Source: Somniosus microcephalus (taxonomy: Eukaryota). From it: 64,000 nt of DNA. The DNA is taken from contig CM126216.1 in NCBI GenBank assembly GCA_052327205.1, positions 110,794,001 through 110,858,000 on the forward strand. Reading direction: 5' to 3'. Below are positions 1-64,000 of this stretch, one piece after another. Both the position numbers and the translations under genes were made by a program. How positions within the stretch are numbered: the first letter of the stretch is position 1; each line of letters starts with the position of its first letter. Under the pieces are notes generated by a model. The model was not told the DNA's origin and did no database searches. It saw only the letters and a program-made list of their open reading frames with translations.

Positions 1-429
1 GTAGATTTGATCAGATACCTTACAGATAGTGCAATTTAGGTAAACGCTACAGACAGTGTATACTTTGCATTGCTATATGCAACATACATAGATTACGTTC
101 TATTCTATGCATCTTGCATATAGCAATGTGCATACAAAACTATACAGAAACTATTTGTAAGTCACAAAAGCGTTCGCTGGTAGTGTAACTGACGATAACC
201 GCTATTTCCTCTGCCGCCTCAGCGTAGATACTTTTAGGGAACTAATAGCCTATATTTCAAGCTTGTTTGTATCGGAATGGGAAGACATTTCGCAATCTTG
301 CCAATCTTGCCAAGTGCTTCGCTCACAAATGCTATTCAAAATGTTTTTATCTTCAAGAGAAAAATCCCCCAAAAAAAGCGAAGACCGACTGTATCAGGAA
401 TAAACCCAACAAATGCGAGTGTTTGCAGA

Positions 430-570
430 GCTATGGGGAAATGCAACATTAACAGGGCGATGGGGAAAGAGTAGGGGAGTGGGACTCATTGGAGAGCTCT
501 TTCAAAGAGCCAGCACCGGTACGATGGGCCTATGGGCCTCCTTCAGTGCTGTATCAGTCTAGGATTCTAG
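430..570 (+). mobile_element. CR1-type LINE/SINE 3' tail fragment
   Basis: GATGGGCC..GGCCTCCTTC.GTGCTGTA..GATTCTA 3' end, similar to 2065-2261. Confidence 0.6.
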
Positions 571-719
571 TACCACGAGGAATGCAATTTGGAACTGTTA
601 AAAAAAAAACACAAGTTTTCCCCCATCAAAGACGTTTGCACCGATATGCTGCTATGGTAGCACAGAAATATTTTTTTGTTTTAAAGAAAAAAGTACTGCC
701 CACGTCTGTGGCGGTACAA

Positions 720-1720
720 AGAAAAGGGGTTTCTTCTCCACTTCCTCGCTTCTATAGGGTGACCAGAAGTTGGTCATGTGTTTGACTGTCATGTTTCTGG
801 CTTCGGTATTTCTGTTCAAGTTATGCCATCAAGCTAATATATTTTGACTGCTCTTCTCTCTTGTGACAAAGCCTTGCAGCTGCCTCCGAATCAATATATG
901 TCAAAGAGATATGAAAACAATCATGACAGAAGACTTAAAGTCTCCGTACACTGCGCATAATGAATTGCCCCCTGTATTCGCAAGGAACTTGGACACACAA
1001 ACTCATTTATCGTTAACTTTTATTTCTGGTGATTTTTTTTTATTCAGGTAGTTTCCACCCACCCCCTTTCCCATCAGATACTGTCTACATCTGTTGGTTT
1101 TGTAATGCAATTTGTAATTATTACCCTTCATGTGGTCTAGTGCCTTGAATTGTCTTTAATTAAAAGCATAATTAAGGGAAGATCTTAAGCAAGACAATTA
1201 CCAGATGGCTTTTTTTTAATATAAACATTAGCTGGTTTAAGATTTTATTGGTCGACTTCTGATTTTTTTTTGATTTAATATACTAGTCCCCGTCACGTCA
1301 AAGAAAGGAGGAGGTCAGAAAGTCCAATTTCTCCACCGCATTAAACAACACATTTTTATATAACGTCGAATGAATTGCCACATTCAAAATCATTTATATC
1401 AACTGCTTCGTGTTTTAGGCAAACCATTACTGGGGAACAATACGGGGAATGAATAATGTAACAAGTTCAACCTCCTAAACTTGTTACAGCAGAAGATTTC
1501 TGAAGACATTATGCATGAGAGAGAGAGAAACAAGTCAACAGTATAATGTAAATTTAAATTATATACAGCTGCGGATTTCTGCAATTGCTGTCGCTCTGTT
1601 TACCTTCCCTCACTTTTAAAACTGCGAGAAGTAATCATTTCAATTATCTTCACGATATTTACTTTATAACTGTTGTCATCCAGTTGAGAAAGCATAAAAT
1701 GTAAAGTGCACCTTCTCCTC
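720..1720. promoter_or_regulatory. Putative conserved non-coding element cluster upstream of Pax6
   Basis: Non-repetitive, dense in TAAT/ATTA and TGACA/TGTCA motifs; conservation not tested. Confidence 0.35.
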
Positions 1721-2064
1721 ATGGGCTCCCTTTCGCTATTATTGGCCCGATTTGCTTCGTGTTACTTCCCTTGCTTCAATTATTTCAAACATTCCGTCAA
1801 TTATTTATATTTTTAAAAATCCCTTTTTTGTGCTAAATCAGGCATGGCGCATTCTTACTTTACATTTCCGACTTTGCTCCACCGTATTTTCTAATCTGGT
1901 CAATACAATCTGAGGAATTGTTCAGTCCTCCTATTATCCAATTCCTTGTGTTTGTGACATTATTTTATTAGCACTTATTGACAATCCAGAGGCATTCATA
2001 GCTGCTCTTTTTAAAAAACAAAACGAGAATATTGCATTCGCAAAAAGTCTTGCCAATACCTCAT

Positions 2065-2261
2065 CAGGGTGGTGGAGGCAGAATCACTCATGGCTTTCAA
2101 AAGGGAGTTGGATAAGTACCTGAAGGAAAAACAAATTTTCAGGGATACGGGGAAAGGGTGAGGGAGTGGGACTAGCTGAAGTGCTTTTGCAGAGAGCTAG
2201 CACAGGCTCGTCGGGCCGAATGGCCTCCTTCTGTGCTGTAACCATTCTATGATTCTATGAT
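2065..2261 (+). mobile_element. CR1 LINE 3' fragment
   Basis: Ends GGGCCGAATGGCCTCCTTCTGTGCTGTAACC(ATTCTATG)2, the CR1 octamer tail. Confidence 0.8.
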
Positions 2262-3949
2262 AATGTAACAAGTTTTTTTTGCGGGGGGAGGGGGGGATAT
2301 AATATTATGGTAATATGCAGCGGTCGCTCATTATTTCCAGCCCTTTAAACCTACAGTGTGGGGTTTTCGCCTTTTTTTTTGGAAAATTAATTATGTCGAT
2401 CCACAGTAGAGTGTTTAAGATCTCAATCTCTTGAATTCATTTTTTTAATGTAGTGTTTATACGATTCTCACTCACCTGGGACGCAGCAGCTTCACGTGAA
2501 GCCCAGTCCATGTTTAAAAGAACAGCAAGACTTTCTAATTACCTCTAGAGAGAGAGAGGGAGAAAAATACAGAACAAATGTAGAATTATGGCTTGGGTCC
2601 AGGCACACAAGAGGCCATTTTAATTCAGACATTTGGAAAAAAATTGAATAGAAACACTCCTTAGATATTATATTTGTGAACTATCGTCTGATTAGAGCTT
2701 TTCACACCTTCTCATTTTGATCAGTGATTCCATTATTTGTGATTGTCATTAACGATTAGGCGTTAAACATTGAGCAGTGAGAGAATATTGGGGGAAAACC
2801 CTTTGTATAATGCTAATTCAGCATGCGTGCTTTTGTTGTACTTTGCATTATACAAACCTATTTTGTGGAAAAATATGTGTAATTTTTGTTTTTTGAGGGA
2901 ACATCATTTCCCTTGCTTCGGTACACAGCAAGCTCCTACTGGTTTCTATAGCAAGCTGTTGGGCATCTCCTGGTGGCTAGCACCTGGAGTCTTGTAAAAT
3001 TAGCATCGATATAGATTTAGTTGAAATGTAATCTCTTAAATCTATCCCAAGTTACACAGAGATAATTACACTTTCGCTGAATTGCCATGGGTCAGTGTCT
3101 CTGTAGACTCCGAGGAGTTGATTTAGTGACAATAGTGTATACATGAAAAACAGTGTTTGAGATTATAATGTTAATAGATGTACTCACGGGGGACTACAGG
3201 CGGGCTAAAAACTAATTCAGTGTACCCGTAACTTGGCCGCCTCGCCACAGTGCTCGAAATTACTTATGAAGCTTAATTTGAAGGTGGGAAGATCCCGATG
3301 TAATTAAAGGCAAGACCGAGAATTAACATCACTAGGGTACTGGGCAGCACATCAAACGGTAAATGTTACTCAGTGAGTTTTTTTTAAATATTGTTTTATC
3401 TAAATGTATGTTAGCCCACGCCTATTGTGTAACACAATGCTGAGCGATGCAGTCTACAATGGGGCAACATCGTGCTAGAATATTGCCCCAGGGTTAATGG
3501 GCTTGCTCATAAGACACAGTAGAAAACCAGGGTGTGACATTCTATTAGAATATTTAATATTTGTGAACTAAAAGCAGTTATATGAAATAACCCAGAAACA
3601 CGGGCTGTTGCTAAGAGCTACAACAGTACCAGATGGACGACAGGCCAAGGAACACAAATACAAAGGCAAGTCCGGGTAAGATGCCAGAAGGCACTTCTTC
3701 AGGCAGAGACTGATCAGAACGCAGATGTTCTTCCAGGTAGGTCAGAGCAGGTGAAATCTATGAAGTCACTCAAGGAACAGTCCGGTTGTGTTGGGGGAGA
3801 GAAGAGCGGGGGTTGGGGGGGGGGGGAGTTGCTTAGGGTTCCACATTATAGAAGGACAAACCCCAGGGCCTCCCTCATCAACTCTTTGTGAGTAAAACTC
3901 CACCCTACCTTTTGTTCATAAACCAGGTTGTCTCGAAAACCAGTACACC

Positions 3950-4200
3950 AATGGCGGCCATGCTTCAGCTGCCTAGGCCCTAAGCTCTGGAATTCCCTTC
4001 CTAAACCTCTCCACATCTCTACCCTTCTTTCTCCCCCATTAAGATGCTCCTTAAAACCTACCTCTTTGACCAAGCTTTTGGGCACCTGTCCTAATGCCTC
4101 CTTCTTTGGCTTGGTGTCAATTTTGTTTGACTGATATTGCTCCTGTGAAGTGTCTTCGGATTTTTTACTATGATAAAGGCACTATATAAATGAAACTTAT
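3950..4200 (+). mobile_element. L2 LINE 3' fragment
   Basis: GPKLWNSLP..LKP-like coding remnant and TATATAAATG tail shared with other copies in the window. Confidence 0.75.
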
Positions 4201-4659
4201 TGACTCCATTCTGGTCCCTGTGCCCCTATTTAGTGGTGAACTGCAGTTTACACCATCACTCACCAACGGGGAATTCGATTAGTTCCTTTTCCTGGTCAAG
4301 TGTTCTCAGCAGGATGGCAACACTGTGGTAGTTTTATAAAATAAATCTTCCCACAATTTTGTGTCTTAAAATAATAATTGGCGTTCACCACCATAGAACA
4401 CTGTTGGAAACTCACTGCACAAGTAGGACACAGTGTGGGAACATAATATATCACAAGCTGATCTTCTCCACACCACATTATGTACATGGCTTAGAACATT
4501 GGGTGCAGCATTGTGCTTGTGAAAGGCCTACTAAAATGTATTGCATAATATATAATTTAACTGCAGAAAACAAAATCATCAATACCTGAAATTTGGCGTA
4601 CCTATCTACAAGTCAAACATTCTTTACTATCTTATTTTACACATTTACCTGTGCTACAA

Positions 4660-5760
4660 CATCTCAATTTCCCCTCCAATTAAACATTGGGAAGGCCGAA
4701 GAAATTGTCTTCCCTTGCCATCAATTCCATCCCTCTCCCTGACCACTGTCTCAAGCTGAACCAGACAGTTCGCAACCTTTGCGTCATATTTGACCATAAA
4801 CTGAGCTTCCGACCCCATATTTTCTCTATTATAAAGATTACCTATTTGCAGCTCTGTTAAAATTCCCGTCGCTGCCCCTGCCTCATCTCATCTGCTGCTC
4901 AAACCCTCATCCATTCTTTTCTTATTCAAGACTTGACTGTCCCAACGTTCTCCTGTCAATCCTCCCATCTTCTACCCTCCATAAACTTGAGCTCATCCAA
5001 AACTCTGCTTCACGTATCCTAACTCGCACCAAGTCCCGTTCACCCATCACCCGTGTACTCACTGCCACGTGTCCTAACCCACACCAAGTCCCGTTCACCC
5101 ATCACCCATGTGCTCACTACCCCATGTCCTAACCCACACCAAGTCCCGTTCACCCATCACCCCCTGTGCTCACTGCCCCGTGTCCTAACCCACACCAAGT
5201 CCCATTCACCCATCACCTGTGTACTCACTGACTTGTATCCTAACCCACACCAAGTCCTGCTCACCCATCACCCGTGTACTCACTGCCCCGTGTCCTAACC
5301 CACACCAAGTCCCATTCACCCATCACCCGTGTACTCACTGACTTGCATTGGCTCCCGGTCGACCGATGCCTTGATTTTAAAATTCTCATCCTCCTGTTCA
5401 AATCCATCCATGGTCTTGCCCCTCCCTATCTCTGTAACCTTCTCCAGCCGTACAACCCTCCGAGAAAACTGCGCTCCTAAAACTCTGGCCTCTTGTGCAT
5501 CCCCGAATTCCTTCGCTCTACCATTGGCGGCCGCGCCTTCAGCTGTCTAGGCCCTAAGCTCTGAAATTCTCTCCCTAAACCTCTCCACCTCTCTCTCTCT
5601 TCCTTTTTAAGATGCACTTTAAAACTTACCTCTTTGACCAAGCTTTTAGTCGCCTGTCCTAATGTCTCCTTATGTGGCTCGGTGTCAGTTTTGTGTCTGG
5701 TTACGCTTCTGTGAAGTTTGGAACGTTTTACTACATTAAAGACACTATATAAATGCAAGC
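4660..5760 (+). mobile_element. 5'-truncated L2 LINE with an internal minisatellite
   Basis: Remnant SPITRVLTDLHWLPVDRCLDFKILILLFKSIHGLAPPYL, typical of the L2 ORF2 C-terminus; tail TATATAAATGCAAG. Confidence 0.85.
5010..5340 (+). repeat. ~55-bp minisatellite, 6 copies
   Basis: RTCCTAACCCACACCAAGTCCCGTTCACCCATCACCCGTGTACTCACTG unit recurs at 5016, 5071, 5126, 5182, 5237 and 5292. Confidence 0.95.
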
Positions 5761-6329
5761 TGCTCAGTAGGCACAACCAACAATGGGAAACAATTAAAAT
5801 GTATTGTAAAAAAAATGATCATAATGATTATATATGAAATAAATATCTGGCTTGACAGCGACTTAAAGGTGAAAGTCAATCAGAGGATTCAACGAATGCA
5901 TGTTTCAGGACACGATCAGTTGCATTGCAAATTTCTCATTACAATTTTGTATGTATCATTTGTAAACTGATTGGAGTTTCCCTTTAAATTAATTACTCAG
6001 GAAGAATTGCAGCTGCACAGTAAATGGCCCCTTGTAATTTCAGGTCAGTAACTTCAGCTCTATTATAAGAAAATTACAGTCATAGTTTGTTTATAGTACA
6101 GGGCATTGAATCTCTTTGTATCTTATGGGGGAAAGTGCAAGTTCAGTTACTGAAAAATGCAGTTTATACCATGCTCATCTGCTGAAGGACTATCGAATAC
6201 AGAAGTCTTTCAACACTAACATTGCACCTCTCTTCCTTTCAGGTCTGGCTGCACTTGCGAAAATTCTCTGAATTGCAATGTAAGTTTAAGTATTTGGCTA
6301 TTGAAGTCCCAACTGTACATGTGTACAGT

Positions 6330-6510
6330 ACTGTGGTTAGGGTACTGGAATGGTAACCCAGAGGTTGGGTATTCAACTCCCACTATGGCAGGTTGTGAAA
6401 TTGAATTCAACTAATTTGGTAATCTGTGGGCTAGCTTCAGGAGAATGACCATGAAAACCGCAGGGTTGTTGTAAAACCCCAACTGGTTCCCCGATGTCCT
6501 TCAGGGAAGG
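6330..6510 (+). mobile_element. Degenerate SINE fragment
   Basis: B-box-like TTCAACTCCCACTATGGCAG..GAAATTGAATTCAA; similar piece near 30150 (GTTCAAATCCCACC..GAAGTTGAATCCAA). Confidence 0.5.
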
Positions 6511-6607
6511 GCGCCTGACCCAGAGTGCTCTACAGATTAAAAACAAGCTCTTACAAGAACTAATTGCAACTTTTAGTTCCTGGACTTTGTAATACCTCTA
6601 AGAAGTC

Positions 6608-6791
6608 AATAACAACAACTTGCATTTATATAGTGCCTTTAATGTAATAAATCATCCCCAGACGCTTCGCAGGAACGTTATCAAACAAAATTTGACACCG
6701 AGCCACATAAGGAGATATTAAGACAGGTGACCAAAGCTTGGTCAAAGGGGTAGGTTTTAAGAAGTGTCTTAAATAAGGACAGAGAGGCAGA
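6608..6791 (-). mobile_element. L2 3' end (left part, split by CR1 insertion)
   Basis: AACAACAACTTGCATTTATATAG tail; continues at 8319. Confidence 0.8.
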
Positions 6792-8320
6792 GAAGTAGAA
6801 ATAGTAGATGCATTGCTGGTCATCTTCCAAAATTCTATAGACTCTGGAATAGTTCCCATGGATTGGAGGGTAGCTAATGTAACCCCACTATTTAAAAAAA
6901 TTGGTAGAGAGAAAACAGGGAATTATAGACCGGTAAGCCTGACATCGGTAGTGGGGAAAATGCTAGAGTCCATTATAAAAGATGTAATAGCAGAGCACTT
7001 GGAAAACAGTGACAGGATCGGACAAAGTCAACATGAATTTACAAAAGGTAAATCATGCTTGACTAATCTACTGGAATTTTTTGAGGATGTAACTGGTAGA
7101 ATAGATAAGGGAGAACCAGTGGATGTGGTGTAATTGGACTTTCAGAAGGCTTTTGATAAGGTCCCGCATAAGAGATTGGCGTGCAAAGTTAAAGCACATG
7201 GGATTGGGGGTAAGGTACTGACTTGGATAGAGAACTGGTTGGCAGACAGGAAGCAAAGAGTTGGAATAAACGGGTCTTTTTCCGAGTGGCAGGCAGTGAC
7301 TAGTGGGGTACCGCAGGGATCAGTGCTAGGACCCCAGCTATTCACAATATATATTAATGATCTAGATGAGGGAACTAGATATAATATCTCCAAGTTTGCA
7401 GATGACACAAAGCTGGGTGGGCATGTGTGCTGTGAGGAAGATGCAGAGAAACTCCAGTATGATTTGGACAGGTTGGGTGATTGGGCAGATGCATGGCAGA
7501 TGCAGTATAATGTGGATAAATGTGAGGTTATCCACTTTGGTGGCAAAAACAGGAAGGCAGATTATTATCTGAACGGCAATAGATTGGGAAAAGGGGAAAT
7601 GCAACGAGACCTGGGTGTCCTTGTGCAACAGTTGCTGAAGGTAAGCATGCAGGTGCAGCAAGCGGTTAAGAAGGCAAATGGTATGTTGGCCATCATAGTG
7701 AGAGGATTCGAGTACAGGAGTAAGGATGTCTTGCTGCAGTTGTACAGGGCTTTGATGAGACCACAGCTTGAGTATTGTGTGCAGTTTTGGTCGCCTTATC
7801 TGAGGAAGAATGTTCTTGCCATGGAGGGAGTGCAGCGAAGATTCACCAGACTGATACCTGGGATGGCAGGAATGACGTATGAAGAGAGATTGGGTCAATT
7901 AGGCTTATATTCGCTACAGCTTAGAAGAATGAGAGGGGATCTCATTGAAACTTATAAAATTCTAACAGGACTAGACAGACTAGTTGCAGGAAGGATGTTC
8001 CCGATGGCGGGGGAGTCCAGAACCAGGGGTCACAGTCTAAGGATAAGGGGTAAGCAATTTAGGACTGAGATGAGGAGGAATTTCTTCACCCAGAGAGTGG
8101 TGGAATTCAATACCACAGAAGGCAATTGAGGCCAACTTATTAAATATATTCAAGAAGGAGTTAGATATATTTCTTAAGGCTAAAGGGATCAAGGGATATG
8201 GGGAGAAAGCAGGGACAGGGTACTGAATTTGGATGATCAGCCATGATCTCATTAAATGGTGGAACAGGCTCAAGGGGTCAAATGGCCTACTCCTGCTCCT
8301 ATCCTCTATGTTTCTATGTT
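6792..8320 (+). mobile_element. 5'-truncated CR1 LINE, reverse transcriptase pseudogene
   Basis: GNYRPVSLTS, DFQKAFDKV, GVPQGSVLGP and KFADDTK motifs; TAA at 7131-7133 interrupts VDVV(Y)LDF; small deletion near 8100; tail TCTATGTTTCTATGTTT. Confidence 0.95.
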
Positions 8321-8545
8321 TAGGGAGGGAATTCCAAAGCTTAGGGCCGAAGCAGCTGAAGACACGTCCACCAATGGTGGAGCGAAGAGCCAGAATTGGA
8401 GAGGTGCAGAGATTTCGGAGGGTTGTAGGGCTGGAGGAGGTTACAGAGATAGGGAGGGGCGAGGCCATGGAGAGGTTTGAACACAAGGATGAGAATTTTT
8501 AAATTGAGGCATTGCCGGACCGGGAGCCAATGTAGGTCGACGAAC
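8319..8545 (-). mobile_element. L2 fragment (right part of the split element)
   Basis: DLHWLPVRQCLNLKILILVFKPLHGLAPPYL on the minus strand. Confidence 0.8.
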
Positions 8546-8724
8546 ACTGGGGTACTTTGCGCCGATAAATGTCTGCACTGAAAGTGATGCTTTTATTTCA
8601 CACTGAAAGGCTGAAGTCATTTCAAACACTGTCAGTGGTACCAATGACTCATGAAGATGAAAGTTATAATTAGTTTGTGATCGCTGCAAAAATAATTTAG
8701 GGACTTTAATTTAGGGCTCCCGGT

Positions 8725-9144
8725 TAAGCAGCGCTTCGATTTCAAAATTCTCATCCTTGCTTTCAAATCCCTCCATGACCTCGCCCCTTCCCTATATCTG
8801 TAATCTCCTCCAGCTCCACAACCCCCCGAGATATCTGCGCTCCTCTAATTCTGCCCTCTTGAGCATCCCTGATTATAATCACTCAACCATTGGTGGCCGC
8901 GCCTTCTGTTGCCAAGGCTCTAAGCTCTGGAATTCCCTGCCTAAACCTCTCTGCCTCACTACCTCTCTTTCCTCCTTTAAGATGCGCCTTAAAACCTACC
9001 CCTTTGACCAAGCTTTTGGTCACCTGCCCTAATTTATCCTTATGTGGCTCGGTGTCAAATTCTTTGTGTTATAATTCTCCTGTGAAGTGCCTTGGGACGC
9101 TTTAATATGATAAAGGCGCTATATAAATACAAGTTGTTGTTGTT
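8725..9144 (+). mobile_element. L2 LINE 3' fragment
   Basis: STIGGRAF..KLWNSLP..LKTYPFDQAF; tail TATATAAATACAAG(TTG)n. Confidence 0.85.
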
Positions 9145-10118
9145 AAATCATCTAATCATTTAACCCAAATCCTCACATGACTATGTAAAATATGAATGGG
9201 CCTTTGTACTTACAATAGTTCTCAGTTCGGTTCATTAAGACATTTTTGAATGAGTGCTATGCATATATTACTCAGTGGGTACCGACGGAATGTTATGCCA
9301 TGAGGATAAACTTCAAAACCCTCATGTGACTTCTTCAATTATGGGCTGTATGGTTTTCCACACTCATGAAATAAAATAATAATCTATACTGATTGAAAGC
9401 CATGCTAGCACACTGCCACACAAATACTCCACTAGTTACATTGTTAAACTAGGACTTCCTTAAGCCCAAATACTGTACTCTCTACCAACTGTCACAGTAT
9501 AAGGAGTTTCAGTGCAGTCCTGTTACAAGAGAGCATTTGATATGACCCGATTGCAAGTTAGTTATTTGACTATATTATTGTTGTATACCATGACAAGGAG
9601 CACAGTTGGTATTTAATATCAGTTTTCTTATATCAAGATGTTATTACATTAGAGCAATAATTAGCCAGGAGTTATACAGCAGTAACACAGTGTTTATGTT
9701 CTACTAGAATATGTCGATGTTCATGCTTTTATGATTTAGTTTATGCCATAGGTATCCTTGGATTCATTTATTGCCTTATAATATATGCTGGTTATTGAAA
9801 TAAAAATTGTAATATCCCTCTGTCAATGTGACAGTTGTCCATGAGGGATGCAGCACATTGACAGCTGCAGTCCCCACCTTAAATATAAAGTACCACAGAG
9901 AAAGAAATGTTGTATATTGCAAAAGGAAAACAAATACAGGGGAAGGAGTTCAAAGCTGCAATCTAATTCTGTAGTTCAAACGGTAATTGCAAATCATTTG
10001 AACTTTCTTAATGGTGAAAGTTGGTGTTGGTAATAAAAATACAATGGTGACAATTCAACCTCAAGTTGTTGTTACAAGTCTCAAGTATAAGTATGTATAA
10101 TATATACTATGACCCAAA

Positions 10119-10532
10119 TGGCCAGCTGTGGCTCAGTTGGCAGCACACTCGCCTCTAAGTCGTAGAAGTTGTGGGTCTCAAGTCCCACTCCATGGGACTT
10201 GAGCACATAAAACTAGGCTGAGGGAGTGATGAGGTGCTGTCTTTCAGATGAGATGTTAAACTGAGGCCCTATCTGCTTTCTCAGGTGGACGTAAACTATC
10301 CCATGGCACTATTTCAAAGAAGTTTCGGGGAGTTATCCCTGGTGTCCTGGCCAATACTTATCCCTCAACCAACATAACAAAAACATTATCACATTGCTGT
10401 TTGTGGGAGCTTGCTGTGCGTAAATTGGCTGCTGCGTTTCCCACATTACAACAGCGACTCTACTTCATTGGCTGTAAAGTTCTTTGAGATGTCCGGTCAT
10501 GAAAGGCACTATAGATATGCAAGTTTTCTTTC
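10119..10532 (+). mobile_element. tRNA-derived SINE with Deu-like core and L2-type tail (SacSINE1-like)
   Basis: A box TGGCTCAGTTGG, B-box-like GGTCTCAAGTCC, core GTCTTTCAGATGAGATGTTAAACTGAGGCCC, tail TATAGATATGCAAGTTTTCTTT. Confidence 0.8.
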
Positions 10533-10606
10533 AAAGCAGAATATCTCTCTCTTTCCCCCTTTCTCTCTCTCCATCTATTATATGTACACACTTACACTTT
10601 GGAGTG

Positions 10607-10745
10607 TAGAACAACTTGCATTTACATAGCACCTTTAATGTGGTAAACCATCCCAAGGCACTTCACAGGAACGTTATCAAACAAAGTTTGACACCGAGCC
10701 ACATAGGGAGATATTAGGACAGGCAACCAAAAGCTTGGTCAAACA
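10607..10745 (-). mobile_element. L2 3' tail fragment
   Basis: Near-identical to 6610-6745. Confidence 0.75.
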
Positions 10746-11774
10746 GATCAAAGTGCTGGGGTTCTGATGTCTCTATAAATTGGTAAAGTACAGCTCTTGT
10801 GGTTTCTGATGTTTTCAGAAGTTGCAACTTTATAGCTCACTTCCAGCCGTCTTTTATTCTCTGTATTTTGTACCTTCTGAATTGTCTGCTAGAATGGTTG
10901 TATACTTTTGCCCATCCAAATTGATATAGGAGTAATGTTCTGGGTGAACAGATGCAAAAATGTATTTCCTCTTGCACATATAGTGGCACAAAAAGCCTTT
11001 AATGGTTATGCTACTTCCCAGTATCACAGCAGCAAAATTGTACTTCTGGCATTGGCTATTCCTATCACATGAGGTAATGTGGTGGTACAAAGGCAATCAT
11101 GGTGAAAGTCTTCTGTTATGTCACACCATGAGCTATCAAGTCAGCATTTCCAGAGGAATGACATGATGGAAATTTGCGGGTAATACTGGACTCTACAATG
11201 GTTCTGAATGCACCAGTCATAAGCGCATCAAAAAAAATAAACAGATGTAAGATCATCACTATTTCGACTTACAGGTTGTAGTATAATTTTGGAGTTTCAC
11301 TGGTGTAATCTGAGCTCCCTGATGTCACTAAACCTTCTAACCTACTGCAATAAGTATCAGCTGAGTTAACAAGAGGATGGGGCTGGACAGTACCCATAAT
11401 GAGGACAGATATCTCAGGAATCTGAGCCTAGTGGACATGCTGCTCTGTGGGAAATGTACACTGAATTGTATAAGTCTAGTAGACTATTGGAAAATGCAAT
11501 CTAATATGTGCTACTGCCTTTACTTTCAAATGAAAATTCAAATTAATATATCGATCGCATACAACATGTGATCTTGTATACCAGGTGCATCCAATGCCTT
11601 GTCTCTTGTCTGTATTATCTTATTATTTGCATGTACAAACTTCATTCTCCAGAAGTTGAAGGAAAGTACCGCCAAAAATTCAACAGCCATTTTATACAAT
11701 AAAGATGAAAAATAGATGAGCAATAGAAAGCAAGAATTGGATTAAAGAGTTCCAATAATTATTTTGTATTTGTT

Positions 11775-12185
11775 TATTGGATGTGGGCATCGCTGGCAAG
11801 GCCAGCATTTATTGCCCATCCCTAATTGCCCTTGAGAAGGTGGTGGTGAGCCGCCTTCTTGAAGCGCTACAGTCCGTGTGGTGAAGGTACTCCCACAGTG
11901 CTGTTAGGGAGGGAGTTCCAGGATTTTGACCCAGCGACGATGAAGGATCGGCGATATACTTCTAAGCCAGGATGGTGTGTGACTTGGAACTTGGAGGTGG
12001 TGATGTTCCCATGCACCTGCTGCCCTTGTCCTTCTAGGTGGAAGAGGTCACGGGTTTTGGAGGTGCTGCTGAAGAAGCCTTGGCGAGTTGCTGCAGTGCA
12101 TCTTGTAGATGGTACACACTGCAGCCATGGTACACCAGTGGTGGAGGGAGTGAATGCTTGAGGTGGTGGATGGGGTGCCAACTGC
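11775..12185 (-). mobile_element. CR1-clade LINE 3' fragment (second family)
   Basis: RSFIVAGSKSWNSLPNSTVGVPSPHGL remnant followed by a 3'UTR-like segment. Confidence 0.7.
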
Positions 12186-12787
12186 ATTAACTACCTTATA
12201 TCTCATGGCTGGACATCTATTATCCTCTATATAAAACTATCATATCAGTCAGATGATCATGTCTTATTATCAATGATAATTTATAAATAAACTTAAAGAA
12301 AAAGATGTAGAAATGAGAAACGTCCATTCAACCCATCCATCAAACAAGCCCAGTTCAGAATCAATGCAACTATTGTCATCTTTTTCTTCACCCAAGCCTA
12401 TGGCCCTTGTCTTTATTGCTCTCCTTAAATCCTGTCCACTGCCCTTCTCCTATTCCGAACCCATCTGTTACATCTGTATCAGGAATCAATCCAATTCCCA
12501 TTTGAATGCTTCAACTGAGTTAGTATTATTGCACTAGGTGGCAGTCTATTCCATAAGTCAGTGACTACTAGGAAAGTTTTTGTTTAATATTAAGTTTAGC
12601 TCTTGATTTCTTTACTTTAGAATTCTCTCCTATAGTTCTTCTATCCTTCTACATCCACTTAATCAATTTGCTTCATTATATTAAAAAACCTGGCTCGCAT
12701 CCCACTTATTTTTTTCCACAGTTGGATTTGGTTTAGTTTCTTTAATCTCTGTTTGTTTCCCAATGACCTAAAACCTAAAATGATCTG

Positions 12788-12985
12788 AGTTCCCCAATAG
12801 CACAGTGGGTAACATATCACATGATCTGGGTTGGCCACAAAGAACAAGAAGGTCTCAGAACCGATCCCTGCTCTGAGCTAAGCTAGCTCATCCCAGCCAA
12901 GACAGATGTTGGGCAATTACAATTATCCTTGGTGACTCTGAGATAGAAAGAGGGGGAAAATATCATCTAATATTCCTGCTCCTGG
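12788..12985 (+). mobile_element. Old tRNA-derived SINE remnant (AmnSINE2-like)
   Basis: TAGCACAGTGGG A-box; GAAGGTC..GATCCCTGCTCTGAGCTAAGCTAGCTCATCCCAGCC; family assignment from recall only. Confidence 0.4.
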
Positions 12986-13599
12986 AACATCTCCATGAAT
13001 GGACTTTATGTGAGGACAGGGCTGGATTCAGCTCTGACCCCCTTTGACAAGTAACCCAAATCTCCAGACACACACGTGAAGAATAGATGCCTGGGTTCAA
13101 TGGTGGTAGTGCCGATGGAATTGTACCCAGCATAAATCATTGCCTGCAGGAGAGGAAGGAAGAGAATTGAAGGGTGGCAAAAATGCATAATAATACAGCT
13201 GTAGGTTAAACAGATGCAATAAAAATTGTCACATCTGCATTCTGTGTGTATGTGTAGACTTTGATTATATATTACACAAAGCTCCTCAGTCGCATCTGAT
13301 GTGGTTGCTACATAAAGGATGAAAAAATTTACTTTATTTACAACACTATTTAATATACCTATATATATATAATGTTGTATCTAATGCATGTTTTGCCCAA
13401 CAAGGCATACTATTTGTGCCAAGCTTCAGGCGTTGCACTTCAGTCATCATGTCTTGGTATATTGCAGCTGATTCTTTCAAATTCCATGTTCATAAAAGAA
13501 TTCCAACAAATCACACTGAGGGGATAGGGAATGTGATGGAAAGTGGGTAGATAAATGTACAATGAGGAACTATTAAGAATGTACGAAAGCAATGGGAGT

Positions 13600-13961
13600 G
13601 GATTTTAAAATTCTCATCCTTCCATGGACTCACTCCGCCCTATCTCTGTAATCTCCTCCAGCCCTACAACCCTCCGAGATCTCTACGCTTCACCAATTCT
13701 GGCCTCTTGAGCATCCCCGATTTTAATCGCTCAACCATTGGTGGCTGTGCCTACAGCTGCCGAGACCCTAAGCTCTGGAATTCCCTCCCTAAACCTCTCC
13801 GCCTCGCTACCTCTCTCTCCTCCTTTAGGACACTTGTTAAACCCTGCCCTAATATATCCTTATGTGGCTTGGTGTCAAATTTTGTTTGATAATTGCTCCT
13901 GTGAAGCGCCTTGGGACGTTTTACTACGTTAAAGGCGCTATATAAATACAAGTTGTTGTTG
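13600..13961 (+). mobile_element. L2 3' fragment
   Basis: IPDFNRSTIGG..PKLWNSLP; (TTG)n tail. Confidence 0.85.
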
Positions 13962-14167
13962 ATTTTCACTTTTGGCAATGACAATAAATTGGTGGTATTG
14001 GATCGGCCAACCGTTATACACCATAGTCCCCTCTAATTTTCTTTTGAGCCGTGCGGCCCCTGTGTGGCCCATTCAAAATTCCGCGCATGCGCGATTTTTC
14101 CCTTTAAAAGCACACCCAATTCTCCCTTGCATTGCTTTATCAATGAGCAAGAAAATTGGGTGGGATA

Positions 14168-14582
14168 TACAACAATTTATTTAGGGCCTTTTACATAACA
14201 TAACATCCCAAGGAGCTTCACAAGAGGTGTGATGGGCCAAAAATCGACACCAAGCCAAAGAAGGTGACATTAGGACAGGTGACCATAAGCTTGGTTTTAA
14301 AGAGAGTCTTAAAGGAGGAGAGGGAGGTGAAGACGGAAAGGTTTAGGGAGGGAATTCCAGAGCTTAGGGCCTAGCCATCTGAAGGCATGGCTGCCAATGG
14401 TGGGGTGAGGGAAGGGGGGGACGCACAAGAGGCCAGAGTTAGAGGAATGCAGATTTCTCGGAGGGTAGTAGGGCTGGAGGAGGTTGCAGAGAGAGGGAGG
14501 GGCTAGGCCACGGAGGGATTTGAACAGATGGATGAGAATTTTTAAATGGAGGCGTTGCCAGACCTGGAGCCAAAGTAAGTCA
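14168..14582 (-). mobile_element. L2 3' fragment
   Basis: LKILIHLFKSLRGLAPPSLCNLLQPY..GPKLWNSLP on the minus strand. Confidence 0.8.
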
Positions 14583-15805
14583 AATTGCGGTGGCAGAGAT
14601 ATTTGGTAAAGAATGAAAAATGCAAATAAGGGCAAGAAAAGGCCTGGAAAATCCACCAGGCTTGGGACCACTGCAGAACTCTGTCTTCAGCCCTGCTGAA
14701 GTTCATGGGTCAGGGGTTGAGTCTTCAGGAGCGGACCTTCCGTGGTGTGAGGACACCTTTGTGGCTCCCCCAACCAGTCCAGTAGGTGGCTGGGCAGGCG
14801 TGGGGGAGGCGGGGTTGGGGTGGGAGGTGAGTCTGTGTACACCCCCCACCCCCACCATTAAATCTTTTTGCGTGCCTGAGTGGGCCTCTTACAAAGGGGC
14901 TTCTTCAACCCCCACCAATAGTTTTTTGGGCTGCTCGACTTTGGAAGTCCAAACCCAAACACTGGCCTGGAGCCTGGGATGGGTCTCTCTTCTGTTGGAT
15001 TGGTCAGTTATGCCTGGCGGGACCACGTGGATCTGTGCCAATCATATGCCAGTGCTTAGCTGAAGGCCGGCGAGCAGGTACACCTGACTTAGGGAATTCC
15101 TGGTTCTATCCCCTTTGAAACTGTGACCCTGTAATGGCCAGGCAGGGGCTTCCCCCACTAACAAAGCCCAGCACAAATGCCCAATATAGGCTGAGACCCA
15201 GCATATCTCAATCCTCGCCAACTTTTGGTCCTTTCTCCCACGGGAGGTGGACTGGGAGTGCACCAGAAGGGTGATAGGGCTGCTCCCCATATTATGCGCA
15301 GAGATTTATTTATGTTACTGGGATTTATCTATCTATCTGCAGCGAGTAAGGAAAACACTATTTGTTTTCCGTGTAAGAATGCAAAATACTGCACTGTTTC
15401 TGAGGACCTCTCTTGCAAGCTTCTTTCCAAATTCTTTCAGTGGAGAAGTGAAACCCTCCCCCAGATTCACAGCCGGTACCCTTTCCATACAGCAGTATAA
15501 CTATGAGCATTGCCATACGTGATCTGCTAGTATAATACAGAAGTAATAATACTTGAAAGCCACAACCCAATTCTGATTTTCAGCTGATATTCACCATGCT
15601 CTCCCTATTGTCCACTATTGTGTCTTAGGCTGAAGTTATATAGCCACTTTTGCAATGATACAAAGTGGCCTTGAATGTTTCTTGATATGAAAATGGCAAT
15701 ATACCTCTGGAGTGAGGTTGGCAATCTGATTCCCAAAGACACGAAGAGTGCCGTTACGATGTCAGTTTTGCAACATTACAAAGTGGCTTCATCTTCACTG
15801 CAACT

Positions 15806-16937
15806 AAGAAACATAGAAACATAGAAGATAGGAGCAGGAGTAGGCCATTCGGCCCCTCGAGCCTACTCCGACATTCAATGCGATCATGGCTGATCATCCA
15901 AATTCAGTACCCTGTCCCTGCCTTCTCCCCATATCCCTTGATCCCCTTAGCCTTAAGAAATATATCTAACTCCTTCTTGAATATATTTAATGAATTGGCC
16001 TCAACTGTCATCTGTGGTAGAGAATTCCACAGGTTCACCACTCTCTGGGTGAAGAAATTCCTCCTCATCTCTGTCCTAAATGGCTTACCCCTTATCTTTA
16101 GACTGTGACCCCTGGTTCTGGACTCCCCCGCCATCGGGAACAGCCTTCCTGCATCTAGTCTGTCTATGGCAAGAAAATCCTTCCTTATAGAATTTTATAA
16201 GTTTCAATGAGATCCCCTCTCATTCTTCTAAACTCTAGCGAATATAAGCCTAATCGACCCAATCTCTCTTCATACGTCATTCCTGCCATCCCAGGTATCA
16301 GTCTGGTGAATCTTCGCTGCACTCCCTCCATGGCAAGAACATCCTTCCTCAGATAAGGCGACCAAAACTGCACACAATACTCAAGGTGTGGTCTCACCAA
16401 GGCCCTGTACAACTGCAGCAAGGCATCCTTGCTCCTGTACTCAAATCCTCTCGCTATAAAGGCCAGCATACCATTTGCCTTCTTAACTGCCTGCTGCACC
16501 TGCATGCTTACCTTCAGCGACTGGTGCACAAGGACACCCAAGTCTCGTTGCACTTCCCCTTTTCCCAATCTATTGCCATTCAGATAATAATCTGCCTTCC
16601 TGTTTTTGCCACCAAAGTGGATAACCTTGCATTTATCCACATTATACTGCATCTGCCCAATCGCCCAACCTGTCCAAATCGTACTGGAGTTTCTCTGCAT
16701 CCTCCTCACAGCACACACGCCCACCCAGCTTTGTGTCATCTGCAAACTTGGAGATATTACATCTAGTTCCCTCGTCTAGATCATTAATATATATTGTGAA
16801 TAACTGGGGTCCTAGCACCGATCCCTGCAGTACCCCACTAGTCACTGCCTTCCACTCGGAAAAAGATCCGTTTATTCCAATTCTTTGCTTCCTGTCTGCC
16901 AACCAGTTTTCTATCCAAATCAGTACCTTACCCCCAG
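15806..16937 (-). mobile_element. 5'-truncated CR1 LINE, same family as 6792-8320
   Basis: [17 protein letters not shown] and HLEYCVQFWSP motifs; tail AAGAAACATAGAAACATAGA on + strand; frameshifts near 16655 and 16170. Confidence 0.95.
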
Positions 16938-17194
16938 AGTGACAGTATAACTCAGGTCAGGCCAGAGTTAGTTCCCAATCTGGCTCCAATATGCAGCTGC
17001 CTGATGCTCTATCAGAGAGGTCATCAAGCATTGCTGAGGCTTGTCACTGGCTAGAATATAACGTCTGTACACTGTTGAGCTAGGTTTAAAAAGTGCTGAG
17101 ATGGTCTATTGAACCTCCTTTATATACTTAAGCTGAGGTTTTTTTTGTGTGTGTGTTTGAGAGTATGGTTGCTCCTACCCTAACTCTAAAAGAA

Positions 17195-17558
17195 TTCTAG
17201 GCTGACAATCCAGTGCAGTGCTGAGGGAGTGCAGCACTGTCGGAGGTGCCGTCTTTTGGATGAGAAGTTAAGACGAGGCCCTGTCTGCTCTCTCAGGTGG
17301 GCGTAAAAGGTCCTATGGCATTATTTCAAAGTAGAGCAGGGGGGTTATCTCTGGCGTTCTGTCCAATATTTAGCCCTCAACCTCCACCGCAATGAACAGA
17401 TTATGTGGTCATTATCTCATTGCTGTTTCCAGGATCTTGCTGTGCGCAAATTGGCTGCTGTGTTTCCTACATTACAGTAATGAATACAATTCTAAAGTAC
17501 TTCATTGTCTGTAAAGCAGTTTGGGACAAATCCACTATCTAAATGCAAGTTCCTTCTT
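17195..17558 (+). mobile_element. Deu-core SINE, 5'-truncated
   Basis: Collinear with 10210-10530. Confidence 0.75.
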
Positions 17559-17954
17559 ATCTTTTTACCACAGTCCAACCAGACGATAAAGCAAGAGATG
17601 TGAAGTCCTGTCCAGCAGGCAGACCTAATGGCCTCGAGTTTGTACAGGGTGCAGGATACTCCAGCCTGACATCTTACCATATTTTAAAAGTGTCCAGTTG
17701 GTTAATTTACACGTTATTTTTAAATTAGGAATGAAGCACTTGTCCTGCCTGTTTAAAAAGTCAGCCACCTGGGGATACGATCTATGTACATGTATCCAAG
17801 CATGCACATACAGAGTTACATTGTCAATGTGTTGAGTATGAGGCACAATTAGCAGTATGGCTGGGATCTACCAAATGAGCATCGTTCTACAGAAGTGCCC
17901 ACCTTGAAGAAGATCTGCTCTTCTCTCCAATAAACTGTTAAATCTCTAGCTTCC

Positions 17955-18063
17955 TACCGTTCTGATGAAAGGTCCCAGACCTGAAACGTTAACTCTTGTT
18001 TCTCTCTCCACAGATGCTGCCTGACCTGCTGAGTGTTTCCAGCATTTTCTGTTATTATTTCAG
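17955..18063 (+). mobile_element. Short repeat, probably a Penelope-like element terminus, with a minimal hammerhead ribozyme motif
   Basis: GTT-CTGATGA-A-AGGTC(CCA)GACCT-GAAACGTT-AAC at 17959-17993; second copy of the repeat at 54315-54400. Confidence 0.65.
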
Positions 18064-19211
18064 TGTACAGATGCCTGTCTGAAACAGATGTCTGGAGCAC
18101 AAACTGCAACCTAATATGCCAACAGCTGAAGCACATCTGCTAGTAATAGAGGGGTGTAAGAAATATTTAAACCCAAAGAAATCGCAAGTTATAAAAGGAA
18201 TAATGATCCTGCAAAAAGTAGGTTTGCCAACTCAACAGATGAGGGCTGGCTGATGACTTAGAGAGAATTCCATTCACATCAGCTATGCACAGAGGGCTCA
18301 GATCATCACAAGGACAGGCCTCCCAGCAGACATACCTAAACTGATGAGGAGGACAGCATGGAGCCAGTAGGATAAGCAAGATGTCTTTAGAAACACAACA
18401 AGACATTTAGAACAGAGGCAGGGAGCTCAGAAAGATGGGAGTGGGGTGGGGGGCTGTCAGAGGTACCCTTGCCCTTGTAATTGGACAATGGGATGGGTGA
18501 AGATGATTGACACCAGGTATCCACCAGCCCATCGAAATAAGGTAAAAAAAATGGCCGACCAGGAGAGGAAGGCACGCAGTTAGGGGCAAGGGCTTCCCTG
18601 AGGTGGATGCAGGCTGGCAATGGCCTAACACCTCCAACAGCTTGAGAGACGACCCAACGGAAGTGACCGCTCCTGCAGGCTGCAGGGATCCACCCAATCC
18701 AAGTTTACCATTCTGCCTCACCCTCCGCCCGGTCGTTCTGTTCTGTTCTGTTCTGCTCAGGGGCCGTAGATCGCCCTCAGCTGTCACGGGTTATATGTCT
18801 ACTGTATCTATTTCAATCGCATGTAGTATCTGATTACACTTAAACTGTAGGGCCTAGAAATTCAGTCTGGCCACTTTTGGGGCGGTAAAGTCGGGCGGTC
18901 GCTAAAGTTAGCGCCCGCCGGAAAGTGTAGGCCACTTCGCCGAAATTCAGTAGATTTGGCCAAGAGTTTGGGCGAGCGCTGAAACTGGCGTTGCACTGCT
19001 ATCTTCAGGCGCTAAGCCGGCGATGCGGACTGATAACGCCGAGGCCGGGCGCAGCGCAGGTGCGGTCATGTTTTGATTGACAGCAGACACCCTGACGCCG
19101 GCCAGCTCTTAAAGGGGGAAGGGTCGACTTTGACTGCTGCCACGCCCTGCATAGTGGAGCCCTGCAGCTAGGCCTCAACACTGCTGGTGGACCCAAATAG
19201 CGCCTGAAGCC

Positions 19212-21359
19212 ATGGAGAAGGCCCGTGAACGAGCGCAGCGCTTCTCAGAGCATGCTTTGAGGGTGCTGGTTAATGGTGTGGAAAAGAAAAGAGAGATCTT
19301 GTGCCCGGACAGTGGCAAGAAGGCTCCCAGGAGGCAGTACAGGAGAGCCTGGAAGAAAATCGCCCACAGGGTGTCATCCACCAGCGATGTCCCCAGGAGT
19401 GCGGACCAATGCCGCAAGAAGTACAACGACCTCACTCGGATGGTGAAGGTGAGTACCCTTTCCAGTGTCCTCCTCATCCTTGCATGTGCACCTCACATTA
19501 TGGGCAAAGGGACCTCAAAGGCCTAATGGGCAGCCCTCCTCCCGCAGCTATGGCACTGGCATGATCATCAATAGCACTTTCTGCACTTAACACACTGGCC
19601 AAGCTATTCGACCATGGGAGGCAGTGCACACAGCAACAGGGCACCACACTGGCCAAGCTATTCGACCATGGGAGGCAGTGCACACAGCAACAGGGCACCA
19701 CACTGTACTTAGAGGCCGTCCTTTCTCTTGCAGGCCAAGCTGGCGCGGAATTTGAGGAGCCAGTCTGCCACCGGGGGAGGCCGTCCCCAGTACCAGGCGC
19801 TCAGTGAGCTGGAGGAGCGCGTGGCTCGACTCATGCATGGCCGGGTGACTGGCCCTGTTGCCATTGGAGATGCGGACCCTGTACTGGGACCCACTGGTAA
19901 GGACATGACCGGTTGGACCTCTCTCGTTGCCCTTGCGCTTCAGATCTACATCCTTTCCCACTGTCCGACCAATGTGCATAATGCCACCACTCATGCCTCC
20001 CTCGCTGATGCCCTGTCCTCACTCTAAAGCTACTCTTGTGCCTTCCTGCTTTCAGCTGGTGAGGAGGAGGTCCCTGAAGCTGCGAGTGTCAGTCCCTCGG
20101 AAGAGGAGGACGACGAGGAGCAAGAGGAAGGCGGCACATCGGGGGAACCCTCATCTGCGCCAGGGGATGGCAATGGAGGGGACACGTCTTGCCTGGAGGA
20201 GAGCCAGGGGGAAGTGTTGCAGGGGGGTGTAGCTCCTGTGCCCAGTGGCATCCTGCCACGCGGGAAGGGTCGGACAGCTCGGCGGCCTTCTCCCCAGAGG
20301 GGGGAAGTGTTGCAGGGGAGGGCAGTTCCTGGGCCCAGTGGGGTCGAGGCACGCGGGAAGGGTTGGGCAGCATGGCGGCCTTCTCCCCAGAGGGGGGAAG
20401 TGTTGCAGGGGAGGGCAGTTCCTGGGCCCAGTGGGGTCGAGGCACGCGGGAAGGGTCGGGCAGCTCGGCGGCCTTCTCCCCAGAGGGAGAGTCCGCCCTC
20501 CAGTCCGGAGACGGTCCTCGCCCAGGAGGTGCGCCTCCTTGATGAGATGTCCGCGGCGTCGGAGCGGCGCCACAAGGAGTTCATGGGGGTTGTGGGACAG
20601 TTGCCTCAGGCCATTGAGTCCCTGGCTCATAGTGTGGTCGCTTTCGGGGAATCACAGGCCAGGGGGGTCGAGCAACTCGCGGCAGCACACGACAGGGGTG
20701 TCCAGCAACTCGCGGCAGCACAGGACAGGGGTGTCCAGCAACTCGCGGCAGCGCAGGACAGGGGTGTCCAGCAACTCGCGGCAGCGCAGGACAGGGGTGT
20801 CCAGCAACTCGCGGCAGCGCAGGACGCGAGTCGCGAGTCCATGAGTGGTGCCGTCCAGACACTGGCAGATCTGATGCGGGCACAGACCAGGGCAGTTCAG
20901 GCACTCACTTCTGCCACACTCGCTGTGGTGCGGAAGCATCGCCAGGGCACCCGCCGCCCTGCTGCAGCACAGCGGTCTGGCCTCCACCAGATTGCTGCGC
21001 TTGCTGCACTGCCAGCCCGGCCGAGTGCCAGTGTCTCTGGCGAACAGCGCAGGCTTGGCATCAGCCAGCTTGCCCCCATTGGTGCAGCCGACACTGCCAC
21101 TCCCCCAGCCAAGGTGCGACGAGCTGCTGCTGAGACTGATGCTGGGCAGCCACAGCTGCAGCAGTCAGCAGCCGGCCCCTCCCGGGCCGGGCCTCGTCTA
21201 GGCCGACCCCCAAGGGCATCTGCCGTCACGCATTGTGGCCCTCATGAGCCTTCCCCCAGCCTTGCCACACCCACAGGGCCCAGGTTGAGGTGGAGCAGCA
21301 GGTCGGGCAGGGGCCGGAGAAGCCTGCATAAGGACTCGCCCTCTCGGCACACCCAGTAG
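19212..21359 (+). CDS. Harbinger Myb/SANT-like DNA-binding protein (MSANTD/NAIF1-like); exons 19212-19448, 19734-19896, 20056-21359; 567 aa
   Basis: RAQRFS..AWKKIA..RSADQCRKKYNDL trihelix, TGGG motif in exon 2, GT-AG introns (phases 0 and 1) joining into one open frame. Confidence 0.88.
19591..19705 (+). repeat. 54-bp tandem duplication in intron 1 of the Myb gene
   Basis: CACACTGGCCAAGCTATTCGACCATGGGAGGCAGTGCACACAGCAACAGGGCAC at 19591 and 19645. Confidence 0.95.
20206..20487 (+). repeat. 93-bp (31-aa) coding tandem repeat, 3 copies
   Basis: GAAGTGTTGCAG at 20211, 20304 and 20397; unit GEVLQGRAVPGPSGVEARGKGRAARRPSPQR. Confidence 0.93.
20661..20825 (+). repeat. 33-bp (11-aa) coding tandem repeat, 5 copies
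   Basis: RGVQQLAAAQD units. Confidence 0.95.
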
Positions 21360-21635
21360 AGTGTGGTGATAGCGGGTTTTCTTATATGGGGGTGTTTGTG
21401 TTCTGGGGGGGGCTTATATTGGTAAGGCCAAAGATGAAGGCATTTTTTGTTTTTATGGGGGTGTTTGTGTTGTGGAGGGGGGGGCTTATTTTTGTAAGGC
21501 CGATGATGAAGGCCAATTGGATGGGCAAGTTTTGTTATTCCTCCCCAGGTTGTGGGAGTGACAGATGTTTTTGACTGTTTTTTGGGGGTCTCGTCTGTTT
21601 TTCTGTTTCATGTGGGAAGGGCCCTGAGTTTGTAA

Positions 21636-21655
21636 AATAAAGCTTTTTATTTATT
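21636..21655. terminator. Back-to-back polyadenylation signals for the two convergent Harbinger genes
   Basis: AATAAA (+, 21636-21641) followed by TTTATT at 21646-21651 and 21650-21655 (AATAAA on minus). Confidence 0.7.
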
Positions 21656-21768
21656 CAGCATGTCCAGGTGTCATGTTTCAAGTGGTTGTTGCGTTAACCG
21701 GCTGAGGGCTTGCGGAGCGGCTGCATTCAGGTGCGTTCATTGCCACAGGCCATTCCCTGACAGGGGGC

Positions 21769-22842
21769 CTAGAAGTGTCGTTCAATAAGCCGCCGGCGGA
21801 CGGCCCTTGGACCTTGTGGCTCCCTCCTGGGCTGGTACTCCTCCTCCTCCTCCTCCTCCTCCTCCTCATGGTCCTCCTGCTCGTCCTCCTGAGGTGGTGG
21901 TGCAATGTCAGGTGGCAGTGCCTGAGTCCTGCGGATAGCCAGGTTGTGCAGCATGCAGCACACGACGACGAACTGGGAGACTCTATCCGGCGAATACTGT
22001 AGAGATCCGCCGGAACGATCCAGGCAGCGGAACCGTTGCTTGAGGACGCCAATCGTTTGCTCTATGATGTTCCTTGTGGCTTGATGGCTTTCGTTGTATG
22101 CCTCCTCCGCTGGGGTCCTGGGCGCGCGGAGCGGGGTCATGAGCCATGTACACAAAGGGTAGCCCTTGTCCCCAATAAGCCATCCCCTTGGTGGAGGCTG
22201 TGCCTCGAACATGTCAGCCACAGTAGTCTGGCGCAGGATAAATGCATCGTGGCTGCTTCCTGGAAAGCGGGCATTGACAGCTAGGATGCGCTGCCTGTGG
22301 TCACACACCAGCTGTACATTGAGGGAATGGTAGCCCTTCCGGTTGCGGTAATCCTCGGCATTGTCGATAGGTGCCCGCATAGCCACATGCGTGCAGTCAA
22401 TGGCGCCCTGCACCATGGGGAAGTCCGCGATCCTGCCAAATCCGACTGCACGCTGCTCCTGCCTCTCTAGGGTCATGGGGAAGGAGATGAATTGGTGTCT
22501 CCTCGCAAAAAGTGCATCGGTGACCTGCCGGATGCAGCGATGCGCGGCGAACTGGGAGATGTTCGCTATGTCCCCAGCAGCGGCTTGGAAGGAGCCGCTT
22601 GCATAAAAGTTCAGAGCCACCGTGACCTTCACTTCCACCGAGAGAGACGTCCTGCACATCAGCTGTGGACGCAGATCTCTGTGAAGCAGCTGGCAGATCT
22701 CTGCAACCACCTCCCTTCTGAAGCGCAGCCTCTTAACACAATGCGCCGCTGTCATGGTGAGATAGGACACCTGCTGCCGGTATTGCCTGAGTGGGTAAGG
22801 CCTATGTTGCCGACGCCTGATGGCCCCTCTGCGTCTAGGCAT
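21769..22842 (-). CDS. Harbinger DDE transposase (HARBI1-like), 357 aa from ATG 22842
   Basis: GAIDCTH, RKGYHSLNVQLVCD, PGSSHDAFIL, GDKGY and RNIIEQTIGVLKQRFRCL motifs with D-D-E intact; acidic tail; lies inside TIRs, so not the domesticated HARBI1 gene. Confidence 0.93.
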   Translation of the reverse strand: MPRRRGAIRRRQHRPYPLRQYRQQVSYLTMTAAHCVKRLRFRREVVAEICQLLHRDLRPQLMCRTSLSVEVKVTVALNFYASGSFQAAAGDIANISQFAAHRCIRQVTDALFARRHQFISFPMTLERQEQRAVGFGRIADFPMVQGAIDCTHVAMRAPIDNAEDYRNRKGYHSLNVQLVCDHRQRILAVNARFPGSSHDAFILRQTTVADMFEAQPPPRGWLIGDKGYPLCTWLMTPLRAPRTPAEEAYNESHQATRNIIEQTIGVLKQRFRCLDRSGGSLQYSPDRVSQFVVVCCMLHNLAIRRTQALPPDIAPPPQEDEQEDHEEEEEEEEEEYQPRREPQGPRAVRRRLIERHF

Positions 22843-23603
22843 GGCTGGCCCTCTCACACAGCGTCTGCGAGCCCTTCACACATAATGCTGCAACTGAGGG
22901 TTGGAACCCCATACAGCCCCCATAATAAACTTGCAAACAGTGAAATCACAATGATTCAAATGTCAAAGCTCTGGCCAGAAGCCAAAAATACCTCTCCTAT
23001 GTTGTCCCAAATCAGTAAGCTCTGTTCCTTGGTCTCTGTCCAGAAATCCAAAGCAGTAAAGTCATTGCAGCAAAATGGCTGGGCTTTATAGGTCAGTGTA
23101 AGTGCCCTTTAATTAGCACTCCCCGAGGCCCACAGGGCCTCTGTTGCGTTCCACTTCACAGTTCTTAACAGCGCCACGCCCACATTGGGCGGGCGCCACT
23201 GAATTTCCGGTTTGGGGCGCACAAACAGCGTTGCACGACGAAATGACGTCATAAGCTGCACGCGCAGCTGAGTGGGTGCAAACACTTTGCGCCGGCGCTA
23301 AATGTCTACTGAATTTGGGCGTAGGCGCAGATCGGCCTGCGCCCGGGCGCTAAGTGCCTAGCGCTGGAAATATACCCCTCTTATGGCGTTAACGGCTGGC
23401 GAACGCAACTGAATTTCTAGGCCTAGCTCTTTAATAAAATGCTTTACAACTCCTAAGACCCTTTGGGTGATCTGTATGGGACCTGTGATACAAATTCTTA
23501 CAGGGGGGAAAGTCTATCCTCTCCCATACAACTAAATATTGTAAATAAGGTACTAAATAATGCTACAAAGAATAGCAGAACAAACCTACAGTACTATTAC
23601 TAA

Positions 23604-25420
23604 GGGCTGAATTTTGCCAGCGCTCAGAGTACAGGTTTGGAAGCGGGTCCACCATCAAAAGCAAAATGATTGTCAGGGTTGGGAGCCCGCTGCGAACCCA
23701 CCTCCATGTAAGTTTCCAAATTGTTGGATCTGCGATTTCAGAACAGACCCGACACCAAGCGGTAGGGGAGGCATTTAAGATACTTAACTGCTTGTTAAGT
23801 GCTTGTTTACTACTTTTTTGCCAGCCTTTTTCACATTTTTAACGGGGTTCATGTCGTTCGGAGATCACGTCAGGTAAGTAGGTCGGGTTCTCTGTGTCTC
23901 CCCATTGCTGTGAATAGGTGACAGCTGCAAAAATGGTATGAAAGCTACCATTTCACAGCTGTTAACTTTCCAATGTCAGAAGTTTGAGCCTTCAGGACTT
24001 GGAAGACACTTTTGAGCTGTATGCAGTTTGGAAGTGTTTGGAGTAAACTCTCCATCCAGTGTCACCTCCTTGGAGCAAGCTCTCTCACCATTGACAGATC
24101 GCTTCTGTCATCTCAACTTCAGCTGCCATCTATTCCAGCAACATTGGTGCCTTTGAGAAAATCTCACCTTGGTCCTCTAAATCCCTCCACGATCAGCCCC
24201 AACACCAACATCACCAGGCACACCAACATCACCAACAACAATACCAACCTTCTCCGCAATCACCTGATGCTGCACAGGACACAGGGCATCAGCACCCGAC
24301 AGCATTGCTGCCCGGGAGGTCAGTGATGACATCACCATGGCCAGATTTACTTCACTTGACGCTGTACACCCTGGCTGCCACATGTTGCGCCAGGTTAACA
24401 CCATCCCACACCAGCACCAGAAAGCATCCCTACAATGTCCAAGCCATTCCTTTCACACTCATCACCAATGCGGGGGATACCATTATGTCTCATCATTCAC
24501 TGCAACTCACTAAGACACTTCCAAAGGTGAGCACAGATCTGTACAATAAGGGAAAGTGTTGAAAAAAAAATTTCAATGTTTGACAACACATTAACTGAAA
24601 ATTTACATGAACATTGCATAAAACACCCAAGTGGTTACCCTTGTGTGTTGTTAGTTGGTATGATTGCACTAGGATGAGGGTGCGTGTGAGGGCTGGCTAG
24701 TGAGATAGATGTTATGTTCATAAATAAATAGACATTCTTATTATGAACATTACAATGGGGAAGTGATAATGTAGATAGAGAGGGATGAGTGGAGATGCAC
24801 TGTAAGTTGGTGTGAGTAAGAATGTGCAGGAGTAAGGTAGGGAAGGCAGAGTTATGGGGATGTGATGAGTGGCACAGCAGGATGAGGTTGAGTATGGCTT
24901 TGCAGTAATGTTTCGTGATCTACTGAGATCAATTAAAGGTTTGCGCCACTGCAGCCAGGTTCTCCTGACGACATCCCTGCTTGTCTCCTCCTGTGCAATG
25001 TGCAACCAGGCTGCGTTGGTGTCCTGGGGCGGTCCTCTTCCGCCCTTGGAAGGGAAGATAACCTGCCTGCGTGCTGTGACTCCCTCCATAAGCATATGGA
25101 GGGAGTTATGCGAGAGCCTGGGTGCAGCCGTGCACCTTTGTGCAGTGATTGTCAGTGTTTGCAGCACCTCAATACTGCAGAACACTGACAGCACAACTGT
25201 CAAAATCAATGCAGCCGTGGTCCCTTTAAGGAAACTAGCTGATGACGCGTCATTTGATGTCATCAGACCCGCTTCCATTTAATTGGCCGGGAACCCCGCA
25301 GGGCGGGCTTAACAAGCCCTATTAACGGAAAATCCTTTTTACAGAGTGGCTGCAGCCGTGAGCGAGACCAGAACCCGCCAACCACCTCTCCCGCCACAAT
25401 TCCACCTCCATTGGCAAAAT
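23604..25420 (-). mobile_element. Second, degenerate internally deleted Harbinger element
   Basis: Left end GGGCTGAATTTTGCCA, partial right end TGGCAAAAT (25412-25420); Myb remnant AAPRLS..AAWLHIAQE..RTWLQWRKPLIDL on minus at ~24920-25130. Confidence 0.7.
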
Positions 25421-25608
25421 CGTGTTTGTTGCAATGTATTTACTTGGATCACAAAACCTTGTAATGTTTATTCAATGACCTCACGCTACCTGAGTCTGAG
25501 GGAAGTCTGAATCCAGTAAGTCAACAGGAATGAATAACTTTCACCCACTAAAATTGTGCAAACTATTCAAGGAATCGATAGTTAAGAAAGGAAGACTTGC
25601 ATTTATAT

Positions 25609-26018
25609 AACAACAACTTGTATTTGTATAGCACCTTTAACATAGTAAAATGTCCCAAGGCGCTTCACAGGAGTATTATAAGACAAAAAAATTTATACTG
25701 AGCCACATAAGGAGAAATTAAGGCAGATGACCAAAAGCTTGGTCAAAGAGGTAGGTTTTAAGGAGCGTCTTACAGGAGGAGAGAGGTAGAGAGGTGGAGA
25801 GGTTTAGGGAGGGAATTGCAGAGCTTAGGACCCAGGCAACAGAAGGCATGGCCACCAATGGTTGAGTGATTATAATTAGGGATGTTTAAGAGGGCAGAAT
25901 TAGAGGAGCGCAGATATCTCAGGGGATTGTGGACTGGAGGAGATTACAGAGATAGGGAGGGGCGAGGCCATGGAGAGCTTTGAAAACAAGGATGCAGATT
26001 TTGAAATCAAGGTGTTGC
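25609..26018 (-). mobile_element. L2 3' fragment inserted into a SINE tail
   Basis: Reverse complement of the 8725-9144 family; SINE tail at 25584-25608 and SINE body from ~26018. Confidence 0.85.
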
Positions 26019-26414
26019 TTTCATGACCTCAGGACATCCCAATGAAGTACTTTAGAAGTGGAGTCACTATTGTAATGTAGGAGACCCGGCAGCCAATTTG
26101 TGCACAGCAAGGTCCCACAAACAGCAATGGGATAAATGACCAGATAATCTGTTAGTGAGGCTGGTTGAGATATAAATATTGACCAGGACACAGGGATAAC
26201 TCCATTGCTCTTCTTCAAAATAGTGCCACGGGATCTTTTACGTCCACCTGAGATGGTAGGTAGGACCTTGGTCAAACAGTACCTCCAACAGTGCAGCATT
26301 CTCTCAGTCCTGCACTGGAGTGTCAGCCTAGATTGTGTGCTGTGGAGTGGGACCTGAACCCACAACCTTCTGAGGCAGAGATAAGAGTGCCATCCATTGA
26401 GTCACGGCTGACAC
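26018..26414 (-). mobile_element. Deu-core tRNA-derived SINE
   Basis: Minus-strand head GTCAGCCGTGACTCAATGG..GGTTCAGGTCCCACTCC; collinear with 10119-10532. Confidence 0.8.
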
Positions 26415-26539
26415 CGTGGAGATGTCAGGAGGTGTAGGAGAGAATCAAAAGTACATAACACAATCATATAGGATTCATAAACCGGCTGGCCTTTTTATTG
26501 TTTCATTAAGTCCCCCCTGCCTATTGTTCAATGTGTGAT

Positions 26540-27300
26540 GACACATCACCAATCTCATAATCTAGAATTTAAACGCAATGATTTAAAGGCCCGTGGAGAA
26601 ATCCTTTAGCAGGGAGGCATTCGTTAACTGTCAAGCCGTCCCCAGTATTGTGCCTATTTTATGAAATGACAAATGTCAAGGAGGGAACAAAAAGCAGCTA
26701 CACTTATATACCAGGTTCAGGGTGACATTGTGTAACTGTCTTGTACTTGCCTGATAGCCATCTATTATTACACTGAATGTATAAAATGCTATTGGACTAG
26801 AGCCACTTACTTCTGCATCTCTTGCTGTGCGCTCGTCAGCAGGCAGCTGTGTGAGGAAGAGGGCAATGGTGTTTAGTTCTATTACCCCGGCATAAACCCA
26901 CTTAAAGATGTTTCTCAAATGGAGGCGAATTAACTGACTAAACAGAAAAATATATTTAAGCACATTATCGCTGGTCAGGCTGTCATTCTGGGCATTGTAG
27001 CTCAATGATGGTCTCTCCTTGTTGCCATATCCCCAAAGGAAGTCCAATAATCTGGGCAATAGAATTATCTTCGATTCTACTGCATTTGGTTCATCATTGG
27101 CCAGGTTTTTTTTTTATAACGCGAACACATTAAATCTAGCGCAGAAAGTGACTCCATAATTCCTGGGGTTAATTTACTGTTGGATTACAATATTAACTCC
27201 AATGGTGAGATCATCCACTCTCTAACTGGTGTGCCTCACTTTGTAACGACGCTGGGAACACTTAAAATATCTCCGGGGTCATTGGAAAAATGATTAATAA
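26540..27300. promoter_or_regulatory. Putative conserved upstream Pax6 element
   Basis: Unique-sequence island between TEs with E-box CAGCTG and homeodomain/Meis motifs; conservation not tested. Confidence 0.45.
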
Positions 27301-27883
27301 GTTATTATTGTTGCACACTAGAGTGTTTTTTTCCTCGTTGTAGCCGTGGGTTAGAAAGGTTAACAACTGTCAGTGGATTCCGTTTTAGTGTTACGACATT
27401 CTCGGGCTATTGTCGCTTGCTTCATGCAAGGATAACGAAACCATCGCAAGTCAGAAGTAAGTTCATTTCCATTAGTGACAAATCCGGGATTTCAGTATAT
27501 TTGGCTCCGACCATTTGAAATGATACAAACGTGTAGTTAGTCTCTACAATCGACTTCTTGCTACAGTATGTCTTTGATTCGCGTCTTTATCTTCCCTGTC
27601 CACTCTATGCACTGTAACCACTTCTATGGATTATTATGAAGTGAATGTTGTATCTTTTCAGACGGGGTGATTTATCACCTTCCCTGGCTTTTTATATCTC
27701 AGGTGACAATATAGAGATTTTAAATCACAACTTAAAATATAAACTTTCATTTAGTAACGAAATTGACATCGAGCCTGAATTGTATGAAATTCTGATGCAG
27801 AAACTCCCTGATGTAAGCATATTTTATCCGTTCTAACATTCCCGGTTCAGTTCATTGGCACTACAAGCCTCTCTGTGAGCAAG

Positions 27884-28800
27884 TTACATAGAATTACATA
27901 GAATTTACACCACAGAAACAGGCCATTCGGCCCAACTGGCCTGTGCCGGTGTTTATGCTCCACACGAGCCTCCGGCCATTCTATGTTCTTCATCTCACAC
28001 TATCGAGATATCCTTTATCCCTTTCTCCCTCGTGTGTTTATCTAGCTTCCCCTTAAATGTATCTGTGCTATTCACCTAATAATAATAATTCAACTTTATT
28101 GTCATTGTACAATGCACAACGAAATGTGATCTTGCAAGCTCCCATGAGTCCAGTACAAATAACATTAACATTAAACGTAAATAGCACCGTCCTGGGAGAA
28201 GCAAAGCCACTGCGTCTGTGCACGCTGCCATTCCATTTCACCATTCCTCCTGTCCGACAATCTTCAGCCCAACCCCCAAGCCTGCTCACCAGCCGCCCCT
28301 CCCGTGACCTATCTGCACCTGGTCTTTCACCTGCTGGTCACCCCTCCAGGTACATAACCAGGCCTGGCTCTGCTTAGCTTCCAAGCATTGTAGGTTAGTG
28401 ACCCTGTCCCTAGTCCCAGGAACCTCAACTACTCCAAGCAAGTTCCACATGCTCACCACTCTTTGGGTAAAGAGGTTTCTCCTGAATTCCTTATTGGGTT
28501 TATTAGTGACTCTCTTATATTGATGGCCCCTAGTTCTGGTCTCCCCCACAAGTGGAAACAACTTCTCTACTTCTACCCTATTGAAACCCTTCATAATTTT
28601 AAATACCTCTATCAGGTCACCCCTCTGCCTTCTCTTTTCTAGAAAAGAGCCCCAGCCTGTTCGCTCTTTCCCGCTAGTTATATCCTCTCAGTTCTGGTAT
28701 CATCTTTGTTTATCCTTTTTGCACCTTCTCCAGTGCCTCTATATCCTTTATGTAATATATATGGAGACAAGAACTGTGCACAGTGCTCCAAGTGTGATCT
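27884..28800 (-). mobile_element. CR1 3' fragment interrupted by a SINE at 28078-28421
   Basis: (TACATAGAAT)2 tail; KLFPLVGETRTRGHQYK..RRNLFTQRVVSMWNLL remnant. Confidence 0.8.
28078..28421 (-). mobile_element. 5S rRNA-derived SINE (SINE3-like)
   Basis: Minus strand GGAAGCTAAGCAGAGCCAGGCCTGGTTATGTACCTGGAGGGGTGACC matches the 5S internal control region; tail CAATGACAATAAAGTTGAA(TTA)n; ACCT on both flanks. Confidence 0.8.
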
Positions 28801-29649
28801 TAGAAAGGCTCGATATACACTTAATTCATGCAGCGTAACTCACCTCCATCACAACCAGCAACTCAAAATATACACCTAACGTTTTAAAACATTGCAGGCA
28901 TACACACAGGAGATGTGTAAAAAGCTCCAATTCAATGTCTGGTTGATAAGGTCGACAATCAAATCAAACTTCTAAGATTATGATCTCTTTTCTAGAGAAA
29001 AGAGCCCCAGCCTGTTGTCTTTCCTGATAGTTCTGCCCTCTCAGTTCTGGTATCATTCTTGTAAAAAAAAATGCCATTCCTCCTATGCTTCTATACTCTT
29101 ATAATATGGAGGCATTGCATTTACCAGCATTCCACTGCAAATCTTCACCAGTGATGTAGTTGTGGCCACGAAACGATTTCCAAGTAGTCAATCTAGAATG
29201 TTCTGCCCGCGGAACAAACTGAATTTATTTTATTGATTTTGTTTTCTTTATTGGATTTTCACAGTTACAGTGAGGTCCTGCCTGTACTCTAGCCCTCGAT
29301 GTTCATGTATAAGAGCAGGAAAAACCACATCTGTACCCAACTGTGCATCGGAATGCTGCTTGATGCATCTAACTAGCTCCGAGTAAAAACATAATTCAAA
29401 AAAATGTTAAAACTTTTCTTAAACCCAACTACCATTATAAGTTGCAATCGGTTTAATCTAAAGAGAATGACAGAATGCACTTGAGGACGGAGGACGGTTG
29501 CTCTTTGCTCTTTAGATTGCTGAGCATGTACTATTAGACATCTACAATGCACCAGGGACATCAACTGAATCTGAGGCTTTCTTGCATTGAAGCCCAACAC
29601 ATTCTTGAAGTTACCCTGAGGTCAATAGTACATTGGTTTATTTGGTCTC

Positions 29650-30063
29650 CAGGTTGCCTAATGCTTCATTCGATTTCAAATTTCTCATCCTTGTTTTCAA
29701 ATCCCTCCGTGGCCTCACCCCTCCCTATCTCTGTAATCACCTCTTGCCTCACAACCCCCTGAGATATCTGCACTCCTCTAATTCTGCCCTCTTGAGCATC
29801 CCTGATTATAATCGCTCAACCATTGGTGGTGGTGCCTTCTGTTGCCTGGGCCCCAAGCTCTGGAATTCCCTCCCCAAACCTCTCCGCCTCTCCTCCTTTA
29901 AGACGCTCCTTAAAACGTATCTCTTTGACCAAGCTTTTGGTCACCTGCCCTAATTTCTCCTTATGTGGCTGGGTGTCAAGAAGTGTTGTCTTATAATACT
30001 CCTGTGAAGTGCCTTGGGACGTTTTAATTCTTAAAGGCGCTATATAAATACAAGTTGTTGTTG
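29650..30063 (+). mobile_element. L2 3' fragment
   Basis: FKFLILVFKSLRGLTPPYL..GPKLWNSLP..FKTLLKTYLFDQAF. Confidence 0.88.
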
Positions 30064-31049
30064 CTGATCAGTAATGGCGCATTCATAACTGTTATAGGCG
30101 CAGTAAGGTGGTGGTTATGCTGCTGGTGCTAGTTACCTCAAAGGTTGTAAGTTCAAATCCCACCATATCGAGTTATGAAGTTGAATCCAATAAATCGGGT
30201 CTTTTTTGGGGGGGCTAGCACCTGGTTGATCTCCAGATGATCTGAAGATAAGGCGCTAATTATGACCTTATTGGCTGGTAAAAATGCTATATTGCTTGGC
30301 ATAGTTATTACAGTAATCTGCGTGATGTAATTGAGCATTACTTTACGATTACCACCTTCCTAGCTCAGGCCAATATATTAACCTCACCGACAGGCGTTTG
30401 TAAAGTGTGCACAAGGATAGGGAAACACACCAATAATTCTTGGCGTTATTTTGATAACGACGACATTGCAACTATAAGCCAAGAACACGTTAAGGGAGAT
30501 TGTTAAAGGCACGTGCAGTGGGTATGAATGGCCCTGTGATCTATAGGGGACGTTTTAGATGCATGTCGGGGTAGAGGTGCGGAATAAAACGGATTCGTCC
30601 AACAGTTACAACTAAAGTTACCCACATTGATAGTTTTACGTGCTGTTGAGAGTGCTGTAGTGTGGTATTGTGTACAAGGCTTGGTCCAGTAACCGGCGGT
30701 GGACGGGTAGAAATATCGGACAGGTGCACAGAACACGAGGAGAATAGATACAGATCCACTATAAGGAGTCCTGATCTGGTTCGCACACTCACAGGAGCCC
30801 TTCGCTTTACCGGTGCCGGCGGGTACTGCATCCGGGGAACTGGGTCAGAACGGTAAGTTTTAGAAGCTAGCTAATTAAGTGCTATTTTCAAATATGCGAG
30901 GGCATTTCCCCTTAATGTATAATCGGGATGGATCGTTGATTCTGTGTCAGGTTCTGAACGACCTGCTTGCAATGTTTGCGTTTAGTTGGTGTCTTGTCAA
31001 CTAGCAGCATGCCAAACATGCTAACTCCCTCTCCCTGTCTCTGTCCTGG

Positions 31050-31260
31050 CAGAAAAATGACAAATGTGCTGTTTTATCCATACAATTTATTTCATTATTG
31101 TTTCCAGCACCATGAATCATAATCAATCACAGGGAAGTCCAGTTGGCAGGTGTCAATCTTGATATTTTTTTGTGTGTCTCCGTCTATATTTAATCCAATT
31201 ACAAGGGTCAAGAAGTAAGTGCAAATCCCCTTGTTACAGCTCACTTGTTATTCCCGATTT
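31050..31260 (+). promoter_or_regulatory. Pax6 pancreatic (P) enhancer orthologue
   Basis: CATTATTGTTTCCAGCAC..ATCAATCA (Pbx, 31122-31129)..GGAAGTCCAGTTGGCAGGTGTCAATCTTG (Meis/Prep)..TTTAATCCAATTA, as recalled from the mouse element. Confidence 0.75.
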
Positions 31261-31369
31261 ATGGTAAAAGTTAAACATGATCATATTTGAGTTTTTGGGG
31301 AGGGGGGGAGCGGGGGGGGGGGGCAATAATTTCGGATCTGAGCATACAGAGAGAGAGAGCGCCGCCGCG

Positions 31370-31590
31370 CCTTTCATTAAACAGGTGTTCTTTGGTCGTT
31401 AATGGAATATTTATGAGTGTTTATGTGTAAATGAATCATCTTGTTATTTCCTAAAGGAGAGGGAGGCTTTAATGATGGAGGCTGTGTCTCGGCTCACTGC
31501 GCTTTCGGCTCCAATTGTAGATCGAACTCAGCCCTTGTCACGCCGGGAAGCAGTGAATCTATAACATACAGGACGTGCCTGTCCACATAC
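31370..31590 (+). promoter_or_regulatory. Pax6 ectodermal (lens/cornea) enhancer EE orthologue
   Basis: GGCTTTAATGATG..CAATTGTAGATCGAA..CCTTGTCA (Meis, 31535-31540)..GTGAATCTATAACATACAGGACGTGCCTGTC matches the recalled mouse EE core. Confidence 0.85.
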
Positions 31591-31865
31591 AGCAAGTTGC
31601 ATTCAATCAGCCCCGGGGAATACGGCTAATGCTTCAGCCCAAAAAAAAACCCGGCATGGGGAGAGAGAAAAAAAAATCAAAGACTGTAGCCAGGCTTATT
31701 AAAAAATGTGCAGGCAAGTAACTAAGAATATAGGATAGCCACGTGAAACAAAGTTTGCAGACACATCAAAAGCGTGTCGAGCCCCTTCGAGCAACACCAA
31801 TTGCATATAAAGAGAAAATAGGATTTGCAAAAGTCAGCCAGATAGTATTCATGTGATTTTACACA

Positions 31866-31889
31866 TGTGTGTGTGTGTGTGTGTGTGTG
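31866..31889. repeat. (TG)n microsatellite
   Basis: Direct observation. Confidence 0.95.
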
Positions 31890-34800
31890 AACCTGAGTGG
31901 ATGTTTAAACACGAAATAACGCGACACATGCAGGAGAGCACCTGAACCTCGAGCGCTCGATCAGGAAGGTTATTATTTGGCGAGTCGATGTTTGTCTGGG
32001 AAATCACTTGTCATTTGGATTGGCAGCTGTCAGTCATTAGCAATTGCTTGTCAGTGTCTGGTTACTGAAGGGAATCATATAATAATGCAACAGCTCGTGC
32101 AGAACAGTATGAGACTCACAGCCACACTGGCAGCAAGAACACTGGGATATCAGAGCCAAACTTAGATTTCTCCAAGTGGCGCTAAGCAACGCTCTTTTTG
32201 CTTGTTCACAATAACCCGTCAGGGCAATTTGTACTCGATTAACGGGCGCCAACATCGAATGCAATTTTTAAAAGCCCGCCGTTTGTTATATGTTAAAATA
32301 ACAGGGGCACATAATAAATAGTTTAATTTCACTTTAGAACTGGCTTCGATTTCCCAACTTAAAACGAATTATTTAAATAGCCCTTGCGTTTGGCAAAAGG
32401 TAAGGCAAAGAGGTGGGAAATTTGCATGATAATTGGGCGCAGTATTTTGTAACCGGACACCCGTTTTTAACACGGCCCCCCCCCACCCCGATCCTTTCAT
32501 GCACCGCGTATCAGGTTAAAGTGATACAAATTTCCTGAAATCACAAGCGGGCAGCTGATATTAAACCAACTAATGTTGACCAGTTCCTTGATTGTTGCTG
32601 ATAATAACTGCCTCAAACACATTTGTGAAGCTAGGGGAACACATTCTAACATGGAGAGAAGAACATCTTTGCAAATGACCGGTTCAATGCAAAGCAATTG
32701 ATTAAGTTATAATGGAATCCGCCGATTGCAATGCGGTTAACAGTAAATGCCGATCAACCCCTGACTGTAAAACATGTCCCACCGTCCGAACTCACCCCAG
32801 GAACCACAACTCGCAGTGATTGGAGGGCCGGTGTCATTTTAGGACTGTTGCATTCGATTGTCCGCATTTTATTTTTCGTTCCCGTTGCTGCTTTCACTAA
32901 AGGAAAGAAGCGAGGGGGAGGAAAGTGTCCCGATCCTCACTGTCGCTTTCTGCAGGATCGATTCTCAAAGCTTCCACCCTCCTCCGTTTGAAATACCGAC
33001 CGTGAATTTCCACCCCGGACTTTCTAAACCAAGCAGATGGACTCCCAGCCCTGAAACAAACAGCAATTGTTTGCATGCCGGGGTTTTTTTTTAGAGAAAG
33101 ACTCAAAACAAAACGAGTTTGGAGTCGGCAGATTTTTTTAAAAATAAGAAACTTATATAAAGATCACCTCGGTTTCTTTTGCAGCTAGATTGAGGGAGAC
33201 CCAGGGTTGTTAGCGCCACCGTGCCTTAGTAATATCTACTCGTGAGCTTATTACTGTTGCTCGGGGTCGACTTCGATTTCGCATCACTCTTACAGTATTA
33301 GTTTGGGGGCATTACTTGCTGTGTGTAACTAGAGGGGTTTCAGGAATGCCCCCCACTCAGGGAGGAAGAGTCCAGTCAAATTCAGCGACCCGGGAGGGAG
33401 GGAGGGAGGGGGTGGGAAGAGGAACTTTCGGATTACTGCACTGATAGAGTTAATTATTGTTTGAAGACTATAAAACGGCTCTTTCATTTAGTTATGCATT
33501 GACGTTGCCTGCTTTAGTATGTAAAGGTGCGATTCTTTAAATGGGTCTAGTCTACTTTACCTCACCTGTCCACGATTCGGTTCCACATTTCGTTGCTACC
33601 CATCTCGTTTTGCAAACACACCTTTGAGTACAATTCCACTTTTTCTAACCACTCCCGGCAAATTGGATTATTTTTTGGGGGGTGGGGGGACTTCCTTCTG
33701 TACATGTGTCCAACCCACTCGCACGGGTTTAGCCATCTTTTTATTTTTGCTGTGAGTTTTAGTACGCGCGGGCCGGGTTCCCGATGTTACTGAAACTGCG
33801 TGAACAGGCAGGTTAATTATTTAAATTTCTGTGAAGTATCCTGCACCTCATGTTAAGAATGCCAGAATTAAAGAGACAGACGCTTTCTTTTTTTGTTGGT
33901 TAGCCCGAATGCACAACGCTTGTACATTGTCACATTCAGATGACATCATATCGAGCACCTTACAAATGTAGCTTTTCCTTTTCTTAGTCACATAAAGGAG
34001 TCAGAAATCCTGCAGAAATCAGACGGCGTTATTGGAGATATTTTGCCACGCTCAACTTTTAAAACAGGAAGTGGAGGCATTTCAGTGCATTCGCTGGAGA
34101 CGTGATTTTCTTTCATCGTTACCAACTGAAGACCAAAGCCGACTTAAAAATGCACTAGGTCATTTTAAAATGCGCTTTAAAAGAGCAATACAGGCACCCC
34201 GCGCAAAAAGCAAATCGAACAAACTGGTATTCTTTTCAGTGAAGTGACATCAGATAAAGACACTTCAGAACACCAAGAGAACATCTTAAACTCGTTGCCT
34301 GTTTGCTGCAGTATTGCACATGTCCTGCCAGCTAAGGGAATGTCTTCTATTTATTTATATGAACCTGCTCAAAATCCGCAGTATATACATAACGAACAGG
34401 CGATTTGGAAATGCTAATTCCTGCAGATTCAATGACACGTAATTGTGTCCCAAATACTCCACACTTGTGATACAGCTTTGATGCTGCCATGTAAATTCTC
34501 CTCAACTAAAGACAATCAATTTCCACCCGACATAGCACACTGTTCACTGCACCCACTGGGGACTTGCAAATGTACAATAGGGTCCTGAGTTGGCATCTTT
34601 CAGTCCCACCATAAAGCGAGGTACAAGAATTACATCCTTTATGGACAAGATATGCCAGAATATCATTGTTTATTTAATCCGGAAGACAAAAGCTTGTCTT
34701 AAGGTATTATTTTATGATTCAATATACGAGCTTATTAAAATAATCAGCAGCAGCCAAAAAAAATCATGTGGTTATCTAAGGTAACTCATTTTTAATATAT

Positions 34801-36184
34801 AAAGTAACGACAGAATTGACGCTGTAAATTACACAGTCGCAATTCACCCGTTTGGATAAAATTACTAATAGCATCTGAGGCAGCTAGTGCTCTGGATAGG
34901 TGCATAACAGTAGCATCCCATTGGTGTCATCTTAAATAAAAATTGCCCCATGTTATATCTAATGCTTTCTTTCCAAATGCAACCTCGGTGCATGACTTTT
35001 GACACACGCAACAACAACAAAAAACCCAGATGAAACAGCCCATGTTTGGAACACCACATCAACGAGCAGTTAGCATCCGCTCTCTCTGACACCTATCCAC
35101 TGTTAAACCCCCAAATCAACTTATCAAATGCTCATGATGTAGGCCGTGTAAACAAGCTTGCGCTCTGGCGACGGGTCTGGCGGCACAGATTGGTTCACGG
35201 GTGAGCTCCTTTTGGAGTTGTGCAGTGTGAAGAGGGCAAGGCAACACCTGGCTGTGTTTTAGTGGCGCTCGCCTTTGCTGAGAGACAGATAAGGAGCGGC
35301 CGTGGCGTTGCCAGCGTTCCTTCGAGCACCGTGGTCGGTTGCACGGTTTCACAGTCCCCCTAATAGCAACGGGTTGGATCATTAGCGAAACACCTTTTCC
35401 TGACAGTTCCCCTTTTTAAAAAAAATCTGTTAAAACCTTATCCACTCACTTCCTGCCATACTTGCCAACATATTGTTCCACCAAACCCACGGCGGGAGCA
35501 AACACCACTTGCTTCAGTTTCCTTCCTAACATTGCAAACACACACACACACACACATTTATTTTAAAACACCCATTACTTCATTTACACCGACTTAAAAA
35601 AAATCAAAACTTGATAAATGATCCTACCTTCAATAAAAACCAGGAGCAGCGTGGAGCACTTTCCTTACACCTGAATTTGGGATAATGAATATTCTCCCGT
35701 TACTATAGAAAAAACAAACATTGTAACCGGTTGTATAGATCCTCTATGAATGAGAGATTTTATATATATATATATTAAAAAGATCAGGGACCGAGAGTCT
35801 TTTCACTGTAACATGCCCAAATGGCTCAGGTTTGTTCTCCAGTCCTTCAATGCAACTTTCACAGCGATACTGAAACTCGCTGGGAACACGCAGTTGCCGA
35901 ATCAGGACTGTGCAAAGCGGTACACGCGTGAAGATAATTTCCCTGGAATGTTTAGTTATAAACGGTAAACCGTGGCTGAGAACGGGCGGTGTGAGGGCAG
36001 ATCCTAATAAATTATTTACTCGGCAAAATGTGTGTAAATAATGGTCTATCTGAAAATCAGTAACACTGTACTGGAACTGCACGGGAAGTATGATAGTGTG
36101 ATAGTTGAAATGTACAGTCTGACAACAATCGTTAAAAATGTGCATATTAGAATACAGCTATCAATAGATCCACATACATATTTG

Positions 36185-36385
36185 TTTATATATATATGTG
36201 TGTGTTTGTATATATGACTGAGTATATGAGTATATATATATAAGTGAGTGTATATATATATATATGTGTATGTACATATGTGTGTGTATGTATATATGAC
36301 TGTGTGTGAGTGTATGTGCAGACACAGTCACAGGACACACAGGACACGCGTACAGGGCACATACAGACATATACGTGCACGCGTG
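36185..36385. repeat. Degenerate (TA)/(TG) low-complexity tract
   Basis: Direct observation. Confidence 0.85.
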
Positions 36386-37699
36386 CCTATGTTTTTATAA
36401 TTCAAACTGAATGACCTCAGATGTTCCTTTAACAATTAATAAGACCCAAATGCATAACTTGAAATGCAGTGAAGATACGGGGTGACAACAGTGCAGCGAT
36501 TCTCACAGCTCGCTTTCCCAGTGTTCGTGATGTTCCGAAGAATAAAGACAAAATCCCAACACCAGTCTCTGTTGCAGCGCGTTACATTGGACGGGGGGAG
36601 CGTAAAGCTTGATTTTATTTCTCTTGACAAGTATTTGAGACATTTTCATAGACTGTGTGTGTGTGTGCAACGGTGTATTGGTAAAAGATGAAGGGTCAGG
36701 TGAGCCGGTTGGAGGGGGTTGCACTTTCGATCTGTTTTCGCTGTGCTGAGGCTAGTTACCGTTTTAATAAGGTATCCAGTCAGAAGCAGAAAGTTGATTT
36801 TTCTACCTGACTGAACCCATTCAATAAACAGGACCGAGAACCAATAGATCGATGTTTACTTTATTGGTGACTTCGGACTAAATCACGGAGGAACGGGCCG
36901 TAGACCCGAGGAGAATGATAAATTTATATAAAGCAATTATTAGCCCTGACGAATGTTTTCCCACTTAATGTCAGGCAGTGCGACTTAATTGCGTGAATAA
37001 TTGTTATATGAGGGCTGGTGTCTAATACTTCACACCAGATAAACATCACTTTCTTTACCCAGTTGTACATTTGTCCCCGCAACCCAAAAAAAAACCACCC
37101 TCAGAAATATGAAATGTACCCAGAGAAAAGAACGGGTTGTGGGAGAATTGCAGCACTCGTTTAAAGTGTACCATTTTTACACAATAATTGCAGCATTCAC
37201 TGCAACCACCGTTAAAGTATCGCCAGTGTGGTAATTTTGCGGAATGAGCTGTTCCCATTTATATGATCTATCAGATATAGACATTGGGGCATATTTGCAT
37301 ATTCATATATTTATATAATGATGAGTGAACCCATTACGATGCCCTCTCTGCCATCAACACCGATCTGAGTCAGGACGATCCAAACTTTATGGAGTCGTTA
37401 CTTGCAATGTTGCTTGAGGATAAATGGCCATATAAGGGAAACAGCACGAAGCCGCGCTTTTCTTAAAGGGGGCACTATAAGTTCTTGTTGGGGTGGGGGT
37501 AGGCACAAAAGAATAATCACTGAGTGCTTCGGCTCTTGCCATATTTCACAACGCGGCGCTTCTGTAACGGGAGGAGGGTGGGGTGGGGTGGGTGGGGAAA
37601 GGGGGGGGGGGAGAGGAGGGCCAATTTCCAGACATAAGGAAATCTCCACTTGAGATCAGACGGGTGCTGGGCCCGGCGTTAAGTGCAGCCCCTTGTGTT

Positions 37700-37790
37700 T
37701 GCACAGGGTGTCGTCGCGTCACGCAGGCGCCTGATCCAATCAGCGCCGAGCTGACACTGATATTAAGGGGGAAAGTTTGTGTTGGGCGAA
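37700..37790 (+). promoter_or_regulatory. Pax6 P0 promoter
   Basis: CCAAT at 37736-37740 and TATA-like ATATTAA at 37760-37766 followed by GGGGGAAAGTT, as recalled for the mammalian P0. Confidence 0.75.
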
Positions 37791-37953
37791 AAGCCGTCCC
37801 AACGTCCCGGTGACATTTAAACTCTGTGCGAGCAGCCCAATGTGGAAAAAAATAAAGCGACACCAAAAATAAAAACCCAACCTCCCACGGTTTCTCTTCC
37901 ACCGACCGTACTGGGGGCAACCACAGCCTGCATCACAGGGCGACTTGATTCAG
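37790..37953 (+). other. pax6: Pax6 non-coding exon 0 (start approximate)
   Basis: Downstream of the TATA-like box; candidate donor CAG|GTATTG at 37953/37954. Confidence 0.5.
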
Positions 37954-38579
37954 GTATTGTGGCTCCGATCTTACCTCACCGCTGCTGTCTGTTGTGGCTT
38001 CTTACCGGCACCTTCTCTATCTGTTTTCCTCTCTTTATTGTGTGTCGACTAATTTGCATTTTATCCTTTCATCTCTTTCTTTTTTTGTTGCTTTCCACCC
38101 CTAACCTTATTTTTTTGCTATACATTTTCGGTGACCTGTCTGCTCCGGGTTTATGTGTGTGTGATCTAACTTTTCTTTCGAACCGAAATCTTTGCATTTC
38201 GAGGACGTTTCTACAGATTGCACGAGTTCGCACTTATTGCATCTATTGCGACGAGCGGCGTGCAAATTTGAATTAGATAAGGCGGATTTCATTTTAAAAA
38301 TGTACTGTTACAGGAAGCCACAACTGCTCATTGCGGGGGGGGGGGGTGGGGTTGGGGGGGGGGAGAGACAGACTGTGGGATTGCAGCAAAGTTGCTCTCA
38401 ACATCTGTTAACAGGTGGCGCGGAAACAGACCAAAGCTTTTTCTGTTGTCAGTTGTCTGTCTGGGGTCGGGGGTGGGTTGAGGGGGTGGGGGGGGGGGCA
38501 ATGAAAAGACGGTTAGTTAGTAATTCTGCACCCCCCACACACACTCCTCAATCAAACGCTGGGAGGGTGTGTGTGGATG

Positions 38580-39560
38580 GGTATCTGTGTTCTCTTTCGA
38601 AGCTGCCGGCGGTTAGCTCACCTCTAGCAATAATTAAAAATAAAATAGGTGACAAGGCTGAAGAATGTGCTTCACGCCGCCCTGGCAGCAGTTTTAAATC
38701 CCAGGAAATTGTTTGATTTCTGCTCGGCGTTTGGGCGGCGTATAATTAACTCTATTCAGCGAGGTGAAGCACCGGCTTCATGTTACACCGGTCTCTGTCA
38801 CACCCTTGTGCGTGTCAGGGGGGGGCTCCATAAGTCGGGGCGATTTTAGGGGAGATTAGGCGCTGCCAGTTTACTCGTGGACATCAAGCATGTCACATTA
38901 AGAATGCAAAAAATTAGGAAATTTAAAGGAAGCGTCTTAGAGGGCAACCCAACTGCGGCTATGTTAAGGAGGGATTGCTCCCATTTCACTGGCCGGGATA
39001 ATTGCACTGTAGTCACCAGCCTAAAGCTACCCTGTGTGGGAATCAAGGTTAGAATTTAGCAACCCTCTTTTTTTTTAAAGAATCTTGTGGGAAATATGGT
39101 TTCGTTTTTTTTAATAATTAATAAAAAAACACAGACCAACTCACCTTAAGTGGTTCCACTTTGCTGTGTGCATCCCAATTTTTCCCCCTCTGTCAGGATC
39201 ATAAATCATTCAGAGAGATATTCCGAGGTAGCTCTTCTGGGTACGGCTGGAGTTAAGGTATTGGAGATGAAGGTACTACTGTATATGGGGGCACACCGTT
39301 AGTGGACCATACCTCGGTAATAAATCAAGCGCCCTGCATTACAGACCCTCCTCTCTAATTAGAGATGTTTATCAGAGATACTGTTTATCCAGCTGTCATG
39401 TCGAGATAGGCCTGTAACATAATTGCCCTGACTAGAAGCCCTTTGCCTGAATACCCCCCTCCCTCCTACTAATGTACATATAAACCTAATACATTTCGCA
39501 TAGAATGTGCTTTGAAGCAGATTCTCTCACTGACCTTTTCAGGCATCTCCTGATCTAGCA
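38580..39560. promoter_or_regulatory. Putative intron-0 conserved elements (~38580-38790 and ~39310-39550)
   Basis: TAAT/TGACA-rich unique blocks between P0 and P1; conservation not tested. Confidence 0.4.
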
Positions 39561-42500
39561 GCGTTCTCTAGGTGTTAATAAATACATCTATCCTCCATGT
39601 GTGATCAGATTAAGAGACTGATTAACCATTGGACGGGGTTTTCCTCTTAGAGTTGCGTAACATAGATTGTGCGGGGTTTTTTTTGTTAATTTTTGTAAAC
39701 CGAGTATGAATGACACTAGAAAATTAACCAGCAGAGAGACACAGCGAAGATTCACCCAGAGTGCAGGCGGAGAGCAATGGGGTATTATCTCATTTGTGTC
39801 GGTATTATAGCTTAAAATACATTTTGTGTTCAATGCACAGATAGGCATAAAGTATCCGCAAGGCACGGGCGCTGGGATAAGTTGTCAGAAATCGTGCATC
39901 TCCACAATCTACCGACTGGACTAGACAAGAGGACTTTTAAGTATTCTGAGGATTGTGAAAGGTACTTGGTAGTTTGGTTTGCTAATACTAGGAGACGAGG
40001 TCAGTTTTTGCACGAGTACGATTAAGTGATTTAGACTTCTTGAGGCTGAGAAGGATGGGGGGGGGGGGTTAAAACGTTAATTTACCAACTTATTAGCTCT
40101 CCTGAAACCAAATCTACTCACCGCGGCCTTGGGAGAGCAGGTCGTCTAAATCAGGCGACTTTACAACGACACAGAATCCTAGAGAGACGTAATCTGTGAT
40201 TGTCAGAAGACCTGTTCAAACGAATTGCACAGATGGTTTAATATACTTTTCGACAAGGTAATTTTCGGGGTTTTGTACACAATCTATGAGCTGACACAAC
40301 CTCTGCCACAATGCCTGTACAAATAAACGAAGCATGTTTTATAATAATGCCTTTAATTGGGTGATTTTTGAACATTTTTGTTCCAGGCAGACAGTGTTTT
40401 AATCGCACTGTGCTGCACCAACCTGCGCTAACGGTAATGATTAATGTTAGTAACCCACAGGCAAGAGAACCCTGGTGTGGAGCCATTGGCCCCTGTCACC
40501 TAATCCCTTATTGATTTAAAAAATCAAAAACTAATCTTAACTGCCACAGTAAAACACAGTTTATTTGATCAAGTCTCTACAAAGAGCAGGAGCGACTGAT
40601 TTTAAGCGGGCCATATGCATTCTTCTAGATATGTTATGTTCCTTGTAGACAACATAATTATAAATGTGTGTGTGTCTGTGACATTGGGTTTTCTCTCCTT
40701 GGGAAAGGACAGGATTTAAGTTCTGGGGTTTTTCTCAGTCTTGTCAGACGAGCTATATTACTTAAGACAGATGAATGGAAAAAGTTTCAAAGCATAGTAT
40801 GACCACCACATAATAAAATGCAACCCTAACATCATGTAATGGTGCATCCATATTAGCAATCATTTCACAAAATATCCTTTCATAATGTTGGTGTCATTTT
40901 CAATCAGGTACCACGCAAGCTTTTGTTCAAGCACTTTAGTTTTTTTTTAATTTTGGATCAAGTTTATTTCTTATTCCTGGTTCCAGTAATTGTGTTTCCG
41001 CTTTTTTTTGCAGTCCTGTCCAATATCAACTTTCTTAATCTTCATTTCCCTTCATTTTGTATTCTGGAGTTGTAGGGCTGGAGAAAGTCCTTTGAGTTCA
41101 TCGCTCATAACAAAACAAGAAGCTTTTGACAAGTTCATGGTCCTTTTTTTTCTCCTCCCAGTTATTTTTTTTTACACAACACTTTTGATATTCAAATTTA
41201 AAAGTGCTCCAACTAATTCGGCCCTACTGTCTAAAAATCAGAGCAGGGATCGCCAAATCACCGTTCCTTCTTCTGTTGTGTGTCCCGCAGAAAATAAAAC
41301 AGAACTTCCGCCTGAGATTCCCATTTTAATTTTTTGTTTAAAAAAAGCCCCTCTGTGCTTCACACATAACTAAATCCACATTCGGATCACACTGGTGCTA
41401 TCGGTTGTTTTCTTTTTTAAATGTCATTTTGCAAAAAATGCAATCTGGCAGCAGGATAGCCCTGTAAAGTCCAAGTTAAAAGACTTATTAAAGCTGCATT
41501 TTTCTCTCTCTGTGTGGAAGGCCGGAGTTCAGTTAGTAGCTAAGTTCAGTAAAATGGCGTCACTCCGTTCCTCCTACCAAACTCAAGAGAGAGAGGGAGG
41601 GAAATATTTTTTTTTGCATGGATTCTCCCCCCCCCCCCCTCCGCAACACCCACCCACCCACCAGATAGGAAAAGCTGTCGATCAGGTGAGTTCCTGATAA
41701 CTCTTTCTGTAAACATTTTAGAGAATTAACGTGTTCAGGTACAACAACAGAACTCCCAAAACAGGCCTGGTTGGGATTTTTAAATATATATATCTATCTA
41801 TATTAGTGGTGCAATGATACTGAAGTCGAAAACGGTGCACCAAAGGCAATGAGGAATTCGACCCCCCCTAACAATTAGAGAATTATTGTAATGATAAACC
41901 TTGGCTACTGTGCTTTCCCATTGGCTGCTAGCGCCTATTCCTAAACTCCCAGGCTCTTTTGGGTGATGCGCTTTAATAAACCCCTTTCTCTCGGAGAATG
42001 ACGTCAGTTGCATTCAGTATTTCCCTCCCTCCGCATGATTTTTTTTGTGTTGAGTGTGTGTTTAAAACTTTTTTTTTAGCGGGGCCCCCACAAAGAACAC
42101 TTTGCCCCGGGGGAAATAGCGACAAGATTAAGGTCTCCTGGCCCGTATTACTGGGTGCTAATCCGGAGTGCGCTAATTGAGCTCGCCGCGAAAGAGAGAG
42201 AGAGAGAAATAAATCACCATGGTCGCCTGCGGACTTAGAACCAACTTTACTTCTTCTAATTTTGTTTGTTGATGGGAGGCGCTTTTACTTCCCCCAAAAA
42301 AAGCTACTGTCCAACTAGCTGCAGAACCAACTGATCCGAAGAGTCGAGTTCTTTTTATTGAACGCTCTCCCAAAAAAAAGGTGGAAATACATTTAAAATT
42401 GACTTCTTTTTTAAAAAGAGAGAGAGAGAGAACGGCGGGGCGGATACTCTCCTGCAAATAATCAGACTCTGACTAATGCACTATTGTTTCCAGCTAATTT

Positions 42501-43765
42501 GCAAAGCTTTTCGGAGCCACACCTACCAAAGGAAAACGGGTTTGTACTTTAAGAGAAAATAACACGGACATTGCTTTTGTTGCGACTGTGGGGTTTCGGC
42601 TTTGAGTTCTGTGCGAAACTTGGGAAGAGGTTTTTTTTTCGTGTGTGTATTTCTCTCCTCCTTTTGGCATACATTACCAATTCGACAAGTTTCTATGCGC
42701 TGTAGTCAAGGCCTTGCGCTTATTTCAGCGCTGGCTGGCTGGCTCCCTGTGTGTGTTTACGGTCAGAAAATAGTTACAGGTTTGAATTGTGAAAGTTCAT
42801 TTTAATACAAGGACGCCTTCTTTATTTTAACACCTGCACTTTACCGGATCTAGTTGCAAACTTTAATGCGCCGGCCTGCGTCTGAATCTCCCCTCTTCTG
42901 GGATTTTTAAAATGTTGTTTTCTTGCGGTTTGAAGTCGCACTTTGGGAAAGCGAAAGGCGAGCGATCCGGTGCAACTCCCGCACCTCGCCGTGTGACCCA
43001 AGTGGTGTTTTTGCTATCAAAAAAAAAAGTAGTGGGATTTTTCTTGTGTCTGTGGCATTGCAAGGCGAGTCTTGTCCTCTTCGCCATAATAGAACGGGCA
43101 AGATTCTGCCCTTTAAGCAGTTAAAAGCGATTCCCCACCCACCCGCCTACCCACCACCTCTCTCTCTCTCTCTTTGGACATTTGCTGTGAGAGGGCCCAC
43201 GTTCCCAAGCAAACTCTGCACTCGGTCACAGCGTGACCTGTAACTCCCCTAAAACAAAAACATGCATTCTGGTTTTTTTATTCCACCCTCTTCCGCCCCC
43301 CCCCCCTCCCGAAGTGACCAGTAGTTACCGGATCTCCTCGAATGTATAAAGATTGGAAATATTCCATTTGGATCCAGGACTATTGGTGTTCGGTGAGGGG
43401 AGAGGATAGCAGAAGGGAGTTGGGTCGATATTAAGAGAGTGGCAGCTCTCGCCAGGACTCGAGATGACAGTGCATGACGGGCTCGGCAGCTCATTATCCA
43501 GCTCCCATTGAGGCGTCCTTTTCAGTCAGATGCAAAGTATTTGGCAGAGTCGTTTGTCTCCGCATTGTACTTTAGTTAGGAATGCAATGGTTGTCAGTGC
43601 TCTTATTCACTTTCAAGATACTTTATTGATGAGCTCTGACTTTTAGCACTTTTCACATGTCAAGAGAAGTCAAGTGTATGCATCCACGACTTCATTTTAT
43701 GCTTTGCGCGTTTCTTCAGACTCCCACCCTTCCATCGCCCTTTTTTTCTTCCTAACTGCTTGCCG

Positions 43766-43821
43766 TCTCTCTCTCTCTCTCTCTCTCACTCGCTCTCTCT
43801 CTCTCTCTCTCTCACACACAC
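43766..43821. repeat. Compound (CT)n(CA)n microsatellite ~1.1 kb upstream of exon 1
   Basis: Direct observation. Confidence 0.9.
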
Positions 43822-44899
43822 GCTCTATTCCAATGGGATAAATAATGGAGACACCCTGAGCCGAGACTGGTGCTACCTATGTAACCTCAAACCAGGCGCT
43901 GAGGGGTTGCTTTGCAGTGCACTGAGGTGTGCATTAATAGTAGCGCATTCAACAAATGTAGTTCTGGTGTGTGGTCAGCGGCGAGTTCATTTACTTACTT
44001 TCCCTGCGATTTTCTGGCAGCCGGCGAAATGGCACAGCCGATTGGAAATGATCAATTAAAACTAATAGAGCTTGCGCTGAGCTTCTGCAATACCGGCGGC
44101 ACGGGCTCTCGGTGGAGCGTGTTAAATATGCTTTTTTTTTCACCTCCCCAACCCCCTCCTCGCTCCAAAAGTCGGAGCATCTCCTTCAGAAAAGTTGAGG
44201 TTTAACTTATTCCAGCCACAAAAAAATGCTAATAACAGCCACGGGCAAACAAAGGGCGCGTGGGAGAGGTTTGTGAGTGTTTTCTGTGCAGGCACTTCAG
44301 GCCTATTTACCAGAGCCTCGAATCCACAAAGTAAATGTGTATTTAATCAGCTGCTGTCAAGGGGACGGGAGTGCCCCTCTTTGCTCAGAACATTACCAGA
44401 GATGGGTAATTTGTGTTAATTCATCATGGACCTAAATGTATATGGGGTTTTTTTAAAGGTAAAAAGAGAATATATATATATTATAAATATCCATAGTCAT
44501 TTTAAATGACTACTTTATAAAGGTCATCTTAATGTAGAGATGGGAAAAATCCATTTAAATTAAGCCCATCCATCTAATAACTGCGATTGTCAAAGCAATT
44601 GGTGCCTGACATTTTAAAAATCATTTTAGCCATCTTCCAAAACCATCCCCTGAACGAAGCAAAAAATTCTTAAAATGTTCAATTCATGTAAAATTACATT
44701 ACAAAATGTATATATATTATATATATATAATAATAGTGTGTATGAAAGTTTTATCGCACGATTCGGTGCAGTAACACCATGGCCACTCACTTGGTGTTAT
44801 TTCTCCGAATCCTGCGGTAAAACTTTTACACACACTAAATATATCCAGGAAACCCCCCCATGCATGCACGAAAGGCAAATGCAGCAGCGAGGACTGTCT

Positions 44900-44980
44900 C
44901 TTGTGCCCGCTTGCCCGGCCTGCTCGCCGTCCCCTTTGCTTTGCATAAGGAGATATTTATTTGTGTGCATTTGCATGCGG
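44900..44980 (+). promoter_or_regulatory. Pax6 P1 promoter
   Basis: GCTTTGCATAAGGAGATATTTATTTGTGTG and octamer ATTTGCAT (44969-44976), resembling human P1. Confidence 0.75.
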
Positions 44981-45197
44981 TGCATAAAACCGTGTGGAGT
45001 GATTAGTGGGTTTGAAAACGTGCATTTCCCGCTCTGGTGAGGCGCAGGGAGGAAGTGTTTTCCTTGCGGATGATGACAAAGGTCACCCTCTGCTAATGGG
45101 CCAGTGAAGTGAAGTGGAGGCGAGGCGAGGCGAGGCGAGCGCACCTCCTGAATCCAGACATACATTAATACAACTAGCACCATCAGCAATCAGCTAG
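44960..45197 (+). other. pax6: Pax6 non-coding exon 1 (start approximate)
   Basis: GGAGTGATTAGTGGGTTTGAAAA, CATTTCCCGCTCTGGT, GAGGAAGTGTTTT and GCTAATGGGCCAGTGA blocks as in human exon 1; donor CAATCAGCTAG|GTGTGC. Confidence 0.85.
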
Positions 45198-45362
45198 GTG
45201 TGCTCTCTCTCTCTCACTCTCTCTCTCTGTCTCTCCTCTCTTGTCTTTCTGCCCTCCTCTCTCTCTCTCTCTCTCCTGTCTCTCCCTCTACCCGTGCATC
45301 AACAACTCCCTCTTTCCATAGTGACAGTAGATTTCATTGTCAATCTCTGTCCCCTTCGCAAG

Positions 45363-45373
45363 AATTTGCCCTA

Positions 45374-45406
<33 letters not shown>

Positions 45407-45509
45407 AGAAACTATAATTCACTGGCAAGTCTTAAAAAAAGTCGCCCGTCATATCCCATCTTAACTGTTAGCAGGACGTGTTGGCAGCGACGCAGAATGC
45501 CCCATAAAG
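45363..45509 (+). other. pax6: Pax6 exon 2 (5'UTR, contains a (GT)n tract and uATG at 45497)
   Basis: Acceptor TTGTCAATCTCTGTCCCCTTCGCAAG| (less certain); donor ATGCCCCATAAAG|GTGAGT. Confidence 0.8.
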
Positions 45510-48500
45510 GTGAGTTTATTTGCTTTCCTTATATTTTATTTATTGCACTTTTGGGGCATCTTATTTAACAATTCTTAATCGCAAGCGAAAGCTAAGTTTC
45601 CTTCAGTTCCCACCTATGATTTATTGCCTAACTCCGATTTAGTGTAACATTATTTTACACTTTAACGAGATTTTTTTTATCATTTGAAAAGGTTATTTTG
45701 AAATACTGCATTGAGCAAACGTGCACTCCTTAAGGGGGCAAATATATCGCTGGGCAATCTTTAGGAAATTCAATGGGAATTCAGCGAAATTCTCGGCCGT
45801 TGTGTGTGACCGTTCTCTCGTTTTAACTTGTGGATTATTTTCTATTCCTCTCTACCATTCATCAAGCCGTTTACTCTCTGCTTGACTTGTATTAATGACC
45901 ACAGATTTATTTTAATCGGATTCGGCGGCAACGCATCCGTGTATTTTAACAGGAAAACAAATAATTTTCCGAACGATGCACCATTTAGTTAAAAAAATCC
46001 CCTTATTCTCCCCCCCCCCCACCCCCCCCCCCCACCACCACCACCACCCCTTGGGCAAATGTAACCCAGGCGTCACTAGAAATGTGTTTGAGATGCTGTA
46101 ATGTGGGCTTGTCTAACGTCATTTTTTCTGCATGTTTATAAGTCGTTGATGTTTATTAATGATAAGAAAGAGTAAAATAAGTCACTTTAGGCCAAAGCTC
46201 GCTGTTTGAGGAAGGTGCAATGACCCGGCGATGCATAGTGTCAGTTTGAATTAAGCAATCAGGCGATTCATTAGAGCCGTTTGCACAGAGTGTTTCCAAC
46301 TCTTCATAACTCTATACAAACGTTAGGGTTGTTTTTTTTTTAATCTAGATATTAACGTGCTTTACCTTCTCGAGAATCAATGGGCTGAGCGAGTTAGCTC
46401 CAAAAGCTACATGCGTCCCTGTTAAAACGCTAATTAATTGAAAGGAGACTTCTCTCCTCGGCACGGCTTCCATGAATTCATTCGATCAATATTTCTTCCT
46501 CCGCTTCAAACCAGATTCTAGTGTATTACAAACTTTGGGTTTTTTAAAAAAAAAGAATCATAATAGCCATTTAAAACGAGCATGGCCTGGCGAGAAAAGC
46601 CAAGTACATCAGTCTGTGATGTGTATTTTTAGGGGAGGATATTAATACGCATTCGCAATTTAGACCGAAAATTTGACGTTAAATTCCGATTCAACAAGAA
46701 GCAATAATAAGACATTTAACATTGAAGAGCTGAAGTATACAGATCTGTCTCTGTAAGATTTAAACTGCCTCAACTACTCGATATTATAATAAATTAATAA
46801 GCGCTCACCCGAACTGTTCCGCACCTCACGTTATTATAAATAAGACTTCCAATTTCTGCTGCTAAAAAAAATCAGTGCAGATTTCTCCATATTGTGGGTA
46901 TAAGTGTTCCCATTACTGACTGCACGCATCTTAACAGTCAGAAACTGGGAAATAGCAGCGCAGGTGGGAATAATATTTCTACATTTTTTTTAAATGCACG
47001 AAAAGTTGGCAGTGGTTTTTTTAATGTAGAAATGTGGAGGATAAAGAGAAAAATGAAAGTTAGAAAAGGACATAGGAAACGGCGGGTTTATTGTGTCATT
47101 TGCGGGTGTGCTTTTGAGATGTAATTCAATACTTGATAACATATATCCTCAGCCAGCGTTGAAGGAAGGCAAGGCCCATGGAAAAGGGTGAGAGTTTGGC
47201 TCGAAATCGACAGTAAGATACAAAATAAGAACGATCACAATCGGTGTATTTGACGCCCGCGGTTAGACTTACATATTAATATATATATATTATATTATAT
47301 ATATCTATATATATACAGAAAGGGAGATACAGATACAACTCTCAGCTGGGCCTTTGAGAACTGCTTGTTCAGCACTTGTTTTCATCACTGCACCGAACAG
47401 ACCATAGTAAACAGTGGGCTTAAAATACTAGCACTGGAATATGTCAGGACGCTATCAGCTGCTGATTTCTTTTTATTATGAATATTATTAATTTAAAAAG
47501 ACATTTTGATAAGGCAATAAAAAGGCGTGCGAACTTTTCACAAAGTGACAAATCGCTTTTTTTTTTGCAAACCGAGTAATTAGGAAAACATTTCCGATAC
47601 CGCAGAGGGGAAAAAATCCAATCACAGTCAAAAAAGAAATCTTTATTTTTTTGTTGTTATTATTGAAGAAAATTGTTGCAAATGTAACGGCCCTTGCTTA
47701 AAGTGAGAAAACACAAATGATCTTTCTCGGAGTCTCCGGGACTGGCTGCAGTTGGAGAAGTTAAGCGCCCGGGTATCTCCTGCTCGCCTGAGTTCTGGAG
47801 TAATCAGGTAGCCACCCTTCCTTGCTGTCAATATTTACGCAGGGAAGTCTGCATGCTGAGAGAAAGTGTTTGTTTGAAGTTTATTTTTTTTGGTGTGTGT
47901 GTGTGTGCAGGAATAGATGACAAAGCTAGTCTATAAATTATTTTCCGCTGGTGTGTAATGAATAGAAAGAAGAGGGGAGAGAGGAAAGGCGAGCGTTGGA
48001 GAATTTAGCTCAAGATGTAATAGTGGGGTGGGGGGCACAATATGCGTTATACTTATGGTGGCAAAAGCAAAAAGAATAAAGTATTTCGAGAAAGAGAAAA
48101 TGAAAGCTGGTCTATTTCGTTATTGTACCCCTCTTTTACCAAACCCCTTGAATAGATCCTTTATTGTGATTGTCTTCTCGCAATTGAGCGCCCCACGGAG
48201 CTGTTGTGTCTTTTTACAACCCTTAACAACCCATACCAGCAACACAATTACCTCCAGATACTCATAACAGAAATTACTTGTTTTATTTCGGGAGGTGGTG
48301 GGGGGGGGGGGAGTGATGGGTGGAGTGAGAGGGAGGGGGGAAATAAAGCAACCCCCCCCCCTCCCCACAAAAAAATAATTCTACACAGTCACTGTTCGAT
48401 GTTGAAGAAAGTTTGTCCTTCTATCTTGAGTGAGTGTGAGTTGAAGAGTGCACTGCGTTTAACTGGACGCTGTGTGGCTGGCTGGGGAGCCTAGGAGGGA

Positions 48501-49508
48501 GGGAGGGAGGGAGGGAGAGAGAGGGGGGGGGCTTGCTCTCTGAGTTTGGGCTGTAAGCAGAATAGAAAGCATTGTTCACTTTCTGTAGTCTTTGTCGATC
48601 AGTTCTGACCCCCTCCCGTTACTACTTTTTAAGCACTGAGGCGAGGTAGACAGCGTGTGTCAGAATACCTAAGCATAAAAGAAGATCTAAAGACCAGGGA
48701 AGAAAGTTAATCAAGAGTAACTAAGTTCAGAAGTATCTTATAGAGTACAGTACATTAAGAAGTTTTTTTTTGGTGGAAGCCTAGTCTGTTGAGCCCAAAA
48801 GAAAGCACAGAACTCCTGGGCTATCCAAAATAAACAGTGCAGAATAATATACGGTATTTGCATCGGCGAAACACCACAGAGGTTTACAATAAGGCGCGTC
48901 CCCCCCGAAACCAGACACGAAATAACTGAGTTTAAATATATTTCCAAGGTATTAAAACACGAGACCACTTTCCACGCATGCCCCTGACGCTATGAGACAG
49001 CGCGACTGCACTGGTCAGCTTCACCATTAAGAAACTGAAGCAATAAGACCGGGGCCACTCTCTCACACACAACAAGAAACCCGTGTGAGGAGGCAAAGCA
49101 CTTTCGGACGGGCCTCGGTCAAAGTTCCTGAGTTGAATAAAATTGGGTGTTTTCACTGTGGGCGATGTAAGATAGAATTCGGGCGGAAATTCTTACCTCC
49201 CTCTTCAAAGTATCTGATAGGTGGTGGGAGTTGGGGGTGGGGGCGGGGGGTGGTGGGGGAACTTTGCACAAGAGAGGTACATGGTCATAAAAGGAGCGGT
49301 CCCCATTGCTATGTTTGTCCAACCTTTACGCGACCCAGTTCCAAGGCCAAATGCCTTTAAACAGTCAAATTGTTGCGGAGTGATCGGATGCATATTCTGG
49401 CTAAATAGGGAAATTCAGGGAACTGCACCAATAATATAATTTTTTTTTTTAAAAAGCACCCACCAGGTTACCATAATAAACTTTTTTTTTTGCTTTTTTT
49501 TCCAATAG

Positions 49509-49572
49509 AGGGAACACTTTAACTAGTGACAAACAGATGTCTGTGGTCACAGACTGCCAACACAGCTTTCAG
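49509..49572 (+). other. pax6: Pax6 exon 3 (5'UTR) with a GC donor
   Basis: Poly-T acceptor CCAATAG|AGGGAACACTTTAACTAG (human GGGGAAGACTTTAACTAG); donor TTTCAG|GCAAGT. Confidence 0.8.
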
Positions 49573-49885
49573 GCAAGTTTTGAAATATTATTGCTTTCAA
49601 TCATTCGGGCAGCATTTAAAAATTGAAAATTCCAAACAAACCTCAATGCCAGCAAGCGATTGCTTTGTATTAAACACACACACACACATATATAAATATA
49701 ATATATAGTGTGGCCGCTCGCGGCTTCTGCGAAAGATACTTGTTTAGTTTTTAGCAATTATTTTTTTGTAATTGTGCTCTTTATAGAGCATTTCAGAGTC
49801 AGCTTTCTCAGCGATGATAGGTGTTTCCAAAAACCTTGTTGTCTGTGACTTGACCCTGATTAACGCATACTTTTATTACTATTAG

Positions 49886-49940
49886 AATACGATAAGCAAG
49901 CCACGTGGGACACTGGTGTAACAATTCAACATGCAGAACA
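49886..49940 (+). CDS. pax6: Pax6 exon 4; start codon at 49931 (MQN)
   Basis: ATTAG| acceptor; ATGCAGAACA|GTAAGT. Confidence 0.93.
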
Positions 49941-51739
49941 GTAAGTGATGCTCCATGTGCTTATATCAGTCACCGAGAATTGCCAAACATTAATGTGCGT
50001 AAAGAACAGGTCGCTCCCCCCCCACCACCCCCCGTACTTCAAGTGTTAAGTCCAAATATGCAGGTTCCATAATTAATAATAATTGTAAAAAAAAAACACA
50101 CGTTTAAATTAGCTACCCAGCCAGACTTTCGCCGGCAGTTTCTCGCTTCAGTGTTGTAAGATTGCTGGCATATAACCGTTGTGACTGTCAGACAGGGGCC
50201 GTGTTTGAAGGGGGCTACCAGTTATTTGTTGTCAGTAGATGTCGTGCTAAAGGCCAAACAGAAACGACTCCCTGAATTTACTGACCACTTGAACAGAGAA
50301 AAAAAAAGAATACGCGCGATTCCCTTCCGTTACCTGTGGACCCTAAGAACGCTTTGCTTTTCTGCCTCTCGAACCTCACCACAGAACTGAATCTGCAGCT
50401 TTGCTAGCGCGCGAGTTCTTTGTCCATTTCCAATCACGGCTGCTTTCTATCCGGATATTGATAATATTTAATCTCAGGCATTTGCTCCAAATTTCACACC
50501 CCGCCCCCTCCCCCCCATCCCCCCAAAAATAATCTATTATTTTTGTTTTTGGAAAATACATTAGTTGCGAAAGCAAATTAAAACCGCTCCAAAGTACCAT
50601 CAGAATATCCACTGAGAACGGAAGATGTAACTAAAAGTTCAATATAATGGGATTAATTGAAATGGGATGTGTGTGTGTGTGTGTATGATCGAGTAAGCTG
50701 GTGTGCGAATTGCTGAGGAGATATCATTCGGCTGAAGCCTTTAGTTTGTTTAAAGGTCGCGGCGGGCACTGCGGGCTTTGTGCTAATAACTCCTGGGTGT
50801 ATATGCTGCATAGCATCCAAATTGCCACCATATGTTTTCGTATTAGATGACTCGCAATAGAATACATGGCGCATAATCATTGCCACTGGGCGATTCCCGC
50901 ACGCCCCAGCACAGAGATTAATACAGTGATTAAGATGTACTTTTTTTTAAAGTTCTGTTTGTACGATCTCTTTTAAAAATTAAAACTTGCATGTGGAAGT
51001 ATTGGGGTGGGGGTGGGGGAGGGGGCGGGATGGGGTGCAGTCAAGGCCTGGGCATGTGTGAGTCAGTGTAAGGTACACTGCTTAATGTACACAGAGCCTT
51101 TTGATGGGGAACTCGATACTCCCACACGTCAGTTCTCCAGGTAGCTGAGGCTGACTGTTTCGTTTAAAAGAATCGCACCTTTTGCTGTTGTTTGAGAATG
51201 CCCAGCTCGTTTCAGAACTGATGGCTGTGTGGTATGTGAATTTAATGGATCGTTTTTTTTTAAAAACGATATCATAGTTACAACACTTGTATTTCAAATT
51301 TATGTGAAAATTGTACTTTTGGCTTTCCCCAAAAAAACCTGCATTATTTATCATTAGTTTGATTTTTTTAAATTAATGTCCAGGGCAGGATTAAGGGAGT
51401 TAAAGTGTAATTATGGACTCCTGGTTCTAATCAACGAAGACATTTTAAAGCTTAAAAAGGCTATAAATATGTACTGTATGTGCTTTGTAAAAAAAAAAGT
51501 TCAATGCATGTGATTATTTTATTAAATTTAAATGGCTAGCGTTTTTGCATCTTTAAACAGTGTTGAATTAAGTAGGGCGCGCGTCCCCGGTGTCGTGACC
51601 GCGCCTAGCCCCCCAGGCAACATTAAAATGAAGGCTTCCTTTAAGGGTAATGAGGATAGTGCAAGACCCTATGAATGATATACAAATGCGGACAGAAAGG
51701 GACGTTTTACCATGCTACCATTTGTCGTGACGATGCGAT

Positions 51740-51960
51740 TTTCAAAGTGGAACAGTGTCATAAAGTGACATGCCTGCCACAAGTGTTTGGGACTGATCTT
51801 TTCAATTATCCTTCCGTGCACTATCCAGGGAGACTTCCGCTTATTTCTAGAAATTAAGCTCAAAGTTGACGTGCAGCTAGTTTGATTTTCGAGACAAATG
51901 TCAGCAAGCCTCATCAGATTGCCTCCCCTGCTATATTCGGAGCTTATTTATGGCTAAGTG
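51740..51960 (+). promoter_or_regulatory. Pax6 intron-4 neuroretina (alpha) enhancer
   Basis: GTGTCATAAAGTGACA, GACTGATCTTTTCAATTA, GACTTCCGC, AGAAATTAAGCTCAAA.TTGACGTGCAGCTAGTTT and GACAAATGTCAG, as recalled from the mouse/quail element. Confidence 0.88.
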
Positions 51961-52519
51961 GTTGGGCTTTGTGGAGCCAATTTAGCAGGCGCTCCTCGGG
52001 AGAGGAGAACAGGTTCTCTCCATAAGCCGGGAGCTTCCTCCAGGGACACGGTTACCAGCCTGAGTTTCAGGTTAGGAGTCTCCATACGCTTACAATTACT
52101 GTCCCTTCTCTGGGTGTGTTTTTTTTTTAAGAACGCAAAGAAAATGGCTTGTTTTGGTGCATTGGGGCATCTGTTGTAATTTCGGGAAGATAACGTGTCA
52201 TCGGTAATCTTGGATCCAGTTGAGTTTGCATTGTCAGTTTAAGAGGAATTGATAGTTGCTCGATTAGGCGCTCTCTCGTTCAATTTAGTGAAAATCTTGC
52301 TTGTGTTGGCTTTCTCTGGTTTAATGCAGTGTCCAGGTTGAGTGGTCTGTTGCTTTTCTTTTGGTTAGAGGATTTGTAAGCACACCGACGCTTTCGTTGC
52401 TCGTAAGGTATTCTGTTTTTGATTGGCAGTTTTCGTGTTTAGAGCAAGAGAGCGCGTTTATAGGTCAGTTTTTTTTTTGCAATTGGGATCTCCGGCGGGA
52501 TTAAGGACGGGCGCTGTGA

Positions 52520-53040
<521 letters not shown>

Positions 53041-53150
53041 TTGAAACTTTTTTTTAAAAATAACTTTGGCACGCGCCTGAAATTCTCTTGAAATCGATGC
53101 AATATTGGTCCGTTTCCCATTGCCATTTAAGGTATATTTTTGTATTGTAG

Positions 53151-53192
53151 ACCCATGCTGATGCAAAAGTCCAAGTAGTGGATAATCGAAAA
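53151..53192 (+). CDS. pax6: Pax6 alternative exon 5a
   Basis: 42 bp, TAG|..|GTAAGC; THADAKVQVVDNRK (human THADAKVQVLDNQN). Confidence 0.96.
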
Positions 53193-53323
53193 GTAAGCTC
53201 ACCATTGTTTAACTATATTTATATACCTGTATAAATATATATTATCAAACAAAAAGAGCCATTTTATTTGTAAAACTTTTTTTTGATGTATGTGCTTTCC
53301 TTTTTTTATATATATGCATATAG

Positions 53324-53641
<318 letters not shown>

Positions 53642-54314
53642 TAAACTATATGTGTGATTTCATTAACAAGCAGCGAAGGGGGGGGGGGGTGGGGAATTAA
53701 AAAAAAAACCGTTCTCCCGCAGACGTCGATTTTTCATGAAATTAACATTGCTGGCGAATTTTAACTCATAGATTATGGCCATTTAAGATGGAGTTTAAAT
53801 AAATATTGCCATCTTTCTTCGATGGATAAATATGCAGTGATATGAAGCGAATTTGTTTAAATCCAGCGATAATATAATGATGTTGTAATCCTGGTTGCAG
53901 TGATGATTTGAAAGATTACTCCTGGATTTGGTAGTGATTATTGGAGGAGTGTGAAAAGCTGGCTGTTCACTATTTAACAGTGCAACGCGCGCAATCACTT
54001 GGTGTAGACCCAGTCACAACTTTGTGTTAGTTCATATGTATTAATTAAACCCGATTTTGTGATTGATTTCATTTTGCGCTGCTTATTGATATGAACGCAT
54101 ATATTGTCAAACCTTCACCTATATACTTCACCTATGAGCATTCAGTCGAGACTGAACTACCCTAGTGCCTCATATGAAATGCATTTCATGGATCAATTAG
54201 TATAGATTAGATAACCATAATTCTTGTCTGTTTAACATTAGTTTAGTAGAGGATTAATCGCGCGCGCATTTGTGCATTTCAACATTCAAACTGATCACTT
54301 TAAGGGGCAAGATA

Positions 54315-54634
<320 letters not shown>

Positions 54635-56379
54635 TAACTGGCTGGCGGATAACCCAATGTAGAGCGTTCCTGGATGTGTAGATAGATGGGCAGATATAGT
54701 GATGCTCGGATGTGCGGCTATTCCGGGCAGGTGTTCAGTCAAGTAATCCACACAACTCGTTAAGATGAACTTCTAAGTAAATGACAGGATAAAGATCCAA
54801 TCAAGCAGTTCAGGTGTGCCTGATCCAACCAGCTTTGTATGGTAGAGCATGTTTATCTTTGGCATTTGTTTGTCATCTGTTCTCAGTGCCAAGATTCAGT
54901 GGAGTTCAGATTCCTCTACTGCCACTGCCTCTGTTCTTTTTTTTCGTTCAAGAGGTCAATTTATTGCATTCGACAATTACATTCAGACTAATACCTAAAA
55001 AAAACGGTAAAAACGCTGCAATCATTGTGAGAAGAGAAAGTCAGGGCAAATAGGCAATACATATGAAACCAAAGGATGCATTTTCTATGCGAAGTAACAA
55101 TGGCGCTGTGCACGGCGACCCTTGAAAGAATTTTTTTGCTCCATTTCAAGGTTTAATTCGAGTCAGACCTTTTTTTGAACACTGAAACCGTCCAACCCGT
55201 ATAGCGGGCAAATCACGTAATCACAAGCGTGCCCGCTATAAGCGGCGGGGACTTTATCGGCGCTATACCGGCCAACAACAACTTGCATTTAAATTGCGCC
55301 TTTAACGGAGGGAACCCGTCCCCAGGTGCTTAGCAGATTAACAGCTTGTTCCGTTCAGGTGAATTGCTCAAATCATCCCGCTCATGCGGCCCTGTTGTAT
55401 CCTCCCATCTCCAAGTTCAGACAACAACTAGATAAATTCATGCGCGGGATTGTTACATTGCTCCGATACTCTACAATCAGAGCGGGTATGGCGCCAGTGT
55501 TATTTCCATTCAATTGGCCAAAGCATTGCTTCCACTGTCCTAATTTTTAAAAATAACGATATTACTCATTATACACACCTACAAATTCAGAATGAAACTT
55601 AATAATTACGTTGAATGCTAATATAAAGGGTCTAGTTTAGCATCTTAAGTTTCACCCTTTTATATTTCAATGGCTAAACATCACCTGCAATTAAAAACAA
55701 GCTTAAACTGTGCAACAGCGCTGATCGTAAGTCGGAAAATCGCATCATTGTTGTAAATAGTGCGGCCTTTATCGACCCCTCGGGAGAACAGTGAATGTAA
55801 ACGGGTTAAACGGCGCAATGAAACAGTCAGTTGCAAAGCCCCAGAGAGGTATGTAGAAAGTATTAATTCTTGAAAAATACATTCTGATCATTGGTAAATG
55901 TTTTTTTTCCCCTTGATCACTTTGCCTGAAGGTTAGGGGAGGCTGAAAATATAGTTAGCAAGAGCAAGCGAAAGGATGCCTAGTGCAAATTAAGTGACCA
56001 TTTCTGTTAACTACACAACCACTCTGTTGACAGCACAGGAACCACACAACTCAGAACACAAACAACCCCCGGGCCAGTCATTCTGGAGAATAAATTGAAA
56101 TACATATCTAGTTTTTTTTTAAAAACCTACAGTGCTTGATATAATTCTATTCTTTGAAGTAAACCATATTCCAATATTTGAGTAACCTTACAAGAACACA
56201 GGTGGAAGTGGTTCTAAGACCTTACATTATTATAGATAACCTTCTTCGCCTTGATGTCAACTGACGAGCTGACGTTGTTCATGTTTAAGGTTTAGCCCCT
56301 GTTTATTATCGCGATAGCAGCGAGATAGTTTGCAGTGTAATTGGATGTGATGTTACTGGCTGGGGTGGGGGGGGTGGGG

Positions 56380-56640
56380 GAGAGAATGGCGAGTGAATCA
56401 TTTTCTGTATCCTGTGTGTCATTAGTGAGCCTGTGCGTGACAGTCATCAGCCTGGGGAGGAGGTGTCCCGTCTACAACCTGCTTTTTGTTCGCAGAATCA
56501 GCAACAGTGTGCGGAATATATTGTACAAAGGATGTTTCTGCCACACGCAAGAATTTGTTATGGGAACAATTCTGTCGCTATGTAATTGCTCATTAGAGAG
56601 CGTTTTGTTTCTCATTAAGCAACATGAATAAGCGTCTAGT
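56380..56640. promoter_or_regulatory. Putative intron-7 conserved element (7CE1-like)
   Basis: Motif-dense unique block (TGTCATTAG, TGACAGTCA, TAATTGCTCATTAG); position in intron 7. Confidence 0.45.
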
Positions 56641-57949
56641 TCTAGGAGACAGCTGTAGAAATGTTACACATGAGACCCCTGGACACCATATCGCACCACT
56701 TGCCAATTAGACATGTCAGCTTTCTGAGAAGCAAACAATATAAGAAGGGCACTAGAAAGATACACAGCAGCGCATTGCTTTCTGTAAAATATCCCCAGCT
56801 TGTTATAGCACTCTTAATGAAGCCATCGACACAACGAACAACGAGTGTATTGCAACACAAGGGCGCTTCAACAGTCCAGAGTCCAAACTTCTAAACAACT
56901 TTAACTCGCCACTCATCAGAGTAAGAGGACAAATAAACCTGAGAATGCAACCATTGCTGAGAGGCTGGGTAGCCGAGTCATTGAGTGTGAAAGTACAGTC
57001 GTTTCCTTCTGGTGCCTTGAATAGATCTATATATGAAGTGTAGGGAGACACCAATATTAACTAAATAGCTGACATTTGCATCCAATGTTATTATTTCAAA
57101 ATCGTGTGTTTTTTTTTAAATTTCGATTTTATTGTACTTACTGTACAGCCCGCTGTGAATTATATGTGCGAATACAAGAGGTCACTGGGCTGGTGTAATT
57201 TGAATATATTGTTGGATAAGGTGATTATAACTTTTTTAAAAGAAAAAATATACTTTGTTATTGCAATTGCTTTAATGTAAAAAGACGAGCCAAATTTTAT
57301 TTCTGCTATAGGTCAAGATTTAAATAACGGAGAAAAATCATTTCAATATTTCATTTCATTCTATGCTGTTTTTAAGAGCAGGGCTTGGGCCTGGTTCGTT
57401 TGGGCTAGAAACCCGAAGTGACTGTTGAGGCTGTCTAGATATTTTAGGTGAATTGTGTTGATTGGAATCCCTAGGGATAGCGAGGGAAATCCAAACTTGT
57501 TTACGGCAATTACATGGTAATGATGTCGGTGGAGGTGGGATTTACTTGACAGTTGCTTTGAGTGGTTAGGACCGTGCACGCCGCGGGCGGAATCATGTCG
57601 AGCTTTGAGTGCTCTACATTCGGACCCTTGATCGTTGTTTAATAAATACACACAGTCTCCGCCAGACCTTAATGAGCAACTGTCAATGCGGGCCTTAAAA
57701 AATACTGTACACTGCTTGGGAACACACACAACAAATGTCTTCAGAGCAACAAATGTTTACAGACACGGCATTGTAGGATCAAACAGAGGTCATTCGGCCC
57801 ATCGTGCCGGAGCCTGTGCTCTCCAATTGGTCCCACTCACCCACCCTTTCTCCACAGCCCTGTAAATGTTGCCTTTTCAATCGTGCTTCTTGCTAACTCT
57901 ATTTTGAACAATAGAATGTGCGCAATATTACGCTGCTATCAACAGCACT

Positions 57950-58130
57950 AAAACATTATCTGGCCATCATCACACTGCTGTTTGTGGGAGCTTGCTGTGC
58001 GCGAATTGGCTGCCACGTGTCTAACATTATAAGAGTGACTGCACTTCAAAAAGTGCTTCATTGGCTGTGAAAGGGCTCTGGGACGTCCCGAGGACGTGAA
58101 CGGCGCTATAGAAATGCAAGTCGTTCTTTG
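57950..58130 (+). mobile_element. Deu-core SINE 3' fragment
   Basis: Matches 10380-10530. Confidence 0.75.
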
Positions 58131-58144
58131 ACTGTATTCAATTT

Positions 58145-58480
58145 ACCTTCACCTGATCATGAAATGTAATCATTTCTTTCACGTGAAACAGTGGGGTTGT
58201 TTTACCAATTGATAGCCGTGTTGTATCTGAACAGTTTTCAGCAGCAATGCCTTTATATCATCTGTTTCTGAAGTCATTTCTAAATCGAAACAATTTATAA
58301 TTTAGGCGGAGTTATAGCAGATTTAAAGTCAAACAGCTTAAAAAAAAATCTCAACCTTAATCTCATTATCAATTCCGGCCATTAACTTTCCTTCTTCATG
58401 GACAGATTGTAACACCGATAGCAATCGTGTAATCACAATTGCCTCTGTTACATAGTCCTGGAAAGATCACAAGGAAAGTT
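58145..58480. promoter_or_regulatory. Putative intron-7 conserved element (7CE2-like)
   Basis: Motif-dense unique block; conservation not tested. Confidence 0.4.
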
Positions 58481-61399
58481 TGAATCTCCTCTTACCTGCG
58501 TCTAAAATTGCACTGAAATAAACAAAATATACAAAAATGTAAACATTTTAGCCAATAAAAAAATACGAAGTCATTTCGTTTCGTTTTATGTTTATTGAAT
58601 ATTTTATACTCTGGCCAGCTGACTCTGGCTGCATTTCGAAGTGATCTGAATTTGTACAGCACTTGGTTAGAAATCGAGTGTGTTACCTCTGAATGCCAGA
58701 CGCCGTGTCAATGAGCAATGTGCAACACGTTAAGAATCAGACAGTAAAAAATACACCGTATTAAAATGACATTTTTCGCCACAGGTTGAGGTGAATAAAA
58801 CGCAAATAAACTATTAAAGGAAGCCAAACTGAGTTCTGGGGCTTTCTCTGTTAACGTTTTATTTCAATTAGCATTAAAAAAAATTCATGCAAGCGAGATT
58901 ATTGGAAATAGGAGAAAGTCTCATTTAATATCTCGTTTAAAACACACGGAATAATATGAGGAGGCAGTGATTGGTTTAAAATCCAAGTTCGAACGACTGC
59001 TCCTCTCTATCTAACTGGTCTCTAAGTCTTTGTATCTTTGACCGATAAAGCGAAGTTGCGCAGATGTGTGTCCCAAATAATAAGCGGGACCCCTTTTCGA
59101 ATGTCCACACTGCTTCTTAATGCTGCCCCCACCTCGTGCCCGGGATGTTTGAGCAGATTTTTAAAAGTCCATTACTCGAAGCACAAGTCAGGGTTAGGTC
59201 TCATCGGGGGGAATATGGTTTCAAGCTGATTCATGTCAACCAGCAGTGGAAAAAAAATAATGTGACAATAGTCTAAGAGAGACATCTCTATCAACCCTAC
59301 CCTTCAATCAGGGGAGTGGGACATTCTCCAGCGAATTAGGGTTTAAGGATCGCTGTGACAGGTTTTTTTCTTATCTTTTTTTCCCTATAGGGCTAAAGCC
59401 TTCTATAGGATTTAGACACTTTCCCTTTCACAAGGTTTATAGTGAAGGGCAGAGTGTTTCTCATCTGAGCCGGAGCGCTGAAAAGTGCCGCAATTGGTTT
59501 GCTATCTCCTTGCTTGTTTTCCGCGTGAATGATTAAGACACTAAGAAACTAAGGAATTATTTTATTTCCCAGCGCCTTATTGTAGACAACAAATCCTAAC
59601 GCCAGCGTCAGTGGGTCTGGCTGTGGGATAATAGGACACACATTTATCCTTCTTTTTACGGATTAACTCTCAGGAGTAACAGCACCAGGGACCGGGGTAT
59701 TCAATTGGTTCTTTAGGAGATTTCAAAACGCCCTCCCCCTAAAAGAGGCATAAAAGAAAGATAACTGAATTGTCTGTCGTTTGGTGTGTGTGTGTGTGTT
59801 TTTAATTCCTGTACCCCCTTTATATCAAAGACAACCAGGAATAATAGGGTTGAGGCAGTTGACAACATTGTTAGGTCTCCGTTCACCTGTATTCAAATAT
59901 AGTAGAAGGTTGAACGTGGGATGTTTCAGAACAGAACTGTACATTTACTTCATGTCGTCTCTTGTTAAACGTAGTTTTAAAACGCAAGATGCAAGAGTCA
60001 ATATTGTATTCAATTTGGACTAACGGTTGGGAGCGCTCCGCATCACTTTTTTTCATTTGAAGTTTAACAGCAGGGTTTGATGATTTATTCACCTTAATTT
60101 ACGATTGGGTACCGTGCACTGTTCGTTTACAGAGAGAACTGAGAGCTTGCGTATGCGGTTCGAAACAGGTCAGGAAAGAAGCGCTCGGGAATGTAGCCAC
60201 GACATGTACGAGAATGATTGGGGACAGCGAATACTCCTCGAATAGACAATCGGGCATTTGGGGAAAGTGGTTAGGAATTCGTTGAAGGACAGAATTGTGC
60301 TCCACTTCTGGCAGTCGGCTGAATAGAAAAGAAAAGCAAATAGCTCAAGATGTTATCATTTAATTCGGGCTTTCGATCAAGTGCAGGAAAAGAAAAAAAC
60401 GTACGGGTTGCAAATTCGCCCTCCAAAATTGTACACTTTGGAGGCCGACCATGTTAAAGGTAGAAACAATGAATGGAGATAACTGCATCGACGCAAATAT
60501 TAGCTTGAGTCTTCAAAAAGCCATGCAGTGACATAGGTTCGCTGTGGACAAGAGTGTAATGGAATGTGCTGACTCCAGCCGGGTAGTTTGCAGTCTACAG
60601 CAAGCGAGCTCAACACATGGCAAAATCATGTTTTAAAGGGGAACCATTGCAACACCAATCCGTGTGAAGATTTGAATGTTCTAATCTTAGCTAAGTGAGA
60701 TTTTTCTTTTTCCCGTTGAGTACACAGGTCAGTGCATAGAGCCCCATTCACACTGCTCCTGCCCATTCTCCTCCTATAGAATGTATAAGCCTAAATGGCG
60801 TTGGACAGTCCAACTCACAGGACAGTGATTAATGATAGCGTCGCACAAAGGTTAACATACTTCAGTGAAAAGTCTGTTGACTGTGATCCTTGTGCGACAA
60901 TGTGGAGCACTGCCCGCCTGAAGAGAATCCTTTTGTTGCCTTCCCGCGATAACCAGCGATTGTATTCTCAAAATTCTGCCCACGAAAATTTGCCAACCTT
61001 CTGGCCCGGGACTTTAATAGTTTCCGTCTTCTGCTGGCATTGTGCGCCTGAAAGGCTATTCAAGTGTTGGCGGCCACGGCAATAGACATAAAAAAAACGC
61101 CCATATGGTGGTCAGAAACATAGACAAAAAAATCTCCAGTTTAAGGGAAATTCCTTAATCTTCAGAGTGTAGCTTTGCCAGATTTCTGTAAATTCCTAAT
61201 AGGCCACTTTTAAAATACAAGTAGAACAGAACCAGATCATTCTTATTAATTAGCAATTATCTGGATAAAGAAATCGGGGGGGGGGGGTGATATGGTAAAG
61301 CATTGATTTCGATGGACACAAAAATTCTCATTGGGTTTCGACCCGAATCGCGCTTTAAAAGGATTCGATCAACCATGAATCATATGAAAATTGTTATCT

Positions 61400-61800
61400 C
61401 ATAAACCTTGCAAAAATGTCACTGAGTAGTAATATTGACAGATGTTTGCAGGATTGTGCCTGCATTGTTGCAGGAGTTTACTAATATGGAGTATGTGCTG
61501 ACAGTTACTCTTGTTTTAGTTGTTCAGCCATTCAATATAGCTCTGCCCTATTCGAGGCAAATATGAATCTGGATAATCGACTCTGCCTCGGTTAACCAGA
61601 GTGTTAAGGCATCAGCTCTGGATTTATTACAGCACTCGTCACAAATTCTGTTCCTTTTTTTTTAAAGTACTTATGTATCACAAGTAGTGAATAGTGGTTT
61701 CTTCTAAATATAAGAAAATTATAGGCTGTTATTACTGATGATATAATTGCACCCATGCTCAGCAACAAGAGGCCAAGATTATGAGCTTTCATGTAACGTT
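61400..61800. promoter_or_regulatory. Putative intron-7 conserved element (7CE3-like)
   Basis: TGACAG, GGATAATC, GGATTTA and ATAATTG motifs upstream of exon 8; conservation not tested. Confidence 0.4.
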
Positions 61801-62868
61801 CTCGTTAAAGCAACGAATGGAGAAAGTCTGGAGTTTGAGCTTCTGGAATGTACAGTCTATAAAGTTAGTAAGTAACTTGGCAGGGAAGGATTTCATTAGA
61901 ATAACTGCAATAGGAAACACAGACCAATTACTAGGAATAAATAGGAGTGAAGAGGAAATTCTAGGGTCACCCTCGTACTATAGATGCACGTTTCAAGTCG
62001 TTGCTTGCAGAGAATCTGAATAGTGCAATGGTTAGATCGGAGTTAGACTGTTGAGCGTAGCAACAAATGACTTCTGCACTGACATTTAATGCTATGCAGA
62101 TTAGCTTTCGCCTAACACCAAAGAACATTCTGTGCTAAATTTAGTAAGTTGTTAGAAGGTCCAAAATAGCCTGGCTATTTTTAAAACGTGACTTTGCACT
62201 GAGCTGGCGTTGCACTACAGTGAGCCTACCTGCTCCAAGTGGTTTCACACCTGGCTGTAGTAATCAGATGGCATATTGGCCCAGGAGAATACTGCCGGCT
62301 CCCATCCAGGTCCATCCTGGTACAAAGGCACTGAAGCCCCAAGAAGCATGGCCCATTCTATATGAATGCTTGAAGTTTCAGTATCCCCTTCGTATCTTTC
62401 AATTTCAGGTCACTTTCATAAAGGGCAAATCCAATCAGCGATTCGTTTTTTTGGTTAATTGAGAATTGCATAGAATACAATAGCACAGAGACAAGGGCAT
62501 TCGGCCCAACCAGTCTATGCTGGTAGAGAGAATGGCCGGTCGTTGGGGGTTGGGGTGAATATAATGAGGTACAATTAAAATAAATTAATGGGGGGGGGGA
62601 TTGAATGATTTCAAGATATTCAAACACGTTGAGCTTTTATACCTTTAAATGTAGATTAAAAGAACAATAGGGGAAGGGGTTGCATTATTAAATCACGGTT
62701 GTATTTTGAACAGACTGCACAGTTATAGCTTGAGATGCAAATGTCATTTGAGAAATGCTTTTATTCGGGCACAGTCGCGAAGGAAGCTGTTGATTGTGCT
62801 CCGTTACTAAGACACATATTCCCACTGACCACGCGCTGTAGCCCGTTAAGAAAGCCGAGTGGCTTTAA

Positions 62869-63060
<192 letters not shown>

Positions 63061-63062
63061 AA

Positions 63063-63363
63063 NNNNNNNNNNNNNNNNNNNNNNNNNNNNNNNNNNNNNN
63101 NNNNNNNNNNNNNNNNNNNNNNNNNNNNNNNNNNNNNNNNNNNNNNNNNNNNNNNNNNNNNNNNNNNNNNNNNNNNNNNNNNNNNNNNNNNNNNNNNNNN
63201 NNNNNNNNNNNNNNNNNNNNNNNNNNNNNNNNNNNNNNNNNNNNNNNNNNNNNNNNNNNNNNNNNNNNNNNNNNNNNNNNNNNNNNNNNNNNNNNNNNNN
63301 NNNNNNNNNNNNNNNNNNNNNNNNNNNNNNNNNNNNNNNNNNNNNNNNNNNNNNNNNNNNNNN
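63063..63363. other. Assembly gap (301 N)
   Basis: Run of N. Confidence 1.
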
Positions 63364-64000
63364 TCTATGCGGATGACCTGGTTCTGCTGTCTCCCACAGA
63401 ACAGGGATTACAGCAACAACTAGACCTACTCGACAAATACTACCAAAATTGGGCCCTAACAGTAAATCTAAAGAAAACCAACATCATGATTTTTCAAAAA
63501 AGGCCCAGGTGTCAGGAAAACAAATACCAGTTTACTCTCAGTGATACCATCATAGGACACACTATGAGCTACACTTACCTTGGTCTAACCATTACAGCAT
63601 CAGGGAGCTTCAGCATAGCAGTGAATGCACTAAAAGAAAAAGCCCGAAGAGCCCTATATGCAATAAAAAGAAAATTCTACAACATCCAAATCCCAATCAA
63701 AATCTGGCTCAAAATATTTGACAGCATAATCGTGCCCATTGCGCTGTACGGTAGTGAAGTATGGGGCCCACTCAATCACCATAGCTACACTAAATGGGAA
63801 AAACACACAATAGAAGCCCTACATGCAGAATTTTGCCGAAGCATTCTTCGCACCCAAAGGAAAACACCAACAAATGCATGCAGAGCCGAACTAGGCAGAT
63901 ACCCACTGATAATAAACATCCACAAATGAGCACTAAACTTCCTAAATCACCTCAAATCTAGCTCCCCAGACACCCTTCATTTTAAAGCCTTCCAGACCCA
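63364..64000 (+). mobile_element. Non-LTR retrotransposon RT C-terminal fragment (RTE-X-like)
   Basis: YADDLVLLS from 63366, in frame with VNLKKTNIMIF, YTYLG, PIALYGSEVWG and CRAELGRYPL; in-frame TGA at 63927-63929. Confidence 0.85.

Follow-up and report, generated by a model that had tools for sequence, protein, structure and literature searches.

The Harbinger-type element upstream of shark Pax6 is 4,573 bp long and carries two convergent genes. It is probably one copy of a high-copy, two-gene Harbinger (PHIS) family that inserted recently, became methylated, had its transposase stopped and is now mostly passive. All positions refer to the window, i.e. the whole 64,000-nucleotide stretch of DNA that was analysed, and the features are collected in Table 1.

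Table 1. Features of the Harbinger-type element and of the nearby Pax6 upstream region (window positions).
Feature	Position	Strand	Remark
Left target-site duplication, TAG	18848..18850	.	Empty-site joint 18847->23424 keeps a single TAG
Left TIR, 16 bp	18851..18866	+	Perfect match to right TIR
Left subterminal cluster of a GC-rich 8-mer	18890..19053	.	6 copies (<=1 mismatch); candidate Myb-binding sites
Myb/SANT exon 1	19212..19448	+	79 codons, most of the Myb domain
Myb/SANT intron 1	19449..19733	+	GT-AG, 285 nt
Myb/SANT exon 2	19734..19896	+	End of Myb domain, TGGG motif
Myb/SANT intron 2	19897..20055	+	GT-AG, 159 nt; less well supported than intron 1
Myb/SANT exon 3	20056..21359	+	Low complexity; in-frame 93-bp x3 and 33-bp tandem repeats
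Convergent polyadenylation hexamers of the two genes	21636..21655	21636 (+), 21655 (-)	Putative function
DDE transposase gene	21769..22923	-	384 codons counted from ATG 22923; interrupted by TGA at codon 16
Premature TGA, codon 16	22876..22878	-	CGA (Arg) in other copies; CpG-type transition
Right subterminal cluster	23188..23351	.	4 copies of the GC-rich 8-mer of the left end (motif count)
Right TIR, 16 bp	23408..23423	-	Perfect match to left TIR
Right target-site duplication, TAG	23424..23426	.	From sequence and empty-site joint
Conserved Pax6 upstream blocks, incl. lens/cornea (EE) minimal fragment	31093..31590	+	Context, outside the element

The initial annotation had described perfect TIRs, an exact 3-bp duplication and CpG-rich ends, and all three were borne out. 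When up to three mismatches were allowed, the 16-bp TIR sequence matched at just two places in the window, and both are ends of the element. Joints from other insertion sites entered the element at 18851 (four among the joints listed), which rules out a TIR start shifted to 18850; the shifted start is also contradicted by the empty site, which skips 4,576 bases. The ratio of observed to expected CpG was 0.88 and 0.99 in 400-bp bins at the element ends versus 0.05-0.40 in the seven bins at 16001-18800, outside the element. The GC-rich 8-mer occurs in 10 copies across both ends versus 2 inside, and none of 100 shuffles reached 10 copies (mean 6.1, maximum 9). Promoter-like AT-rich boxes were also seen at the CpG-rich ends. 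An inverted repeat at 18580-18599, considered as an older transposase fragment, was dropped when tblastn with 30 homologs gave it no support, and Rfam and ARAGORN scans of the window returned no matches.

The spliced Myb gene of 567 aa proposed in the initial annotation was likewise upheld, since its three predicted exons join into a frame with zero internal stops across GT-AG introns, and the protein matches PF13873 (E=2.5e-16). A HMMER search found 81 homologs of this protein, and a word-indexed homolog search with exon 1 returned 0 of 26 candidates. The junction of intron 1, an intron that contains a perfect 54-bp tandem duplication (19591-19698), was spanned by the alignment in 57 of the 79 homologs with a match; for intron 2 the support comes from one homolog (P0135), aligned over residues 11-553 at 29%. 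Among the 15 of 89 joints listed, none had reads from the RNA run X16.

Copies of the element were compared in runs X1, X2 and X4, which represent three organisms, and in X16; runs X3 and X5-X11, with word shares of 0.10-0.73, were left out. Over 6.2 kb, 83,772, 71,014 and 11,239 contigs aligned in the three organisms, and single element contigs had ~90-290x the depth of flank contigs. For the copy number, whose genome-wide check the initial annotation had proposed, this indicates a high-copy family of roughly hundreds to thousands in the three organisms. The family is also transcribed in organism B, where reads of X16 cover parts of both genes in sense orientation. Among the 23 element rows listed, CpG transitions make up 9 of the 15 near-private, near-fixed changes of this copy, which points to its methylation in the germline. 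Because rare variants are lost from Logan contigs and the listing covered 40 of 783 variant rows, this count of private changes, and the absence of the alleles of this copy in X1 and X2, are not firm.

An exact empty-site joint, with 45 letters on its shorter side, was present in two close relatives at about single-copy depth. Joint 18847->23424 had a depth of 31.3 in X1 (2 contigs; flank contigs at 20-24) and of 43.7 in X2 (1 contig; flank contigs at 37-38), and the flank contigs of these runs differ from the window by 3/431 and 3/572 bases, respectively. On the strength of this empty site the insertion in the Pax6 upstream region is probably recent or polymorphic. The earlier view of a young, mobile or polymorphic insertion, for which an empty-site check had been suggested, therefore stands in its recent or polymorphic part, while 'young' holds only in a relative sense, as shark mutation rates are low. 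That the family is still transposing in closely related sharks, with the insertion near Pax6 being polymorphic, is possible but on the unlikely side.

Rather unlikely, in our judgement, is an older insertion that is fixed in the lineage, with the empty-site contigs of organisms A and B representing paralogous copies of the target repeat or precise excision. The insertion target is itself part of a small dispersed repeat, with 26-45 contigs at 18793 and 23443, and the empty-site contigs of X1 and X2 may therefore be paralogous rather than orthologous. The flanks adjacent to the junctions are repeated, X2 also holds a diverged paralogous empty site, and excision in the superfamily is usually perfect according to the accessible part of one report (PMC2836001). 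Moreover, with a rate of 7e-10 per site per generation, the 15 or more near-private changes of the 4,573-bp element would need something like a million generations to accumulate, a rough figure that uses the rate of another species. What argues against great age is that the joint is exact and was recovered independently in two organisms at about single-copy depth, and that no filled left or right junction was present among the 24 pieces listed of about 167,000.

The transposase matches DDE_Tnp_4 (E=1.4e-39), and D160, D210, D236 and E272 are all present in its 368-aa open frame. The DDE triad claimed in the initial annotation was thus recovered, but the gene is not open from its likely start. 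The ATG at 22923 has a strong context and is the likely start, leaving 48 residues before a conserved Arg, and 47-50 residues precede this Arg in 6 of 10 aligned shark/ray homologs. From this start, the TGA closes a 15-codon upstream frame 33 nt before a second Met at 22842. The frame is open for 357 aa from that second Met, with all catalytic residues included, and this 357-aa product is the only one left possible for the transposase of this copy. N-termini were variable among the transposase homologs.

It is doubtful that ribosomes scan past the first start, or re-initiate, and so supply a 357-aa transposase that works with the intact Myb protein and keeps the copy autonomous. The second Met leaves 21 residues before the conserved Arg, compared with 17 and 24 in homologs P0070 and P0103, of which P0070 is a multi-member cluster with a similarly short N-terminus, and no damage is seen in the Myb frame, the TIRs or the subterminal motifs. 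However, the ATG at 22923 is in a stronger context than the second Met, the stop lies just upstream of the latter, and the second Met is also overlapped by a 25-codon frame that starts at an out-of-frame ATG (22912). The Myb partner binds the N-terminus of the transposase, as stated in the accessible text of PMC9392472, and the pattern of CpG decay suggests silencing. An autonomous copy would have both frames intact from their natural starts, and here the transposase is interrupted at codon 16. The earlier suggestion that the copy is possibly still mobile is thereby weakened, given this nonsense codon and changes that are mostly CpG transitions, although proteins from other copies could possibly mobilise it.

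The element lies about 7.7 kb upstream of the conserved Pax6 pancreas/lens enhancer blocks. Matches to upstream blocks published for Pax6 were located at 31189-31204 and 31512-31526, at a distance of 7.8-8.1 kb, in agreement with the location given in the initial annotation; its distance of ~14 kb to P0 is more provisional, as P0 would lie at about 37.7-37.8 kb judging from a CCAAT/TATA-like stretch only. Sequence that recurs elsewhere in the window makes up 30% of 1-18847, 18% of 23427-31000 and 1% of 31001-63062. An effect of the insertion on Pax6 regulation, either through its CpG-rich promoters, competing for the pancreas/lens enhancers or responding to them, or through methylation that spreads toward them, could draw on this proximity, on CpG-rich ends with promoter-like boxes and on the transcription of the family in organism B. 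We regard such an effect as very unlikely, since both genes converge and end within the element, which is outside and not between the enhancers and the promoter, since other repeats (e.g. 29669-30063) are nearer to the enhancers, and since the empty site is present in the organism sampled by the RNA run. The idea of the initial annotation that Pax6 enhancers could capture the promoters of the element found no support, and for the insertion as such neutrality is most likely.

At position 22878, G accounted for 581,802/587,346 of the depth in X1, 504,084/522,453 in X2 and 21,560/21,560 in X4 (summed contig depth, which is not a copy number), and for 124/124 RNA reads of X16. CGA (Arg) at codon 16 thus makes up 96-100% of contig depth in the three organisms, and the non-G fraction of 1-4% in X1 and X2 implies that the site varies among other copies too. 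That nearly all other copies carry CGA might suggest a fully intact copy in which the TGA arose through faulty sequencing or assembly, but this is highly improbable, as this change and 8 further near-fixed differences of the copy are all CpG transitions and the site varies elsewhere.

In the reading we prefer, the element would be a cut-and-paste copy of a high-copy, two-gene Harbinger-type (PHIS) family of a shark lineage. By analogy with zebrafish Harbinger3, its Myb protein would recognise the subterminal motifs and carry the DDE transposase both into the nucleus and to the element ends, after which pasting of the element would duplicate a 3-bp target. This copy appears to have landed inside the small dispersed repeat, where the sequence upstream of the Pax6 enhancers is rich in repeats, and probably did so once this allele had split from those of the two very close relatives. 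Subsequent germline methylation, as suggested by the CpG transitions, would have been followed by the one transition that put the stop into the transposase. The copy would now be mostly passive, and proteins from other copies could still move it.

With this element, the known Harbinger (PHIS) superfamily gains a new shark member of the two-gene Myb type. It combines a DDE_Tnp_4 transposase with an intact triad, a second gene with a Myb/SANT domain, TIRs shorter than 60 bp that start with A or G (16 bp, GG) and a 3-bp target-site duplication. The two ORFs and the short TIRs starting with G are shared with both NuwaI and PIF/Harbinger, and its length of 4,573 bp compares with means of 4,462 and 4,124 bp, respectively (PHIS, Han et al. 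2015, PMC4482050). Its target, TAG, does not fit the TWA of strict PIF/Harbinger and is one base away from the CWG of NuwaI, and its TIRs begin with GGC, whereas those of NuwaI usually begin with GGG (PMC4482050). One insertion site cannot define the target of a family, and the single flanks of other insertions fit neither TWA nor CWG clearly. The target here presumably resembles a 15-bp vertebrate target consensus, which our literature search did not find.

According to the accessible parts of two reports (PMC2836001, PMC9710019), zebrafish Harbinger3_DR/Harbinger3N_DR similarly has Myb-like and DDE transposase proteins, a 3-bp duplication and repeated subterminal motifs as presumed binding sites of the Myb protein. 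Consensus sequences served to reconstruct the zebrafish system, whereas the shark element is a natural copy with both genes present and one nonsense change. The domesticated genes HARBI1 and NAIF1/MSANTD belong to the same two protein families (PMC9392472, accessible part); they are single-locus host genes without TIRs or a duplication, in contrast to the element with its TIRs, duplication, many copies and empty site.

The family is of greater interest than the single insertion upstream of Pax6. In the accessible part of a 2022 survey, Harbinger was absent in elephant shark, a loss in cartilaginous fish was suggested and other species were left to be checked (PMC9179366), and the accessible text of a whale shark paper mentions the superfamily by name only (PMC8455134). 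A shark now has a full-length, high-copy, recently mobile Harbinger family with both genes, a result of modest importance. If some copies are active, targeting and precise excision could be studied in a two-component vertebrate transposon as it occurs in nature, and closely related sharks could be compared by presence/absence markers drawn from the family. If still transposing, the family would give vertebrates a two-component Harbinger that needs no reconstruction and has a target preference of its own, in a lineage with suggested Harbinger loss. If the insertion is polymorphic, a 4.6-kb insertion segregates 8 kb from the Pax6 lens/pancreas enhancers and would permit an allele-by-allele regulatory comparison.

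A search of solved structures with the transposase gave no match (2 hits, both E>0.3), and a protein search gave 481 matches. Identity stayed at or below 66% in the 120 matches listed, and the protein set searched therefore seems to lack this family. The closest were proteins of sharks and rays that carry the annotation 'putative nuclease HARBI1', the best being P0001-P0003 of Pristiophorus japonicus (63-66% identity). D, D and E are kept in only 55 of the 110 homologs that cover the triad, and many of the shark/ray homologs annotated as HARBI1 are decayed or domesticated. In a quick tree of 61 rows chosen by length, the transposase grouped with six Pristiophorus proteins (7-row group, SH-aLRT 97).

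The element is real and belongs to the known two-gene Harbinger (PHIS) type, its anatomy being that of the two-gene PHIS elements described in two publications (PMC4482050, PMC9179366). Its terminal inverted repeats (TIRs) are 16 bp long and perfect, the window has no further match to them even when three mismatches are allowed, and a TAG stands on both sides. Moreover, the exact empty site was found in Logan contigs from sequencing runs of two organisms (X1 and X2), where 18847 is joined to 23424 with a single TAG kept. This confirms the target duplication, and the perfect TIRs, the exact 3-bp duplication and the CpG-rich ends reported in the initial annotation all stand. A GC-rich 8-mer occurs ten times in the element ends versus twice inside, a count that none of 100 shuffles reached (maximum 9). 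TAG fits neither the TWA duplication pattern of the PIF/Harbinger group nor the exact CWG of NuwaI. Harbingers were not detected in the elephant shark (PMC9179366) and are listed for the whale shark (PMC8455134). Our literature search, with most subscription journals and Repbase/Dfam outside its scope, found no paper whose main subject is a shark Harbinger family with full-length copies.

Features of the intact element and of the decayed element beside it
Feature	Window position	Strand	Details
Element body	18851-23423		4,573 bp, flanked by TAG on each side
Myb gene		+	three exons, 567 codons, stop-free frame
DDE_Tnp_4 transposase gene		-	profile match, E=1.4e-39
Decayed element, left start	23604		TAA, then GGGC.. 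TIR-like start
Decayed element, Myb/SANT remnant	24919-25116	-	PF13873, E=1.1e-4
Decayed element, right end	near 25413-25420		degenerate

The two genes run towards each other, and polyadenylation hexamers lie at 21636 (+) and 21655 (-). The open, spliced Myb gene held up: exon 1 carries a Myb_DNA-bind_5 match (E=2.5e-16), and intron 1 is supported because homologs align across the exon 1/2 junction (57 of the 79 with a match, from 81 in all), the homologous protein P0004 doing so without a gap. For intron 2 the support consists of GT-AG sites, an uninterrupted frame and alignments that are weaker than those for intron 1. A perfect 54-bp tandem duplication (19591-19698) lies within intron 1.

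The open transposase with a DDE triad was only partly borne out. The catalytic residues D160, D210, D236 and E272 are present in a 368-aa open frame, whose best matches are from sharks and rays, at no more than 66% identity among the 120 listed of 481, which points to a shark or ray host. However, an upstream ATG at 22923 has a strong context and a start, MGAV.., resembling the MG.. with which the closest homologs begin; from it 48 residues precede a conserved Arg, compared with 47-50 in six of ten aligned shark and ray homologs, and this frame meets a TGA at 22878-22876 after 15 codons. We compared four runs (X1, X2, X4 from a third organism, and the RNA run X16) with window 18000-24200 at 90% likeness. 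A G at 22878, giving CGA (Arg), accounted for 99.1% (X1), 96.5% (X2) and 100% (X4) of summed contig depth and for 124/124 RNA reads of X16. Because other copies read CGA here, the family transposase is predicted to have 384 aa, and the window copy appears crippled by a single nonsense change at codon 16. Alternatively, a 357-aa product might start at Met 22842, as N-termini this short exist in some homologs; against this, the TGA sits 33 nt ahead of that Met, a frame opened by the out-of-frame ATG at 22912 overlaps it, and the N-terminus is reported as the binding site of the Myb partner (PMC9392472). The nonsense change weakens the suggestion that this copy is still mobile on its own, although proteins from other copies could still move it; a better lead is the family, some of whose copies may be intact.

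The element was found in all three organisms (word shares 0.79, 0.78 and 0.55), with 83,772 (X1), 71,014 (X2) and 11,239 (X4) contigs placed on 6.2 kb. Flank contigs had depths of 20-24 (X1) and 37-38 (X2), while single element contigs, at 7-10% divergence, reached ∼90-290 times that depth. Summed depth, which is not copy number, gives 230-3,100 after correction for contig overlap by a factor as high as 31; a rough reading is hundreds to a few thousand copies. About 24% of X16 was read, and 13,797 RNA reads were placed on the element region, 698 of them at ≥99% likeness. Strand bias over 19242-19862 (Myb) and 21726-22346 (transposase) fits the sense direction, consistent with sense transcription there provided that the library was prepared by the common stranded protocol. 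Part of Myb exon 3 showed the opposite bias, intron 1 was covered as deeply as the exons, and no RNA joint from X16 was among the 15 shown of 89. The X16 RNA is a family-level, largely unspliced signal and not expression of the window locus.

The sequences suggest that two very close relatives lack the insertion: the empty site has near single-copy depth (31.3 in X1, 43.7 in X2), and the unique flank contigs match the window at all but 3/431 (X1) and 3/572 (X2) bases, with the caveat that contigs lose rare variants. Since 18207-18413 is not covered in X4, that run gives no information on the site. This absence is weakened by the junction bases, which are part of a dispersed repeat, by a diverged paralogous empty site in X2, and by excision, which is usually perfect in the superfamily (PMC2836001). 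The insertion is probably polymorphic or lineage-restricted. Among the 23 element rows shown in the variant table (within 40 of 783 rows overall), 15 are positions where the window copy departs from ≥95% of the depth of X1 and likewise of X2. An excess of CpG transitions is a mark of germline methylation, and the window copy is probably methylated, because nine of these 15 near-private changes are CpG transitions although CpG covers ∼10% of the element. The claimed youth is only relative, since even the six non-CpG changes correspond to a time of the order of a million generations at the rate given for another shark species (7e-10 changes per site per generation; PMC10587355), unless some are common to a subfamily of the source genome. 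One X2 contig (joint 23425->18844, depth 60) runs from right end to left end across ∼11 bases ending like the window's left flank, possibly reflecting two adjacent copies or an extended target preference.

Pax6 was placed on the + strand with probe motifs (MQNS start 49931, paired-box exons 52601 and 53324, homeobox start 63016). Conserved upstream blocks, one labelled a minimal lens and cornea fragment in PMC1414112, match 31189-31204 and 31512-31526. The location upstream of Pax6 is thus upheld at 7.8-8.1 kb from these blocks, while P0, the Pax6 promoter, is only inferred near 37.7 kb; in mouse the lens/cornea enhancer lies ∼4 kb upstream of P0 (PMC5137874). The element sits upstream of the enhancers, outside the enhancer-promoter interval, and any effect it might have on Pax6 is hypothetical. 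The share of sequence that recurs at other places in the window is 30% in 1-18847, 18% in 23427-31000 and 1% in 31001-63062; the limit of the constrained region seems to be at about 30-31 kb, and some repeats, 29669-30063 for instance, are far nearer to the enhancers than the element. This zone has tolerated Harbinger-type insertions before, because a second, decayed one (23601-25430) begins 180 bp to the right. The latter is also repeated in X1, X2 and X4, and the window comparison found no clear DNA similarity between the two. A 5'-truncated LINE with reverse-transcriptase frames has copies at 7134-8321 and 15809-16936 (91% alike over 1.1 kb) and an older one at 28454-28824. By eye, AT-rich, non-repeated stretches between transposon and enhancer block (26440-26720, 27100-27310) resemble further conserved non-coding elements. 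A 301-N scaffold gap (63063-63363) opens immediately after the splice donor that ends the first homeobox exon of Pax6; the LINE reverse-transcriptase fragment after it (63364-64000) is unlike other LINEs in the window, and continuity across the gap is presumed.

Among the homologs, several 'HARBI1-like' transposase genes formed cross-species pairs between distant sharks and rays at 63-89% identity (P0005/P0012/P0013, P0006/P0009, P0011/P0017, P0019/P0058 and P0040/P0051), including Carcharodon/Chiloscyllium (83%) and Scyliorhinus/Rhincodon (89%). The catalytic Glu is replaced by K, R, Q or T in most of them, and they look like several domesticated, perhaps undescribed, elasmobranch Harbinger transposase genes. 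A Myb-like cluster (P0127, P0204-P0206, P0208-P0211), 90% conserved across four ray species (Hypanus, two Mobula and Hemitrygon), is possibly a domesticated Harbinger Myb gene.
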